64,000 nucleotides of DNA from an uncultured Polyangiaceae bacterium (GCA_964459035.1 CAYWLO010000003.1:30520-94519); one strand, 5' to 3'; counted from the stretch's first letter, positions 1 through 64,000 are shown. Numbers and translations: made by a program. The notes: generated by a model not told the origin, from the letters alone.

Positions 1-1301
1 GCGAGAGGGGGCGCATGTGCTCGCTGGGTACTGGGCGGCAATTGCTGGGGGACAAGATTGTTTCTATTGGCTTGAACGACGACTTGGTCTGGACCTTTTC
101 TGACAAAACCCCGTGCACCCAACGCTCCGATCAGGTCCTCGGCGCTTAAGCTACTTCCGGAGGTCGAGACCGCAGCATTTTCGATCACTCCCCGTAGCTC
201 GCGGATATTTCCAGGCCAAAAGTGGGTCTCCAAGAGACTTTTCGCATCGCCCGTGAGCCGTAGACTAGGATGTCCGTGATCTCGGCAGAATCGACGGAGA
301 AAATTCGTCGCCAGGGGGCCGATATCGGAGGGGTGGTCACGCAGGGCGGGGGTGCCAATCGCAAAACCAGCCAGTCGATAGTAGAGGTCTGGACGGAACG
401 TGTCCTTTGCCTCCGTCAGAGATTTATTGGTGGCACTGATGACGCGGGCTGAAAGCTCCCGCTCTTTGTTGGCCCCGACAGGGCGAAACATACGTGTCTC
501 AAGTACCCTCAGCAATTTCGGTTGCATCGAGAGGGGGAGCTCCCCAATTTCGTCCAAGAAAATTGTGCCAGAGCCGGCCGCTTCGAGGAGACCAATGCGT
601 GCTGCGCGCGCGTTGGTGAATGCACCTGCTGCATGACCAAATATTTCGCTTTCGAAGAGGGCTTCCGGAATAGCGGAGCAGTTGACGCTGATGAAAGGCT
701 CTGTGGGGCAGGTGAGATCGTGAATTGCGTTGGCAACTAACTCTTTGCCGGTGCCTGTTTCCCCGCAAACAAGCACGGACATGCGCGGAAATTCTGCCAC
801 CCGCTGAACCTGTGAGCGAATTGCCGCCATTGCAGGCGCCGTTCCCAACAGTCTTTCCAACCCGACTTCGGCGCGAGCCATACTGGTTGATTCGGGCTCA
901 CCTTTTCGTCGTCGCTCTAGCCTGCCTATCCAGTCCAGCAGAACCTGGGGAGGTGCTGGTTTTTCGAAGAGTTCGCGAATGCCGTTCTCTTGAGCCCACA
1001 ATGCTGGTGGAGAGTCAAGATTGGAGGTGTGCACGAGTATATCGGGGCGGGCAGAGCCGGCGGCTAGTTCAGCTAATAAATTGTGACCCGCGTTTCCCTC
1101 CAAGCCCATGAGGACGAGGCCTACAGGCCCCGATTGCACCAGTTGAAGGCATGTCTCCCTGTCCGTAGCGACTGCGACTGTGTGTCCAGCTGACTCGACA
1201 ACCCGCTGGAGAGCTCGGGCAACCCCTCGATCATCGTCTACAATCAGAATTGCGTACTCTGTCTTGGTCCAACTGGAACCTGCACATGATGGATCAATCA
1301 A
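1..1301 (-). CDS. sigma-54-dependent transcriptional activator (NtrC-family bEBP) with receiver and AAA+ domains; the C-terminal end runs off the window
   Basis: This is my own minus-strand translation; the ORF is absent from the track because there is no stop in the window. It reads a receiver-like N-terminus (AILIVDDDRGVARALQRVVESAGH...ELFEKP), Walker A VLVCGETGTGKELVANAIH, Walker B GTIFLDEIGEL, the sigma-54 contact loop FGHAAGAFTNA, then HFWPGNIRELRGVIE. An in-frame TAA lies just upstream. The first plausible start is a TTG whose first base is at 1301. Confidence 0.85.
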   Translation of the reverse strand, partial: MIDPSCAGSSWTKTEYAILIVDDDRGVARALQRVVESAGHTVAVATDRETCLQLVQSGPVGLVLMGLEGNAGHNLLAELAAGSARPDILVHTSNLDSPPALWAQENGIRELFEKPAPPQVLLDWIGRLERRRKGEPESTSMARAEVGLERLLGTAPAMAAIRSQVQRVAEFPRMSVLVCGETGTGKELVANAIHDLTCPTEPFISVNCSAIPEALFESEIFGHAAGAFTNARAARIGLLEAAGSGTIFLDEIGELPLSMQPKLLRVLETRMFRPVGANKERELSARVISATNKSLTEAKDTFRPDLYYRLAGFAIGTPALRDHPSDIGPLATNFLRRFCRDHGHPSLRLTGDAKSLLETHFWPGNIRELRGVIENAAVSTSGSSLSAEDLIGALGARGFVRKGPDQVVVQANRNNLVPQQLPPSTQRAHAPPL

Positions 1302-1580
1302 AACTTGTCTCGGGCGCTCTTGTGTAGACTTTCTATTGTGCCGCCATGGAGACCCTTAGTCTAGAGCTGCCGGGCTCGTTGAGCTTTTCTGGGAGGATGA
1401 CTGGGTGGATCTCCTACATTGTAGAAGGGCTATTGCGCAGCTTTTTCGATGCATGCCCGGCCAACATTTCAAAAAACAATAAGCAGATACCAAGAACAAA
1501 TGTCGAGAATAGTTGGGAGAAGCTTCCGAAAAACCTTTACTGATCTTAGAGGGAGCAACGGTCGTTTCAAATAAGATGGC

Positions 1581-1958
1581 ATGACCTCTGCTTGGCTCAC
1601 ACCCATGGGCACTGGAGACAAAACGGAGAAGGATATTTTGGTCGATTGCGATCGTGGGCGCGCTCTAGGGTGCAAGAGCTTTTGTTGTCGGCTGATTGTG
1701 AGACTCGCACCGGGTGAACGTGATCCCAGTTTTCCAGATAATCGCGAGAAGTCTTGCGTAGACAAGCATCAAAAAACGGGGCTTTGCCTCCAATTTGATG
1801 AGGAAACTAGCCTTTGTGCCTGCTGGAACGCTCGGCCATTGGCTTGCCGTACTTACAATTGCTCCCAGGATAGTCGGCTAAGAGTTGTTTTGGAGGAAGG
1901 CTTCTCTTCCCTCGTACAATTGGCCACAAGCGACGCTCTGCGCAAGAAGTGCAGGTAG
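1581..1958 (+). CDS. YkgJ/UPF0153-type cysteine-cluster (zinc/iron-chelating) protein
   Basis: 125-aa ORF. Its Cys pattern is VDCDRGRALGCKSFCC near the N-terminus and GLCLQFDEETSLCACWNARPLACRTYNC near the C-terminus. This is typical of the CxxCxxCC putative Fe-S/zinc domain family. Confidence 0.6.
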   Translation: MTSAWLTPMGTGDKTEKDILVDCDRGRALGCKSFCCRLIVRLAPGERDPSFPDNREKSCVDKHQKTGLCLQFDEETSLCACWNARPLACRTYNCSQDSRLRVVLEEGFSSLVQLATSDALRKKCR

Positions 1959-2018
1959 GCATCTGACTCAATGTTAGCAGGACGAGGCCTCCGAAAAACT
2001 TGAGCGCAGGGTTTGATC

Positions 2019-2276
2019 TCAAGGGCGTTGATCGTTGTCCTTCGCGTGGCCCGTCGCGTCTTGGCGATCTACTCCAGAAATGATCGCCTGCCCTGCTTTG
2101 CTCGATCGGTAGTGGGTACCGTCGCAGAAAGGCGGAGAGCCCGACTCACCACAGCTGCATAAGACGACTTGAGTCCTCCCTTGAAGTGAAATCTCATTCT
2201 CGTCTCGGTCAAGGAGACGAAACTCTCCGCGAATGGAAAGGGCTCCATCGCTGCGAACCTTGATGGTCGTGCTCAT
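2019..2276 (-). CDS. CDGSH iron-sulfur domain protein
   Basis: 85 aa with the signature C-S-C-G-ESGSPPF-C-D-G-T-H (CSCGESGSPPFCDGTH). Its ATG overlaps the stop of the upstream globin gene (ATGA at 2273-2276). Confidence 0.8.
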   Translation of the reverse strand: MSTTIKVRSDGALSIRGEFRLLDRDENEISLQGRTQVVLCSCGESGSPPFCDGTHYRSSKAGQAIISGVDRQDATGHAKDNDQRP

Positions 2277-2890
2277 GATACTTGCCTATTGGGTAGTGTT
2301 TTCTCTGCGCAGCGTGTGCAAATCGTGCGCCCTGTGCGCACGTGGTATGTGCCTCTTCCGCCCACGTCGATAGGGCTTTCACAGGCGTCGCAGAGGGTGC
2401 CAAATTCAAGAATTATATCATTGAAGCCTTCTAGAGGAATCGGAACGCCGTGCAGTTTTTTCGCACGTGCCTTTTCCTTGACTATCTGCTTGCGAAACGA
2501 TTCGTCGATGAGGCGAATTTTTTCAACGCCCCGATCACTCAAGCCCGCTCGGCGAAAACATGAGCAGAGGAGTTCTTCCCGGTAGTCAAAGAGCTCATTG
2601 GAGATCACCATCCAATGGTGAGCATTGCGCGGTCGATCTCCAAAATATCCCCGCTCTCCCGCAATGATGCCACGCAGAAAAGAATATTGCTGCTCAGCAA
2701 CTCGAGACTGGGTGATACCTTCAAAAAAGTGGGCTAGGCGCGAGTCCAGAAATACGCGGGCGTAAAAATCCTTGAGAACGACGGAGAGTAGTTTGCCCTC
2801 CTCAAGTTCACGCCAGAGCTCGGGTGATGAACTCAAGGGTCCTTTGCGTTCGCGCGTTGAGAAAGGTTTAGATTGACTGGCTGTAGACAC
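2273..2890 (-). CDS. bacterial-like (truncated) globin with a C-terminal zinc-ribbon-like tail
   Basis: 205 aa. The globin-like core reads LKDFYARVFLDSRLAHFFEG...QQYSFLRGIIAG...RPRNAHHWMVISNELFDYREELL. The tail carries CDAC...(17 aa)...CTRC. Confidence 0.7.
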   Translation of the reverse strand: MSTASQSKPFSTRERKGPLSSSPELWRELEEGKLLSVVLKDFYARVFLDSRLAHFFEGITQSRVAEQQYSFLRGIIAGERGYFGDRPRNAHHWMVISNELFDYREELLCSCFRRAGLSDRGVEKIRLIDESFRKQIVKEKARAKKLHGVPIPLEGFNDIILEFGTLCDACESPIDVGGRGTYHVRTGRTICTRCAEKTLPNRQVS

Positions 2891-2923
2891 GCAGGGAGAG
2901 TAGCACTTTATATGCCAAGCCTC

Positions 2924-3934
2924 TTATGCCCTTGATTCGTTGAGCGCCTCAGCGACGAGACCCTTGAGTTCGTCACGAGCAGCGTCGGTCTTTTGGGGCA
3001 AGCGTCTGCCCGCTCGCGAGGAAGGAGGCATGGCCATCATGAGGGCCTCGACCTCAGCTAGATCCATATTTGAGTCAAAATTCTCGTTGAGGAGGGCTGC
3101 TGTGTCCTGTTTCTTGAATTTACGAAGCATATTTGAAAGAAATGCACCCGGCTCGGTCAGACGAAAATCTCCCCGGGCTAGACTTTTTGGATCTTGCTTC
3201 AGCGATTGAAGCAAGTGTTTGTTGGAGCGAACTAATCGCGTTGCCTCGGACAGAGCGCTGCGCTGGGTCAAATCCAAAGATTTTTTTGCGGTAGTAGCGT
3301 CGTGCCCGCCTAACTCAGCGAAGAGCGCGACTGCAATTGCTAACTCGGAGACGCCCACCTTGGTGACGCTTGCAATTTGCGGCCCGCCACAACTCTTTGC
3401 GTAAATATAGCTTCCTTGCAGCATCAAGGGACCCAAGCCCAATGCAACTGCAATGAAGTCGGCTGTGACATCGACAGGGGGTTCAAATACCTCTCCTTCT
3501 TTTTGAGTTTCGACTAGAAAAACGAAAGCGAGAGAACGCGCCAAGTTTGTCGTGAGCGCGACGGGGTGACGCAACTCCTGGGCTGGAACCTGTAGGATCC
3601 AAGCGTCCCCTTCGTCCAAGAGGCGGGTGAATCCACCGCCGGATTGGGGAGTGGCACAGGCGCCGCTGCCACAGCCACTCTTTTTTGGCTCGGGGCTATC
3701 GGATGCGACCACCCGCGTAGAAATGGGAATATCGCCCAAGCCAGCATACCCCTGCATTCTTTCAGCAAGTAGCGCCACTGAGTTTTTGTCCCCGGTGAAT
3801 TGATCAGGAAAAAAATCACCGTTGGGCAAAACTAAAGGGCGGTCGCCCAAGTCGTCTGCGTACCGTGTGACAATGCGCGCGTATCGTTGAATAACTGCAC
3901 GCGTAACTTGAGCCGGGGGGAGCTGCATGTGCAT
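2924..3934 (-). CDS. hypothetical protein (336 aa)
   Basis: A long ORF in a coherent coding frame. It has no motif I recognise and contains a Gly/Cys-rich linker GCGSGACATPQSGGG. The plus-strand ORFs overlapping it look like antisense artefacts. Confidence 0.5.
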   Translation of the reverse strand: MHMQLPPAQVTRAVIQRYARIVTRYADDLGDRPLVLPNGDFFPDQFTGDKNSVALLAERMQGYAGLGDIPISTRVVASDSPEPKKSGCGSGACATPQSGGGFTRLLDEGDAWILQVPAQELRHPVALTTNLARSLAFVFLVETQKEGEVFEPPVDVTADFIAVALGLGPLMLQGSYIYAKSCGGPQIASVTKVGVSELAIAVALFAELGGHDATTAKKSLDLTQRSALSEATRLVRSNKHLLQSLKQDPKSLARGDFRLTEPGAFLSNMLRKFKKQDTAALLNENFDSNMDLAEVEALMMAMPPSSRAGRRLPQKTDAARDELKGLVAEALNESRA

Positions 3935-4017
3935 ATCCTGTCAGAGCTTTTATGTTCTGGCCAGAAAATGGGTCTGACGGCCGGAAATTAATTCTTGTCC
4001 AGCATTTCGAGAACTAT

Positions 4018-4674
4018 TTAACGCAGTCCACGTCTTTTTCTTTCCAGCTCTGCCAGACGGGTCACCACGCCTCGGGCAACAATTGCCAGGACCTGCTTCG
4101 TCAGTGCAATTCGCTCCGCGGGGCGTCCACCAAAGCTCAAACGACTTTTAGCGCTGCGTCGGCCGGGCAAGCTGCCGACGGCTTCGCACTGTATTCTCAA
4201 AGCGCCATCGTCAATTGCATAGCTAAGTTTAGACACCTCGAAGCGGTATTCTATGCGATTGTCTCGGCCTGCACCCCAATCTGCCCTGTAAGCTTCTCGC
4301 TGGAGAGCCCGTTTGAGGTGTTTCTCTAATCCAGCCGAGCCGTGGATATTCTTTGGAAACTTGAGGCTATCTAGATGAATTTCCGGATGCCCAGTGCGAG
4401 ATTTTTCACCATCTTCGCCCAGTGCCACGGCTTGAATTTGTTTTACACTAAACAAATGAGCAGTTCCTTGAGTCTCCTGTGCTTCGAAATGGCCTTCTGT
4501 CAGTGGCGCGGCTTGAAGCCCCTGCGTCTGAGAGAGCCCAGCGAGGGGGATCAAGAGCGCCCCCGCAATCCATGGTCGAATAAAAAGACGAGAACGGTGA
4601 CGAGAAGCGGGGGTAAGGGGCAGAACCAAGGCAGACACACGCTGATAGTAAGTTTTCTTCGGTGTGGCGGACAA
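4018..4674 (-). CDS. hypothetical secreted protein
   Basis: 218-aa ORF with a basic N-terminus followed by a hydrophobic segment (RPWIAGALLIPLAGLSQTQGLQAAP). No recognisable catalytic motif. Confidence 0.5.
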   Translation of the reverse strand: MSATPKKTYYQRVSALVLPLTPASRHRSRLFIRPWIAGALLIPLAGLSQTQGLQAAPLTEGHFEAQETQGTAHLFSVKQIQAVALGEDGEKSRTGHPEIHLDSLKFPKNIHGSAGLEKHLKRALQREAYRADWGAGRDNRIEYRFEVSKLSYAIDDGALRIQCEAVGSLPGRRSAKSRLSFGGRPAERIALTKQVLAIVARGVVTRLAELERKRRGLR

Positions 4675-4785
4675 CTATTTCATGAAACGAGCACAGGCCC
4701 AGGCGGAGATGTCGAGTCTCAGCAAGTCTTCTTCAATGATTGTCCCGTTACGTAGCCCTTCAAAGCAAGGTAGGGTCCATGGGCG

Positions 4786-6480
4786 ATGAGTGATAACGCA
4801 GTCGACGTAGACGTGATTGTAATTGGCGGGGGCGTCAACGGCACGGGGGTCGCGCGTGATTGCGCCCTGAGGGGTATTCGGGTTGCGCTCTTCGAGAAGA
4901 ACGATATTGGCTTTGGTGCCAGTGGTAATTCGAGTGGCATGATTCATGGGGGCCCGCGCTACCTCACCAAGAATCCAAGTGTGACCTACACGTCTTGTTT
5001 AGATTCTGGTCACATTCAGGAGATAGCTCCTCACCTTCTATTTCGTGTACCGTTCTTGGTTCCCGTTTTTGGCTCGGGACTCTTGAAGAAGGTCGAGTTA
5101 GCCACTTATGATGCTTTCTTTGACGTTTATGATCGCTATCAAGATCTTAAACACGGAAAAAAACACCTTCGTTTTGACGGAGAGCAAGTTGCGAGCCTAG
5201 CACCGGGCTTGATTCCTACGACTGGGGCCGTGAGCTTTGATGAGTGGGGCATCGATGGCGTTCGTCTGTGTCTGTCTAATTTACAAGATGCGGCAGAGCG
5301 TGGAACTCAGGTATTTAATCATTGTACGGTCACCAAAATTGAGAGAAAAAGCGGCGGAGTAGTTCAAGGTGTTCGTTTTTTTGATGCGGTGTCCGGGCGT
5401 TCTAGGTTCTTGTCCTCCCGCTTTGTCGTGAACGCGACAGGAGCGTGGGCTCCTATTACCGCTGCTCTTGGCCAACTCCCTACGAACGCTCTGCGTTTGC
5501 GGCCCGGCAAAGGAATTCACGTTTTCTTAGAAAAACGACTTTCGAACTTTGCGATTGTGACCAAAGCAATTGACGGTCGCCAAGTATTTCTCCTGCCCTG
5601 GCAAAATATGAGCGTTTTGGGCACAACGGACGACGACTATTACGGCGACCTGGATGATGTACGCGCAACCACGGCTGAAGTGCGTTATTTGCGCGAGGCC
5701 ATCGCGAGGGTGGTGCCGGCTGTACGAACAGCTCGCGCAATTGGCACGACAGCAGGGGTGCGCCCCACTCTCTATGAGTGGGGAAAACAAGCTGATGCGC
5801 TGAGCCGTGAGCATTTTATTGCAGACCATGCCCAACAAGGTGCCCCTGGACTTTTCAGTATGATGGGAGGCAAGCTTGCGAGCTATCGCCTCTTTTCTGA
5901 AGAGATGACTGATGTATTAGCTAAAAAGTTATGCAAAGAGCGCAAGTGTCAAACCCACAAACTCTCTTTGCCAGGGGGGGAAGAAAAAGTAGAAGAAAGC
6001 GATGTTCTCGTTCTTGCTGAACAATTTAAACTTGACGAACTCAGTGTGAGTCGTCTTGTCTACCGCCATGGTTCTCGGGCTCGTCATCTTTTGCTTGATT
6101 CTGAAAGCAACCCCAAAAAAAGACGTGTGGTCTGCCCCTGTGAGTCCGTTTTAGAACTAGAGATTGAACATTCTGTGCGCAAAGAATGGGCTTTGAGCGT
6201 GAGCGATGTGTCTAGGCGGACACGCTTGGGCTTGGGCTCGTGTGGGGGCATGCGCTGCGCTTTGGACTGTGGGCGAATTGTAGCGGACGTCCGAGGTCAG
6301 AGCCCTCGTGATGGGCTCGCCTCGGCGGCAGAGTTTTTACAAAAGAGTCTTGTGAAACGTTTGCCTGCTATGGGCCCAGAACAAGCTCGCCAAGAGGCTT
6401 TGAGTGCCGCGCACTTATGCGCCCAAGGAGGAATTTTTCCAGACAATTCGCTTAATTTGGAGGGCGTTGATTGTGAGTAA
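4786..6480 (+). CDS. glpA: FAD-dependent glycerol-3-phosphate dehydrogenase, anaerobic-type subunit A
   Basis: N-terminal dinucleotide fold DVIVIGGGVNGTGVARDCALRGIRVALFEKND..GASGNSSGMIHGGPRYL, collinear with E. coli GlpA. The C-terminal BFD-like Cys motif reads VCPCESV...LGLGSCGGMRCA. Confidence 0.85.
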   Translation: MSDNAVDVDVIVIGGGVNGTGVARDCALRGIRVALFEKNDIGFGASGNSSGMIHGGPRYLTKNPSVTYTSCLDSGHIQEIAPHLLFRVPFLVPVFGSGLLKKVELATYDAFFDVYDRYQDLKHGKKHLRFDGEQVASLAPGLIPTTGAVSFDEWGIDGVRLCLSNLQDAAERGTQVFNHCTVTKIERKSGGVVQGVRFFDAVSGRSRFLSSRFVVNATGAWAPITAALGQLPTNALRLRPGKGIHVFLEKRLSNFAIVTKAIDGRQVFLLPWQNMSVLGTTDDDYYGDLDDVRATTAEVRYLREAIARVVPAVRTARAIGTTAGVRPTLYEWGKQADALSREHFIADHAQQGAPGLFSMMGGKLASYRLFSEEMTDVLAKKLCKERKCQTHKLSLPGGEEKVEESDVLVLAEQFKLDELSVSRLVYRHGSRARHLLLDSESNPKKRRVVCPCESVLELEIEHSVRKEWALSVSDVSRRTRLGLGSCGGMRCALDCGRIVADVRGQSPRDGLASAAEFLQKSLVKRLPAMGPEQARQEALSAAHLCAQGGIFPDNSLNLEGVDCE

Positions 6481-7702
6481 AGGCCACTTAGCGCACTCTC
6501 CAGAGAGGGGGCGACTCCTGGTTGTGGGGGCGGGCATTAGCGGTTTGGCAGCGTGCGCGGTGGCGCGCGAGCGAGGTCTCAACCCAATATTAATTAACTC
6601 CGGGACGGGAGCCTCGGCCTTAACAAGCGGAGCTGTAGGGTACAATGAGTCAAGGGCTTCCTCCGAGAAAGGGGAGTCGATTGCGTCCGCACTTGACGGG
6701 AAATGGGCACGGAATTTTTTGGAGACCTTGGGCCTCTACCGCGGGGGGGCTTCGTGGGTGGCAACCTACGAGGGAATTGTGCGCCCTGCGCAAATGGTGG
6801 GCGAGCTTGTGCTTTCTCTCGACGAGCATAAGGGTAAAACCATAGGGGTTATCGATATCGGTCGAGGGGATTTCTGCGCCGAGCGCTTGGCCTCGGCCTA
6901 TCGTCAAGAAGAATGGTCCAGGCGTTCGCGGACTCAATTTACACCCCTCAAACTATCATCAGTATGGAGCCCGGTTGAAGCGAGCTATCCTTTAGCTCAT
7001 TTCTGCCGACTTCTTGACGAAAAGGAGCGTTTTTATCGTTTTCAGCGAGAGCTTCTTTCTATAAAAGATCAATTTCCTGAGCTCGGGGCTTTTCTCTTGG
7101 GACCGTGGCTGGGCGTAGAAACAAAGAAACCTTCTGAGCAAGTAAGCCTTCCTTTCGGTGAGGTTCTGAGCCCACCCGAGGGACCATTTGGTCGACGTTT
7201 CTTGCGCGCGCGAGCTCACTGGCTTGATAAACAGAACGTACAAATGCACGACGAACACGTGATTGCTCTGGCTTTCGAGGAAGGAGGCGTACGGGTGGAG
7301 TCGAGGACTCCCGAGGGCGAGCCTGTCTACCGTTGGGTCGAGGGATTGGTCGTCGCAACGGGAGGATTGCTCGGTGGGGGTGTGGGACTAAAAGGCTCCT
7401 TCAGAGGGGCCCCAGCCGATTTATGCTTGGAGCTAGCGCATGGCGTTGAGGTCGAGGGGGCTTCTTTGCGCGGGGAAATTTCCGGGTGGGACGCTCAAGA
7501 GGCTGGAGGGGCTTGGATTCGTTCGCCCCATTGGAGGCAGAATAGGGCGGCGCCCCTGGCGACGAATCTGATTCAGATTGCCGGGGACGCGAGCCCACGG
7601 GACGCTGGTGGTGGTGGGGGGACCATCATGCACGCGGTGATTTCAGCTCGTCGAGCAGCGCTGAGGACACCGCCTCTTTTGGGGTGCCCCGCACCCTCAT
7701 AA
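6473..7702 (+). CDS. GlpB-like FAD-dependent oxidoreductase (putative G3P dehydrogenase subunit B)
   Basis: Contains LLVVGAGISGLAACAVARERGL (GxGxxG), LVVATGGLLGGGV and a C-terminal IAGDAS...GGGGGTIMHAVISARRAA. I moved the start to GTG 6473, which overlaps the glpA stop by 8 nt. The track start at 6404 would lie deep inside glpA. Confidence 0.55.
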   Translation: MSKGHLAHSPERGRLLVVGAGISGLAACAVARERGLNPILINSGTGASALTSGAVGYNESRASSEKGESIASALDGKWARNFLETLGLYRGGASWVATYEGIVRPAQMVGELVLSLDEHKGKTIGVIDIGRGDFCAERLASAYRQEEWSRRSRTQFTPLKLSSVWSPVEASYPLAHFCRLLDEKERFYRFQRELLSIKDQFPELGAFLLGPWLGVETKKPSEQVSLPFGEVLSPPEGPFGRRFLRARAHWLDKQNVQMHDEHVIALAFEEGGVRVESRTPEGEPVYRWVEGLVVATGGLLGGGVGLKGSFRGAPADLCLELAHGVEVEGASLRGEISGWDAQEAGGAWIRSPHWRQNRAAPLATNLIQIAGDASPRDAGGGGGTIMHAVISARRAALRTPPLLGCPAPS

Positions 7703-7749
7703 AAAGAAAATCATCGTCGTCGATTCTCTATCGAAATACTGTGATCCAT

Positions 7750-7785
7750 AAAAAAACGCCTCCCCCATTTGCAGGGAGAGGCGTT
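7750..7785 (-). terminator. rho-independent terminator of acnB
   Basis: The minus strand reads AACGCCTCTCCC-TGCAAAT-GGGGGAGGCGTT followed by a run of seven T. It lies about 40 nt after the acnB stop. Confidence 0.8.
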
Positions 7786-7826
7786 CGTTGTGTCCTCTTA
7801 GTTCAAGAGAGACTGAGTGTGTGCAT

Positions 7827-10400
7827 TCACTGAATGATGGGCAATGAAGCTTCGCTCGCTTTTTTTGTGAAAGAGGGCAAAGCATCGAAGCTGAGGTAAC
7901 GATAGAGTTCAGGAGCCATTGGGTTGAGCTTTGAGGCGTACTTCAAATACTCATCAAAAGTAGGAATGTAGCCGAGAATTGAGACCACGGCAGCCATTTC
8001 AGCGCTGGATAAATATACGTTTGCACCTTTGCCCAATCGGTTTGGAAAGTTACGGGTCGAAGTAGAAACAACAGTCGACTGAGGCGCCACGCGCGCTTGA
8101 TTTCCCATGCAAAGGGAGCAACCGGGCATTTCTGTTCGTGCCCCAGCTTGTGCAAAGAGGTTGTAGTATCCCTCTTCCATCAATTGGTGCTCGTCCATCT
8201 TGGTGGGGGGAGCCACCCAAAGACGAGTAGGTACAACATCACCGTACTCTTTGAGCAAAGTAGCGGCAGCACGAAAGTGCCCAATGTTTGTCATGCATGA
8301 GCCGATGAAAACCTCGTCAATTTTTGTGCCCGAAAGTTCACTCAGTGTTTTCACATCATCGGGATCGTTGGGACAAGCCAAGATGGGTTCTTTAATCGCG
8401 CTGACATCGATCTCCATGATAGTGTGGTATTCGGCGTCTTTGTCTGCTTCTAAGAGAACGGGGGTCTCAATCCATTTCTCCATTTCCTGAGCACGACGTT
8501 CGAGGGTGCGGGCGTCATTATAACCTTCGGCAATCATCCAGCGCAGCATGATGATATTGCTTTTGAGGTACTCGATGATGGGCTCTTTGTTGAGTTTGAT
8601 GGAACACCCTGCTGCTGAACGCTCGGCCGTTGCGTCGCTCAGTTCAAATGCTTGTTCCACCTTTAAATCGGGAAGGCCCTCAATTTCTAGAATTCTGCCA
8701 GAAAAGACATTTTTCTTACCCTTCTTCTCAACGGTCAAAAGTCCCTTTTTGATGGCCTCGAGGGGAATAGAATTGACGAGATCTCGCAGGGTAATTCCTG
8801 GTTGCATCTCTCCTTTGAAGCGAACAAGCACACTTTCTGGCATGTCCAAAGGCATCACGCCTAGGGCGCCAGCGAAGGCGACGAGACCTGAGCCAGCGGG
8901 AAAGGATATTCCCAAGGGAAAGCGAGTATGGCTATCGCCGCCTGTGCCGACCTGATCGGGTAGCAACATACGGTTTAGCCAGCTGTGAATGATGCCGTCC
9001 CCTGGGCGCAAGGAAATGCCCCCGCGATTTGTGATAAAATCGGGCAGGGTGTGTTGAGTGTCGATGTCTACAGGTTTGGGATACGCCGCTGTGTGACAAA
9101 AGGATTGCATGACCAAATCTGCCGAAAAGCCGAGGCACGCAAGTTCTTTCCACTCGTCGCGGGTCATGGGGCCCGTGGTGTCCTGAGAGCCAACGCTATT
9201 CATTGTAGGCTCACAATAGGTGCCGGGGCGAATACCTGAAACGCCGCAAGCTTTGCCAACCATCTTTTGCGCGAGGCTATAGCCCTTGCCTGTGTCGTTG
9301 GGATCAACCGGAGAGCGAAAGACCTTTGAAGGGCCTAGACCTAAGGACTCACGGGCGCGCCGGGTGAGGCTACGGCCAATAATGAGAGGGATACGTCCTC
9401 CCGCTTGCACCTCGTCTAACAATACCTGAGTGCGCAAAGAGAACTTGCTAATTGTATCCCCTTTTTCGTTCGTGACCTTTCCTTCGTAAGGGTAAACTAC
9501 GATGACATCACCCATATTCATTTGGGAGACATCACACTCAATGGGTAAGGCTCCAGAGTCTTCCATTGTATTGAAAAAGATGGGCGCAATTTTGTCGCCA
9601 ATACAAATTCCACCCGTTTTTTTGTTCGGAATAAAGGGAATATCGTCGCCAAAGTGCCAAAGCACACTATTGGTTGCACTCTTGCGGCTAGAGCCCGTTC
9701 CCACCACATCGCCCACATAAGCTACAGGATTTCCCTGTGCCTTCACCTCTTTTACCTGAACGAGCGCGTCGGTAATGCCGTCTCGCGAAATTTTGAGCAT
9801 TGCCTGAGCATGCAGGGGAATGTCGGGGCGCGACCAGGCATCCTGTGCCGGGGAGAGATCGTCTGTGTTGGTCTCACCCGTTACCTTAAATACAGTGAGT
9901 TGAATTTTCTTTTCTAATGGTTTGCGATTGGTAAACCAATCGGCATCGGCCCACGATTGAACCACCCCTTTGGCACGGGAATTTCCCTTCTTTGCCATCG
10001 TGTCGACATCATGAAAGGCGTCAAACATGAGGAGGGTGTTCTTGAGCTGAGCAGCCGCCAAATCTCCCAATTCATCACTCTCAAGTAACGAAACGAGTGT
10101 TTCGATATTGTAGCCGCCGAGCATTGTGCCCAATATTTCAACGGCTTTCTTTTTATCAATCAGTTGGCAGGTATCTTCGCCCTTGGCCACGGCCGACAAG
10201 AAGCCCGCCTTTACGTAGGCGGCGTCGTCGACTCCTGCGGGGACACGTTGGGTGAAGAGATCGAGCAAGAACGCTGCCTCGCCGGCAGGGGGAGCCTTGA
10301 GTAACGCAACGAGCTGGGTGGTCTGCTCAGCGCTCATGGGGAGAGGGACGATGCCCTGGGCTGCGCGTTCTTCGATGTGCTTACGATATTCTTGGAGCAT
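7827..10400 (-). CDS. acnB: bifunctional aconitate hydratase 2 / 2-methylisocitrate dehydratase
   Basis: 857 aa, collinear with E. coli AcnB from [17 protein letters not shown] to the end. Blocks include [61 protein letters not shown] and [11 protein letters not shown]. Confidence 0.97.
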
Positions 10401-10497
10401 GATTGATTCCTCAAAGGGGGCGTTTTACGATAAAATCGCCAGTTTTTTGCCTGCTGACCTTATAGCCGAGGCTGATTCATGCGAATAATGGTTTTTT

Positions 10498-10514
10498 CTG
10501 ATGGGAATCATCAG
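10498..10514. promoter_or_regulatory. candidate LysR-type operator in the acnB-lysR divergent region
   Basis: Perfect dyad CTGATG-GGAAT-CATCAG, 16 nt upstream of the LysR-family gene start. Confidence 0.35.
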
Positions 10515-10529
10515 TAATATGCATAAGTC

Positions 10530-11396
10530 ATGGATCTCATTCTCATTCGTTCTCTTCTAGCGGTAGCCGACCATGGGGCCATCAGTGAGGCTGCGGTGGC
10601 CCTCAATATTTCTCAGCCAGCATTGAGCAGGAGGGTTCGAGTACTTGAAGAAGAGTTCGAGGCCGAGTTGGTGGAACGCAGTGGAAGGGGTGTGGCTCTC
10701 ACAGAGATGGGACGCTTGGCAGTCCGGGAGGGACGCTCCCTTGTGGAACGCATGGATGCTCTTAAAGAAGATATTACTCGTCACGTACGCCTAGAGGCCG
10801 GGGTTGTGCGTATTGGGGGCGGGGCGACTGCTGTGAGCTATTTGCTGCCGCAAGCGATTGCTGGCTTTCGTGCTCAGCATCCCGATGTGCGATTTGAAGT
10901 CCGTGAGGCGGGGAGTCGAGACGTGGAACAAGCTGTACAAGCTGGGCTGCTCGAATTGGGGGTGGTTACTCTACCCATTAGTTCTAGCGAGCTTGAAGTA
11001 AGACCTCTTTTAAAGGACCGAATTTTATTGGTCGCGGGCAAGGGGCATGAACTCATCTGTCGTAAGCGAGTGTCTGTTCAAAACCTAGAGGGCCTGAGCT
11101 TAGTAGGATTTGAAGCGGGCACTCAAATTCGCAAATTGATTGATACCGCGTTGAGACAGGCCAACGTGACCATGAATATCATGATGGAACTACGCAGTAT
11201 TGATGCGATATTGCGCATGGTCGACACCACTGGCAGTTTGGCATTTGTCTCGGAAATGGGGGCACAAGGGGGGAGAGTTATCCAGGTATCTGGTCTAAAA
11301 GTGGAGCGGCAGCTAGCCCTCATCTCAAAACGAGATCGGCCGTTATCTCCTGCAGCGGCTTCTTTTGCAGAAAGGATGCTGCAAAAGAGGAATTGA
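10530..11396 (+). CDS. LysR-family transcriptional regulator
   Basis: N-terminal wHTH reads LIRSLLAVADHGAISEAAVALNISQPALSRRVRVLEEEF, followed by a roughly 200-aa substrate-binding-type domain. The gene is divergent from acnB. Confidence 0.9.
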   Translation: MDLILIRSLLAVADHGAISEAAVALNISQPALSRRVRVLEEEFEAELVERSGRGVALTEMGRLAVREGRSLVERMDALKEDITRHVRLEAGVVRIGGGATAVSYLLPQAIAGFRAQHPDVRFEVREAGSRDVEQAVQAGLLELGVVTLPISSSELEVRPLLKDRILLVAGKGHELICRKRVSVQNLEGLSLVGFEAGTQIRKLIDTALRQANVTMNIMMELRSIDAILRMVDTTGSLAFVSEMGAQGGRVIQVSGLKVERQLALISKRDRPLSPAAASFAERMLQKRN

Positions 11397-12690
11397 GTTC
11401 TTGCTTCTATTTACCCGTTGTTTTTGCCAGATAGTGGCTTTTGTTCAGGTAGTATTACTGGGGCGCGCTGCACGGTGTTTTTATCTGCTCTCGATGACAT
11501 TGGCGGTGGGGAGCGGGTGTGGAACCGATTTTTTGACCCGGCCTGGTGGAGGGGGCGGAGCACCGCCCAGTAGTGGGGGCGCGTCGTCCTCAGGAGGCTC
11601 ATTAGGTTGCTGTCCCGGACAGGGCGGAGCTAAAAATGGCTCTGGGGGGGTGAATGCAACCGGAGGAGAAAAGGGAAGTAGCGGCGGGGCAATCGCAACG
11701 GGGGGAACTTTTTTTGAAGGGGAATGCTTGGGGAGCGAGCGCTATTGCGTCGTCGATTGGTTAGGGGTTTGGGACGAGTCAGGCTTTGTACAAGGAAGTC
11801 CAGCGGAGAGCCGCTTTGAGAAAGTAGGAGGCATTGCGAGCAATGAGACAACGCTTTATGTGACCCATGGTCATGCCATTAGCTCAATCGACCGAGTATC
11901 GGGTGTGAGCACTCTTCTAGCGGGCTCGGTGAATTCGGGGTACGCAGACGCACGGGGGGGCGCTGCTCGTTTTTCAAGCCCTTCTGGTATTCTATTGTTC
12001 GAGGGGTTTCTCTATGTCTCGGACACAAAAAATCGAGTTGTGCGTCGGGTGGAGGTGTCTACTGGTCAAGTCACCACCTATCTCAAAACGCTCGTCTCTG
12101 GGCCAGCCGGTCTCGAGATATTGCCAGCGGAGGGTAGTGAGCCCAATTATTTACTGATTGCAGACGAGACCTTGCACATCATTTTACGGGTCGAGATTGC
12201 AGACAAGGCGCCCGTTCCTGGAGTCCTCACCGGTACATTTGGTCAATCGGGTTCAAACTCGGTGCTATTGGACCGTCCTTTTGGTTTGGCGCGCCTGGGA
12301 ACTCAGCTATTCATCACGGAACGCGGCAATCAGAGCGTGCGTACAATTGACTTGGCCAAAACAGCTCCAATCTCTCTTGTCACTCAATGGGGCAATGGCC
12401 AAGCTGGTTTCATGGCGGGCAAGGGCATCGGCGCTCAATTGCGCGACCCAACCGGGATTGGAGTCTTTTTGGATCAAATATATGTGGTCGATAGCGCAAA
12501 TAATGTGATACGCGCCGGAGCAGAGGGAGGGAGCCTTCTCTCAATTGCGGGGGAGCCTGAAGTATCCGGCCATCAAGGAGGAGTGGGAAAAGAGGCTAGA
12601 TTTCAGTCGCCTCAACTATTGCATATTACTCTTGACGGTGTGCTCTTTGTGGCGGAGCAAGCCGTGATTCGTCGAGTGACAATTCAGTAG
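11365..12690 (+). CDS. NHL-repeat beta-propeller protein, probably a secreted lipoprotein
   Basis: A hydrophobic leader ends in LAVGSGC and is followed by a Gly/Ser-rich linker. About six NHL-like blades follow (LYVSDTKNRVVRRVE, LLIADETLHIILRVE, LFITERGNQSVRTIDL, IYVVDSANNVIRAG, LFVAEQAVIRRVT). The start is uncertain: ATG 11365 overlaps lysR by 32 nt, and in-frame TTG 11401 or GTG 11434 are alternatives. Confidence 0.7.
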   Translation: MQKGCCKRGIEFLLLFTRCFCQIVAFVQVVLLGRAARCFYLLSMTLAVGSGCGTDFLTRPGGGGGAPPSSGGASSSGGSLGCCPGQGGAKNGSGGVNATGGEKGSSGGAIATGGTFFEGECLGSERYCVVDWLGVWDESGFVQGSPAESRFEKVGGIASNETTLYVTHGHAISSIDRVSGVSTLLAGSVNSGYADARGGAARFSSPSGILLFEGFLYVSDTKNRVVRRVEVSTGQVTTYLKTLVSGPAGLEILPAEGSEPNYLLIADETLHIILRVEIADKAPVPGVLTGTFGQSGSNSVLLDRPFGLARLGTQLFITERGNQSVRTIDLAKTAPISLVTQWGNGQAGFMAGKGIGAQLRDPTGIGVFLDQIYVVDSANNVIRAGAEGGSLLSIAGEPEVSGHQGGVGKEARFQSPQLLHITLDGVLFVAEQAVIRRVTIQ

Positions 12691-14068
12691 GAGGGAGGGC
12701 ATCTCCCCCACTATCTTCCTTATATTGTAGCAGGGAACTTGCTGGTTTTAGTTCGCCTCGTACGATTTTGTACGCGACCTCTAATGCTAGGTCCGGACCG
12801 CCCAGAGGGTTTCGAGGTATTTCCCGAGCGACTCCTAGATGCAGCTCTTTGTTTGTGGGTGGGGAGCCGCGCTCTTGCACTGGGCTTGTTTTTTTTGCCG
12901 ACTCCAAGAGATGCCCCGGTAGATCTCTTTCTTTCAGCACACGCATGGTGGTACCGTTTTTGTACCCTGGGTCGACCAGTACATGGGGGACAATGCCGTT
13001 TGCCTGCACGGTGTGACCTTTGGGGGTAAAGTAGAGCGCTGTTGTGAGTTTAAGAGCTCCACCATGCCCTAAATTGAGCACTGTTTGTACGCTACCTTTA
13101 CCAAAGGAGGGGGCGCCGACAAGTTGGGCGCGTCCGTGGTCTCGAAGGGCCCCTGCTACTAACTCGGCTGCGCTTGCACTATATTCGTTGATGAGAACTA
13201 CAAGAGAGCCCTTGCTCCAGGCTCCGCCCGAATGGGCCCTGGGTGATTTGAGAATGCGCCCTCGATGTCTGGTCGAATAGATTCCCCCTTCGTTGAGAAA
13301 TTCGTCTGCCATGGCTGTGGCCTCGCGTACCAATCCTCCTGGGTTGTTGCGCAGGTCAAGGATGATACCGCTCAAGTTGGGGCTCTCGTCACGCATCTGT
13401 CCCAATAGAGCCAAAAACTCGTGGTGGGTACCCGACTGAAATGCCTTGATACGAAAGTAGCCGATGTCGCCCAAGAGCAAGCGCGCCCGCACGCTGGCAA
13501 CTTTGATGTTTTCACGGACAACGGTTACGTCGCGAAGCTGATGGGTCGCGGGGTTTTGCAAAGTAAGACGCAAGGGGACCCCTATTTTTCCTCGCATCAT
13601 GCGTACGAGCTGCTGGGGTTTTTCTCCCAGGAGGGGGCGTCCGTCGAGGGCCACGATTTTATCGCCGGCAACAATTCCAGCTCGGTCGGCCGGGGAGCCT
13701 TCTACGGGGGCGATGACGAGGACGTCGCCATCAGTAAACTCGACCTCGACCCCTATGCCACCAAATTGACCCGAGGTATTTCCCTCGAAAATTTTTCGGT
13801 CGCTTCGATTGAGGTAGCTAGAATGGGGATCAAGACCCGCGACCATGCCGCGGAGAGCGCCATCGAGTAATTCGGTTTGGTCCGCTGGTTCAAAATACTC
13901 TTCCTCAATGAGGTGCAAGGCTTCACCCATTTGATCGAGAATTTCGTAGGGGTCGACGTTTTCTTCTTGGGCGAATGTGGGCGTGCTCCAGTTGAGGCAA
14001 AGGCATGCTGCACCCATTGGGAGGCTAATTTGCCTAGTGTGAAGTCGTCGTCGCCCAGGTCGAATCAT
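12626..14068 (-). CDS. S41-family C-terminal processing (tail-specific) peptidase with PDZ domain
   Basis: The PDZ region reads GGIGVEVEF..VIAPVEGSPADRAGIVAGDKIVALDG. The catalytic region reads GIILDLRNNPGG...LINEYSASAAELVAGALRDHGRAQLVGAPSFGKGSVQ. Confidence 0.85.
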   Translation of the reverse strand: MIRPGRRRLHTRQISLPMGAACLCLNWSTPTFAQEENVDPYEILDQMGEALHLIEEEYFEPADQTELLDGALRGMVAGLDPHSSYLNRSDRKIFEGNTSGQFGGIGVEVEFTDGDVLVIAPVEGSPADRAGIVAGDKIVALDGRPLLGEKPQQLVRMMRGKIGVPLRLTLQNPATHQLRDVTVVRENIKVASVRARLLLGDIGYFRIKAFQSGTHHEFLALLGQMRDESPNLSGIILDLRNNPGGLVREATAMADEFLNEGGIYSTRHRGRILKSPRAHSGGAWSKGSLVVLINEYSASAAELVAGALRDHGRAQLVGAPSFGKGSVQTVLNLGHGGALKLTTALYFTPKGHTVQANGIVPHVLVDPGYKNGTTMRVLKERDLPGHLLESAKKTSPVQERGSPPTNKELHLGVAREIPRNPLGGPDLALEVAYKIVRGELKPASSLLQYKEDSGGDALPPTELSLDESRLAPPQRAHRQE

Positions 14069-14377
14069 GGGCGTACCTTACCTTACTTGTTTCGATTGAA
14101 ACAACGCGGGTGCATTTTATCGACTCACAGCTATATCCGTTGACGCCGAGGCTTCTGTGTCGCTCACAGAGTAGGTGTAGTCCCGCTACATGGTGCCGGT
14201 GTCAGGGGTTGTAGGGGTAATTTTCATGCCTTTGACTGCATAGGGCGCATTGCCAGGGGGAGCATAATTCTCTACTCTTGCCTAGAGTGAACGACCGGGT
14301 ACCGAATCTAGCGCGGTACCCTTTAGCGGGATCAAAACACTCGAACCAGATTTTGAACCCCATTTTTCTACCTTGAG

Positions 14378-14605
14378 GTGACGCGCGTGGCAGATGAGAC
14401 AACACCAACCCGAACTGGCAGTGATAAGCGAAAGCAAAGCCTATATTTTCCAGAGATCATGCTGCAAGAGATCAAGGACGAGGCCGCCCGTCTCGACCGC
14501 TCTCTTTCGTGGGTTGTACAGCGAGCTTGGAAATTAGCCCGCGCAGATATCCGTAAAATTCCTAGTGTCAACGACATCGAGGACGAGACGACGGCGACTC
14601 CTTAA
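14378..14605 (+). CDS. small ribbon-helix-helix-like protein
   Basis: 72-75 aa. KQSLYFPEIMLQEIKDEAARLDRSLSWVVQRAWKLA is a classic RHH beta-strand plus two helices. It resembles a small Myxococcales-restricted family as I recall it. The ORF starts with GTG at 14378. GTG 14387 has a better-spaced GAGG and may be the true start. Confidence 0.6.
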   Translation: MTRVADETTPTRTGSDKRKQSLYFPEIMLQEIKDEAARLDRSLSWVVQRAWKLARADIRKIPSVNDIEDETTATP

Positions 14606-14770
14606 GAGGACGTTAGCTCTGGCGGCACGGATGGGCTCACGCACACGCAATGACAGGCGCGGCCCCAGAAGGATATGTGCTGAGGAGAGGATGCGCCAAA
14701 GAGATGGCTTTTGGGTGCGTCCTTTCGGCTTAGATGAAGTTGAACAAGACTGAGTAAGGGGGGCCATTGA

Positions 14771-15583
14771 GTGGACGAAGTGCCATTCAGTGGGCGAGAG
14801 ACAATGAGCGACTCACAAGATGATAAGTTCGTGGGCAGCGCCTCGGTGGGGGACCAAGCGCTGAGTGCTCAGTCACCACAAGTTGTGGGTGATTTGTTGA
14901 GTTTACTCACTCATGATTTGCGCAATCCCTTGGCGGCTCTCTCTAGCAATGCAGGCTATTTAGAGATGTTCAATGAAAATTTATCCCAAGACGCTCAGGA
15001 GGCAATTGCAGATTTGCGCCTTTCTGTTGAAGCGATGGGGCGAATTGTCGAGTCATTGGAGCTTGTCTGTCATGACTTAAAAGATCAGCCGGCTCCCAGT
15101 GCAAGTTCAAGTCATGTGGGTGAGCTAATTTCGGGCATTTGGCCCCAGGTACAACGAGCTGCCGAAAGCCACGGGGTGGAGTTAGAGCTAGACATCAGCG
15201 CTGTTGCGGAATTGAGAATTCTTGCTGGAGCCGCTCCTTTTTCTCGGGCCTTGGCCGGTTTAGTGCACAATGCCCTTTCGGTGGCACCGGCACGCTCGAC
15301 TGTGGTGTTGTCGGGGCACCGCGAGGGCTCGGGGTTGTGTTTTCAAGTACGGGATGAAGGTCCGGTTCTTTCGCCAAAGTTTCTACCCGCGGTTTTTTCT
15401 GCGGAGGGCCAGGTTCAGTTTAAAACCGAAATAGGAGCTCGTTACAGCCGGGGTTTGGGACTTTTTGTCGTCGCCCGCTCGGCCCATTGGGCAGGGGCAG
15501 TGTTGCGGAGCGGTCAGGGCAACCAAGGCAACCAAGGCAACCAAGGTAGCCTACTCGAGCTCGTCGTTCCGGTGTGTAAATAG
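14771..15583 (+). CDS. soluble sensor histidine kinase (HisKA + HATPase_c)
   Basis: The H-box is LLSLLTHDLRNPLAAL, the N-box LVHNALSVAP, G1 VRDEGP and G2 SRGLGLFVV. The track start is GTG 14771, and ATG 14804 (MSDSQDD) is an alternative. Confidence 0.75.
   Translation: MDEVPFSGRETMSDSQDDKFVGSASVGDQALSAQSPQVVGDLLSLLTHDLRNPLAALSSNAGYLEMFNENLSQDAQEAIADLRLSVEAMGRIVESLELVCHDLKDQPAPSASSSHVGELISGIWPQVQRAAESHGVELELDISAVAELRILAGAAPFSRALAGLVHNALSVAPARSTVVLSGHREGSGLCFQVRDEGPVLSPKFLPAVFSAEGQVQFKTEIGARYSRGLGLFVVARSAHWAGAVLRSGQGNQGNQGNQGSLLELVVPVCK
15518..15544 (+). repeat. 3 x 9-bp perfect tandem repeat (GGCAACCAA) encoding GNQGNQGNQ
   Basis: Read directly from the DNA. It is in frame inside the C-terminus of the histidine kinase. 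Confidence 0.9.
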
Positions 15584-15606
15584 ATACCGCGCCCACGGCG
15601 GAGTTC

Positions 15607-16776
15607 TCATGGTTGGAGCATGACGATTTCTTCTGGTTTTCTAAAGAGAACTTTGCCCGTTTCGCCTGGGCACCCCCAACAGCCACTGAAGTGAATTCGT
15701 GGTCGAATGGACGGCGCGTAAGCAAGGGCAATGGGTCCCGGCTCGTTTTTCATTACAAAGGAGCCGGCCAGAGTTTTTTTATCTCCACTGATGAAATAGG
15801 TAAGGACAAAGCTCGTGTCTTTTCCCGAGCGGGCGCTCAGAACTAAAAATTGACTTCCTCGGGCGGGTTGCCACTTTACAGGACGCGTTGTGAGATGAAA
15901 TCCTTTAGTCTCTCCGGGTCCGCGAGCCAATACAGTGCGGGCCGCTTCGGGTTTAAAATAGTGCACATTGCTGGCCAAATATTTCGTGCGCGGATCGCCC
16001 AAGAGTAACTTTGTGAGTTTCTTGAGAGGAAAATCGACTTCTGTGTAAGCTACGCCCAAGCTTGGTTCTTTGAAGGAGGCTGCGTTGGGCGCCCCATAAC
16101 AACAGCGAAAACCGATATCTTTGACCCCTTTTGCATCATGGCGCGCCGCGCAACGCTTGACGGGAGCGCCAGAAGACTTTTGAGATCCTTTGACCACGTT
16201 TTTGCCAATTAAGGTGGAGCCTTTACCAAACTGACTCGCTGTCCATTCGGGAAGGGTGGTGAGTTGAGCCACGTCAAAGTTACTCAGGCAAAGGGGATCA
16301 GAAGGGGGGCAGGGTTTTTCTCCACCAGGGTAGATTGAGCTTTCTGGACCACGACAGGCGCGCTCCCATTCGATCTCGGTGCAAAGTCGGCCTTTCTTTT
16401 GGGCGCAGAGAACCGCCGCTTCACCTTGTGAGACGCCTGTGCGAGGGGGCTTTGTGGGGTCGCCCGGGTAAGGGTAGACGTCCATGCGAAAGGGCCCCAG
16501 CTTGATCTTTTGCAAACTGGGCTCGCGAGAAGGTGCGCGCCCAGGCTCTCCAGGAAGGCTACCAATGTCGAAGGTGCCTACGTTCATGTGAGCTACGGCA
16601 TGGGGGAGGGGCTTCTGGCTTGCAGGTGAGCTAGTCTTTGCGTCTGCAGCACCTGAAGCCTCGCTCGTTTCGCTTTTTTCTTCGCAGCTCAATGTGCAAA
16701 ACACTGCACTTGTCAAGAGCACGTAGGTTCTCAAGAACAGAAAAGGAAGGCTATTGTTCCACCGATAATTTCGCAC
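15607..16776 (-). CDS. formylglycine-generating-enzyme (SUMF1/EgtB/PvdO) family lipoprotein
   Basis: The leader has a lipobox-like TLSC. The FGE-sulfatase-type core reads FRMDVYPYPG...GVSQGEAAVLCAQKKGRLCTEIEWERACRG...PEWTAS...DIGFRCCYG. About 130 aa of unknown C-terminal region follow. Confidence 0.7.
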   Translation of the reverse strand: MRNYRWNNSLPFLFLRTYVLLTSAVFCTLSCEEKSETSEASGAADAKTSSPASQKPLPHAVAHMNVGTFDIGSLPGEPGRAPSREPSLQKIKLGPFRMDVYPYPGDPTKPPRTGVSQGEAAVLCAQKKGRLCTEIEWERACRGPESSIYPGGEKPCPPSDPLCLSNFDVAQLTTLPEWTASQFGKGSTLIGKNVVKGSQKSSGAPVKRCAARHDAKGVKDIGFRCCYGAPNAASFKEPSLGVAYTEVDFPLKKLTKLLLGDPRTKYLASNVHYFKPEAARTVLARGPGETKGFHLTTRPVKWQPARGSQFLVLSARSGKDTSFVLTYFISGDKKTLAGSFVMKNEPGPIALAYAPSIRPRIHFSGCWGCPGETGKVLFRKPEEIVMLQP

Positions 16777-16923
16777 CGAACCACGTTGGCGTGCATTAAT
16801 TGTCAGTTCAAGTGCCCAAGAATACGGCTTAAATTACCTACAAAACGACGGGCATGCTCTTTGCGCTCCTCAAGGCACGTTTCTCCCGTGACCCTTGGGG
16901 ACTCCCTGCTAGGCTCTGGATAC

Positions 16924-17253
16924 ATGCCGCAATTGACGCACCCTCTCGTGAGTCGCCTAGCCCCCCTAATGAACGGGGAGTTGGGCCCATTACATCAGCT
17001 CGTAGCCGAGTGTGTCTTACAATCACCTACCGATCGTGAGCGTTCGATACTTCGATATTTTGGAGCGGAGCTTGGCGCCGTTCAGCGCCGTATCAGATTG
17101 CGCACTGAGCCACCTACTAAAGAAGAAGTAGAGATCGCCCTCACGGCTGTGCTAGCCCTGATGCATCGTCGCAGCGACATTTCTTCGATGGTTGAAGAGT
17201 CCTCGACAATCGCTCAGTTATTGAGAATCGAAGAAGAATCACAACTTTCATGA
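16924..17253 (+). CDS. hypothetical protein (about 110 aa), translationally coupled to the slyD-like gene
   Basis: The track ORF 16786-17253 starts with TTG. I prefer ATG 16924 (MPQLTHPLV...). Its stop overlaps the next start (ATGA at 17250-17253). Confidence 0.45.
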   Translation: MPQLTHPLVSRLAPLMNGELGPLHQLVAECVLQSPTDRERSILRYFGAELGAVQRRIRLRTEPPTKEEVEIALTAVLALMHRRSDISSMVEESSTIAQLLRIEEESQLS

Positions 17254-17807
17254 ATTCCCCCAGAAAGCCTTCGCCTGAAGGTTACCAAGTAGGCCCCGAA
17301 ACCTTCGTTACTTTGCAATGCCAGGTTTTTGATGCCGAGGGCGAGCTTGCCAGTGAGCCGGAGACCTTGGCCACCGTTTTTGGTCTTGGCCAACTGCTAC
17401 CCAAAGTAGAAAAAGAACTTGAGGGCCACTTCGAGGGAGAGACGATTGAAGTCGTACTGCGCACGGAGGACGCCTATGGAAAGCGAGACCCTCAAGCCGT
17501 TCTAGAGGTCGATCGTAGTGAATTTCCTGATGCAGTGGCAGCAGGAGATCGATTTGAGGTAGAAAATGAGCAGGGTGGCCTGCTGGTTGTTCATGTCTTG
17601 GAAGTCTTGGAGCAAGTCGTGGTCCTAGACACCAATCATCCCTTGGCTGACCAAGAAGTAAAATTTCAGGTAAAAATTCAGGAAGTGCGCCCTGCTTCAG
17701 AAGACGAGATGGAGGCGGCGGTCGCTCTGATGGAGGAAGATTCCGACTATCTGAAGGCAGATACACCCAATGTCAGCGTCAATAGTTTGATGAATCGACC
17801 TGCTTAA
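17250..17807 (+). CDS. slyD: FKBP-type peptidyl-prolyl cis-trans isomerase, SlyD-like
   Basis: Contains VTLQCQVFDAEGEL...FGLGQLLPKVEKELEGHFEGETIEVVL..EDAYGKRDP, an insert-in-flap-like segment, and VVLDTNHPLADQEVKFQVKIQEVR. Confidence 0.8.
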   Translation: MNSPRKPSPEGYQVGPETFVTLQCQVFDAEGELASEPETLATVFGLGQLLPKVEKELEGHFEGETIEVVLRTEDAYGKRDPQAVLEVDRSEFPDAVAAGDRFEVENEQGGLLVVHVLEVLEQVVVLDTNHPLADQEVKFQVKIQEVRPASEDEMEAAVALMEEDSDYLKADTPNVSVNSLMNRPA

Positions 17808-17910
17808 GGTGTTTTATAGGGTTTGAGGTTGCCTATGGCACCGGGCGCACGACATACTATGGTCCCGCTTCCCTAGGAGCAGATCCCTCGATCTAGCCAG
17901 GAGATTTTCC

Positions 17911-18114
17911 ATGAATATTATCGAAGATGAATTCCAGTTTGACGTCCGTATTCAAGAGCGCCTCTTGAAAAAAGGAGTGATCAAGAAGGAAGAGTTGGAG
18001 CAACGCCTTGCCGCTCTTGAGGACAAAGAGGACGAATCAGAGCCTCTTGAGTTGGATCAGCCTGGCCTGCTCCCCTCTGAGCCCGAAGCCGAAGCTGCTC
18101 CCGAGACACTTTAG
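17911..18114 (+). CDS. small acidic hypothetical protein (67 aa)
   Basis: An AGGAG sequence lies 8 nt upstream of the ATG. The ORF is followed by a strong GC hairpin. No family was recognised. Confidence 0.5.
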   Translation: MNIIEDEFQFDVRIQERLLKKGVIKKEELEQRLAALEDKEDESEPLELDQPGLLPSEPEAEAAPETL

Positions 18115-18129
18115 AAACCAAGAACTCTG

Positions 18130-18156
18130 CCCCGGCGCTCAACGATTGCGCCGGGG
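18130..18156 (+). terminator. GC-rich hairpin, terminator-like
   Basis: CCCCGGCGC-tcaacgatt-GCGCCGGGG forms a perfect 9-bp stem 16 nt after the stop of the small ORF. There is no clean T-tract, so the call is tentative. Confidence 0.45.
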
Positions 18157-18251
18157 ATCAGTTCGTTTGACAGGTTCGTGCCCATGAGAACGCTTAAGTC
18201 GGGCGTGAGCCTGCCAGCCTTTCTCCAGCGAAAAAAGAAAAGCGTTGTAAG

Positions 18252-19451
18252 ATGTTTGAGAAATCATTTCGATACGTTGGGTTCTTTGGTCTAGCTTTTG
18301 TGTGCGCGGGCTCGCTTTCCGCATGCGATTTAGTGGAAAGAGGCTCGGAACTAGCCGGAATACGGAACTCAACTCCTTCAGGAGAGGAGTCGCCGGACGA
18401 GATATCTAAAGGGGTTGTATCGCGGTCCGATAGAGCTCGCGTTCAACAGAATCAGGGTAGAAAGTCGCCGCCTGCTCACGAAGCACCGGTGCAACCTTTG
18501 GCGCCTTTACCCGCAGGGGTTCCTCTCAGTTTTGCCGATTTGGCCTCCGCTAGCGATGCCGGCGTGGTGTTTGTTCGTACGGTACAGAGCTCCCGCCGTG
18601 GGCGACGCCGTGTGTTGGGCGAGGCGAGCGGCTCAGGTTTTGTCTTTGATCCCAATGGCAAGGTGCTGACCAACTATCACGTGGTGAAAGGTGCTCATGC
18701 TATCATGGTTGAGTTCAAGGACGGCCGTGGGCTGATGGCTGAAGTCATCGCTCAAGATCCCCTCACGGACTTGGCTATTTTGCAGGTGAAGGCAAAGAAT
18801 TTGAGTGCCTTGCCCTTGGGCGACTCGGACGCCATTCGTGTGGGTGATTGGGTGATCGCTATTGGTAATCCCTATGGACTGGAGCACACGGTCTCGGCGG
18901 GAATCATTTCTGCCAAGGAGCGTACCGGCCGAGATGTCCACTTGGGCAATGAGGACGCCTATTATAGTTTTTTGCAGACGGATGCGAGCATCAACCCTGG
19001 AAATTCGGGGGGCCCCTTACTCGATCTGGCTGGGCGCGTTGTCGGAATCAATACAGCTATCAATCAAGAGGCCAATAGCATCGGATTTGCCATACCCATC
19101 AACATGATCAAGCGCCTCTTGCCGCGCCTGCTTCGTGATGGGATTATTAAAAGAGCTGCTATTGGTGTTCAGGTCGCAGATGTAAGCGCTGAGGACGTTG
19201 AGCGCTTGAAGCTTTCTGACCGTCGTGGCGCCTACATCGCTCGCGTTCTAAAAAGGGGACCAGCTGGGCGCGCGGGGCTTCAGGCAGGTGATGTTGTGGT
19301 TGATTTTGACGGCCATAACATCGACACACCTTCGGAGTTACGTTGGCAGGCCAGTCTGGCAATTGTAGGAGAAAAGGTAAATATTGCCGTGATTCGAGAG
19401 GGCGTTCGTCAGGTGCTTACCATTCGACCAGCTCCTCTTCGACTGCGGTAA
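18252..19451 (+). CDS. htrA: HtrA/DegP-family serine endoprotease with PDZ domain
   Basis: A signal/lipobox-like N-terminus is followed by GSGFVFDPNGKVLTNYHVV (His), DLAILQV (Asp) and TDASINPGNSGGPLLD (Ser). A C-terminal PDZ domain follows (GPAGRAGLQAGDVVVDFDG). Confidence 0.92.
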   Translation: MFEKSFRYVGFFGLAFVCAGSLSACDLVERGSELAGIRNSTPSGEESPDEISKGVVSRSDRARVQQNQGRKSPPAHEAPVQPLAPLPAGVPLSFADLASASDAGVVFVRTVQSSRRGRRRVLGEASGSGFVFDPNGKVLTNYHVVKGAHAIMVEFKDGRGLMAEVIAQDPLTDLAILQVKAKNLSALPLGDSDAIRVGDWVIAIGNPYGLEHTVSAGIISAKERTGRDVHLGNEDAYYSFLQTDASINPGNSGGPLLDLAGRVVGINTAINQEANSIGFAIPINMIKRLLPRLLRDGIIKRAAIGVQVADVSAEDVERLKLSDRRGAYIARVLKRGPAGRAGLQAGDVVVDFDGHNIDTPSELRWQASLAIVGEKVNIAVIREGVRQVLTIRPAPLRLR

Positions 19452-19499
19452 GAGCAGAACCCTTCTTTTGTCGGTTGATTCCCTTGATGGGAGAGGGAA

Positions 19500-19656
19500 C
19501 TAGTACCTCGTGCCGGAAGTCCGTGCCGGGTTTCACCAGACCCAACTGAAGTGGGGGCCTGATGAAACCCGCAATAGCCTCCCTATTTGCCCTCGGTACT
19601 ACTTTTTGTCTCATGGGTACCAAAACCCGGCACGAAGTTCCGACCTTTGGTACTAG
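19500..19656. mobile_element. MITE-like 157-bp element, copy A
   Basis: Identical base for base to 23457-23613. The ends are CTAGTACC...GGTACTAG. The terminal inverted repeats span about 34 nt (left CTAGTACCTCGTGCCGGAAGTCCGTGCCGGGTTT; reverse complement of right CTAGTACCAAAGGTCGGAACTTCGTGCCGGGTTT). It lies between the convergent htrA and GAF-PAS genes. Confidence 0.8.
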
Positions 19657-19666
19657 CTTTTGAAAT

Positions 19667-21325
19667 TTAATTTTCTGGCGTACTCGATCGATCGAGATCT
19701 ACGATTTTGGCTCCACCTACGTAGGGTTTGGTCTCGTAGCGAGTCACGCGGCCGACCTTGCGCACAATATCAGCCATGCGCTGAGTTTCACTCAATATCA
19801 CCTCGATAGCATGGGAGAGTGATGGATCGTCTTTTACCCCACGCCGCACAAATTCGGCGTAACCCATAACACTCGTTAGGGGCTGATTTAATTCATGTGC
19901 GGCGGCTCCGGCCATCTCCGCGATCGCGTCTTGGCGCTTGCTCTCTTGCAATTGCTCTTGGGCTTCGGCCAAAGAGTGCTCCATCGCGAGCTTTTCGCGG
20001 ATGTCTGTAAATATTCCCACCGTACCAATGGGCTTTCTTCCGTCCAAAACCAGGCTAGCCGAGAGATTCACAGGGACTTCGTCCTGGGACTTAGTGAGCA
20101 TCTCAACTCGATAAGCCTCGAGGCGTCCTTCACCACCGTGCCCGCGGCGGCGAATGCGTCGCATGATATCGCGCGCTACTCCGGGGGCATAGAGTTCATC
20201 GACAGTCATGCGCCCCACGACCTCTTCTCGCGCATAACCAAAAAGGCGGCTCGCGGCTCGATTGTAGACCACTACATTGCCGCGCAAGTCGGCACTCACA
20301 ATACCATCGACCGAGCTTTCTATTACTCGCTCCAAAAATTCTTTCGTTTTAGAAAGCTCGTGAGCCATTGCGCGCTCGGAGGTCACGTCGCGCATGGTCG
20401 CCAGCACGGCTTCGCTTTTTCCTAAAATTTCCGAAAAATTGAGGCAGGCTATTGTTTGAGACTCGGGCCCATTCAATAGAAAATCGATACCTGTAGGAAA
20501 ACTGCCACGTTGAAATCCTCCAATAATATCTAAGGCTGCCCCCCGTTGTTCCGCTTTGAGCAGATCAACAAGCGAGGCACCCACCAACTCCTGAGTCGTG
20601 CGTTGTGTGAGTTGAGCTGCACCAGGGTTTGCAAAGAGAATTTGCCCAGCGTGATCCATCACAATCATCGGATCGCGCGCGCTTTCAAAGATATCAAAAT
20701 ACTTTGAGAGCTCTAGAAGCTTCTTTTGGTCTTTTGATTGGGCTGATGAGAGGGCGCGCGTTTCGTCGCGAAGCTGCCGCAGGGTACGTGCACTGTTGAG
20801 GGCGATGGCCGTGGCGTTGGCAACTGCCTGGGCGTGCATGATATCGTAGTCGCCAAATTCTGTTTGTGCCCGGCTCTTCAGGCAGAGAGCTGCGGTGGGG
20901 CCGTCTTCGCCGATGATAGGTACAAGAGCCATTGATGAGAATGCCAGGGAGCCCTCTGCTTGAATTACTTCGCGCAAAATAGGGCTCTCTTTTACGTCTC
21001 GAATGATGAGTGGTTGCCCCTTGTCAAAGACCTCGCGAAGCTCAGGATATTTATCGAGCGCAATCGGGTGGTTACGCAATTGTTTGTCATCGCTGGATGC
21101 AACGATGACCCCCGTGCTCATGGTCTCACGTAGGACGATGCTACCGCGATCGACATCGAGTATGTCTGCCAAGCGTGAAACGACAGAAAAGAGAATATCA
21201 AAGATATTGTCTTGGCTCGAGAGGGTTCGCGTGAGATCCATCAGGGCCGCGAGATCTTCTTCTCGACGAGCCACCTCAAAAGAGGCACCGGCAGCCTCGA
21301 TTTTTGAGCGCATGGCAAGGTCCAT
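19667..21325 (-). CDS. GAF-PAS-PAS-HisKA signalling protein lacking a recognisable ATPase domain
   Basis: 552 aa. It has an N-terminal GAF-like region and two PAS-like blocks (DPMIVMDHAGQILFANPGAAQL; GIVSADLRGNVVVYNRAASRLFGY). The H-box AAHELNQPLTSVMGYAEF follows. Only about 78 aa remain after the His, with no N/G1/G2 boxes. Confidence 0.8.
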   Translation of the reverse strand: MDLAMRSKIEAAGASFEVARREEDLAALMDLTRTLSSQDNIFDILFSVVSRLADILDVDRGSIVLRETMSTGVIVASSDDKQLRNHPIALDKYPELREVFDKGQPLIIRDVKESPILREVIQAEGSLAFSSMALVPIIGEDGPTAALCLKSRAQTEFGDYDIMHAQAVANATAIALNSARTLRQLRDETRALSSAQSKDQKKLLELSKYFDIFESARDPMIVMDHAGQILFANPGAAQLTQRTTQELVGASLVDLLKAEQRGAALDIIGGFQRGSFPTGIDFLLNGPESQTIACLNFSEILGKSEAVLATMRDVTSERAMAHELSKTKEFLERVIESSVDGIVSADLRGNVVVYNRAASRLFGYAREEVVGRMTVDELYAPGVARDIMRRIRRRGHGGEGRLEAYRVEMLTKSQDEVPVNLSASLVLDGRKPIGTVGIFTDIREKLAMEHSLAEAQEQLQESKRQDAIAEMAGAAAHELNQPLTSVMGYAEFVRRGVKDDPSLSHAIEVILSETQRMADIVRKVGRVTRYETKPYVGGAKIVDLDRSSTPEN

Positions 21326-21412
21326 CTTTTGAAAGTATCACGTTTTTCTCTTTGTTGGGGATGAGAAACGAAGCTTGCCAGAAAAAGTTATTGAACTAGA
21401 GTTCGCGCGCCC

Positions 21413-23293
21413 ATGGGACGATCTCGCCTTCCCTCATTTCCTGGCATTTCCGATTTACCGGGAATTGCTGAACTCGTTGGACTCGCACGTCATATTGAAC
21501 TGCGAGCTGTTTCCCGTTGGGTTGGCTTAGGCCTTGCGGTCGGTTTACTTTCGGGGCTTTCTGCCTGTGTTCTGTACGTAGGTTTTGAAGCAATTCGCCA
21601 CGTTGTGGTGCATTGGCTGGCCGGAGCAACACTTTTAGAGCCCGCCGGGGAGTCTGCACTTTTTGGCGCAAGCGCCCACCACGCCAATCCGTTGCGTTGG
21701 GTCTTGGTGGTGGCCCCGGCCATCGGCTCCTTTCTGTCGGCTGCCATTGTGTTTCGCTTTTGCAAAGAAGCGGCTGGCGGCAACGAGGGCTGGCTGCGTG
21801 CTTTTCACGTGGGGCGAGGTCGCATTCGCGCGCGCGTCATAGGGACAAAGCTTTTGGCATCTGCTGTCAACTTGGGCACGGGGGCCAGTGCAGGGCGCGA
21901 GGGACCCATCGCGCACATTGGCGCTGCGATTGGTGCGGTTGTGGGCAGGCTCTTGCGCCTGAGCGATCGCGAGCGCCGTCTACTTTTGATAGCTGGGGCG
22001 GCGGGGGGCATCGGTGCTATTTTTCGCACGCCTTTGGGGGGAGCTCTCTTTGTTGTCGAGGTGCTATATAGCGATGACTTGGAGGCTGACGCCTTGGTAC
22101 CGGCCTTACTTTCGTCGGTGGTTGCCTATTCGATTTTTACGAGCATTTTTGGCGAAGGCGTACTATTTGCAACCGTGAGTTCTTATACTCTCGATGCACG
22201 TGAACTCCCGCTCTTTGGCCTGATGGCAATTTGCTGCGGTATCGTCGGACTGATTTTTTTGCAGATGCACCACAAACTCATCAAGGTGAGTTCCAGTCTG
22301 CCGGGCTATCCTCCTCTTTGGGCTGGCGTGGGGGGCCTGGTGGTGGGAATTCTCTCATTGCTGCATCCGGCGGCTCTCGGCACCGGCTATGGGTGGATGC
22401 AAGAGGCTCTCGATCACGATGACTTGATTGGAGTCAGTTGGGCGGGGGTGCGCACCATGCTGCTCATCGTTGTCGTGAAGGTGGTGGCCACGAGTGTTTC
22501 CTCGGCGAGCGGCGCCGCAGGTGGCGTATTTGGTCCTTCTGTCGTGATGGGCGGCATGGTGGGCGGCGTATTTGGTATGGCCTTTCACCTTTGGTTTCCT
22601 GAGGTGGCCACCGAACCCAGTGCCTTCATGATCGTGGGCATGGCTTGCTTCGTAGGAGGTGTGACTAGCTCGCCTATCTCAACCTTGATCATGGCGAGTG
22701 AAATGACAGGGAGCTACGAGCTACTCGTGCCGACCATGTTGGCGAATGTGATCACCTTCACACTGATTCGCAAACAGCGATTGTACGAGGCGCAGGTACC
22801 CACTCGTAGAGATTCTGCAGCTCATGGGGGAGAATATGTTTTGGATATTCTTCAAGACCTCAAGGTTGAAGACGTTTTCGCGCCCAGCGATGTTTCTATT
22901 ATTTCGCGATCCCTGCCGCTTTCTCAATTATTGCGTCAAGCTACCGAGACTGAACAAGTTATTTTTCCGGTCGCTGGGGACGATGGTTTGCCCGAAGGTT
23001 TGGTCACTCTCGATACCATCAAAGCCTATCTTTACGACGAAGACCTCGTTTTGCTCGCTATTGCAGCCGATTGCGAATCACCCTTTGTGAGTGTGGGGGT
23101 AAAAGACTCACTTGCATTGGCGCTTGAAAAGATGGCGATGGCTCATTATCAGCAATTGCCCGTAGTGTGCGCTCAGGACGAAAACAAAATTCTTGGCTTA
23201 ATCACCTACGATGACCTCCTGCAGTCTTATAGCCGAGAACTTACTTCGCGTAGGCGTGGGGGCGAAAGTTTACCCGACGACAGCGCGCGCTAA
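21413..23293 (+). CDS. ClC-family chloride channel/transporter with C-terminal CBS pair
   Basis: The selectivity motifs are GASAGREGP, GIGAIFRTPLGGALFVVE and GGVFGPS. It has multiple TM segments. The C-terminus has two CBS-like repeats (VFAPSDVSII..., ALEKMAMAHYQQLPVV). Confidence 0.9.
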   Translation: MGRSRLPSFPGISDLPGIAELVGLARHIELRAVSRWVGLGLAVGLLSGLSACVLYVGFEAIRHVVVHWLAGATLLEPAGESALFGASAHHANPLRWVLVVAPAIGSFLSAAIVFRFCKEAAGGNEGWLRAFHVGRGRIRARVIGTKLLASAVNLGTGASAGREGPIAHIGAAIGAVVGRLLRLSDRERRLLLIAGAAGGIGAIFRTPLGGALFVVEVLYSDDLEADALVPALLSSVVAYSIFTSIFGEGVLFATVSSYTLDARELPLFGLMAICCGIVGLIFLQMHHKLIKVSSSLPGYPPLWAGVGGLVVGILSLLHPAALGTGYGWMQEALDHDDLIGVSWAGVRTMLLIVVVKVVATSVSSASGAAGGVFGPSVVMGGMVGGVFGMAFHLWFPEVATEPSAFMIVGMACFVGGVTSSPISTLIMASEMTGSYELLVPTMLANVITFTLIRKQRLYEAQVPTRRDSAAHGGEYVLDILQDLKVEDVFAPSDVSIISRSLPLSQLLRQATETEQVIFPVAGDDGLPEGLVTLDTIKAYLYDEDLVLLAIAADCESPFVSVGVKDSLALALEKMAMAHYQQLPVVCAQDENKILGLITYDDLLQSYSRELTSRRRGGESLPDDSAR

Positions 23294-23456
23294 GCTTTGT
23301 TTATTTCCGGGGAGCGACTTGCGGTCGTTTGGTTACTTTCGTCATTCGCTCGGGGCGAATCTGTTTCTTTAGGGGGGGACCTAGAGCGGCGACTGGTTTA
23401 CCCGTTGTCGCGACAAGTAGGATATCTAGAGCGGCGATGAGTGGGCGCAATTGAAG

Positions 23457-23613
23457 CTAGTACCTCGTGCCGGAAGTCCGTGCCGGGTTTCACCAGACCC
23501 AACTGAAGTGGGGGCCTGATGAAACCCGCAATAGCCTCCCTATTTGCCCTCGGTACTACTTTTTGTCTCATGGGTACCAAAACCCGGCACGAAGTTCCGA
23601 CCTTTGGTACTAG
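23457..23613. mobile_element. MITE-like 157-bp element, copy B
   Basis: Identical to 19500-19656; the flanks are unrelated. It lies between the convergent ClC and CPA1 genes. Confidence 0.8.
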
Positions 23614-23689
23614 TGCGGCATTTTGGACCAGCTCTACAATCTGTAGGTGAGCGAAAATGCCGAGTATTTCCTTCAAACCGAGAGCCGCT

Positions 23690-23747
23690 CTTGTACCTCG
23701 TGCCTTCAGGACGTGCCGGGTTTCACCGTCTCCAACCTTGGTCCTAG
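23690..23747. repeat. 58-bp internally deleted derivative of the MITE-like element
   Basis: CTTGTACCTCGTGCCTTCAGGACGTGCCGGGTTTCACC...CCTTGGTCCTAG matches the left arm and the right tip of the 157-bp element. It overlaps the last 14 codons of the CPA1 gene. Confidence 0.6.
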
Positions 23748-25136
23748 GTCGAGGGCAGGGGCTTCTGATGTGGACGCTGGCAAGGAGACTTCGCCATACT
23801 CGGTCGAAGGAAGTGGCGCTTCGAGGGCGTTGTCGGGGTTTTCGTTGGGGGACGGCGGCTCGCTCTTGCTCTCGAGCTCATTTTTGAGCGGGGACATGCT
23901 TTTTTTGGCCAATGGAAAGCCGATGGCAAAAAGGAGAATACTGACAAATACAGCAGTAAAGACCATGACCGGAAAAGACTCACGGTCCACTCCGGGCACC
24001 CCGCGTGCAATGGGCAAGGTTGCCAAAACGCCAGCGGCCATGCCTCTAGGCATGGAGACATGTACTAATTTGCGCTCACCTTGAGATATACTTGAACCAA
24101 TGAGAGCAATGTTGACGGCAGGGATGCGCAACACCAATAAACTGACGCCTAAAATAATTCCTAGAAGTACGGCCCCCCAAGGGGGTCCTAACATTGCGCC
24201 AATAAATACGAAGAAGAATGACTTGATGATGAATGCCATCTGCGCATGAAAGCCACGTACTCCGATTCCCAGTTCGACCTCTTCTTTTAGGCCAACTGCA
24301 CTGCCAATTAGTTTGGCGTTGCCCAAAATGATTGCGACCGCTAAAATTCCGAAAGCGGCGCTGCCACCCGCTTTGTCAATGATAACATAAAGAACCAAGA
24401 GGGCCGCGAGCGTAAATGGGTAGGCGTGCTGGGCGTCCTTGAGGGCACGCAAAAAGAGCAACCAAATGAGGCCGGCGGCCACCCCAATGCCTGCGCCAAT
24501 GCCAAAGGACTGCAAAAGAACAAAGACCGGGCTAGAGCCCTCGGCTGAGCCCATCATGATATCGATTACCGCGGCTGTGCCCACGACGCACAAGGCATCG
24601 GTCACCGCTGACTCAAGGTTGACCAAGTTAGCAATTTTTGAGTCCACCTTGGCCGCTGCCATTGCGGGCATGATGATGATGGAGCTTGAGCCGGCAAGTA
24701 TGGTGGCTATCAGAACCCCATGCATCCATCCCCATTGAGCTGGGAGAAAGCGAGCAAAGCCAAACCACTCGTGTAAGCGCTCACTAAAAAGTGCAAAGAT
24801 ACCCATAATGAGCGCGATGCCCACCAAGGACCCCAAAAATGTACAAGCGGCCAAAACGCTGGAGCGAGAGGCTGATTGACGCAGTTCATTTAATTTGAGC
24901 GCGCTGCCCCCGTCGAATAATACGACAACCAATGTAAGGGCTGCAAAGTAGGGGGCTATCGAACTGAGGAAGGGACGGGTAATCAAACCCATCATGGGCC
25001 CCAAAATAATTCCGGCCAAAATCAACCAGATCACATCAGGAATATTGGTACGCTGAAAAATAAGCTCGCCAACTGAGCCGATCAAAAAAATGCCGGCAAT
25101 TGCCAAAAGAAAGAGCGCAACGGGATCATGCATCAC
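23706..25136 (-). CDS. cation:proton antiporter (CPA1, Na+/H+ exchanger family)
   Basis: 476 aa. The N-terminus LAIAGIFLIGSVGELIFQRTNIPDVIWLILAGIILGP is typical of Na_H_Exchanger proteins. It has about 11-12 TM segments and a hydrophilic acidic/Pro-rich tail. Confidence 0.85.
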   Translation of the reverse strand: MMHDPVALFLLAIAGIFLIGSVGELIFQRTNIPDVIWLILAGIILGPMMGLITRPFLSSIAPYFAALTLVVVLFDGGSALKLNELRQSASRSSVLAACTFLGSLVGIALIMGIFALFSERLHEWFGFARFLPAQWGWMHGVLIATILAGSSSIIIMPAMAAAKVDSKIANLVNLESAVTDALCVVGTAAVIDIMMGSAEGSSPVFVLLQSFGIGAGIGVAAGLIWLLFLRALKDAQHAYPFTLAALLVLYVIIDKAGGSAAFGILAVAIILGNAKLIGSAVGLKEEVELGIGVRGFHAQMAFIIKSFFFVFIGAMLGPPWGAVLLGIILGVSLLVLRIPAVNIALIGSSISQGERKLVHVSMPRGMAAGVLATLPIARGVPGVDRESFPVMVFTAVFVSILLFAIGFPLAKKSMSPLKNELESKSEPPSPNENPDNALEAPLPSTEYGEVSLPASTSEAPALDLGPRLETVKPGTS

Positions 25137-25282
25137 TGAGCCTTATAGCAGGGCATAGCTCGGGGAAGCGACTGCTGCACGGGTTCTTGAGGGCAAGCTG
25201 CAGGGAGGGCACCTCTTACGTGCTTGCAAGGAAGGGGACTGAGTTGCCAAGCGAGTAGGGGAGTGTTGGAGTCACCCTAGCC

Positions 25283-27388
25283 ATGGTGCCTGAAACGAAC
25301 TCACTTGATAAAAAAGAAAAGCTTTCAGAGAGGTCCAAGAAGAAGAGGCTGAGCCCTCTCTGGTGGGTTCCTTGGGTAGGAGCTGGTGCCCTGGGTACAA
25401 TTGGCCTGAGCCTTTGTGAGTATCTACTCATTAGGCTGGATATTGCCGGTTTTGAGGATTCTGTAGGCGGTATTTTTCATGCACTTTCGCTGTTTACGTC
25501 GGTGTTTTTAATCAGCTCATTGCCTTTGATGCTAGCGGGGGTGCTTTTTGAAAAATGGGTTGGTTTGAATAGAAAGTTCGATACCGCTTGGTTTACAGCG
25601 GTGATTCTGGGGTCTCTTTTTATCCTCGTGGGGCTCAGTCGCGCCGAGCAACTTCTCGAAGGAGCCCCGCCCGAGTTTCCTGACGCAATTCACGGTTTAG
25701 CAATTGTCTTGCGCGCGGGCGTAGTGATCCTCGGTGTTTTTGCGATGAAGTTTCTGTGGTTTCCGGCGTTGAGGCGGCTTTTTATCAGCTACCCCCTCCT
25801 TGCAAGTCCAGTTGTTGTCCTGGGGGGAGCTTCGTCTATGGGGGCAATCGCCGGGCTGCTCATCATTCATGCTCTCTTGGCGCCGGTCTATTTAGTACAA
25901 GAAGCCGGAGCTGTTGCGTTGCTGACCTTGATTTGCGCCTTGGTGGCCGGCCGTATCGTCTTATCTTTCTTCTCCCGAAGGGTGAGCGTTGTTTTGGTTG
26001 TCTTGGGGAGTGCCGCTGTACTTTTTTCGTCCATGATTCCCTCACCGACGGCAAGCTTTTTACTCTTTTCCCATGGCTCGTCGACGGGACCTCTTGCGGT
26101 TTTTCTTCGCAAACTGGTCGACTTCGATGGCGATGGGGCGGCGCCTTCTTGGCTTGGAGGGACCGATTGCGCTGAGTTCGATACAACACGCGGGCCGATG
26201 CGCCGGGAGGTATTGGGCGACGGAGTCGATCAAGATTGTCGAGGGGGGGACGCGCCCCTGTCAGAGAAGACACGCCCCAAAGGAACCATTGAGGCACCAC
26301 TATGGGCGAATTGTCAGAAAGAGGCCGGCACCCTGTCATTTCTTCTTTTGAGTATCGACGCCCTACGTTTTGATGCCCTCAACCCAGTGCTCATGCCTGG
26401 TTTGAGCGAACTCTCTAAGGCTTCGACCGTGTTTGAGCGGGCCTATGTTGCCAGCCCCCTTACCTTTGCAAGCATAGGGACCATCTTTTCGGGTCGGCCG
26501 CTTTCTGACTTGGGCATGGCCAACCCTGTGGCAGAAAATACCTTCGTTCTTGACAGGAATGGTCCCGAAGAATTCTCTCGCGCTGGTTATCGCACGGGCG
26601 CATTCGAGTATTTTGGAGTAGATGCCCGCTTGCTCGCTGGATTCAAAGTCATCAACCCTGGCGAGTTTGATATCAATCCCTTGGGTATAAAGTACCAGTT
26701 GGGGGCCGCCACCATGAGCAACCAGCTCATCCAGTTCATCGACCGGGATGCGGGGCGGTTTTTTGTATGGGCTCATTTCCCCGACGCCCACGCCCCCTAT
26801 CTAACTCCTTATATTTTAAAGAGGCTGAAGCTGCCTCCCTATCAGGCTTCCCTCAATTATATTGATCGGCAGATCACCCGAGTTCTTCGGCACTTGGAGG
26901 AGAAACAGAAATTGGAGAATACCGTTGTGGTGATCACGGCCGACCATGGTGAGGAATTGCGCCAACATGGCCACGAGGGGCATGGCCCCCAACTTTATGA
27001 AGAGTCCGTGCACGTGCCCTTGCTCGTGAGGGTGCCAGGATGCGCCCCCGCACTGGTCCACGGGCCCACCTCTTTGATTGGTTTATTAGGCAGCCTGGCC
27101 GACTTAGGAGGGCTCTCCAAGAAAATTCGTGGTCCGCGCCTGGACGATTCGAAGGATTTAAATTTCGTTGTCACCGAAGAAGCCCCCACAACGGGAGTGA
27201 GTTTCAAACGAGCGGTGGTGACCAAGAGGTTCAAGCTAGTGGTGGACGTTCAAAACGGCGGAAAAGCTCTTTTCGATCTAGAGACCGATCCGGGCGAATT
27301 GGAAAACATTTATACCAAGTCGCCTCAAGAGGCCCAACGTCTAGAACACCTGTATCAGGGCTGGTTAGATAGAATTCGCGAGAGTTGA
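25283..27388 (+). CDS. polytopic membrane protein with C-terminal sulfatase/alkaline-phosphatase-superfamily domain
   Basis: About 270 aa of TM helices come first. The sulfatase-type domain follows: LLLSIDALRFDAL, ASPLTFASIGTIFSG and VVVITADHGEELRQHGHEGHG. No CxPxR formylglycine motif is visible. Confidence 0.8.
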   Translation: MVPETNSLDKKEKLSERSKKKRLSPLWWVPWVGAGALGTIGLSLCEYLLIRLDIAGFEDSVGGIFHALSLFTSVFLISSLPLMLAGVLFEKWVGLNRKFDTAWFTAVILGSLFILVGLSRAEQLLEGAPPEFPDAIHGLAIVLRAGVVILGVFAMKFLWFPALRRLFISYPLLASPVVVLGGASSMGAIAGLLIIHALLAPVYLVQEAGAVALLTLICALVAGRIVLSFFSRRVSVVLVVLGSAAVLFSSMIPSPTASFLLFSHGSSTGPLAVFLRKLVDFDGDGAAPSWLGGTDCAEFDTTRGPMRREVLGDGVDQDCRGGDAPLSEKTRPKGTIEAPLWANCQKEAGTLSFLLLSIDALRFDALNPVLMPGLSELSKASTVFERAYVASPLTFASIGTIFSGRPLSDLGMANPVAENTFVLDRNGPEEFSRAGYRTGAFEYFGVDARLLAGFKVINPGEFDINPLGIKYQLGAATMSNQLIQFIDRDAGRFFVWAHFPDAHAPYLTPYILKRLKLPPYQASLNYIDRQITRVLRHLEEKQKLENTVVVITADHGEELRQHGHEGHGPQLYEESVHVPLLVRVPGCAPALVHGPTSLIGLLGSLADLGGLSKKIRGPRLDDSKDLNFVVTEEAPTTGVSFKRAVVTKRFKLVVDVQNGGKALFDLETDPGELENIYTKSPQEAQRLEHLYQGWLDRIRES

Positions 27389-27482
27389 CCCGTAATTTTG
27401 CGGGTGCTCTTCTTAGTGGCCCCCCTTCGCTTCTCAAGCTATACGTCGGACCTCCGCGGGGCTATCGACCCGCTCGCAGCCT

Positions 27483-28409
27483 ATGGTTTGGTCATTAAGC
27501 AAGGACGACGACGGATTAGAATCGGTCGCCGCACCCTCCTCTTCACGTAGTCCGGCTCTTTCTGCAGCTTTGCAGGCTCCTGCCGTCCCTGTTTTTCCTA
27601 GAGAAGTTTTGGGGGAGCAGGCTCCCTCTATTCGAAAGACTCTACCGGGTGGCTCGACTGCCCCGCAGCGACCTATCTCAGCCCCGCGCCCTGCTCTCAA
27701 GGGGCAAGTTCCCCTGCATCGCAGACAATCTAGCGGCGCCCCTGCTGGTTTTGCTCGGGCCTCGGTAGTGGTTGATCCTACCTCGCAAATTCCGGAGGCA
27801 ACGGACTCTCACCAAGATCTGCGTCGAGATCTACGCAGAGATCCGGTCGCACGTACGCAGATCTTAGAGGGTCGCAAGCTCGACACCTTACGGGCCGAAG
27901 TCAAGCGACGTCGGCGTGTTTACCAATTGCGCAAGTTGGGGGTGCTTTCTCTTTGGTGCCTCGGCGGAGCAGCCGCCATTGGGGCAGGGGCGTATGCCTC
28001 GGGCATGGTGTATTCGGGCTCCCCCGTGCTCGATGAAGCAGAAGGCGCGCCGAGCGAGGCGGGTTCCAAGACTGCGGGGGACAACCAGAGGACTCAAAAG
28101 ACTGAAAGAGGCTCTCGGGCGCCTGCGGAAGTAACTGGTCAGGCTGTCCCAGTGAAGGGAGAGCCTGAGAAGACTACTCGCTCTCCATCTCCCCGCGCAC
28201 AAGCCGCTAGGCCGCCGCAAGCCGCTAGGCCGCCGCAAACCTCAGAGGGCAGTCAGCACGCCCAACCCACTTCAAAAGCTGCTTCACGCGGTATTCCAGC
28301 AAAAAACAATAAGAAGATGCAGGACAACCCCTTGCACTCGGACAATCTTTTGGAATTTGAGGGCGAGAGCGACGAGGTGTTTACTTTGGACGACCTTCCC
28401 TTCGAGTGA
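27483..28409 (+). CDS. Pro/Ala-rich single-pass membrane protein, hypothetical
   Basis: 308-aa ORF with one TM segment (LGVLSLWCLGGAAAIGAGAYASGMV). It is low-complexity, with DLRRDLRRD and AARPPQAARPPQ, and has an acidic C-terminus. Confidence 0.5.
   Translation: MVWSLSKDDDGLESVAAPSSSRSPALSAALQAPAVPVFPREVLGEQAPSIRKTLPGGSTAPQRPISAPRPALKGQVPLHRRQSSGAPAGFARASVVVDPTSQIPEATDSHQDLRRDLRRDPVARTQILEGRKLDTLRAEVKRRRRVYQLRKLGVLSLWCLGGAAAIGAGAYASGMVYSGSPVLDEAEGAPSEAGSKTAGDNQRTQKTERGSRAPAEVTGQAVPVKGEPEKTTRSPSPRAQAARPPQAARPPQTSEGSQHAQPTSKAASRGIPAKNNKKMQDNPLHSDNLLEFEGESDEVFTLDDLPFE
28200..28235 (+). repeat. 2 x 18-bp perfect tandem repeat (CAAGCCGCTAGGCCGCCG) encoding QAARPP twice
   Basis: Read directly from the DNA; in frame. 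Confidence 0.85.
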
Positions 28410-28598
28410 GGCTTGATGAGTCGTCCTGAGGCGCGCGTTTAGTCACTTGTACAGCAAATAGGTGACGCAAATTGTCACTTACGGATGCACTTTTACCCAC
28501 ATAAGAGCCCCTTTTGACTACAGGAGGGGTTCTTGTCGTTTTACTGATTTACGTGTGTTTATGGGTAATTTGTTTGAAGACTCTCGTGTTGGCTTCAA

Positions 28599-28616
28599 TT
28601 GGCACGTTCGGTGCAT
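28599..28616 (+). promoter_or_regulatory. sigma-54 (-24/-12) promoter upstream of pilA
   Basis: TTGGCACGTTCGGTGCAT compares with the consensus TGGCACG-N4-TTGCW. GG and GC are spaced 12 nt apart with one mismatch in the -12 element. It lies about 85 nt upstream of the pilA ATG. Confidence 0.65.
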
Positions 28617-28701
28617 TGTCTCTTTACGTTGGACCACGGGCGTATGCCCTGCATAGCGGCCCAGTGCACCTATTATTCACCCCCTAAGGACAAATCTTCT
28701 C

Positions 28702-29328
28702 ATGGCTCAATTCAAAAAACTTACCAAACGCGGCTTCACTCTCATCGAGCTCATGATCGTCGTGGTCATCATTGGTATTCTCGCTTCACTAGCTATCTAC
28801 GGCGTGTCAAAATACGTAGCCAACTCCAAGAGTGCTGAAGCACGCATGATGTTGGGACATATGTCCAAAGATGCCCTTTCTGTATATGAGGGGGAGGTTC
28901 AGGCTGCGGCCAATATTGTTCTTGGTGGTCAGTCTGCGGCGAGCAATCGGGTGATCTGTGCGAATGAGAACCGATTTATTCCGGCGGCCGTATCAGCTAT
29001 TCAGTCCAGAAAATACCAGCCAACCGCTGCAGACTGGAAACCAGTTGCTCTCGCCACGGACTTTCTAGGATTCAAGTGCCTTGGTACTGAGGTTCTTACC
29101 CCGATTTACTACAGATATTCTTATGGAGCGTCGACCCTAACTACCGCGAATGCTGCGTCTCCGGCAGTCAATGGAGATACTTTCACTCTGCAAGCTCAGG
29201 GTGACCTCGACGGCGATGGTAACCTTTCAACGTTTAGAATGGGAGGCACCGTACAGTTAGACGCTGCAACAAACGATCTTATTCTCACTTTGGATCCCGC
29301 CGTTTTTGAGAATAACGCCGAAGAGTAA
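28702..29328 (+). CDS. pilA: type IV pilin (prepilin with N-terminal cleavage/methylation domain)
   Basis: MAQFKKLTKRG|FTLIELMIVVVIIGILASLAIYGVSKYVANSKSAEA has a short basic leader ending in Gly, Phe at +1 and Glu at +5. The total length of 208 aa is typical of PilA. Confidence 0.88.
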   Translation: MAQFKKLTKRGFTLIELMIVVVIIGILASLAIYGVSKYVANSKSAEARMMLGHMSKDALSVYEGEVQAAANIVLGGQSAASNRVICANENRFIPAAVSAIQSRKYQPTAADWKPVALATDFLGFKCLGTEVLTPIYYRYSYGASTLTTANAASPAVNGDTFTLQAQGDLDGDGNLSTFRMGGTVQLDAATNDLILTLDPAVFENNAEE

Positions 29329-29374
29329 AGCGCACCTCGTAGAGAGGAAAAGCTCCTCTCCACTGGTCGCATTC

Positions 29375-29409
29375 AAACGCCCCCAGACATTTGTCTCGGG
29401 GCGTTTTTC
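29375..29409 (+). terminator. rho-independent terminator of pilA
   Basis: AACGCCCC-cagacatttgtctc-GGGGCGTT followed by TTTT. A second, smaller hairpin (GAGAGGA-aaagc-TCCTCTC) lies at 29342-29360. Confidence 0.75.
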
Positions 29410-29441
29410 AATTTGCTCCCAGTACATCTAAACTCTCGTTC

Positions 29442-30842
29442 ATGAACGCGAACGCTCAACTGCCCCTCATTGTCACTTACGCAAACGAGCACTTTGAAAG
29501 CACACTCACTGAATTGTGCAACTATCTAAAAGTACCAGCCATCAGTTGTGAGCCCGGGCACGCACCCGACGTAGAGAAATTGGCGCTGATGATAAGTGGG
29601 CGTTTGCAGACTTTGGGTTTTTCCTCACAATTGCGCTCTTTGCCCGACGCGTTGCCGCTTGTGGCAGCCCAACGCTTGAGCAAAAATGAGCATGCGCCCA
29701 CCCTCTTAATCTACGGACATTTAGATTTACAGCCTGTAAAAGGAGAAACCTGGGACTCTGATCCTCATCAACCCGTGCGCCGTGATTCCCCCGACGGGGA
29801 GCGGCTATATGCGCGGGGTGCGGCAGACGATATGGGCGGTTGGGTCTCGCACTTGGCAGCCATGGTGGCTTGGCTAGAGATAGAGGGCGATTTGCCGGTG
29901 CACGTCAAATTGATCATCGAGGGCGAAGAGGAAATTGGCTCACCCAACTTAGAGCGCTACATGGACGTATTTTCTGACGATTTTACCGCCGATGTGATGG
30001 TGCTCACGGATTGCGAAAACCCAGCCATCGACGTTCCGGGTTTGACGACTTCATTGCGGGGTCTCTACGAGGTGGACATCGAATGTAGCGCCTTGAAGAG
30101 TGACGTGCATTCGGGACTTTGGGGCAATATGGCGCCTGATGTAAGTACGGCTCTTGTACATTTATTGGCGCGCCTCACCGACGAAAACGGTCGTCCTCAA
30201 TTTGCTCGTCAGGCAGTGAGTGATCAATTCAAAAAAAGCGCGGCTCAAGTTCCACTCGACGCCGAAGTGGTGCGCCAAGGAGCCCATCTAGTCGAGGGAG
30301 TCGACCCTTTGCCAGAGCAAGGGCGTACCCCGGCCGAATGGTTGTGGCGTCAACCCGCTCTCACCGTACTTTCAACCAGCCTACCGCGCCCTGACAATCA
30401 CAAAAATGCCCTGCGCGCTGAGGCCCGCGCGAGTCTTTCCATTCGTATTCCTCCAGGCGCGACCAAAACCCAGCTTCGAAGCGAGCTGGAACAAATTCTA
30501 CTACAAAATGCTCCCTCTGGAGTTCTAGTTTCCCTCAGGGACCAACCTGGTGGGGCCGAGTCTTGGCTTTACGAGCCCCAAGGGGAGGCATTTGCCGCCG
30601 CTGATCGAGCCTACGAAAAATCATGGGGTCGGCCTCTGGTGCAAATTGGCATTGGCGGTTCCATTCCGTTTGTGGCACTTTTTGGGCGCAAGTACGCGCA
30701 CTTACCCTTGATTCTCAATGGCGTGATGGATCCACTGACGGGAGCTCACGGTCCCAACGAATCACTCCATTTGGGGGTATTTAGGAAGGTAATTGTTGCC
30801 AATATTTACCTTTATGACGAGTTGAGTCGCCTTAAATTCTGA
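29442..30842 (+). CDS. M20-family dipeptidase/peptidase
   Basis: Contains LLIYGHLDLQPV, YARGAADDMGG and IIEGEEEIGSPNL. I moved the start to ATG 29442 (MNANAQLPL) because the track start at 29391 lies inside the pilA terminator. Confidence 0.85.
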   Translation: MNANAQLPLIVTYANEHFESTLTELCNYLKVPAISCEPGHAPDVEKLALMISGRLQTLGFSSQLRSLPDALPLVAAQRLSKNEHAPTLLIYGHLDLQPVKGETWDSDPHQPVRRDSPDGERLYARGAADDMGGWVSHLAAMVAWLEIEGDLPVHVKLIIEGEEEIGSPNLERYMDVFSDDFTADVMVLTDCENPAIDVPGLTTSLRGLYEVDIECSALKSDVHSGLWGNMAPDVSTALVHLLARLTDENGRPQFARQAVSDQFKKSAAQVPLDAEVVRQGAHLVEGVDPLPEQGRTPAEWLWRQPALTVLSTSLPRPDNHKNALRAEARASLSIRIPPGATKTQLRSELEQILLQNAPSGVLVSLRDQPGGAESWLYEPQGEAFAAADRAYEKSWGRPLVQIGIGGSIPFVALFGRKYAHLPLILNGVMDPLTGAHGPNESLHLGVFRKVIVANIYLYDELSRLKF

Positions 30843-31095
30843 ATTGACGGTGCCTCGGGAAGATAAAACACCCCCCGGTTCATCGGAGCCCTCGGCAATT
30901 TACTACGGAGTATCCCCCATTCTCTCTCGTGATGGAGTTGACCGGGGCCAGGGGCGGGGGTAGTTAGCGCCTCCCAGACAGGGCTTTTGGGCTCTGTCTC
31001 CCTCGACGCTGGTGTCGGGCGAGTTTTAGGCGAGCATGGTGCACGCCAACAGAATTCTCGCAACGCTGTCAGCCAATCAGGCGAAAGAAATTAGA

Positions 31096-31761
31096 ATGAA
31101 CACAAATCCGGGCCTTATCGGTCGCAAAGTAGGCATGACCCAACTCATCGAAGCTGATGGGACTGTTATTCCTTGCACCGTGGTACGCGCTGACTCCATC
31201 ATCGTTGGCAAGCGCACTCAGGCAAAAGACGGCTACACTGCTCTCATCGTGGGTCTTGGTGAGCGCAAAGAAAAGCACACCAACAAGGCACAAGCTGGCA
31301 TGTACAAGGCTGCTGGCGTAAGCCCCAAGCGTGAGCTTGTTGAGTTACGTTGTTCGACCGAGGCTGCCGACGCGATTGAAGTAGGAGCTGAGCTCAAGGT
31401 CGAAGATACCTTCGCCATTGGTCAGTTCGTTGACGTACAGTCTACCTCTAAGGGCAAAGGTTTTGCCGGCGTCATGAAGCGTTATAACTTTGCTGGTGCA
31501 CCGGGCAGTCACGGTACTCACGAGTACTTCCGTCATGGTGGTTCTATCGGCATGAACATGACCCCCGGTCGTGTTTTTAAGGGCAAAAAGATGCCCGGGC
31601 AGATGGGCAACAAAACCGTAAGTGTTTTGAGCCAAAAGGTTGTTAAAATCGTTGGTGAGGACAATCTCGTTCTCGTCAAAGGTGGCATTCCCGGTGGCAA
31701 AAATGCTCTGGTTGTCATTCGTGGCGCTGTAAAGAAGAAGAACGCCGGCAAGCCCGCCTGA
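31096..31761 (+). CDS. rplC: 50S ribosomal protein L3
   Basis: MNTNPGLIGRKVGMTQLIEADGTVIPCTVV...SKGKGFAGVMKRYNFAG..GSHG...GSIGMNMTPGRVFKGKKMPGQMGNKTV...LVLVKGGIPG is collinear with E. coli L3. The track start at 31036 adds 20 aa not found in L3. Confidence 0.95.
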   Translation: MNTNPGLIGRKVGMTQLIEADGTVIPCTVVRADSIIVGKRTQAKDGYTALIVGLGERKEKHTNKAQAGMYKAAGVSPKRELVELRCSTEAADAIEVGAELKVEDTFAIGQFVDVQSTSKGKGFAGVMKRYNFAGAPGSHGTHEYFRHGGSIGMNMTPGRVFKGKKMPGQMGNKTVSVLSQKVVKIVGEDNLVLVKGGIPGGKNALVVIRGAVKKKNAGKPA

Positions 31762-31800
31762 GCAGTTACTTCTCCCTATCCCGTTTAAGGTAATAGCCAG

Positions 31801-33546
31801 ATGATCGACGCGCCCGGAGCAGCCATCACGCTGCCTTCGTGGCGCGTTGAACGCATTTTATCAGACGAGAACGGTTTTCTTGTTGTGGACAAACCCGTGG
31901 GCATGCCTGTGCACGGCGGGAACGAAAACTTAGCTCATAGTGTAGTTGAACGCCTCGGTATTTGGCTCTTGGGTCAGTCTCGCGACAAGTACTTAGCCGT
32001 GCATCAGCGTCTCGACCAAGAGACCAGTGGTTTGCTTTTCTTTGTGACGGACAAAGAGAAAAATACAGCCGTAGCGCGTGCGATGGAAAGCCACGCAATT
32101 GCGCGCACCTATCTTGCCGTGGTGGGCTCACCTCGGGGTGCCGAGCCCGATGGAACTGCTCTGTCTCTCCTAAAAGACGAGGGGCGCATCGAATTATGGC
32201 TCAGCCATATCTCCGGAAAATCTACTGTGTCCGCCCATGCCCCCGCTCGTGGCCGCTCCAAAGCAAAAAAAGGTAAAAATCGAACGCCTGCGCCTGCGGT
32301 GAACAAATCGTTAGCGTCTAAGCGAGCCATCACTCACTACAAAGTTTTGCGTCGCAGCGGTGATAGAGCATTGGTTGAGCTGCGTTTAGAAACGGGGCGC
32401 ACCCATCAAATACGCGCCACGCTCGCTCATCTGGGTTTACCCATTGTGGGCGACTCGCTCTACGGGGGGCAGTCCGCCTATCGTTTGATGTTACACGCCC
32501 ATCGGCTCAGCGGCGGCCCCTTACAAGCAAATTTTGTATTGGAAGCACCGGAGGTGTTCGAGAGTGCTCTTTTAAACACCATCTGCTTTCCTGAAGCGTT
32601 TGAGTCTGCCTTGAGTGATGCAGCGTGTTTGCGGGCACCTCTTTTAACCCAAACAAGCGTGTTTCGCCTGGTCAACGGTGCCGGCGACGGTTTACCCAAC
32701 CTCACGGTCGACGCCTATGGGCGCTTTGCCACTCTCAACTTATACGATACCGAGTTGGTTGAGCGCCAAAAAGAATTGGCCGAGGCGGTACTGCAATTGG
32801 GCTTCTCTGGCGTTTACGTCAAAAAGCGTATTCGCGCCGATTTACGCAAAGAAGACCCGCAAGATTTAGCTCCTGAAGGACCCACAGCCGGACAAAGTGC
32901 TCCGGAAACCTATTGCGTGGACGAATTGGGGCTCCAGGCAAATATCAAGTTGGCAGACGGGCTTTCCACTGGGCTCTTTGTTGATATGCGAGACAATCGG
33001 TTTCGCGCGCGATCGTGGGCCAAGGCAGGCTCAATGCTCAATCTCTTTTGCTATTCGGCGTCCTTTAGTGTTTCAGCCGCTTTGTCAGGGGCAAAAACTA
33101 CAAGCGTAGATCTTTCTTCAAAGGCTTTAGAGCGCGGCCGTGAGAACTTTGTGTCCAATGGTCTTGACCCTGCTGAGCATCGCTTTTTTAAAGAAGACGC
33201 CATGAAATTCTTAGCGCGTTCGGTACGACGCGGGGACAAGTACAATTTTATTGTGCTGGATCCTCCTAGTTTTGCCACGGTGGGCAAGGGCGTCTTTAGT
33301 GTTAAGAACGGCTACGGCCAGGCAGCAGCCGATTGTTTACGACTTCTGGCAAAGGGGGGACGTCTCCTTTGTGTGACCAATCATACCAAGACCAGTCTGC
33401 ACGCTCTGCGGAAATTATTGGAGACCTCAGGGGAGAAAGCGGGGCGCAAATTGCGCTACGTAAAATCGCTAGCTCCCGGTCTTGATTGTCCGGCTCACCC
33501 CCAAGGCCCCTGGCCAAGCAAAAGTGTTCTCGTCGAAGTCGATTGA
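31801..33546 (+). CDS. fusion protein: RluA-family pseudouridine synthase plus class I SAM-dependent (RlmI/RlmK-like) methyltransferase
   Basis: The N-terminal half has FLVVDKPVGMPVHGG, HQRLDQETSGLLFF (catalytic Asp) and GRTHQIRATLAHLGLPIVGDSLYG. The C-terminal half has LNLFCYSASFSVSAALSGAKTTSVDLS...FIVLDPPSFA, the SAM-binding fold of the RlmI type. Confidence 0.8.
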   Translation: MIDAPGAAITLPSWRVERILSDENGFLVVDKPVGMPVHGGNENLAHSVVERLGIWLLGQSRDKYLAVHQRLDQETSGLLFFVTDKEKNTAVARAMESHAIARTYLAVVGSPRGAEPDGTALSLLKDEGRIELWLSHISGKSTVSAHAPARGRSKAKKGKNRTPAPAVNKSLASKRAITHYKVLRRSGDRALVELRLETGRTHQIRATLAHLGLPIVGDSLYGGQSAYRLMLHAHRLSGGPLQANFVLEAPEVFESALLNTICFPEAFESALSDAACLRAPLLTQTSVFRLVNGAGDGLPNLTVDAYGRFATLNLYDTELVERQKELAEAVLQLGFSGVYVKKRIRADLRKEDPQDLAPEGPTAGQSAPETYCVDELGLQANIKLADGLSTGLFVDMRDNRFRARSWAKAGSMLNLFCYSASFSVSAALSGAKTTSVDLSSKALERGRENFVSNGLDPAEHRFFKEDAMKFLARSVRRGDKYNFIVLDPPSFATVGKGVFSVKNGYGQAAADCLRLLAKGGRLLCVTNHTKTSLHALRKLLETSGEKAGRKLRYVKSLAPGLDCPAHPQGPWPSKSVLVEVD

Positions 33547-33597
33547 GCCACAAGTTTTAATCTCCCTTCTTGATGGGACCCTTCTTTAGAGATCACC

Positions 33598-34230
33598 ATG
33601 GCTAGAAATCGCAATAATCCTTACGCGGGCGTCGACGCGCGCACTATTGAGGCAAAGAAAAAGGGTTACCCAGCGCGCAGCATCTTCAAGCTGGAAGAGA
33701 TCCAAAGAAAGACTCAGCTGCTTCAACACGGCATGAGTGTGGTCGATTTGGGAGCCGCTCCTGGGTCGTGGTCAATCTACGCAAGTCAAAAGGTGGGCCC
33801 TTCGGGGCACGTGTTGGCTATCGATCTCAAGGAAATTTCCCAGGGTTTTTCACCCAATGTGGAGGTTGTCGTAGGAGACGCTTTTGACGTGACAGGGGAG
33901 ACTCTTGCTCCCTCGGCTCCTTTTGATGTGATTCTTAGCGATATGGCTCCCAAGACAAGCGGTATCAAGTTTCGCGATCAAGTGATGAGTTTTGAGCTCT
34001 TTGAGCGAGCTCTAGAGGTAGCTCAAACTTTTGGTCGTCCCGATACCGCAAGTTTCGTGTGTAAGATTTTTATGGGTCCTGAATTCAATGAGGCGATTGC
34101 TTTGATGAAAAAAACCTTTAGAAAGAGCCGAGTCGTACGTCCCGATGGCGTGCGTCCCAACAGTAAAGAGGTATTTTTAGTAGGTTTGGGTCTGCGCGAG
34201 GGTGGGTATCGTCCGCCTGCTACCGAATAA
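33598..34230 (+). CDS. rlmE: 23S rRNA (uridine-2'-O)-methyltransferase RlmE/FtsJ
   Basis: Contains ARSIFKLEEIQRK..., VVDLGAAPGSWS, VVGDAFD, ILSDMAPKTSG and a K-D-K-E-type layout. Confidence 0.9.
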   Translation: MARNRNNPYAGVDARTIEAKKKGYPARSIFKLEEIQRKTQLLQHGMSVVDLGAAPGSWSIYASQKVGPSGHVLAIDLKEISQGFSPNVEVVVGDAFDVTGETLAPSAPFDVILSDMAPKTSGIKFRDQVMSFELFERALEVAQTFGRPDTASFVCKIFMGPEFNEAIALMKKTFRKSRVVRPDGVRPNSKEVFLVGLGLREGGYRPPATE

Positions 34231-34313
34231 ATCTCTCATTTACGTCTTTTCGGACGCACAAGCGGTCAGAAACTTTCCCGTAGGGGGCTGGGCGATCTAT
34301 CGCTACAAGGTCG

Positions 34314-36026
34314 ATGATTTTGCGTCAGTTGCTCACAGGGATCAGTGGAGGATCCGCGCTGGCGCTTCTCGCTCTATTTCTCACTACCCCTCGGGCCGTG
34401 ATTGAGAAAGAAGCGCCTGCTTGGCTGCGCGGAGTGCTGCCGGCAAGTGACTCTGTCCAAGACCATGAACTGGTGGTGCCCCATGAGTCCCTCAAGCGTA
34501 AAGAGACGGAGGCGGGCAATTCAATCCCTACAGAACAAGAAGTTGTCGTTCCAGAAACAGGGGACTTGGGACAAAAAAACTTAGAGCCTCAGCGGGTCTT
34601 GGTGGCTAGCTTGGGACCGAGTGGCGGCGTCGGTCTAGCGGAGACATTTACAGAAGCGGAGTTTGAAGAGCCCGAGACATCGCTCCTGGTACCCCAGGCG
34701 GATGAACTTGATCCTAATTCGTTCTTGGGGGCATTGAGTAAGCAGACCATCATTCGCAATCGTCCTCATCCCCAAGGCACGATCATTGGTTTTGCTCGCA
34801 CTGGAGCTCTTTTGCGGCGCGCCCAGATCCCCACTGGCCACGAGGGCTGCAAAGGGGGGTGGTATCGAGTCGAGCCGGATGGTTATATCTGTGTGGGAAA
34901 GGCGGCTACCCTAGATACGGAGCACGCCATCCTGCGTATTGCTTCTCTGCAGCCCGATCGCTCTTTGGCAATGCCATATCCTTATGGGACGAGTCGCTAT
35001 CCAACTCCTCCCCTTTACACTCGATTGCCCTCAAAGAAGCAGCAGCAAATTGCGGAGCAAGATCTGCGTGGACATCTGCGCAAAAATTTTGGGGCGCTGT
35101 GGAAAGACTCAGCGGATACTCCTCCCCCCGCTTTACTCGAAAGAGGTGAGCGTATTCCTCGTCCCTACGGATACCCACGCTTAGAGCGCGAGTTCATGAC
35201 GGGTCGAGCCTTAGGCAGTAGCGCCTTTGCCTTTATCGATCTTTTTGAGTCAGATGGACGCAAGTGGGGGTTAACAACCGATCTTTCTTTGTTGCCTTTA
35301 GATAGGCTGATCCCTGTCAAGGCAAGTCAGTTCTCGGGCGTTCCGTTAGAAGGCGAAGAGGATCTCCCCTTAGTCTTTGTGCGCTCCCGTCGGCAGTTCT
35401 TGTACCAAGGCACACCAGGCGAAGGCGCGATGAGTCCCTCTCGGGCCATCAAATTTCGTGAGGCTTTTCATCTCACTGGTCGCGAAGAAAAGGTGGGAGG
35501 GTCCCGTTTTTACGAAACACGAGATGGCTCGTTTATTAAAGAACATAGGCAGTTGGTACACGTTGCTCGTCGCGAATCGATGCCCAAGTGGGCAAAGAAG
35601 GACCGATCGTGGATAGATGTTTCTATTCTCAATCAAACCTTGGTGGCTTATCGGGGCACGGTACCTGTGTTTTCAACGCTGGTCTCGACGGGTAGAGATG
35701 GTTTGGGTGATCCGGAAACAACTCACTCAACCGTGCAGGGTGTGTTTCTAATTCATACGAAACACGTGACTTCTACCATGAGCGGAGACTCGGCCGATGA
35801 TGAATTTGATCTGCGTGATGTGCCCTACGTGCAGTATTTTCATGGTGGCTTCGCATTTCATGCGGCATTTTGGCACGATGGTTTTGGGCAGCCGCGCAGT
35901 CATGGCTGTGTAAATTTATCCCCGCGGGACGCGCGCTATCTCTTTTCTATCACCAACCCTCCAGTGCCTCTGCTTTGGCATAGCGCCCTCGACCTGAAGG
36001 GTACCCTAGTTTACGTGCATCCTTGA
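34314..36026 (+). CDS. L,D-transpeptidase (YkuD) domain protein with large N-terminal region
   Basis: It has a signal/TM segment at the N-terminus. The C-terminal YkuD domain reads VAYRGTVPVFSTLVSTG...GVFLIHTKH...FHGGFAFHAAFWHDGFGQPRSHGCVNLSPRDARYLF. Confidence 0.8.
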   Translation: MILRQLLTGISGGSALALLALFLTTPRAVIEKEAPAWLRGVLPASDSVQDHELVVPHESLKRKETEAGNSIPTEQEVVVPETGDLGQKNLEPQRVLVASLGPSGGVGLAETFTEAEFEEPETSLLVPQADELDPNSFLGALSKQTIIRNRPHPQGTIIGFARTGALLRRAQIPTGHEGCKGGWYRVEPDGYICVGKAATLDTEHAILRIASLQPDRSLAMPYPYGTSRYPTPPLYTRLPSKKQQQIAEQDLRGHLRKNFGALWKDSADTPPPALLERGERIPRPYGYPRLEREFMTGRALGSSAFAFIDLFESDGRKWGLTTDLSLLPLDRLIPVKASQFSGVPLEGEEDLPLVFVRSRRQFLYQGTPGEGAMSPSRAIKFREAFHLTGREEKVGGSRFYETRDGSFIKEHRQLVHVARRESMPKWAKKDRSWIDVSILNQTLVAYRGTVPVFSTLVSTGRDGLGDPETTHSTVQGVFLIHTKHVTSTMSGDSADDEFDLRDVPYVQYFHGGFAFHAAFWHDGFGQPRSHGCVNLSPRDARYLFSITNPPVPLLWHSALDLKGTLVYVHP

Positions 36027-36048
36027 CGAAAAATACCAGGCGTGCCCT

Positions 36049-37578
36049 TCAATAGGGATTGTTTTCGATAATTTCTGGGCGAATGGGCGTGACGGCTGGA
36101 GGTCTCTTCTTTTTGGCTTGGGGAGGGGGAGTGGGTCGAGTGGTTTTTTTGACCGTCGTCTTCTTTGTTTGAACGAGAGCAGTTGAAGGAATTTCTTCTT
36201 CCACATTGATCTCATCGAGCGTTTTCTCAGGAGTCGCTCTTTCTATCTCTTTTGTCTCAGTGCCCTTGAATTCTACCTTTTCTTGAACAAGATCTGAGTG
36301 TGCCTTCTTTGGTGGAGCAGGCGCTTCAAGGGCGTTGATGGGGACTTTTTTCGCAGTTTCTCCATGTAAAAGGTCGTTTTTGGGAAGTTCTTGACTCATA
36401 TGGTTCGCCCAGAGCGCGAGGGCCACGGCCAAGGTAATTCCGGCTAGTATAGTAGCGACTGAAGTGCCAGAAAGTGGTGGTGGCGCTGCTGCTCGTAGCT
36501 GAGTTGTGGAGCCCGTGCGTGAAACCGGCTCCCTGTGGAACTCATCGTTTGCATGTGGGCCTGGAGAAAGTTTTAGATCAAGGGGAGCTGGTGCATGGAG
36601 CGCCGAAGGTCTTTTGGTGGAAGCCTCAGGAGCGAGGCTTTGTGTGAGAGCTGCAATGCGATCGGCGAGTCCTCCTAGGTTGGGGCGTGCAAAAGGAGAG
36701 AGCGCGCGGGCAAGGGCGGCTACTGAACGATAGCGATGGTCGGGATCCTTCTCCAAACAACGCAATATAATTGTCTCTATTTCTGGAGAAACCTCGGGGG
36801 CAATCTCCCGCACTCGCTGGGGATCGTCCGCCGCAATTGCGGCTATCAGTCCGCCGGTAGTTTCGGCTTCAAAAGGGCGGGCGCCAGTGAGCAGTCGGTG
36901 CAAGACCACTCCAAGGGACCAAATATCGGTACGAGTATCTATCTCCCGTGAGCCCCGCAACTGTTCAGGTGAAGCGTATACGGGGGTACCCAGAATCATC
37001 TGAGTTTCGGTGAGTTCTTTTTGCGGAGAAGCTTGAGCGCTCTTTAAAGTTGCTTTGGAGATCCCAAAGTCCAAGACTTTTACGATGGGTTGCCCACGTT
37101 TTCTTCTTGCAAGAAAAAGATTGGCCGGTTTCAAGTCGCGGTGAATAATTCCTTGAGTATGTGCTTCGGCCACAGCATCACATGCTTCCAATATCCATGA
37201 GACAGCCTCTTCTTGCTCAATTCGTCCTCGCTTGCTCAGAACGCTTGCTAGGTCCTCCCCCTCAAGGAACTCCATGATCATGTAGGAGGTGTCATGGTCC
37301 ACCCCCACATCAATTACCTGTGCGACGTGCTCACTTTCGAGCGCTGCTGATGCGCGAGCCTCACGTTGAAATCTCTCGGCGGCATTGAGATCGACCGAGA
37401 GTGACTCGTGAAGAACCTTAATGGCCACTCGATGACCGAGATCCATATGGCGTGCGGCTAAAACTGCGCCCATGCCACCTCGTCCCAAGAGACGCTCGAC
37501 GCAATATTTTCCTGCAAAGACCGTCCCGACGGGAAAGTCCTCAAGAATAGCGAGACTATTGGGGGCCTCATGACTCAT
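36049..37578 (-). CDS. Hanks-type serine/threonine protein kinase, membrane-anchored
   Basis: Contains GRGGMGAVLAA, VAIKVL, HRDLKPANLFL, DFGISK and YASPEQ. One TM segment follows (VATILAGITLAVALALWA), then a Lys/Pro-rich tail. Confidence 0.92.
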   Translation of the reverse strand: MSHEAPNSLAILEDFPVGTVFAGKYCVERLLGRGGMGAVLAARHMDLGHRVAIKVLHESLSVDLNAAERFQREARASAALESEHVAQVIDVGVDHDTSYMIMEFLEGEDLASVLSKRGRIEQEEAVSWILEACDAVAEAHTQGIIHRDLKPANLFLARRKRGQPIVKVLDFGISKATLKSAQASPQKELTETQMILGTPVYASPEQLRGSREIDTRTDIWSLGVVLHRLLTGARPFEAETTGGLIAAIAADDPQRVREIAPEVSPEIETIILRCLEKDPDHRYRSVAALARALSPFARPNLGGLADRIAALTQSLAPEASTKRPSALHAPAPLDLKLSPGPHANDEFHREPVSRTGSTTQLRAAAPPPLSGTSVATILAGITLAVALALWANHMSQELPKNDLLHGETAKKVPINALEAPAPPKKAHSDLVQEKVEFKGTETKEIERATPEKTLDEINVEEEIPSTALVQTKKTTVKKTTRPTPPPQAKKKRPPAVTPIRPEIIENNPY

Positions 37579-37785
37579 TGTGCGCCGGCCCTCCTCTCCC
37601 TGACCACCCGCAGCGCACCGACCCTAAAGAAGCGCGCCAATTGGGCGATAATAATAGAGGGAGGCCCCTTTTCCTCTCGACTTTCAAGCCATTCAATCTT
37701 GTTCATGCTTTTTAACACACCACCACCGGCTGAGAACGGCACTTGGGTGCAAGAACACAAGGTCACACAAGCCAAGTGCATCCAA

Positions 37786-38682
37786 ATGAGACAAAGAACT
37801 AAAAGTCGTTACGCTACTTCTCTTTTTGTGATGTTGATGACGTTTTTTGTGAATAGCTTTTTCGGTTGTTCGTTGATTGTAAAAGAAAAGGTACAATGCG
37901 AAATAGATGGTGATTGTCACGCCCGGGGCGAGGGATTTGAAGGCACTCATTGCGAAGCGGGATTGTGTGTAGGCGCTCACTTTGATTGCCTAGGTGGAGA
38001 GGCGGAACTTACAGGGCCAGTACTGGTTCCCAAAAACTACAGATTTGTTGGTTTAGGAAGGGAGACGGCTCCTGAGGGGCTACTCGTCAAGGTCTGTGCG
38101 GCTCTGGATTTGGCGTGCTCCGATCCTTTGCAGACGCTAGAGCCTGATAGCGGCGGTCGGATCACGATTACGATGGCGCGCGGATTCAAGGGGTCCTTCG
38201 ACATCCTTTCCGACGAAACAATGCCCACTCAGCTAATTTTCTTGAGCCCGGTTCAAGAGGGTTCTTTCACTCGTGGAGAAGACCAACTTTTGGGTCCTGT
38301 CGACGACGCCCTTTTACCGCTGTTCACGGAGGCCCAGGCGAATGCCCTGGCGCTCAGCTTGGGAGATTCAGTTGATATTGATATTGAAAAGACACAATTG
38401 TTTGGAGATGTTTACGATTGTGAGGGGACGAGAGCCGAGGGGATTATCGTGCAATTGAAAGAGGATCAGGCGCAAGCCACCACGCTCTATATTGAAGGAG
38501 GGGCTCCCCAACAGGGACTCACAGAGACCACTGAAGCCGGCGCCTTTGTTGTGGTGAACATGAGGGCCGGTTTGGTGACAATCGATCTGCTTCATGACCA
38601 TACTCAGAGTCTCATTGCTGAGGCAACGGTGCCTTTGCTTGCTGGACACGTCGCCTTTATGGACGTATCGCCAGCGCTCTAA
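37786..38682 (+). CDS. Cys-rich putative lipoprotein
   Basis: I prefer ATG 37786 (MRQRTKSRYATSLFVMLMTFFVNSFFGC, lipobox FFGC). The track start at 37570 overlaps the divergent kinase gene. The mature N-terminus has a Cys motif CEIDGDCHARGEGFEGTHCEAGLC. Confidence 0.55.
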   Translation: MRQRTKSRYATSLFVMLMTFFVNSFFGCSLIVKEKVQCEIDGDCHARGEGFEGTHCEAGLCVGAHFDCLGGEAELTGPVLVPKNYRFVGLGRETAPEGLLVKVCAALDLACSDPLQTLEPDSGGRITITMARGFKGSFDILSDETMPTQLIFLSPVQEGSFTRGEDQLLGPVDDALLPLFTEAQANALALSLGDSVDIDIEKTQLFGDVYDCEGTRAEGIIVQLKEDQAQATTLYIEGGAPQQGLTETTEAGAFVVVNMRAGLVTIDLLHDHTQSLIAEATVPLLAGHVAFMDVSPAL

Positions 38683-39144
38683 GGGACTAGAAATTTCACA
38701 CTCCTCAATCGATTACCCGGAGCTTTTTTGCTTGCTCATAGAGTTCGTTCATTCTGGGAATATTTGCTCGTGTCGTGCTCAGCCCCCTCTTTGAAATCTA
38801 AGCGTGAGAGTTTGGCTTCAGTGATCTCATGGTGGGCAGGGTCTTGTCGGGGTAGCTTAACTTCTACATAAGTATTGAGAGGAGTGAGCTGGTTGGAATT
38901 TCCTCTCGTGCCTTGCTCTTGTAGTTTTCGTAGTGCAGTTTTCGAGGTGACCTCCAAAGAATAACAGCACGTCAACAGGATCCTAGAGAAAGTTTTTCAT
39001 CTGCACGTTAAAGAAAAACTAGCAGGCTCCACCTCAGTCCTCGCCCCCGCACTTCTTAAATCATTGACGCGACATCTTTCCTGATACAGGGGGGGGCGCC
39101 GGGGTGATGGTGTTTTTTTAATCAACTTCAGTCAAAACCTCGTC

Positions 39145-39627
39145 CTACGGCGTAGCCGGTAGCGTATCACCTACGTTTTGTCCCGTGACAGCGTGAAAGG
39201 CTAGTCCGCGAAGCACATCTTTGGTGACACCTTTCATCATTGGCTTCATGAGTATTTTCCCCATCAAGCATCCGAGTGGACCAAATTTAACTACATACTC
39301 CATACCAAAAGTAGCGTCGCAACTCTGATCGTCCACGCGCTTCACACTCATATGTGCAACGAGGCTTTTGAGCGGCATCGAATACTCACTCAGCTCAATG
39401 CGCAGATTTTCTCCTTCTTGGTATTCAATAATTTCTTCAAGCACTGTCGACTTGTCGTAAAAAGTACAGAGTCGTTTGGTGCCCAGTCCCTCGCGTGACT
39501 CGCCCACCAGGGGCGAACTCTTCACTTTTGATGAAAACCTCTCGATGCTACTGAAATCGCGAAGAATTCCCCACACGTGCTCCTTCGTTGCATGCACCCT
39601 ATAAGTTGTCTCTACGTGATGTGCCAT
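39145..39627 (-). CDS. SRPBCC (START/polyketide cyclase-like) family protein
   Basis: 160 aa. HATKEHVWGILRDFSSIERFSSKVKSS..., a length of about 150-160 aa and a helix-grip-like pattern fit the family. Confidence 0.7.
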   Translation of the reverse strand: MAHHVETTYRVHATKEHVWGILRDFSSIERFSSKVKSSPLVGESREGLGTKRLCTFYDKSTVLEEIIEYQEGENLRIELSEYSMPLKSLVAHMSVKRVDDQSCDATFGMEYVVKFGPLGCLMGKILMKPMMKGVTKDVLRGLAFHAVTGQNVGDTLPATP

Positions 39628-39659
39628 CTTCTCAGTCCTTTCTTGTTGGCTCGTGAGTG

Positions 39660-39962
39660 CTAGAGAGCACCCGCAAGAGCGATGTTGATTGATGAGAAGC
39701 CTTTGTCGCGGTCGGGTATTAGTGCAGTGTAGGAGTCAGAGGAAAATACCGATTCGATCTTTGCCCTATCGGGAAAATCCATGATGAGGGCCATGCCAAA
39801 GGACGCCTTGCCTGTGAGGGAACATTGTACCTTGAGGCGCTTTACGAGAGTTCCGCCTGCACCTACCAGCAGGGGCATGACGCCTTTGAGATAGGCTTGC
39901 ATTTCTCCCGAATACTCAGGGTTGGGCATGGCGGTGACAACGAGGGTAGTGGCTTCAGACAT
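39660..39962 (-). CDS. DUF1330-like small protein
   Basis: 100 aa. LVVTAMPNPE..MQAYLKGVMPLLVGAGGTLVKRL...ALIMDFPDRAKIESVFSSDSYTALIPDRDKGF matches the DUF1330 pattern. Confidence 0.65.
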   Translation of the reverse strand: MSEATTLVVTAMPNPEYSGEMQAYLKGVMPLLVGAGGTLVKRLKVQCSLTGKASFGMALIMDFPDRAKIESVFSSDSYTALIPDRDKGFSSINIALAGAL

Positions 39963-39996
39963 GATTTATGTTTCCTAGGGTGAGGTTTTTTTAGAG

Positions 39997-40026
39997 TTAA
40001 ACCTAAACGAGCGTTTAGGTTTAACA
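39997..40026. promoter_or_regulatory. candidate TetR operator (perfect 14-bp arms, 2-nt spacer)
   Basis: GTTAAACCTAAACG-AG-CGTTTAGGTTTAAC lies in the divergent region between the DUF1330/SRPBCC genes and the TetR gene. A related half-site CGTTTAGTTTTGG is at 40053-40065. Confidence 0.7.
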
Positions 40027-40083
40027 TGTGCTGATAGTTTTGCCAAGCGATCGTTTAGTTTTGGTGCTAGATGAAGAACACAG

Positions 40084-40674
40084 ATGGGAAGACGCAAGAG
40101 TTACGATAGAGAGTTAGTCGTTCAGCAGGCGATGGAATTGTTTTGGCAGCATGGTTTCCAAGGCACATCGTCTCGTATGCTCTCTGCTGAAATAGGCATC
40201 AATCCCTTCAGCCTTTCGTCGGAATTCGGAAGCAAACAGGGGTTGTTCGAGGCGGCGTTGGCTCAATATTTGGAGAATGTCACGGACATCTTCGCCCGCC
40301 TGAGTAGCCCCGACGCATGCCTTCAAGACATTCGGGCACTTTTCGGCACTTACGCGTCCTTCGCAAGGACGCCCGCAGGAAAGCGGGGCTGCTTTCTTAC
40401 CAATGTAGCAATTGAGTCCTGTCCGCCGGACATCAGTCAGCCGGCCGTTGATAGTTATTTGGCAATTATTTCCTCTGGTTTTGACAATTGTCTTCGCCTA
40501 GCGAAAGCGCAAGGCGCGCTGCGACAAGACGTTGTTGTACTGGACGAGGCTCGCTTCTTCGTTGCAACTGTGCTCGGTTTTTTCGTACTGATGCGTTCGA
40601 ATACTCAGCCTGCATTGCTCAAAGGCGCAATCAACGCAGCCAATCGTCATCTCGACTCACTCTTGCGCGCCTGA
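40084..40674 (+). CDS. TetR/AcrR-family transcriptional regulator
   Basis: The N-terminal HTH reads AMELFWQHGFQGTSSRMLSAEIGINPFSLSSEFGSKQGLF. It is 196 aa long. Confidence 0.88.
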   Translation: MGRRKSYDRELVVQQAMELFWQHGFQGTSSRMLSAEIGINPFSLSSEFGSKQGLFEAALAQYLENVTDIFARLSSPDACLQDIRALFGTYASFARTPAGKRGCFLTNVAIESCPPDISQPAVDSYLAIISSGFDNCLRLAKAQGALRQDVVVLDEARFFVATVLGFFVLMRSNTQPALLKGAINAANRHLDSLLRA

Positions 40675-40687
40675 GAATTAAGTATCT

Positions 40688-41794
40688 TTAGGCGCGCAAC
40701 CAAGAAAGAAAGCGTACTCGCTGAATTAGCCATGAAAGAGCCATACTGACGCAAAAAACAAGGAGGGCCTCTACAAGAGAAAAGGGAAGACTCTCATAAC
40801 CAAGCCAGTTTTTTGAAGGGGCGCGAAAGAACTCAATGACTAACATATGAGAGAGAAATGCCAGGTAGGTGTAGCGACCGAGGGGCGCTATTTTTTTAAC
40901 TAACTGGCTTTCGTTGAAGGCGAGGGAGAACATGAGCAGAGAGATGCCTGCGATATTTGCCATGAATCGCCCCCCCGTATCAGAGAACTCACGAATAAAC
41001 TCGATTTTTATAGCATAAAGCGCTTGAACTAGAACAAAGCTACCCAAGGCCAGAGTGCCGAGGATGACGCGTTGCTCTTTCAACCACCTAACCGACCGCT
41101 GGTCCATTCGATAGAAGTAGACCGAGCCGAATAGCGCCGTGATGAAGAGGGGTACCTCGACTATCCAACGATCGAGTCGATGCAAATGCCAGCTCCACAA
41201 CCAGGGACGATCCAGCTGAAAAAAGAGTCGACGATAGCAATAGTAGTAAAGAAGGGCCGAGAGGATGCTGCCGCCCCACAAGATTTGATTTCGTGAGAAT
41301 CTCTTGAGATAGGGCACGAACCAGACCGCAAAGAGGCCCCAAACAAAAGCAAAGGGCAAAAACCACAGATGTACAGCTGTACCGGCTACTGGCCCCCACC
41401 ATTGGGTTAGCCCTGCCCAAGTGTAGTCTAGGCGATAGCCTCGCTCGCAGTAGTAGGCACCATAAACAGCTGACCAGATGAAAAACGGCCACAGAAGGCG
41501 CTGGGTGCGCCGGCGTAAATCAGCGGAGAATTTTTGTTCGGGGGCTCGCACAACCGCACGCACCGCGAAAAGAGCGGCCACGATCACATAATAGGAGGTC
41601 CCAAACCTTCCGAGGGAAGTCCACGCGAAGTTTTGCCCGTGGCTCTCGGCCACGTGGACCCAAACGATAGCAAAGGTAGCTAGGACGCGGGCGGCATCGA
41701 TGGAGACCAATCGCGCAGGGGAGGAATTAGGCGGCAAACTTAGATCTCGCTCCTCGGGACTATTGTCTTTTTTCTCGAGGGAACGAAAGCACAT
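40688..41794 (-). CDS. acyltransferase family 3 (OafA/YrhL-like) integral membrane protein
   Basis: LVSIDAARVLATFAIVWVHV at the N-terminus and about 10 TM segments are typical of acyltransferase_3 proteins. Confidence 0.8.
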   Translation of the reverse strand: MCFRSLEKKDNSPEERDLSLPPNSSPARLVSIDAARVLATFAIVWVHVAESHGQNFAWTSLGRFGTSYYVIVAALFAVRAVVRAPEQKFSADLRRRTQRLLWPFFIWSAVYGAYYCERGYRLDYTWAGLTQWWGPVAGTAVHLWFLPFAFVWGLFAVWFVPYLKRFSRNQILWGGSILSALLYYYCYRRLFFQLDRPWLWSWHLHRLDRWIVEVPLFITALFGSVYFYRMDQRSVRWLKEQRVILGTLALGSFVLVQALYAIKIEFIREFSDTGGRFMANIAGISLLMFSLAFNESQLVKKIAPLGRYTYLAFLSHMLVIEFFRAPSKNWLGYESLPFSLVEALLVFCVSMALSWLIQRVRFLSWLRA

Positions 41795-41950
41795 GAATTG
41801 AGAGTCAATTGCGCGAGCGTCTAGAGGACGCCCTCAAGACAACGTTAGGACAATTCGTGAGCAATAGCGCGCAATTGGCCATTATTACCCCTTGCGCAAT
41901 AGTGTAGTGCGATAAAATTGCGGGCAAAGCAGAAAATTATCCATAAGTTG

Positions 41951-42949
41951 ATGATCATGACAGCGAAAGAAGCAGTTTTGGTCGATGGACCGACGTGGCA
42001 AAAACAAATTCTGAAAAGTGGAGAGTTTGCGCGGCGCCCCTCTTCGTTTAGAAATGAAGTGAGTGCTGATGAAGGCGCAGAGTATCTTGCAGAGCCTGCG
42101 CGCTATCATCTTTATGTTTCTTACGCGTGTCCTTGGGCCCATAGAACTTTGATTGTGCGCGGGCTCAAGGGTTTACAGCGGGTAGTAAGTTATGATGTTA
42201 CCGACTACTTGATGCCACCTCGCGGTTGGACGTTTGGTGCCCAAAGTGAGGGCGTTACTGCCGATAGCGTCAACGGAAAATCGAGCCTCAGGGAGATCTA
42301 CGCCATGGCAGACCCAGACTATCGGGGGGCTATTACGGTGCCCACTCTCTGGGATAAAAAAACTTTGAGCATTGCAAACAATGAGTCTTCGGAGATCATT
42401 CGTTTTTTTAACTCGGAGTTCAACGCATATGCAGAACACCCCGAGGTAGATCTCTACCCAGAAAAGCTTCGTACGGAGATAGATTCTATTGGTGAATGGG
42501 TCTATCGAGATATCAACAATGGGGTATATCGCGCTGGTTTTGCAAGAAGTCAGTCCGCCTACAACCAAGCTCTTACTGCACTTTTCTCTGCTCTTGATCG
42601 CGCTGAACGTTTGTTAGCAGAAAGAAGGTATATCGCGGGGGAGCGTCTCACCGAAGCAGACATTCGTCTTTGGACCACATTGATTCGCTTTGATCCGGTC
42701 TATGTCACACACTTTAAGTGCAACTTACGGCGCCTTGTCGATTATCCACATCTTTGGGCGTACACGCGCGAATTGTACGCCCATCCAGTTTTTCGTGAGA
42801 CTACAAATTTCTTGCACATTAAGAACCACTACTTTCAATCTCACGAGTCGGTGAATCCATCGAGAATTGTGCCTCAGGGGCCCCTCATCGACTACGATGA
42901 ACCGCACGGGCGCGATCATTTGAGGTCCTCGTGGTTCCCCGCTCATTGA
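41951..42949 (+). CDS. yqjG: glutathionyl-hydroquinone reductase (Xi-class GST, YqjG/ECM4 type)
   Basis: YHLYVSYACPWAHRTLIVRGLKGL, ITVPTLWDKK, NNGVYRAGFA, TEADIRLWTTLIRFDPVYVTHFKCN and DEPHGRD are collinear with E. coli YqjG. The track start at 41918 is a TTG. ATG 41951 or ATG 41957 is more likely. Confidence 0.92.
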   Translation: MIMTAKEAVLVDGPTWQKQILKSGEFARRPSSFRNEVSADEGAEYLAEPARYHLYVSYACPWAHRTLIVRGLKGLQRVVSYDVTDYLMPPRGWTFGAQSEGVTADSVNGKSSLREIYAMADPDYRGAITVPTLWDKKTLSIANNESSEIIRFFNSEFNAYAEHPEVDLYPEKLRTEIDSIGEWVYRDINNGVYRAGFARSQSAYNQALTALFSALDRAERLLAERRYIAGERLTEADIRLWTTLIRFDPVYVTHFKCNLRRLVDYPHLWAYTRELYAHPVFRETTNFLHIKNHYFQSHESVNPSRIVPQGPLIDYDEPHGRDHLRSSWFPAH

Positions 42950-43179
42950 TAGTCGCCTATCGCAATCTGCCTAAAACCTCAGCGTACGCGCTGCTTTTAC
43001 TCTTATTGAACCGTGCGGGCGCCCGTATTTTACTCGTCTCGTTCAAGTTAACGAGGGCGCAAGGGAGGCCACGCGTTTTCTCTTTTCATAAGTAGATAGT
43101 TCGATAGTCGAACGAGATATCACTAATAATTAGAAAACTCACAAAATATGCATTCGGTGTCGGCCCAATTGTCGTTAGG

Positions 43180-46100
43180 GTGGGCGCCATGGCTGCACAC
43201 TCCAAGTCGCCCTCTTCTCTCAAGCCTGTTAAGAAAGGAGAGCACGCGGCGTCCAAGAAGACTCAAGGAGCCAAGCCTAGTCCACCGCGCGCAAAAGCAG
43301 CGAGCGCAAAAGCGGTCCCACCTCGTCCGCCGTCGATGAAACCATTGCCACCCCAGGGCGGGGGACTGGGGGCGTCAAAAGCTCGACTGAAACCAACACC
43401 TCCTCCTCCGCAAGCGTCTTCATTGCCGAATCCACCGGCTCGGACCGCCCCGACTATACCTCCCCCGCCCAAACCTCCAGGGGCTCCCCGCAAAAGTAAT
43501 GGGATGAGCCTGCCTGCACCAACGGGCAAAAGTGCATCGATAGCGCCACCACCAGGGAGACTTGTGAATCCCTCCGTTCAGCCTCCCCTAGCGAAGACAC
43601 CCCCGCCACCACCCGCTCTGGTCGAAAAGAGAGAACGTGGCACGCAAGCGATGGCCCCTCAAGCACCCGCCCCTCGGCCGGTTGCTCCTCAAGAGAAACA
43701 TGCCCAGGCGGCAGTTCCCCACGTCGAGGTAGCTGATCTTCAGGTTGCGGTTGCAAAACAAGCCACGCGAGGGGGACCGGTAAGGAGCGAAGTCAACTCG
43801 ACCCTCGTTGGAATGCCTGTGGTTTCGGCTGCGTATTGTCTTGCTTCAAAAGCATATAGCCGAGTGGTCGCGGACAGCCGCGTTGTTGCCCCTGGGCTGG
43901 ACGACCGCAAGAACGCAGCTCAAGAAATGAGAGCACTCTGTGAGCATGCTCTCAGCGAAACTACAGAGAAATCTAGAAAATCTCGTCTCCTGCACGAAAT
44001 TGCTCGCCTTGAGGAGGTCGTATTTGTTGACCATACGCGCGCACTCGAGAGCTTTCAGAAGGCACATGTCTTAGACCCTTCTTTTGAGCCGGCCCTTGAA
44101 GGTTTGATTCGTCTGCGTTCTGCCTTGGGTCAATGGGAAGGGACCTTGTCTCTCTTGGACGAGCAAGTGGCGCTGACGGCTACGGCAGTGGACAAGGCTG
44201 CATTGCTCTTCTCCAAAGCCACCATCTTGGAAGAACACTTGAATCGTCTTTCGGACGCGCGCATGGACTACGAGCGCGCTCTGACACTTGCGCCTAACGA
44301 TGGCGCTATTTTACAGGCCGTCGCCCGGTGTGCCCGGCGAGATCAAGACTGGAAAAGCCTCGACGCATCTCTTACAATTCAAGCCAAAGAAACTGACGAT
44401 GATGTAGCTTTGGGGGCTGTTCGTTGGGCTGAGCGAGCTCGAATTGCGGAGCAATTTAGAAAGAAATCAAACGAAGCCGCTGAGCTTTACGAAAAGTCGT
44501 TTGATGTCGATCCCTTAGCGAGCGCTGCCATTTACGCCCTCGAGCGTATTTTTATCATTGCCAAGCGGCCCCGCGACCAAGTGGCACTCCTCGAAAAACG
44601 TGCCGAATTGGTCGATGAACCAGCCGTGCGCGCCGCAGCGCTCGCTCATGCTGGCGCTATTTTAGCTAACAGTCTACGGGAGCCCGCCGAGGCCGCTCAA
44701 TTTTACGAGCGCGCTTGGGAAGCCGCACCCGACAATCTTTCTTTTTTACGAGAGTTAGAGGAACTTTACCGAAAACTAGGGCTTTTCGACGGAGTGGTTC
44801 AGGTCTTACGACGTCTCGAAGAACGGGGGGCCACCCCCGAGGAACGCGCCGCCCTCTGCGTGAGAATCGCTGATGTGCTTTCGCGTCGTCTGGGGCAAAA
44901 ACGGGACGCTTTGGTTTATTGGGAACGTGCCCGAGAGCTGACTCCTACGTTAACCAGTTGTATCCAACCGCTTTGCGCCCACTACGAAGCCTCTGAGGCG
45001 TGGACTGAGCTTCTACATGTATTAGTTCAAGAAGAAGGCGCAAGCCAAGACGCTCAGCGGCGCGCAGAGTTACATTGTCGCATTGCTCGCATTCACGAAA
45101 AGCAGTTGGGCTCTTCCGATGAAGCGATTGAGCACTACAGAAAAGCGTTGGGTCTAGTCCCTTTGGCAGAGGGTGCCTTTCGTGAACTCAGTCGATTGCT
45201 GGAGAAGGCAAGGCGTTATGAAGAAGTGGTCGACCTGCATTTTCGGGGCTCCGAAACCGCGAGCGATACTGCCATCTCTCTGGTTCATCTTTTTAAGGTG
45301 GGTCAGGTTCTTGAGGGCCTTTTGGGACAACCGGAGCGTGCAATACCAGTTTATCGAGACATTTTAACACGGCAGCCAGGACATCTGGGGGCGCTATTTT
45401 CTTTGCAACGTGCGGCCCAAGACGCGGCCGACTATGCTGTTCTCGTCGATGCTCTTCTCGAAGAGGCTGGCACCTATCAGAAACCTACTTTAAAGGTTCC
45501 ACTTTTGCATCGGGCAGCTCAAGTTTGCCTCGAGTCTTTGGGACAAGAAAAACGTGCACTGGAGCTCCTCAACAATAGTCTGACTATCGACCAGAAATAC
45601 GCTCCCAGCCTAGAAACACTAGCCGCATTGCACAATACGGCGGGGCGCTACCCTGAGTTGCTGAAGGTCCTCAATCAACAACTCTTAGTTCTTAAAGAAC
45701 CAGTGTTGGTTTCACAACAATTGTTTCGCATGGGACGTTTATGCGAAGAGCACCTTGCTCAAGACGACAAAGCACTCACCTATTTTAAGAAGGCGTTTGA
45801 CGCTGACTCTCAGGGCGAAGACCTTGCTCAGGCTATCGAACGATGCCTTGAGCGCATGAATTCATTCGAAGAACTCGCCGAGTTTTTGCAAGAAAAGCTA
45901 AAAAGCGTCGAGCCTGGACGCGTTGGTGCAGACTTAGCCTATCGCTTGGGGGTTCTCTTTGAGTTGCATCTAGGGAAATTGCAAAATGCGCTCATTTATT
46001 ATGAACGTGCCCTCGAAGAGTTGCCCGATCATCGCCAAGCTCTTGATGGAAAAGTTCGAGTTCTGGAAATTCGCTCTGAAAGTAGGAAGACCGTTGCAGC

Positions 46101-48891
46101 TTTGGGGCAGCGTGCCGAACGCTGCACAGATCCTTTGGTACAAATGTGGGCAAGGCTTCGTCAGGCCGAAATTTTAGAGAATACCTGCAAGGACTTGGCT
46201 GTACCAATCAGTGCCTACGAAGAATTGGTAAAGATCTATCCATCGCATCCTTTTGCATTGGTTGCTCTTCAGCGTTTGCATCAGTCTGAAGGAAATGCCG
46301 ACCAGCTAGCTTTAGTGCTTCAGCAGCAAGTGGCGGCGTTCCGTTCTAAGGACAATCAGGTCAGCGCGTTGCGCCATCTGCTGGCCTTAGAAGAAGGGAA
46401 CCTGTCGGCCAAAATCTCAAAGAGCGACGCTTCGGCGCCCGCAACCGATGAGGAGGGGCAACCACAGGCACCAGTACCTGCCCAAGACAACACAGCAACC
46501 TTGGTCGGAATTGCAAAGATGATTTTCGAGCGGGTTCCGCATGATAGAGCCGCGTTGCGTTCTGCGGAGCTTGCCGCTCTGGAGACAAATAATGGAGAAT
46601 TGCTGGCCAGTGTCGACGTTCGATTTGCCCAATTGAGCGAGCAACCCGAATTAGCCGCCGCTCACGCTGCGCGCTTGGGAGAGTTTTTGGAGCCGCGCAA
46701 CCCCGTGCAGGCGTTGGCTCAACATCGGCCCGCTCTCAAGTGGGACTCCGAGAATATTGCGGCGGCACGAGGCATCGCCCGAATTTCTGAGGTTGTCGAT
46801 GATCCTGCCCTTCTCTTAGAAGGTGCTGCTCTGGAGGCAGCGGTGGTGCACAATCCCGAGAAGTCTGCAAAATTGTATACGCGTGCAGCCGAGTTATTGG
46901 CTCAGGGGGGAGAGTCCGAGGAGGCGGCTTCTTGTTTGAAGAAAGCGCTCCTCGTTTTTCCTGACTCAATCGTGGCCGCTCAAACCCTCCATGGTCTTCT
47001 TTCAACTCGTTCCGAGTTTGATGAGCTCTCTGCTGTACTTTCGACGGCTGCTCAATCCTGTTCGTCGCCTGAAGCAATGGCAGAACACTGGATAGCGGTT
47101 GCAAAGATATTTGCAGATGAGCGTGACGACTTGCCCGCAGCCATTGCCGCCCTCAAGCGTGTCGAAAAATCTGGCATCAAGAATTTACCTGTCGCGTTGG
47201 AGCTTTCTGAACTTTATATTCGTGATCGACAATGGGCTCTTGCTGTTGAACAATTGTCAAAGGCGCTCATTCTCGATCCGGGTAATCAGGTGCTTCTTGC
47301 CCTAAGAATGCGCCTTGCCGAGATCTATCACGAGCACCTCGACAAGCTGAGCGATGCAGCGCGTGAGTTGCGAGCCGTATTACGTATCGACCCTGAGCAT
47401 ATTGCCGCTTTGCGTCGACTATTGGCCATTCAAATGACCATGAAGTCTCCAGGTGCCTTAGAGACCTCTCAAAGTCTCGCCGATGTTTCTCAGGGAAGGG
47501 AACGGGCGGAAGCCTTGGTTGCTTCAGGTAAGTTGCTCGCTCGGGCTGGAAAAATTGGCGATGCAGTGCATCCATTTGCCTCAGCTATTGCCTTGGTCGG
47601 CCTAGAACCCGACGACGCCTCTCAGGGAATTTGCGCCATCTTGGACAAGCAGAGCGGCGAAGCGGCTACTTGGTCCGGCTATGCAACCGCTCTGTCGGCG
47701 TTTTGCTCGGCAAGCACCCCAGGAGAACACCAGGCGCGTGTCTACGTAGAGTGGGGGCGCGTGCTAGGAAAAAAACAGAACAAGACAGCCGAGGCAATTG
47801 GGGCTTTGCAGGCAGGGTTGAGAAAAAATCGAGATGCGGCGCAACTGCGTATCGATCTCATCACCTATCTCATGAAAAAATCCCAGTACGGGGAGGCATT
47901 GCCCGAAATTTCAACTCTCTTAGAAACCGCACCGTTGCGAGGAGATTCCTGGGCCGATTTAGTGACCGTTTATGAGAAGATGGGCAAAAATGCTGAATCA
48001 TCAATTGCTCTGGGCCCCCTAGTTCATGTGGGCCAGGCGAGTGAACTGCAAAAATCTATGTGGGCGGGGCGCGCTGCTCAGCCTGCTCTCGTGAGTGAAG
48101 GCGCATTCGACGCAGAGGCACTCTCTCAAACTCTTTCTCCCCAGGCGTCCCCCGAAGCAATTGCGCTTTTGGCACATTTGGCGGGGCCGTTGTCAAAGGT
48201 GTATCCCCCCCAATTGAAGAATTTGGGGGCTTCAGGGCGAAAGAAAATTTCGGCCAAAGGGCTTCATCCTTGCAGACCTGTTCTTGATCGACTCTGTCTG
48301 AGTTTTTCTAGCCCTCCAATCGATCTATATCCCTCGGAAACCGTCGAGGAAATTCACGTGGTCATGACAGATCCTGTGGGGTTGGTGATTCCTTCTAGTT
48401 TGGGAGATCTCTCGGATGTGGAGCAGGTCTGCTACCTTGGACGTTTCGTCGCGAATATCGCCCGAGGCACCCACGCTGTTGATGCACTCACCGAAGAGCA
48501 GCTGCGTTTGGCAATGGCAGCCGCCTTGCGCATGGTGGACGCACCAGGGGACGACTCAACAATTGAAAGCGCGGATCTAACTAAGATTACGAAGAAGTTG
48601 ATCAAAGCGATGCCCTGGCTTTCAAAAGGTCGCATCGAAGAAGCAGCCCGTCATTATGGAGGGGCTCCTTTGCAAGATGTTGGAGAGCTGCGAGAACAAC
48701 TGCGAGCGTCCGCTTTTCGAGCCGCTCTTATTTTGGCCGATGATATTTCGCCTCTCTTTGACCTCTCCAAGGGGGGCTCTCGCTTAGTGGGCGAGCCAGA
48801 TTCGAGAATAGAGTCTCTTCAAGCTGACTTATTGCCCTATTGGGCCAGCGTGGGGGCGATGTCTCTGCGCCGACAATTAGGAATGATCTAA
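43180..48891 (+). CDS. giant TPR-repeat protein (about 1900 aa) with Pro-rich N-terminus and non-TPR C-terminal module
   Basis: The first roughly 170 aa are Pro/Ala/Lys-rich. Dozens of TPR-like units follow (ARMDYERALTLAPNDGAIL, AAQFYERAWEAAPDNLSF, AIEHYRKALGLVPLAEGAF, ALIYYERALEELPDHRQAL...). The start is GTG 43180 or ATG 43189. Confidence 0.8.
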   Translation: MGAMAAHSKSPSSLKPVKKGEHAASKKTQGAKPSPPRAKAASAKAVPPRPPSMKPLPPQGGGLGASKARLKPTPPPPQASSLPNPPARTAPTIPPPPKPPGAPRKSNGMSLPAPTGKSASIAPPPGRLVNPSVQPPLAKTPPPPPALVEKRERGTQAMAPQAPAPRPVAPQEKHAQAAVPHVEVADLQVAVAKQATRGGPVRSEVNSTLVGMPVVSAAYCLASKAYSRVVADSRVVAPGLDDRKNAAQEMRALCEHALSETTEKSRKSRLLHEIARLEEVVFVDHTRALESFQKAHVLDPSFEPALEGLIRLRSALGQWEGTLSLLDEQVALTATAVDKAALLFSKATILEEHLNRLSDARMDYERALTLAPNDGAILQAVARCARRDQDWKSLDASLTIQAKETDDDVALGAVRWAERARIAEQFRKKSNEAAELYEKSFDVDPLASAAIYALERIFIIAKRPRDQVALLEKRAELVDEPAVRAAALAHAGAILANSLREPAEAAQFYERAWEAAPDNLSFLRELEELYRKLGLFDGVVQVLRRLEERGATPEERAALCVRIADVLSRRLGQKRDALVYWERARELTPTLTSCIQPLCAHYEASEAWTELLHVLVQEEGASQDAQRRAELHCRIARIHEKQLGSSDEAIEHYRKALGLVPLAEGAFRELSRLLEKARRYEEVVDLHFRGSETASDTAISLVHLFKVGQVLEGLLGQPERAIPVYRDILTRQPGHLGALFSLQRAAQDAADYAVLVDALLEEAGTYQKPTLKVPLLHRAAQVCLESLGQEKRALELLNNSLTIDQKYAPSLETLAALHNTAGRYPELLKVLNQQLLVLKEPVLVSQQLFRMGRLCEEHLAQDDKALTYFKKAFDADSQGEDLAQAIERCLERMNSFEELAEFLQEKLKSVEPGRVGADLAYRLGVLFELHLGKLQNALIYYERALEELPDHRQALDGKVRVLEIRSESRKTVAALGQRAERCTDPLVQMWARLRQAEILENTCKDLAVPISAYEELVKIYPSHPFALVALQRLHQSEGNADQLALVLQQQVAAFRSKDNQVSALRHLLALEEGNLSAKISKSDASAPATDEEGQPQAPVPAQDNTATLVGIAKMIFERVPHDRAALRSAELAALETNNGELLASVDVRFAQLSEQPELAAAHAARLGEFLEPRNPVQALAQHRPALKWDSENIAAARGIARISEVVDDPALLLEGAALEAAVVHNPEKSAKLYTRAAELLAQGGESEEAASCLKKALLVFPDSIVAAQTLHGLLSTRSEFDELSAVLSTAAQSCSSPEAMAEHWIAVAKIFADERDDLPAAIAALKRVEKSGIKNLPVALELSELYIRDRQWALAVEQLSKALILDPGNQVLLALRMRLAEIYHEHLDKLSDAARELRAVLRIDPEHIAALRRLLAIQMTMKSPGALETSQSLADVSQGRERAEALVASGKLLARAGKIGDAVHPFASAIALVGLEPDDASQGICAILDKQSGEAATWSGYATALSAFCSASTPGEHQARVYVEWGRVLGKKQNKTAEAIGALQAGLRKNRDAAQLRIDLITYLMKKSQYGEALPEISTLLETAPLRGDSWADLVTVYEKMGKNAESSIALGPLVHVGQASELQKSMWAGRAAQPALVSEGAFDAEALSQTLSPQASPEAIALLAHLAGPLSKVYPPQLKNLGASGRKKISAKGLHPCRPVLDRLCLSFSSPPIDLYPSETVEEIHVVMTDPVGLVIPSSLGDLSDVEQVCYLGRFVANIARGTHAVDALTEEQLRLAMAAALRMVDAPGDDSTIESADLTKITKKLIKAMPWLSKGRIEEAARHYGGAPLQDVGELREQLRASAFRAALILADDISPLFDLSKGGSRLVGEPDSRIESLQADLLPYWASVGAMSLRRQLGMI

Positions 48892-48936
48892 TTCTACCGG
48901 AGGTCCCTCAGCCCAGAATGCTCGGGCCCTGTTCTG

Positions 48937-49845
48937 TCAGCGAACGCCGAGCACGAGGCCGCGTTCCGACAGATTGGCGAGAAGCGTTGCGCACCCATTG
49001 AGAACCTCCGGAGAGAGAGCTTGTCCCAGCTTGGAGCAGGCTTTTTCGATGGCATCTCCCAGGTGGGCCCCTTGCTTCAGGTGGTGCAAGAGGGAGCTCG
49101 CTAGGGGGGAGAGATCCATATAACGAATGTCATTCTGTGGATCGCGGTAGGCGAGCAAGTAGGTAGGGCGCATTGGTGGCACGCTCTTGTCGTCCACCGC
49201 CTCAGGCAATTGATGCACCGCATAGGAGAATTCCAAAAGTTCACTGGCCTCGGTGAATTGAAGCCCAAGCTCAAGTGCTAATTCGTGCTCTTGATTTTCG
49301 AGACCAATTTGGTCAGGGGCGTCACTGCTTACAGGCTTTTTGTGTGGGGTCATTGTAAGCTGGGCCGCGACTGAAATACGCGCAGCCTCCAACTGAGCGA
49401 GCTCTCCAATGTAACGAGGCACGTTGGCCGAAACGTGGGCTTTGTAATAATCTAGAAAAATAGGTGTAATATCTCGCAAAAAGCGTGATTTAAATGCTTG
49501 GCTATCTAAGAAATCTTCAAAAATGGTCTCAAATGTCGAACCTAAACGAGCGATAGCGCGCGGCATGGCAAGCTCGAGTACTTGCATCAAGGTCGCTCGC
49601 ACCAACTGCCGATAGATGAGTAGGCGCGAGCTTGGTTGCTGCACCAAGTACTTTTGTTGAGCCGGACTGAGGCGTGCCTTGGTACAAATGAGCTCAATGA
49701 ACTCACCATCGTTGCCTGCTTTTTTGCTGAGTACCAGCAGCGCATAAAAAGTTTCTATGGCTCGCTCCTTGTCAAAAGGAAGTTGAGCCAATTGCTCTTG
49801 CCACGTGCCCTCGCACTCTTTGTTTAAGCTGCTTTTACTCACCAC
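48937..49845 (-). CDS. DUF2063-family protein (MbnC/BufC-like partner of DUF692)
   Basis: SRLLIYRQLVRATLMQVLELAMPRAIARLGSTFETIFEDFLDSQAFKSRFLRDITPIFLDY fits the DUF2063 N-terminal pattern. I moved the start to GTG 49845, 8 nt after the DUF692 stop. The track ATG 49971 would overlap DUF692 by 119 nt. Confidence 0.7.
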   Translation of the reverse strand: MVSKSSLNKECEGTWQEQLAQLPFDKERAIETFYALLVLSKKAGNDGEFIELICTKARLSPAQQKYLVQQPSSRLLIYRQLVRATLMQVLELAMPRAIARLGSTFETIFEDFLDSQAFKSRFLRDITPIFLDYYKAHVSANVPRYIGELAQLEAARISVAAQLTMTPHKKPVSSDAPDQIGLENQEHELALELGLQFTEASELLEFSYAVHQLPEAVDDKSVPPMRPTYLLAYRDPQNDIRYMDLSPLASSLLHHLKQGAHLGDAIEKACSKLGQALSPEVLNGCATLLANLSERGLVLGVR

Positions 49846-49852
49846 AAATCGC

Positions 49853-50734
49853 TCATTTTCTGGATCTGATGGTCTGGTCGTAGATGTCTTGTAGCTGATG
49901 CACTTCGAGGAGAAGTTCATGCAGATCGGGGATATTGTTGTCCCTCTCAAGAACCACCGGGACCGCACCAACCAACTGAAGGGTCTCTTTAAAGAGAGTC
50001 TTTACTGAGTTTGCAATGGCGCTACCATGGGTGTCGAGGAGCATGCCCGCTGCCGGGTGAGGGGGGGTGAGTTGCGAATGACCTGCCATATGCAGTTGAA
50101 CTACTTGCTCGTGGGGCAAGGACTGTATGAATTGCAGAGGATCGTAATGATGATTCATGCCATTCACAAATACGTTGTTTACATCCAAAAGAAGCCCCGC
50201 GCCGCTGAGATGGAGCACTTCGCATAGGAAGTCACACTCGCTCATTTCTGGCTGAACAGGCTGGGCGTAAAATGAGATATTTTCTATGCAAAAGGGGAGG
50301 GCGAGCTCATCCTCAATACTCTTAATTCTATTGGCTACTCTACGGGCACAGCGTTTCGTGAGGGGCAGGGGGAGTAGATCGTGGAGCACTAAAGGGCCAG
50401 CAGTGCTCAAACAAAGATGATCTGAGTGCCAGGGTGTGCTCATGCGCTTCGTTTCTGATGCAAGGGCTTGCATATAAGAAGGGGCAGGAGAGTCGACCGC
50501 CCCGACGCTCATAGTGAGTCCGTGGGTGACAAAATCGTAGTGGTCGCTGAGTTTTTCAAGGGCCTCGGGGAAGAACCCTCCTCTACCCATGTAGTTTTCT
50601 GGGGAAACCTCCCAAAAAACTACGTCGGTGGCGCAGCTCTCTAGAACCTCCTCCAGAAAATCCCAGCGAAGCCCTAAACCAACGCCGCAGAGCTGAGCTC
50701 CTCGCTCTTTGGCTTCTATATAACTCTTGGTCAC
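49853..50734 (-). CDS. DUF692-family (MbnB/TglH/BufB-like) multinuclear non-heme iron enzyme
   Basis: GVGLGLRWDFLEEVL, FWEVSPENYMGRGG, THGLTMSVG, WHSDHLC, LHDLLPLPLT, IENISFY, LLLDVNNVFVN, LHMAGH, LLDTHG and VVLERDNNIP give full-length collinearity with the UPF0276/DUF692 TIM-barrel family. Confidence 0.88.
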   Translation of the reverse strand: MTKSYIEAKERGAQLCGVGLGLRWDFLEEVLESCATDVVFWEVSPENYMGRGGFFPEALEKLSDHYDFVTHGLTMSVGAVDSPAPSYMQALASETKRMSTPWHSDHLCLSTAGPLVLHDLLPLPLTKRCARRVANRIKSIEDELALPFCIENISFYAQPVQPEMSECDFLCEVLHLSGAGLLLDVNNVFVNGMNHHYDPLQFIQSLPHEQVVQLHMAGHSQLTPPHPAAGMLLDTHGSAIANSVKTLFKETLQLVGAVPVVLERDNNIPDLHELLLEVHQLQDIYDQTIRSRK

Positions 50735-50792
50735 AAGTTTCTCATGGTGCCTGAGCTCCCTGTGCGGGCCCTTGGTAAAACTACGCGAGGAC

Positions 50793-51119
50793 TTAAGGTG
50801 TAGTTTCTGGCGTTACTTTTTTCTGTCCGGCGGGAAGAGCAGCGGCGTCCTCTTGTCCGGCGGGAAGAGCAGCGGCGTCCTCTTGTCCGGCGGGAAGAGC
50901 AGCGGCGTCCTCTTGCTTGCTTGGGGAGTCTTGCACCACCTGGTTTTCTGGGGAGTTGATGCTTGCCTGTTCTACTTCAATCAGGGGAGTGTCCTCGGGG
51001 AGATCCTCGTAGACGGGAGTCGATTCTGGATAGGTCGCGTAGCCGGCGGAGCAGGCCCCAGCTAGCAAACTGAGGAAAACAAGAGGGGCCGCGACGAGGG
51101 CTGAAGTAATGCGAAGCAT
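50793..51119 (-). CDS. small secreted/lipoprotein-type acidic repeat protein; candidate substrate of the DUF692 pair
   Basis: 108 aa. The signal peptide MLRITSALVAAPLVFLSLLAGAC is followed by an acidic/Pro-rich region and three repeats of QEDAAALPAG. It lies 58 nt upstream of the DUF692 gene on the same strand. The only Cys is the putative lipobox Cys. Confidence 0.6.
   Translation of the reverse strand: MLRITSALVAAPLVFLSLLAGACSAGYATYPESTPVYEDLPEDTPLIEVEQASINSPENQVVQDSPSKQEDAAALPAGQEDAAALPAGQEDAAALPAGQKKVTPETTP
50824..50913. repeat. 3 x 30-bp perfect tandem repeat
   Basis: The unit TGTCCGGCGGGAAGAGCAGCGGCGTCCTCT is repeated three times without a mismatch. On the minus strand it encodes the QEDAAALPAG repeats. 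Confidence 0.95.
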
Positions 51120-51226
51120 GTTCAGAGCTTATCCTCATTTGTTGATAGATGGCTACGCAGGCCGAAGTTACAGGCGCTTTTAGACCGGAAGCGTTGGTGA
51201 AACATCGAGAGAGAGTCGAAATTCCT

Positions 51227-52123
51227 TCAGTGCTCGGGGCGCGTGAGGTTGAACTGAAGACTACCTTCTACCTTGACGACGCGTCCGATTGTGTCGCCGA
51301 ATAAAGAGAGTTCTTGAGTGAGTAGCCGTCCGGCGCCGTCTCGAGGACTAATTTCGTATTCTGAGAGCGGAACGGATAAATTGCCCTTGAGGGCTACCTT
51401 GATTCCCGTGGGGAGCGTGCTTTCCTCGTCGTATTGAAAGGTGAGGGCGAGGGGAACTTCGCGGTGTACCGAGAGCGAACGCAGAGCGAGATCACCTACC
51501 GCCCGCGCGTAAATAAGCCGCGAATAGCCCGGTTTACCGTCGCTTCTTTTGCGTTTAGCGCCCTTGTGGGCGGCATTTTTTGACAATTTAGTCGCAGAAC
51601 GGATCTTGAAGAGGACAAACTGCTTTTCTGCTTTGGCGGCCTCTGTGTTTTTTTCACCGAGTTCGAGCCAATGCAGTGCTTGGGTTGTCCAGCTGGATGC
51701 ATCGACCAGAGCCGGCTTTTTTTCGGAGAGTCGGGTGCGCTTTCGTTTGTGTGGGGACGACTCCTGCATTTGGAGTTGGGCTAGATCGAGTTTTATCAGT
51801 CCTTGGACTAATTCGAGGTGCTTCAAGTCGAGCGATATTTTGCCGCTGATGCCCGAGAGCACCCCCTGAGGCGAGTTTTTTCTGGTGGGCAGCGAGAATC
51901 TTAAATTTTGTTTGTCTGCGAGCGTAAAAATCGCACGTGGCGCCTTTTGGGGTTGGGAGTCTGTGCCTGGGTTCTTCTTCCATGGTTCTGTGCGTGCAGG
52001 GGTCTCTTCTGGGGCTTTCTCACAGGCGCAGACTGCTACCACCGAGAAAAAGATGAAGGCGCGCACAATGAGATGCTCTGAGGAGCGAGAGAAAATTGTT
52101 GGTGAAGTCAAAGAGAAGCGCAT
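51227..52123 (-). CDS. YceI-like putative lipoprotein
   Basis: I prefer ATG 52123 ([34 protein letters not shown]...). The track start at 52507 would run antisense through thrC. The layout is YceI-like: [13 protein letters not shown]...IKLDLAQLQ, then [20 protein letters not shown], then [10 protein letters not shown]. Confidence 0.5.
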
Positions 52124-52180
52124 AGGGGCAAGAGGCGGAAAGAGCTGGTCAGCTCGGCGTTTGAGAATATAGTCCGCTCC

Positions 52181-53518
52181 GTGGCATCTACCCCAGAGTA
52201 CAGCGCAGAATTTCGATGTTTTAAGGGCTGTAAAGGCAGCTGGCCTGTAACCCAGGCTATTTATTCCTGCCCGTCGTGCGGCGGACTTCTTGAAGTCCAC
52301 CACGATATGGACGCTCTGAAGAAGAGAAGCGGACCGGGCTGGACGAAACTTTTTGACGAACGGTACCGTCTCAATCAATGGCCCTATGGGTCGGGTGTTT
52401 GGGGAAAACGCGAGTGGGTCATGCCTTCGGTGACCGACGACGAGGTCGTCTCCATGTACGAAGGAGGCACCAACCTTTTTTGGGCAGAGCGTTACGGTCG
52501 CGAGCAAGGAGTGAACGACTTATGGGTGAAGCTTTGCGGCAATAGCCATAGTGGTTCTTTTAAAGACCTCGGCATGACCGTGCTTGTCTCTGTCGTTAAA
52601 AAAGCCCTGGCCGCTGGCACAAAGATCAAAGCAGTAGCGTGCGCTTCAACCGGCGATACGTCTGCCGCTTTGGCTGCCTATGGTGCTGCCGCTGGCTTGC
52701 CCGTTGTGGTGCTTTTACCCCGCGGCAAAATTTCTACCGCTCAATTGGTCCAGCCCCTCGCCAATGGCGCAATGGTCTTGGGACTCGACACCGATTTTGA
52801 TGGTTGCATGAAAATCGTCAAGCGTTTGGCCGAAGAGGGGCATGTTTATCTTGCCAACTCGATGAACCCCCTGCGCTTGGAGGGGCAAAAAACTGTAGGT
52901 ATCGAGATTGTGCAGCAATTTGGCTGGCAGGTACCCGATTGGATTGTGTTGCCCTCGGGTAACTTGGGCAATGCCTCGGCACTTTATGCCGGCTTTCGTA
53001 TGATGAAAGACTTGGGCGTTATCGATCGATATCCTCGACTCGCGGTTGCCCAAGCTGAAAACGCTAACCCCATGTATCGCGCCTTCAAGGCAGGTAAAAC
53101 AGAGGTGGAGTCTGTTGTGGCGAAACCAACACAGGCAACAGCCATTCAAATTGGCGCGCCGGTATCGGCACCCCGCGCAATGGTTGCCCTCAAGGCAATG
53201 AACGGAATTGTCGAGCAAGCCAGCGAGCAAGAACTCTCCGATGCCGCTGCGCGAGCGGACGCCACCGGGATGTACACTTGCCCCCACACGGCCGTGGGCT
53301 TGGCTGTGCTGGAGAAATTGCGCGCCAACAACACCATCAAGTCGTCCGACAAGGTTGTGTGTGTTTCGACTGCAAATGGGCTAAAATTCACCGGCTTTAA
53401 GGTAAAATACCACGAAGGAAAAATTGACGGCGTCAATAGCAGTTTACAGAACGAAGCTGTCATTGTCCCCGCCGAATACGGTAAAGTAGTGGACGCTTTG
53501 AGTAAGCGTTTCTCCTAA
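52181..53518 (+). CDS. thrC: threonine synthase
   Basis: It has a Zn-ribbon-like N-terminus (FRCFKGCKG...[12 protein letters not shown]), the PLP lysine motif [14 protein letters not shown], and [13 protein letters not shown] and [10 protein letters not shown]. The start codon is GTG. Confidence 0.95.
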
Positions 53519-53580
53519 TTATCGTTCGTAAAGAACTTCGCTGAGGAGCCCTGCAAGGGGCTAGCTGAGAATTAGGTATT

Positions 53581-53611
53581 GAGTCGGATCATCTGAGATT
53601 CGGCTCTTTTT
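53581..53611 (+). terminator. rho-independent terminator of thrC
   Basis: GAGTCGGAT-catctgag-ATTCGGCTC forms a 9-bp stem including two G-U pairs, followed by TTTTT. Confidence 0.6.
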
Positions 53612-53805
53612 AGTTTTTACCTCGATCGGGAGCCTCTTATCTATACATTTTTGTATAGTAGCTTGGTAAATTGCTCAAATAATATACACCCGCGTATGCA
53701 AGCAAGCTCAATGAGGCTCACCAAGCTCGTAGGTAGGTGGTGCTATGTGGTGAATGAATTCTCCCCCAGAGTGGGAAAGCGCCTGGGCTCCACGAGGCGA
53801 CACCC

Positions 53806-53842
53806 AAAAAAAGGTTCTACATCTCTACGATGCAGAACCTTT
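53806..53842 (-). terminator. rho-independent terminator of the PEGA-protein gene
   Basis: The minus strand reads AAGGTTCTGCA-tcgtagaga-TGTAGAACCTT followed by a run of seven T. It lies about 30 nt after the stop at 53871. Confidence 0.75.
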
Positions 53843-53870
53843 GTACTGTTTTTGTGCGCTGAACTTCTGA

Positions 53871-55112
53871 TTAGAATGTGAGGCGCGCGGCGGCTCCGCC
53901 ACCATGACGATTGCCGTAGGGGGCCACCATGAGACGGGTTTTCTTTACTTTGGCGAGGGCCGCTTCTGCGGCGGCGTCGTCATGGGCTGTGAGGAGAACG
54001 TAACCTGTAACACCGAGGGTGATGGCTATGCCAAAGCTCATGTCAGCGATGAGTGCGTTGCGCTCAGCGGCGTCCGCATTTTCTGTAGTTGGATCGTCGT
54101 TGAAGTCGCTTTTGGCATTGAGGGCCAAAATACCAAAAATCGTCCCCGAGATGAGTCCCGCTCCCGCGAGACCGAGGGTGACAGCCGCAGGAACAATGCT
54201 GGGCTCCTTGACTGCTACAGCGGTAGTCGCCGCAACGGGAGCTGCAACTGGAGGAGCCACTTCGACTTGGACCAAGGTAACTTCTTGCTCGCTTTGGGCT
54301 CCACCGATGGCATTGAAATCGAGCAATTGGCTCTCGTGGCCCTCGAGGGCAACAGCGATTTTATGAGCTCCCTCGGGCAGAGAGAGTGTGAGAGGGGTGA
54401 CACCAGCGATTGCTTTACCGTCAACCGTTATGGTCGCTCCTGCCGGAACGCTGATCACTTTGAGGGCGGCCGGGAGTAGTTTGGTGAGCTCTTTAAGACG
54501 CGTTTGTGCTTTGTCTAGCTCAGGGGCACCCGCGTGATTTGCCCCAGGATTTGAGAGAAATTTAGAGTAGGCGTCTACTGTCTCCTGGAGATGCTCCCCT
54601 TGAGCGTCTGCCTTGTCGAGGGATGCGGCTATCCAGTACTCGGCGTGTGGCGAGGGGAGAATTTTGTGAGCTTTCTTAAATTCGTTGGCTGCACCCGCAA
54701 AGTCGCTGGACTCGAAGGCTGTCTTGCCGGCTTCGAAGGCGGTGCCAGCACTGGCAATTTGCTCGGGAGTGGGCGCGGTAGGAGTTTCGGCTTCAGGGGT
54801 AGTTGTTTTTTTGTCCTCTGCAGCTGGGCTCGTCTGAGTCTCGGGAGTTGTGGCACTGGCAGCGGCAGTTGTACTGGCAGCGGCAGTTGTACTGGCAGCG
54901 GCAGTTGTACTGGCAGCCGGCGGGGCTGCTTTTTTAGTCGTCTTTGCCTGAGGTGCTGGGGGCGTAGACGCTGCTGCTTCTGCAGAAAATGCTGCTGGAG
55001 CAAGTGTGGTCAACACCAGGGAGACTGAAAGGAGAGCTCCCCGGAGGGCCACGCGAGGTAAACGAGAGCGGGGAGAGAATGGCAGGGGACGACTGAGTAT
55101 AAACTTATGCAT
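53871..55112 (-). CDS. PEGA-domain protein with signal peptide, Ala/Thr-rich repeats and C-terminal TM segments
   Basis: I prefer ATG 55112 (MHKFILSRPL...LTTLAPAAFSAEAA). The PEGA block reads LKVISVPAGATITVDGKAIAGVTPLTLSLPEGAHKIAVALEGHE. A TPR-like helical segment is present, and the C-terminal hydrophobic segments are LGLAGAGLISGTIFGILAL and FGIAITLGVTGYVLL. Confidence 0.75.
   Translation of the reverse strand: MHKFILSRPLPFSPRSRLPRVALRGALLSVSLVLTTLAPAAFSAEAAASTPPAPQAKTTKKAAPPAASTTAAASTTAAASTTAAASATTPETQTSPAAEDKKTTTPEAETPTAPTPEQIASAGTAFEAGKTAFESSDFAGAANEFKKAHKILPSPHAEYWIAASLDKADAQGEHLQETVDAYSKFLSNPGANHAGAPELDKAQTRLKELTKLLPAALKVISVPAGATITVDGKAIAGVTPLTLSLPEGAHKIAVALEGHESQLLDFNAIGGAQSEQEVTLVQVEVAPPVAAPVAATTAVAVKEPSIVPAAVTLGLAGAGLISGTIFGILALNAKSDFNDDPTTENADAAERNALIADMSFGIAITLGVTGYVLLTAHDDAAAEAALAKVKKTRLMVAPYGNRHGGGAAARLTF
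54855..54917. repeat. about 3.5 x 18-bp tandem repeat (ACTGGCAGCGGCAGTTGT) encoding (AASTTA)n
   Basis: Read directly from the DNA. It is in frame within the PEGA-protein gene on the minus strand. Confidence 0.9.
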
Positions 55113-55259
55113 GTTCGATACGGCTCCGAGAAACCTGTTTTCTTTGGGCGAGCGCCCAATAGCGGTAGGATAAACCGGCAATGTCTCGCGCGACAATAGC
55201 TTGTTGATGATTGCGCCAATATGATAGGTTTTTGTCCCTAATTTCTCCATTTATCTTCT

Positions 55260-58200
55260 ATGGACTTGTCTCAAAAAGAGGACCACCAGAGTTCTCAACG
55301 CCCCCGTGCCCTCTCGGCCTCTGCCTCTGGCCCCGATTCGGGGCCCATTTTGCCCTCTTCTTCTGTCGAAGAAGAGATTGAGCGTTTTGCGGGGCAGCAG
55401 GCTCCTTTGGGGGCCTTTGCCGCACAAATACGCAGTGCCACAGCGCAGAGCGCCAAGGCGTCCTCGGCGGGGCGCTTGGCGCGTGTCTTAGCTCAGCGAA
55501 AGATTGAATTACGCGAAGCAATTGGTTTAGCTGAAAAGTCATTGAAACTAGACAGTGATCCCGATTTGGCGCGCGATCTCTCCCAATGGTGGGTGGGAGT
55601 TGGTGACTGTATTCGAGGAGCCGCTCTGCTGAAGTTGTGCCTGGTAGATTTACCAGAGGACGAGCAGGGGGAGGTTCTTCTGACAATCGCCCACCTTTAC
55701 GCTCGTGCTGGGCAATCACATCACGCGGTGCAGGCCCTGCGCGATGTGATGAAACGAGGAGACAGAGACGCGCGCCCCTATGAGATGCATGGGTCTTTTG
55801 GTTTTTGGTCCGATTTGGCGCCCGTCGAATGCTCTCTTTCTTATCTGCAGGCCGCTAAAATTCGAAAAAGCGCAGGAGAAGAGGCTGCTGCTTTTGAGAA
55901 TCTATTGCGCGCTTTTGAGGTGGCCCCCACATTTTCTGAGGCGGCTCAAGCCCTAGCTATCTCTTTGAGAGAAAAGGAGCGCGGGGGGGCTGCTGATGAG
56001 ATTTTACGAGAATACTTGCGAAGAGGTAGTGACGCGCAACGAGCAGCTCATCATCAACGAGCATTTTTGATTGCGTTAGCCGATACGGAGTATTCAAAAA
56101 GCTGGGAGTCGGCCTTGGAGGCCGAGTTGGAAATAGATTTAGACCCCCTTCGCTTGAGCGCTGTTTTGGCCGAGGAAGAGTGCAGCGAACCAGATGATTT
56201 CGAGTCTTTTTTGGTGCATTTGGCGCGTAAATCTAGCCTGGGAGATGAAGATTCGTTTACAATTGTTCTTCTTGCGCTGGTAGACGGGCATATCTTTGAT
56301 TGGGGCGAAGAACAGGTTTCTGCCTTGCGAGATCAGATAGCCACTTCATTGCCGGCAGCTCTTGAGCTGGGGGGAAGGGTTCCACGTGCCTTGGATTCGC
56401 CTGGAGACGAGCAAAAGTTACGCGAGTTGAGGAAAGAACTGCCTTTTGTATCAAGCCAGAGCGAGGGGAGAAGCTTGCGCTCAGAGATTGCTGTGAGAGA
56501 GTGCGCGCGGGGTGCGTGGGCTGATGCCTTTGAGGTATTTGAACCTCTCTTGCTGGATGAGGACCTCTCGCTCTACGTAGCTTCGTTGGGCGTGCTAATT
56601 GCCGGTCGCTGTCGCAACCTTCTTGGTCGCGCTCAAGCCTTGGTCCTTCAAGGAAAGAAATTACCAGGAGCCGTGGGTGCTGTGACTCTCGCTGTGTCGG
56701 GAGAAATGCTCCTCTCTCAGGGGCATTCGGCTGAGGCCCGTCGCGCAACGGAGGCGGCCATTGAACTTTCTCCAGCAAGTGAGCGCGCATTGGCATCACA
56801 AGCGGTGGTCGCTCTGAGTGCTCCCGAGGGGGCTTCTGCTGGTCAGTTGGAGCGTTCCCTTTCGGTTTTAGTAGCGCGCGGGGAAGCTTGCGCACTTTTA
56901 TGTGATTCTGCTAACGAACGTGAGTCATATCGCTTGGGCTTGACCTGGGCTGGTCGGGCGCTCGCCCTGCGTCCTGGAGACGAAAAAAGCATGAGAGTGC
57001 TTCTGGAGCAGGCGCAACGCACGGGAGACATTGCTTTGCTTGAAGAGTCCCTCTCTCATGTGATGTCCTTGCCCGCTCCGGCTACCTTGGTTGTTGAGAG
57101 CATCGCTCAAGCTATTGGGGGGCTCGGTGGTCTTTTACCTGAGGCTGCCGAAGAGCTTGGCTCCCGAGTCTTGGAGAATTTTGGAGTACGTTTCCCCGAG
57201 ATTGTTCGCTCTTTGACTGAATTGGGTCGGGCATGCGGCGCTCCTCGTCTTTTGGCGTCCATTACTGAGCGCCAATTGGTGACGGCGACTCGCCCCGAAC
57301 GAGCAGAGTTGTCTCTTGTGCTCTGTCGCCAGAGACTCAATAGCGGCGAGTCGAGTGCCGCTATTCGTGCCTTGCGTCGTGCCTTGGCCCAGGGGGCCGA
57401 ACCCACTTTGGTCGATGAGATTCTCAAAGATTTTTCGGAAAAAATTGATGCTGACGGTGTTCTAGCCCTCCTAGAAATTAGGGCTGATTTGCTCGAAAAG
57501 ACTGAGCCCTTGAATTTGAACGCTCGCGCTCGATCGCTCAGACATGTGGGAGTTGCGCGCTTTGATATGGCGCAAGATCTCATTGGCGCGGTACTTTTAT
57601 GGATCAAGGCGGCAGAAATTGAACCGGAATTTGGTTTAGAGCATTTGGGAAGACTCTTGCATCATTTGGCTGGCCCCGAGGGAGCGATTGAGCATTTGCG
57701 GAGGATAGCCGCCCAGACTGAGGCCCCCGAACGCTCGGGTAAGCTCTTAGGGCTTGTAGCTTGTGAACTGCGCAGTTTAGGCAAAAAAGAAGAGGCATTT
57801 GCCACCTGTGTAGACGCCCTGCAGAGAGCTCCTTTACTGACAGAGTTTTTAGTCGTCGCAGAGAGCTGTGCTGAAGCTAGTCAAACGCCAGAGTTGAGCG
57901 ATCTTTATGACCAGATGCTCAAAGCTGTCATGGGGAGCTATGGCGAGCGAGCGCTGCATTACCGCGCGGCTTGTGAGCTAGAAAGTCGTGGTGTTCTGGA
58001 CTCCGCTCTCGCTCATGCTTGTGCTGCTTTCGAAGCCGTTCCTAGTGATGGGGTGACGTTTGTATTGATGTCACGCTTGGGAAGTCTTTGTGCGAGTCCC
58101 GAAGTGGTGGTGGGCGCCTTGGAGCGTGCGGCGGGCGCAGCAGAGTCTGATGAAGAGCGAACGCGTTGGCTGGGCAAGGCCGCAGAAGCTGCAGACAGTG

Positions 58201-61200
58201 AGAGCCTAGGAGGGAGACAGCGGGTGAGCATTCTTCTCAGAGCGGCTCAACTATCTCCCGACTCAGGGACGATAGCTTCTCTTTTGGATGCGATTGCGCA
58301 TTCCCTGACGGACTACCCAGAGTCTAGTGGGGAATTGTGGGGGCAATTCAAGGGTGTAGCCGTTGAGTTGCTCAGCCATGCGACGGGTGCTCATGGCGCC
58401 GAAGTCGCTCTCGAATTGGGTGTAGCCGCCATCACTCATTTTGACGAGATTGGATTTGCCCTTGATTGCTTATTGACAGCAGTTCGTGAAGATATAGAAA
58501 TACCAGAATACGAAAAGTTGATTACTTTTTGTCCTCAGTTGGCGCAGAATAAAGAGGGCGCCGCGGGACTAGTGCAAGGGGTAAAAGATAGAATCTCTGC
58601 GGGGGGGCATTTAGGGGGATCTTTGGCCAGGCTCAGCGCAGAAATTGCTGAAGCTTTAGGAGATACCGAGTCTCAAATGGAAATTTTGGTTCGCGGTGCG
58701 GTGGACTTTCCAGAAGATGAGGAGCTTTTGGGCCTAGCCCGTGGGGTGGTCAATGGTGCCGAGCGTTTCGACCTTTTGATGGAGATTGAGTCTCTCATGC
58801 CGATGGTGACTCGCATGTCTTCAGTGATGCATCGATTAGGAGATCTTTCGCCTCGGGATGGTCTGGACGCCCTCTTGGAATTGGACTTGGACGTGGCCCC
58901 TCATAAATTGCACGTTCACCTATTGCAGGCGATTGGGGAGCGCCAAAACGAATTGGGCGAGAGTTTTGATGCAGCTCTAACTTATAGAGAACTTCATGAA
59001 CTGGAGCCCGACAACGAGCTTGGTTTACGGGGCGTTCAGGCTGAGGCTGCGCGTCAGGGAGACTATGAGGAAGTTGTGCGTGTGCTTCAGGTTCTTTTGA
59101 ACTTGGCGCAAGATGACTCTTTGCGAATTGTTCACGGTCTTGAAATTGCTAAGATCTTGGACGACGAATTAACCCGTCCTCAGGACGCCCGACATATGCT
59201 GCAGGGCTTGGCCGATGAATTTGGCAGCGAGACCGCCCGAGAGCGATTGGCCGAATCGTGGGAGCGCTCCGGTGATTTTCAGGAAGCGGCTGAAATTTGG
59301 CTCCTCGCTCAAAAAGGGGCGCTTGAGGCCGAGGTCGCCGACCGAGCTGCCTACCGGGCAGCTTCTTGTTTTTTGCGAGGAGGAGTGATTCGAAAGTCGA
59401 AGTCTGCTCTAGGGTTGATCAAGTCTTCTTTACCTCACTACAACGAGCTTGCTCTGGAAATAGCGCGAAAGCTGGAGGACAAGGACGCGGTCCGTGATGC
59501 TTTGATTCGAGCGGCTGAGGCAGCGGGTGACGATGGAGCTCAAGCGAGTCCTCTCTATTTGGAGGCAGCCCAGTTGGCTCTCGACTCGGGGGACCAAGAG
59601 CAGGGGCGACGCTGGTCAGAACTAGCTAGAAAAGCCGCCCCCGACAATCCCGAGGTGTGTTTACTCACTGTGCATCTCATGATGTTGCAGGCTTGTCCTC
59701 GCAATAAAGAAGAGTCTCAAGAACTAATGGCGGTTCTCAATAATACTTTCGAGTTAGAGAGCGAGGGGGCAGTCGATTTGCGCGAATTTGCCCGAGCTCA
59801 ATGCGCACAATTCCTGGAGTCTGAGAGTGCAGCCCGCGCGGTGTTGCATGATGCTATCGAAAAGTGGGGCGAGCGCTCGCTTTTTCTTTGGGGGCTTGCC
59901 CAATTACGTCAGGAGGAGCCCGAGGCGGTTCTGCCCCTCCTTGAGTCCGCGATTGGTGGTGAACTCTATGGGTTAGTTTCTCAGGGGGCGTTGCTCTTTC
60001 AAGCCGGAGAAATGGCGAAATCTCTTGGGGACTTTGCTCGCGCTCGGGGCTTGCTCTCCACGATAGAGGAGACCGCGGCCGAACGGTCGAAGGCGCTAGA
60101 AGTTCTCCAAGAGATTGCGTCTCAAGAACTCAATCGGGAGCGCGATACAGCTCTACAGGTCTTGACTGCAGAAAAAAAGCAAGCGGAGCGAGAAGCCGCT
60201 GAGTTGCAGGCAAAAAAGCAAGCGGAGCGAGAAGCCGCTGAGCTGCAGGCAAAAAAGCAAGCGGAGCTGAGGATTCAAAAGGAGCGCGAAATTGAACGTG
60301 CAGCTCGTTCTCGGCGAGCCGCAGATCAGCGCGAGTCCCTGCGAATCGCTGCTCGCCAAGAGCATCTGCACGCAACTCGGGCGGCATCGGAACACGAAGA
60401 ACTAGCTCCCCCTGCCAAAGCGCTTTCCGAGCGACCTTCGGCTCCCGCCCTGACTCAGACCAGTGCCCTCCCTCAAGAAGAGCTCCTGGCCGCGGAGTTA
60501 GGTGGTAGATTCTCACCTCCAAAAATTCCTGATTTGGGGGCGATGGATGAATTGGGGCCACGACCTGGCGCGAGCGAAGCTGCGAATAGTTCGAGGCTAG
60601 TAGATTCTGAGCGAGCAGCCCCTCGCTCGGCGCGGGGATCGCGCATACCTCCCAAGACTGGAAGATCCGAAAGCCAATTGGTGGCCAACCTGGAAACGGG
60701 TGACATCGCCTCGGGGCTGGAACTCTTAGAGCGCCTTACCGATGATAGAACACGGTCGCGAGATGCAATGGTTGTGGCCCAACACCTCGCGGCTCTCGAT
60801 CCTGGTGACGCGAGTTTGCTGGGCCGTCTTGTTTCTACTGCCTCACGAGATGGGAATACCGCCTTGGCTCGTGCTGTTCGCCACGTACTTGGTGCTTATG
60901 GCGCCGGGGACCCAGTGGTCGCTCCGCGCATGGACGAATTGGAGGAGCGGGGCTCGGCTGCGAGGGCGCTCCTCACCCAGGCTGCATCCTCGCCCATCCA
61001 TGAAGCTATTGGACTGGTGTGGGAACATGCGTCATCTCTCTACAAGAAGGACATCGCAAGTTACGGCATTTCGGGAATAGAGAGGGTGCAGAGAACAGCT
61101 GATACGCCCATTGGTCGATTGTACCGGGGGGCGTCGCGTGTGCTCGACATGAGCCGGACAGCGGTTTTTAGAATCTCTGGGCAAGAAGATATTGCAATGC

Positions 61201-61769
61201 AAGTTGTGTTGATGGTGCCCCCAGCTGTGCTGGTTGCAGGGGATCTCTCCGAGGAATCGCCCGAATTGAGCTTTCATTTTGGAGCCATGTTAGCGGCTGC
61301 AAGTCCCGAGCATGCTTTGCTCTTTGGTTGCGCTCCCGAGGAGACGCAACACCTACTGGATGCCTTGGCTCTTTCCTTTGGTTCGGGCAGGGCTGGAAAT
61401 GGAGAGCGGCCTCATCCTGAGGTGACGAGGATAGCCTCGTTTTTCTGGGAAACAATTCCAGCTCGCGCTCAACGGCGTCTCTCTCAACTCTGCTCCGAGC
61501 CGGACTCTCTCGATTTTGCCGCAGTAGCTCAGTCTTCTCGTAAAATTCTTAGGCGGGCAGGCTTACTCGTTTGCGGCGATCTACCCACTGCGATAGCGGA
61601 CGCTTGTAGCGAGTCGGGCGTGACGCCCCCTTCCTCTTTAGCCGAGCTTTCTGCGAGAGCGCGTGAACTCCCCGCGGTAGCAGATTTATTGGGTTTGGCC
61701 ATTTCACCAGAGTATGCAGAGCTGAGATTTCATGAACGAATGCCATCAGCGAGTACGCGCTCGAGCTAA
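55260..61769 (+). CDS. giant TPR/helical-repeat protein (2169 aa) with a C-terminal module shared with the 1903-aa protein
   Basis: A single uninterrupted ORF, helical-repeat rich (FENLLRAFEVAPTFSEAAQAL, ATEAAIELSPASERAL, ALTYRELHELEPDNELGL...). It has a coiled-coil KKQAEREAAELQA repeat and a C-terminal roughly 250-aa non-repeat region. Confidence 0.8.
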   Translation: MDLSQKEDHQSSQRPRALSASASGPDSGPILPSSSVEEEIERFAGQQAPLGAFAAQIRSATAQSAKASSAGRLARVLAQRKIELREAIGLAEKSLKLDSDPDLARDLSQWWVGVGDCIRGAALLKLCLVDLPEDEQGEVLLTIAHLYARAGQSHHAVQALRDVMKRGDRDARPYEMHGSFGFWSDLAPVECSLSYLQAAKIRKSAGEEAAAFENLLRAFEVAPTFSEAAQALAISLREKERGGAADEILREYLRRGSDAQRAAHHQRAFLIALADTEYSKSWESALEAELEIDLDPLRLSAVLAEEECSEPDDFESFLVHLARKSSLGDEDSFTIVLLALVDGHIFDWGEEQVSALRDQIATSLPAALELGGRVPRALDSPGDEQKLRELRKELPFVSSQSEGRSLRSEIAVRECARGAWADAFEVFEPLLLDEDLSLYVASLGVLIAGRCRNLLGRAQALVLQGKKLPGAVGAVTLAVSGEMLLSQGHSAEARRATEAAIELSPASERALASQAVVALSAPEGASAGQLERSLSVLVARGEACALLCDSANERESYRLGLTWAGRALALRPGDEKSMRVLLEQAQRTGDIALLEESLSHVMSLPAPATLVVESIAQAIGGLGGLLPEAAEELGSRVLENFGVRFPEIVRSLTELGRACGAPRLLASITERQLVTATRPERAELSLVLCRQRLNSGESSAAIRALRRALAQGAEPTLVDEILKDFSEKIDADGVLALLEIRADLLEKTEPLNLNARARSLRHVGVARFDMAQDLIGAVLLWIKAAEIEPEFGLEHLGRLLHHLAGPEGAIEHLRRIAAQTEAPERSGKLLGLVACELRSLGKKEEAFATCVDALQRAPLLTEFLVVAESCAEASQTPELSDLYDQMLKAVMGSYGERALHYRAACELESRGVLDSALAHACAAFEAVPSDGVTFVLMSRLGSLCASPEVVVGALERAAGAAESDEERTRWLGKAAEAADSESLGGRQRVSILLRAAQLSPDSGTIASLLDAIAHSLTDYPESSGELWGQFKGVAVELLSHATGAHGAEVALELGVAAITHFDEIGFALDCLLTAVREDIEIPEYEKLITFCPQLAQNKEGAAGLVQGVKDRISAGGHLGGSLARLSAEIAEALGDTESQMEILVRGAVDFPEDEELLGLARGVVNGAERFDLLMEIESLMPMVTRMSSVMHRLGDLSPRDGLDALLELDLDVAPHKLHVHLLQAIGERQNELGESFDAALTYRELHELEPDNELGLRGVQAEAARQGDYEEVVRVLQVLLNLAQDDSLRIVHGLEIAKILDDELTRPQDARHMLQGLADEFGSETARERLAESWERSGDFQEAAEIWLLAQKGALEAEVADRAAYRAASCFLRGGVIRKSKSALGLIKSSLPHYNELALEIARKLEDKDAVRDALIRAAEAAGDDGAQASPLYLEAAQLALDSGDQEQGRRWSELARKAAPDNPEVCLLTVHLMMLQACPRNKEESQELMAVLNNTFELESEGAVDLREFARAQCAQFLESESAARAVLHDAIEKWGERSLFLWGLAQLRQEEPEAVLPLLESAIGGELYGLVSQGALLFQAGEMAKSLGDFARARGLLSTIEETAAERSKALEVLQEIASQELNRERDTALQVLTAEKKQAEREAAELQAKKQAEREAAELQAKKQAELRIQKEREIERAARSRRAADQRESLRIAARQEHLHATRAASEHEELAPPAKALSERPSAPALTQTSALPQEELLAAELGGRFSPPKIPDLGAMDELGPRPGASEAANSSRLVDSERAAPRSARGSRIPPKTGRSESQLVANLETGDIASGLELLERLTDDRTRSRDAMVVAQHLAALDPGDASLLGRLVSTASRDGNTALARAVRHVLGAYGAGDPVVAPRMDELEERGSAARALLTQAASSPIHEAIGLVWEHASSLYKKDIASYGISGIERVQRTADTPIGRLYRGASRVLDMSRTAVFRISGQEDIAMQVVLMVPPAVLVAGDLSEESPELSFHFGAMLAAASPEHALLFGCAPEETQHLLDALALSFGSGRAGNGERPHPEVTRIASFFWETIPARAQRRLSQLCSEPDSLDFAAVAQSSRKILRRAGLLVCGDLPTAIADACSESGVTPPSSLAELSARARELPAVADLLGLAISPEYAELRFHERMPSASTRSS
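60173..60267 (+). repeat. about 2.4 x 39-bp tandem repeat encoding KKQAEREAAELQA
   Basis: AAAAAAGCAAGCGGAGCGAGAAGCCGCTGAG(T/C)TGCAGGC is repeated with one mismatch between units. It is in frame. Confidence 0.9.
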
Positions 61770-61984
61770 GAGCTATTGAAACCCTGACAGGGCTGTCCGG
61801 GATGAATTGAGATAAAAACCAGAAAACACGTCAGATCGCTGCCTGGCACGTGACTTGCGTAGTCAGGGATTGTAATTTGAACCTTGATTCTGCGAGTTTT
61901 ATGAATTTACAGCCATCTCCAGCGCGCCCATTGAAGAAATTGCCATTCGGATGGGGATTTTCAAGAAGCACACAGCCTTTGTTC

Positions 61985-63796
61985 ATGTCTCCTATTTTCA
62001 ATAAAATTCCTTTAGTAGGGGGCGTGGTTCTGGGGTTCTTGCTCGCTGGCTGTAGCGTCGATTATCGAGAGAGCGAAGAGTCGAGTCTGTCGGTCAACTC
62101 GTGTGAGCGTGCGGCCGAGTGCGAGGGAGGGCGTTGCATTGACGGACAATGTCGCGCTCAACAATCGGAGTTATCGGCGTTTCTCTTAGAAGTGGTGGCC
62201 CCCTCCGGGACACCAAATATTGCGGGCGTCAACTTTACCAGAGTGGTGCGAGACATTGAAAATGCTCGCTACGATATCGAGTTGGACCACGTTAGTCGAA
62301 TCTCAGGGCTCGTCGTCTTGGCAGAATCAGATGGTGCTTCATGCGTAAAAGACGAGGGGGCAGAAAGCTATCCCCCTTCGAGCGATGGCAGTCTACCCGT
62401 AAGAATTACCTTGACTCCCCGCGAGCGATTGTGGGGTTTACCCAGCCCAACCCATTCGGCTGAAGTCTCACTACTCGACAATGAAACGAATCAGTATGAG
62501 ATTGCGCTGAATGTTCCTTCTGGCAAGTACGATATTTATGTAGAGCCTCTTGGCGTAAGCGATAAGGGCTGCACAATTCCCCCTTACTTGATTGTCGATC
62601 AAGAATTAGTTTCAGGTGATGTAAAATTAAACTTGCAGCTACCACCCGCAGGCCCTCTTTCGGTCACCATCGACTATCCCACGCTTAAAGATGACCTTTC
62701 GCAATGGATTGTTGATATTATCGATCGAGATACGGGACGTTTACTCTCCAATCGTGTCACTTTAGGAGAGCCAATTTCTCAAGGAGGTAGTTTGAAGTAC
62801 ATGAGCTCCCTTGCTTTTTCTGAAATTGGGGGCACATCAACAAATACCGCTACTGAGTTAGTGCGTCTTTCTCCTCCAGAAGAAGCTGTCGCCCCTATTC
62901 TTTACGTGGAGCGCAGCGTCGTGGATCTCTTTCAGGGCGGAACCGGGCTCATCGACCAACTGGAGGAACTTCCTCCCCCTGTTCAGTTTAGCGCAAGGAG
63001 CACATTGCTTGGCGCATCCAAGGCCGCTCCGGCCAGCGTTCATCTGATTGCCGTTGAGCTACTTTCTACTCGTCCCGGAACCATCGCTTCTTTTGAACGG
63101 CGGGTGCAGACCGATGAAGACGGTTTCTTTCAAGTTGAATTATTGCCTGGGCAATATCGCATGTTGACTGAGCCATTTGACCCCAGACTGAGGCGCTCTG
63201 AGACTCTTGTTACAATTAGCGACGAAGCCGAGACTCAAATAGGAAAAACAATCGAATTGTCTCAGCGCTTTAGGCTCAATGGCAAGGTGATGAGCTTTCA
63301 GGGAGAGCCCGTTGCAGGTGCGCCAGTGGTTGCCCGCTCGGTATTTCAAAATACCAATACCCGCGTAATTGACTATGCTTTGGGAAGAAGCTCTCCCTCG
63401 CCCTCTAGTCCAGGTACAACAAGTGGTCTCAACGGAGAATTTCTCTTTTGGGTAAACCCAGGAAATTACCATTTTTCTGCAAGGCCGGAGCCCAGTACAG
63501 GCTTTGCCTGGGCTATTCTACTTCATGTTCAAGCAGAAGAAGCAAACGCAGATTTGGGAAGAATTGTCCTGGAGCTGCCCGTTGTGCTGGGGGGAAAGCT
63601 GAGTTCCAAAGATGTTGGAGACGCTACAGCCGGAACGGATTTGGTTCCGGACGCGTTGATTCGAGCCTATGCCTTCCTAAAAGAGGGTAAATTGGCTGAT
63701 GGACCCGAATCGGCCGACGCGGTGATTCCAATTGCAGAGAGCCGAGTCGACGGCGAGGGACGCTATCAACTCCTTCTGCCCTCATCTTTGAAGTGA
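61985..63796 (+). CDS. Cys-rich lipoprotein with carboxypeptidase-regulatory-like beta-sandwich repeats
   Basis: I prefer ATG 61985 (MSPIFNKIPLVGGVVLGFLLAGC, lipobox LLAGC). The Cys motif is CERAAECEGGRCIDGQC. Repeated motifs of the CarboxypepD_reg type follow (GKYDIYVEP, DGFFQVELLPGQYRMLTEP, NGEFLFWVNPGNYHFSARP, GRYQLLLPS). Upstream alternative starts are at 61850 and 61901. Confidence 0.65.
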   Translation: MSPIFNKIPLVGGVVLGFLLAGCSVDYRESEESSLSVNSCERAAECEGGRCIDGQCRAQQSELSAFLLEVVAPSGTPNIAGVNFTRVVRDIENARYDIELDHVSRISGLVVLAESDGASCVKDEGAESYPPSSDGSLPVRITLTPRERLWGLPSPTHSAEVSLLDNETNQYEIALNVPSGKYDIYVEPLGVSDKGCTIPPYLIVDQELVSGDVKLNLQLPPAGPLSVTIDYPTLKDDLSQWIVDIIDRDTGRLLSNRVTLGEPISQGGSLKYMSSLAFSEIGGTSTNTATELVRLSPPEEAVAPILYVERSVVDLFQGGTGLIDQLEELPPPVQFSARSTLLGASKAAPASVHLIAVELLSTRPGTIASFERRVQTDEDGFFQVELLPGQYRMLTEPFDPRLRRSETLVTISDEAETQIGKTIELSQRFRLNGKVMSFQGEPVAGAPVVARSVFQNTNTRVIDYALGRSSPSPSSPGTTSGLNGEFLFWVNPGNYHFSARPEPSTGFAWAILLHVQAEEANADLGRIVLELPVVLGGKLSSKDVGDATAGTDLVPDALIRAYAFLKEGKLADGPESADAVIPIAESRVDGEGRYQLLLPSSLK

Positions 63797-63881
63797 GGCT
63801 GAAACGGCTAAAAAGAAGGCTATTATTGACCCTGCATCCTAGCGGGAACCATGCTCTCGGTATAACCTAGTCTCAATTACA

Positions 63882-64000
63882 GTGAGTTCGCCTAAATTCG
63901 ATTCCATCAACGAGGACAGCGATCCTCGAGTCTTGGCACGCTACTCTGGTGCGCTTCATGAGGTTTCCAACGCACTGACAGTTGTGTTGGGTTGGTTAGA
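63882..64000 (+). CDS. 5' end of a probable histidine-kinase-like gene (partial)
   Basis: The ORF opens at GTG and reads VSSPKFDSINEDSDPRVLARYSGALHEVSNALTVVLGWL. HEVSNAL resembles an H-box. Only 39 codons are visible. Confidence 0.3.
   Translation, partial: MSSPKFDSINEDSDPRVLARYSGALHEVSNALTVVLGWL

Follow-up and report, generated by a model that had tools for sequence, protein, structure and literature searches.

A bufferin/captophorin-type cassette of an uncultured Polyangiaceae bacterium with a small lipoprotein lacking the cysteine core found in relatives

Background

In bufferins and captophorins (BufABC, HvfABC, FonABC), an MNIO enzyme and a DUF2063-type PME1 partner convert Cys to 5-thiooxazole in Sec-exported, copper-binding peptides. 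A Cys residue is strictly required by FonBC (PMC13097082). A truncated bufferin gene has been described (PMC12452194), and the supplement of PMC12452194 contains one mention of a YceI gene in a bufferin BGC. Precursors with a CxxxxC motif and a Sec or lipoprotein signal, encoded beside MNIOs, as well as stand-alone precursor genes, have also been described (PMC12452194; PMC13056109). The two sets used for comparison here are the signal-peptide 'CxxxxC' putative precursors (Antoine et al. 2025, PMC12452194) and the lipoprotein-signal CxxxxC 'Cluster X' DAG-RiPP candidates (PMC13056109). Activity in this superfamily is not confined to Cys, as other MNIOs demonstrate (ApyH on a C-terminal Asp, MovX/PflD on Asn, and the ortho-Tyr-forming MNIOs).

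We compared with these systems a locus in a 64,000-nucleotide stretch of DNA from an uncultured Polyangiaceae bacterium, hereafter the window, and its counterparts (numbered L001 onward) in related genomes.

The cassette and its surroundings

The locus consists of four genuine minus-strand ORFs, as the initial annotation had it, encoding a YceI-like lipoprotein, a 108-aa lipoprotein, an MNIO (DUF692) and an HvfC/DUF2063-type partner. Signal-peptide and lipobox calls on these proteins were made by inspection of the translations. The features of the region are as follows.

43180..48891, plus strand: 1903-aa TPR protein (TPR families in the Pfam scan), convergent with the HvfC gene
48937..49845, minus strand: HvfC/BufC-type partner, with a weak DUF2063 N-domain and an NGO1945_C RRE-like C-domain (NGO1945_C E = 2.6e-15)
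49853..50734, minus strand: MNIO (DUF692), 293 aa, GTG start, HvfB/BufB-like subfamily (PF05114 E = 5.8e-82)
50735..50792, minus strand: intergenic region, where relatives carry the Cys core (frame translations against AKAGCGAGTCG-stop of relatives)
50793..51119, minus strand: 108-aa lipoprotein, very probably a core-less homologue of CxxxxC precursor lipoproteins (ORF; positional homologues; N-module HMM)
50824..50915, minus strand: perfect 30-bp tandem repeat, 3.1 copies, encoding QEDAAALPAG three times (Tandem Repeats Finder, 100% matches)
50940..51050, minus strand: conserved N-terminal module of the mature protein, SAGYATYPESTPVYEDLPEDTPLIEVEQASINSPE (alignment A3, 14-sequence alignment)
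51051..51119, minus strand: signal peptide and lipobox-like LAGAC with Cys23 (inspection of the translation)
51227..52123, minus strand: divergent YceI-like lipoprotein, 298 aa, first gene of the conserved cassette (ORF; homologues match PF04264)
52181..53518, plus strand: PLP-dependent enzyme, threonine-synthase-like (PF00291 E = 1e-59), divergently transcribed

One syntenic site holds the cassette across dozens of Polyangiaceae genomes. The order PALP / YceI-like / small ORF / MNIO / HvfC / TPR is repeated in L001, L002, L004, L085, L087 and L096, and the unit YceI-like / small ORF / MNIO / HvfC occurs in at least 55 of 84 loci. Two flanking genes are synteny anchors outside the cassette: that of the PLP-dependent enzyme, whose orthologues (77-96% identical) stand beside it in many loci, and that of the TPR protein, whose orthologues lie downstream of it in L001, L002, L004, L085 and L096. 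The small ORF of the window is placed between the YceI-like gene and the MNIO gene as in the relatives, and its stop is 58 nt upstream of the MNIO start. The precursor position that had been ascribed to it, directly upstream of the MNIO and with an export signal (by inspection), was confirmed, and the ORF, sought beside the enzyme pair in relatives, is co-conserved with MNIO and HvfC. The order precursor, MNIO, partner and the export signal of the upstream protein are shared with bufferins and captophorins. Unlike these, the window has no DoxX and no sigma/anti-sigma genes, which agrees with the initial annotation (Pfam scans of the neighbours, about 36 kb to 64 kb of the window), and a YceI-like lipoprotein gene is linked instead.

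The 298-aa YceI-like protein exhibits a signal peptide with ...VAVCAC, followed by the family motif C-E-K...RTEPW. The window protein itself matches no Pfam family at E<=0.1 and no NCBIfam family, YceI included; with respect to an eight-stranded lipocalin-like beta-barrel fold, a profile search of PDB sequences gave 0 hits, and the pLDDT of a single-sequence AF2 model (34.5) was too low to use. Nevertheless, of 22 aligned homologues from related loci, whose identity to the window protein is 23-38%, 19 give a PF04264 match (best E = 2.5e-9), in some cases above the 23.7-bit cut-off (maximum 29.4 bits). Like YceI polyisoprenoid/lipid-binding beta-barrel proteins (PF04264), these homologues match most of the domain and have a lipoprotein or periplasmic location; alignment A2 of the family shows a conserved Cys, P-W and a beta-rich C-terminal half. 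The window protein differs from PF04264 proteins in being under every Pfam threshold, in a large insertion and in the family-specific C...RTEPW motif after the lipobox. The YceI-like label given earlier therefore stands through the family but not for the window protein directly. A role as a partner, also suggested earlier, has in its favour only the conserved gene linkage (at least 55 of 84 loci have a homologue on the upstream side of the MNIO).

The small lipoprotein and its relatives

The 108-aa protein starts with a basic n-region and a hydrophobic core, then ...LLAGAC (by inspection). The Cys of this lipobox, residue 23, is the only one in the protein, so that its mature part is Cys-free as claimed in the initial annotation; the same Cys is invariant in alignment A3 and present in all family precursors. 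Within about 10 residues of it follows a conserved [ST]PV-x-A/E motif and then a low-complexity spacer. The conserved N-terminal module (N-module) extends over about 40 aa, with T, P, TPVY, V, S and P as invariant columns (alignment A3; 14-sequence alignment), and we presume it to be a docking or functional module. Its dN/dS is about 0.17 between L002 and L004, both core-less. The protein ends in ...LPAGQKKVTPETTP and a stop, lacking the Lys-rich CG[AQP]G[TS]C[GSA] ending, and the CxxxxC motif is absent from this ORF and from the whole window cassette. A Cys tail conceived for grafting onto this protein reads ...AGAKAGCGAGTCG.

The three perfect QEDAAALPAG repeats reported earlier are real, but they are located in the variable low-complexity spacer and absent from every homologue compared, and the copy number is 2 in the near-identical strain contig L089 versus 3 in the window. 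Matches found by phmmer against 1.8 billion proteins are confined to the repeat region and occur in unrelated repeat proteins. The repeat is probably a recent slippage expansion inside the spacer and no core; the idea that acidic, Pro-rich repeats represent a new substrate class is not sustained by these observations.

In 68 of 80 genome loci, the ORF directly upstream of the MNIO has a C[GAS]xG[TS]C core at its C-terminus. The majority small protein is built of four segments: first a lipoprotein signal, then a short conserved motif, a long spacer of low complexity and, last, the conserved C-terminal core, ...KKAAGAKAGCGAGTCG followed by the stop, with a CxxxxC motif. These Polyangiaceae precursors are long lipoproteins with a disordered spacer, in contrast to the DUF2282, Buf_6/12Cys and EGKCG repeat proteins of bufferins and captophorins, but their Cys is followed by Gly, as preferred by the bufferin/captophorin enzymes. 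They share with the published 'CxxxxC' and 'Cluster X' precursors the lipoprotein signal, the highly conserved C-terminal CGAGTC (CxxxxC) and a place immediately 5' of the genes for an MNIO and a PME1-type partner, and are possibly the same family. However, the example accessions of the published CxxxxC precursors look proteobacterial, and their BGCs often carry DoxX and Lactamase_B_2. The window member departs from them in being entirely without CxxxxC, and from bufferins and captophorins in having no Cys beyond the lipobox.

An HMM of the N-module, built from four relatives and searched against 9842 ORF segments, detected the window ORF (E = 2.5e-9) together with the core-bearing L085 (1.2e-10) and L094 (3e-8). 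These two bridge proteins combine the N-module with the Cys core (...GGCGQGTCG and ...GGCGAGTCG, respectively, each followed by the stop), and the canonical CG[AQ]GTCG likewise ends the N-module homologue of L009. An HMM of the main-family N-terminus left the window ORF undetected, and for this reason its link to the main family rests on the bridge sequences and on synteny. Since the N-module homologues in L085, L094 and L009, like the precursors of 68 of 80 loci, end in a Cys core, the window ORF is very probably a core-less derivative of a Cys precursor.

The window protein and about ten relatives have kept the N-module without the core; the loci lacking the core motif are the window, L001-L006, L087, L088, L092, L093 and L096. 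Core-less L006 has a core-bearing sister, L009 (94-97% bootstrap), and L005/L096 and the window group are further cases: core loss is recurrent in the family. Another frame of 50735..50792 contains a possible weak relic, ARTGSSGTMRNL before a stop (about 16 of 30 nt matching), with nothing similar in close relatives.

The single Cys by the signal peptide (C-S-A-G; C-A-G in relatives) could itself be the MNIO target, instead of or besides being lipidated. It is invariant, is followed by small residues as FonBC prefers, and lies about 10 residues from the conserved module. But the same Cys stands in the L-V-A-C-G-G lipobox of all core-bearing precursors, where lipidation explains it; characterised DAG-RiPPs have the lipobox Cys lipidated, with no MNIO modification (PMC13056109); and it is N-terminal to the presumed docking motif. 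We regard this as very improbable.

The enzyme pair

The MNIO match to PF05114 (MbnB_TglH_ChrH) spans profile positions 1-261 of 263. As with bufferins and captophorins, its best NCBIfam matches are HvfB (256.2 bits, cut-off 360) and BufB (254.3 bits, cut-off 310), both sub-threshold. The MNIOs of core-bearing relatives are likewise under the cut-offs (259-290 bits); this looks like a property of the whole Polyangiaceae subfamily, the enzyme and its partner differing from bufferins and captophorins in falling under the equivalog cut-offs. There was no equivalog-level match to ApyH (79.7 bits versus 400), ChrH (43 versus 600) or MbnB (22.8 versus 325). The partner, found downstream of the MNIO in nearly all loci, scores 57.1 bits with NGO1945_C/HvfC_C (cut-off 27), 23.3 with DUF2063 (27.2) and 92 with NCBIfam HvfC (142). 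The exact start of its gene is uncertain, between 49845 and 49971: the first in-frame GTG is at 49845, 7 nt past the MNIO stop, and independent gene calls on the strain contig give a 301-aa partner starting 10 nt after that stop. Thus the assignment to the bufferin/HvfB kind of enzyme pair (PF05114 MNIO with NGO1945_C/HvfC-type partner) was correct, as was the close spacing of the two genes, though not the figure of 8 nt.

The initial annotation had proposed a new chemistry, with the Cys-free small lipoprotein itself as the substrate of the MNIO/HvfC pair and a non-Cys residue as the target. Candidate targets would be the invariant Tyr, Thr or Pro of the N-module, or Asp/Glu/Pro in the repeats. 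The co-conservation of the small ORF with the pair, the purifying selection on the N-module in core-less lineages and on the pair where no Cys core exists in cis, and the existence of MNIOs acting on Asp, Asn and Phe in other clades (PMC13056109) are all in line with such an activity. However, although the window MNIO shares the PF05114 fold with the non-Cys MNIOs, it is only distantly related to them (ApyH 80 bits versus a cut-off of 400), and its partner is of the HvfC type, whereas theirs differ. Its scores resemble those of its Cys-core-associated sisters, and it falls among the Cys-modifying HvfB/BufB-like enzymes, with no active-site divergence from them. Of the 98 columns with at least 90% conservation among 66 core-associated MNIOs it retains 90. 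It also has the family residue at each invariant column of the 24-sequence family alignment, H71, H103, D105, H106, E151, D184, N187, H215, H219, D234, H236, E263 and D265 among them. Which of these would bind metal, and D265 as the putative catalytic base, were assigned by analogy with MbnB and FonB-D249. Among the conserved columns we found no change specific to core-less MNIOs; 10 deviate in core-bearing L085 versus 4-10 in core-less proteins. This comparison revealed no active-site change that would suggest a new chemistry.

Nor does the small protein point in that direction. The N-module, Tyr included, is present equally in core-bearing L085, L094 and L009, so it is no replacement core; the repeats are unconserved and polymorphic, and the C-termini are unconserved; L092 has the small protein without the enzymes; and the closest studied enzyme, FonBC, absolutely requires Cys (PMC13097082). 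We therefore consider modification of a non-Cys residue improbable, and grade no higher its more specific form, in which the pair docks on, or modifies, the invariant TPVY...VE..S.N.PE module. The locus is best seen as a decayed variant of a known bufferin/captophorin-type cassette and not as evidence for new cysteine-free chemistry.

Is the pair, then, a substrate-less relic, kept by chance or polarity and being lost, with only the YceI-like protein and the small lipoprotein still functioning together? The repeated core loss suggests so, and L092, which could represent the end state, has no MNIO and HvfC at the syntenic site, though the YceI-like gene and that of the small protein are still there; L092 is one metagenome contig of 2.7 kb, in which the TPR protein gene directly adjoins the small ORF. 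The MNIO of L005 carries R264W beside the putative catalytic Asp assigned by analogy, and the truncated bufferin gene has been read as a loss of function (PMC12452194). Against this, more than 10 core-less loci that differ by 28-44% at the protein level have intact ORFs in which every catalytic residue is kept. Between the sister loci L002 and L004, dN/dS is 0.11 for the MNIO and 0.21 for the YceI-like protein. As these two share a core-less C-terminus of the small protein, the low values imply that selection acted after the core loss; by these sequence comparisons, purifying selection acts on the MNIO of core-less lineages (dN/dS about 0.1). A relic is thus unlikely.

Proposed explanation

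Taken as a whole, the locus is best read as derived, by loss of the core, from a lipoprotein-tethered thiooxazole metallophore system, a Polyangiaceae cassette of the bufferin/captophorin type (probability about 0.55). The ancestral, majority precursor would be a lipoprotein with a short conserved motif just past the lipobox Cys, a long, flexible Ala/Pro/Glu-rich spacer and, at the end of a Lys-rich C-terminus, CGAGTCG. On the model of BufBC, HvfBC and FonBC, the partner would dock this precursor in the cytoplasm and the MNIO would turn both core Cys into 5-thiooxazoles. Export by Sec and lipidation would follow, yielding a membrane-tethered, copper-binding tip on a flexible stalk. In the window, the precursor gene would have lost the C-terminal Cys core, leaving an acidic, disordered lipoprotein with the N-module as its only conserved part. 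Because L092 keeps the N-module and the YceI-like gene and has lost the enzymes, these two apparently persist for an MNIO-independent reason.

The intact MNIO/HvfC pair may still form thiooxazoles, on a Cys-bearing precursor from another place in the genome (the product of an L094-type gene, for example), or else be an orphan on its way to loss. Action on a substrate in trans, the fallback of the initial annotation, is now the leading option, at a little under even odds. Such a substrate is hypothetical, as no Cys-bearing precursor was found anywhere within the 64-kb window. L094 itself is a non-syntenic, core-bearing cassette from the same sample as the window's strain, with the same atypical GC and its own MNIO/HvfC; in tetranucleotide composition it correlates with the window at 0.77, a value that some other relatives equal or exceed, and it is not assignable to the window's genome.

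Two further observations count against the reading as a core-less derivative of a metallophore system. It leaves unexplained a long-term purifying selection on the enzyme pair without a substrate in cis, and the presumed docking module is kept in core-less proteins, so the small protein could still be a substrate. If the pair did use the Cys-free lipoprotein, this would explain its purifying selection after the loss of the Cys core, and the HvfB/BufB-like, PME1-dependent MNIO clade would gain its first non-Cys chemistry if that lipoprotein were modified.

Gene content and neighbourhood of the cassette

The initial annotation described four co-directional minus-strand genes between positions 48937 and 52123, and ORF calls confirm them:

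51227-52123, minus strand: YceI-like protein, 298 aa, with a signal peptide and a lipobox-like VCAC
50793-51119, minus strand: small ORF, 108 aa, with a basic n-region, a hydrophobic core and LAGAC; single Cys
49853-50734, minus strand: MNIO (DUF692), full-length, PF05114 E=5.8e-82
ORF downstream of the MNIO, minus strand: HvfC-type partner, NGO1945_C/HvfC_C 57 bits plus a weak DUF2063 N-domain

The first in-frame GTG of the partner ORF lies 7 nt past the MNIO stop. The MNIO obtains its top NCBIfam scores against HvfB (256 bits) and BufB (254 bits), neither of which reaches its curated equivalog cut-off (360 and 310, respectively); ApyH, ChrH and MbnB are remote matches. DoxX or sigma/anti-sigma genes, reported as missing, are indeed absent from the roughly 13 kb flanking the cassette on each side, and a promoter/terminator scan gave nothing exceeding shuffled expectation. 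Two giant proteins with TPR matches bracket the region (43180-48891, plus strand, 1903 aa; 55260-61769, plus strand, 2169 aa). The former has a Pro-rich N-terminus and is a synteny partner of the cassette conserved across the clade. A PEGA-domain protein (53871-55250, minus strand), which exhibits a short tandem AAAST(T) repeat in its Pro/Ala/Thr-rich N-terminal region, is kept upstream of the PLP enzyme in two related loci, L001 and L004.

The window MNIO has thousands of homologues, the closest being 62-66% identical. On the contigs carrying those closest MNIOs, the gene order is PLP enzyme (divergent), a protein of about 300 aa, small ORF, MNIO, HvfC and giant TPR protein (convergent). Scanning one genome per species returned 80 loci at 44-58% identity, all from Polyangiaceae or other Myxococcota MAGs. 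In tblastn searches with the proteins of the window, at least 55 of 84 loci have a homologue of the 298-aa protein on the upstream side of the MNIO, and nearly all of the 84 have HvfC downstream.

The label "YceI-like" cannot be read directly from the 298-aa protein taken by itself: it has no Pfam or NCBIfam match, a homology search returned only the query, a profile search of PDB sequences gave 0 matches, and a single-sequence AF2 model has a pLDDT of 34.5. It does hold through the family. Pfam YceI is matched by 19 of 22 aligned homologues, at E=2.5e-9 in the best case and in some cases above the gathering score, which makes the protein a divergent YceI-like lipoprotein by family membership. 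In the alignment of the window protein (51227-52123) with its homologues, C-x-K-x(4-8)-R-T-E-P-W is strongly conserved just past the lipobox, and a large variable insertion is present in mid-domain. We found in the literature neither a description of this YceI-like subfamily (C-x-K...RTEPW motif) nor a paper tying YceI-like lipoproteins systematically to MNIO cassettes.

The small ORF as a probable core-less homologue of Cys-core precursors

The ORF immediately preceding the MNIO has a common architecture in 68 of the 80 genome loci. It encodes about 95-150 aa, comprising a signal peptide with a lipobox at its end (e.g. LVAC-GG), a conserved motif ESPVEAKEVPAA about 8-12 residues past the lipobox, a long Ala/Pro/Glu-rich low-complexity stretch, and a Lys-rich C-terminus ending ...KKKAAGAKAGCGAGTCG at the stop, sometimes with two or more CxxxxC units. 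This Lys-rich CxxxxC C-terminus (the "core") is absent from the window ORF and from the ORFs of the related loci L001-L006, all of which have in common a clade-specific N-terminal module, C-x(3-5)-TPP[DE][ST]TPVY[AE][DE]...P[IV]xV[EK]xxS[VIL][ND]xP[ED]. An HMM of this N-module, built from four relatives and searched against 9842 ORF segments (all loci plus the window), detected the window ORF (E=2.5e-9) as well as those of loci L085 (1.2e-10) and L005 (3.7e-7); locus L094, scored separately at the same database size, obtained 3e-8. The small protein of L085, a syntenic locus whose MNIO is 62% identical to that of the window, ends ...SEGGCGQGTCG. The C-terminus of the L094 precursor is ...AGSAGGCGAGTCG, and the small protein of L009 likewise possesses both N-module and core. 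Both parts occur together in these three bridging proteins, which shows the window ORF to be the homologue of a Cys-core precursor from which the core has gone. When all window ORFs were searched with an HMM of the main-family N-terminus, the small ORF was not among the matches, so that bridges and synteny are what connect it to the wider family. A word-indexed search with the 108-aa ORF against 5.8 billion proteins gave no match.

The MNIO start is preceded by a 58-nt spacer, in which another reading frame of segment 50740-50775 (minus strand) gives ARTGSSGTMRNL followed by a stop, faintly like the AKAGCGAGTCG core of relatives and including an identical GGCACC. This could be what remains of the lost core; the resemblance is weak, and close relatives have nothing similar.

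The repeat-rich, Cys-free protein had been proposed as a new kind of RiPP core. The small ORF contains a perfect 30-bp tandem repeat of 3.1 copies, corresponding to three QEDAAALPAG units, which are located in the variable spacer of the protein and are found in no homologue. A phmmer search with the 108-aa ORF against 1.8 billion representatives returned 4 matches, all of them between the repeat region and unrelated long repeat proteins. The contig of a near-identical strain (L089), of which the YceI-like protein is 100% identical to that of the window, exhibits 2 units in a 98-aa protein (1685-1981), against 3 units and 108 aa in the window (50793-51119). Either the copy number of the 30-bp repeat is polymorphic, or the repeat collapsed during assembly. 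The repeat appears to be a recent slippage product rather than a conserved core. Given its location, its absence from homologues and its differing copy number, the proposal is abandoned, which removes a false lead.

Conservation and phylogeny of the enzymes

Among 66 core-associated MNIOs, 98 columns are at least 90% conserved, and the window MNIO matches 90 of these; it also retains every invariant column of a 24-sequence family alignment. As deviating columns number 10 in the core-bearing L085 versus 4-10 in core-less proteins, no MNIO change is specific to core loss. The NCBIfam scores of the MNIOs of core-bearing relatives are sub-threshold like that of the window. The L005 MNIO (4001-4867) exhibits a Trp at the position of window R264, a residue invariant in the 66 core-associated MNIOs and adjoining the catalytic Asp; this could point to decay confined to that lineage.

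Bootstrapped NJ trees group the window (100%) with the core-less loci L001, L002, L004, L087, L088, L005 and L096 and with the core-bearing L085 and L094, and place the core-less L006 as sister to the core-bearing L009 (94-97%). Since this pair and the window clade each mix core-less with core-bearing members, the core has been lost at least two times; the trees suggest that the losses were probably more than two, since the branching within the window clade lacks support.

Loci L002 and L004 are sisters (97-99%), both core-less, with a similar C-terminus (...KTPxxPxxK at the stop). The NG86 dN/dS values for this pair of loci are about 0.11 (MNIO), 0.21 (YceI-like protein) and 0.17 (N-module), with dS near saturation; the HvfC comparison is saturated. 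Such low ratios between two core-less sisters indicate that the enzyme pair has been under purifying selection after core loss. It is beside this constraint that the alternative of an orphaned enzyme pair has to be placed, and we regard it as unlikely.

Candidate substrates

In the 64-kb window, neither the N-module nor the combination of signal peptide and C-terminal CxxxxC was found in any other ORF. A 336-aa ORF (2924-3934, minus strand) with CGSGAC in PKKSGCGSGACATPQ was rejected as a precursor: it has no signal peptide, and we consider the occurrence due to chance. The segment PKKSGCGSGACATPQ resembles the Lys-rich CxxxxC core of the family, and the ORF has no Pfam match.

The L094 contig (k141_52367, ENA ERZ27262693) comes from the same sample as the contig of the window's strain. 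It carries a non-syntenic cassette (622-3282) composed of a core-bearing precursor (...GGCGAGTCG at the stop), MNIO, HvfC and a glutaredoxin/GST-like gene, with no YceI-like gene upstream. Its MNIO (P0002) is the top match to the window MNIO. L094 shares the atypically low GC of the window (54.2%; MNIO GC3 of 0.57 versus 0.55, and 0.62-0.71 in other relatives). GC, GC3 and tetranucleotide composition are compatible with a same-genome link and do not discriminate. By these comparisons L094 could be a second cassette of the window's genome or of a sister genome. Several MNIOs occur per Polyangiaceae genome, e.g. 5 in Sorangium cellulosum (supplement of PMC12452194), and stand-alone precursor genes are known (PMC12452194). 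Our leading reading, to which we tentatively give a probability of about 45%, is that the enzyme pair serves a Cys precursor encoded elsewhere.

In core-bearing relatives, HvfC would dock the precursor in the cytoplasm, where the MNIO would convert both Cys of CGAGTCG to 5-thiooxazoles; export and lipidation would then tether a copper-binding tip to the membrane on a flexible stalk. Such a tethered product would fit the DAG-RiPP definition of PMC13056109. These steps are drawn from bufferin, oxazolin and fontiphorin biochemistry (PMC11626156; PMC13097082); gene content, homology, core loss, intact and constrained enzymes and alternative gene states are direct observations. The window would encode the stalk without the tip. 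With a precursor encoded elsewhere, the pair would be expected to leave the native 108-aa protein unchanged and to modify core-bearing precursors, or the small protein if given a ...KKAAGAKAGCGAGTCG tail. Modification of the Cys-free small protein itself is improbable, because FonBC has an absolute Cys requirement (PMC13097082) and the N-module is the same in core-bearing proteins. The lipobox Cys, the single Cys of that protein, is a still less credible target of the enzyme pair.

Other gene states and implications

A metagenome scan with the N-module revealed locus L092 (Ga0079224_100226557, 25-2619), where the convergent TPR gene comes immediately after the YceI-like gene and the gene of a core-less small lipoprotein. 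As the TPR gene directly adjoins the small ORF, MNIO and HvfC are absent from this syntenic site; the N-module and the YceI-like partner, both retained there, thus persist for an enzyme-independent reason. Conversely, in a clade formed by the Polyangiaceae loci L011, L032, L042 and L048, MNIO (at 4001 or 3494) and HvfC come directly after the YceI-like gene, with neither a small precursor ORF nor a CxxxxC core within 4 kb. The core-bearing precursor of L013, L024 and L045 is encoded some 2.4 kb upstream. Through these gene states, the element that stays constant is the YceI-like gene.

By analogy, the window cassette would work like the bufferin/captophorin systems, to which it is related, but differs in its equivalog scores and in having no Cys in a core. 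The parent Polyangiaceae family, compared by description, fits the published putative CxxxxC precursors with a signal peptide or lipoprotein signal (PMC12452194; PMC13056109). We regard the cassette as an evolutionary puzzle, not as new chemistry. Genome-mining pipelines that need a Cys in the upstream ORF will skip core-less loci, and those that treat the upstream ORF as the substrate will assign these loci wrongly. A large Polyangiaceae family of lipoprotein-tethered CxxxxC precursors, known here from sequence, is documented and linked to a YceI-like lipoprotein; here the Cys core has disappeared on several occasions, with purifying selection on MNIO and partner continuing. Its four states (core-bearing, core-less, without enzymes, without precursor) constitute a natural experiment on whether the enzymes act in trans, and also bear on the role of the YceI-like and stalk lipoprotein pair without a metal-binding tip.
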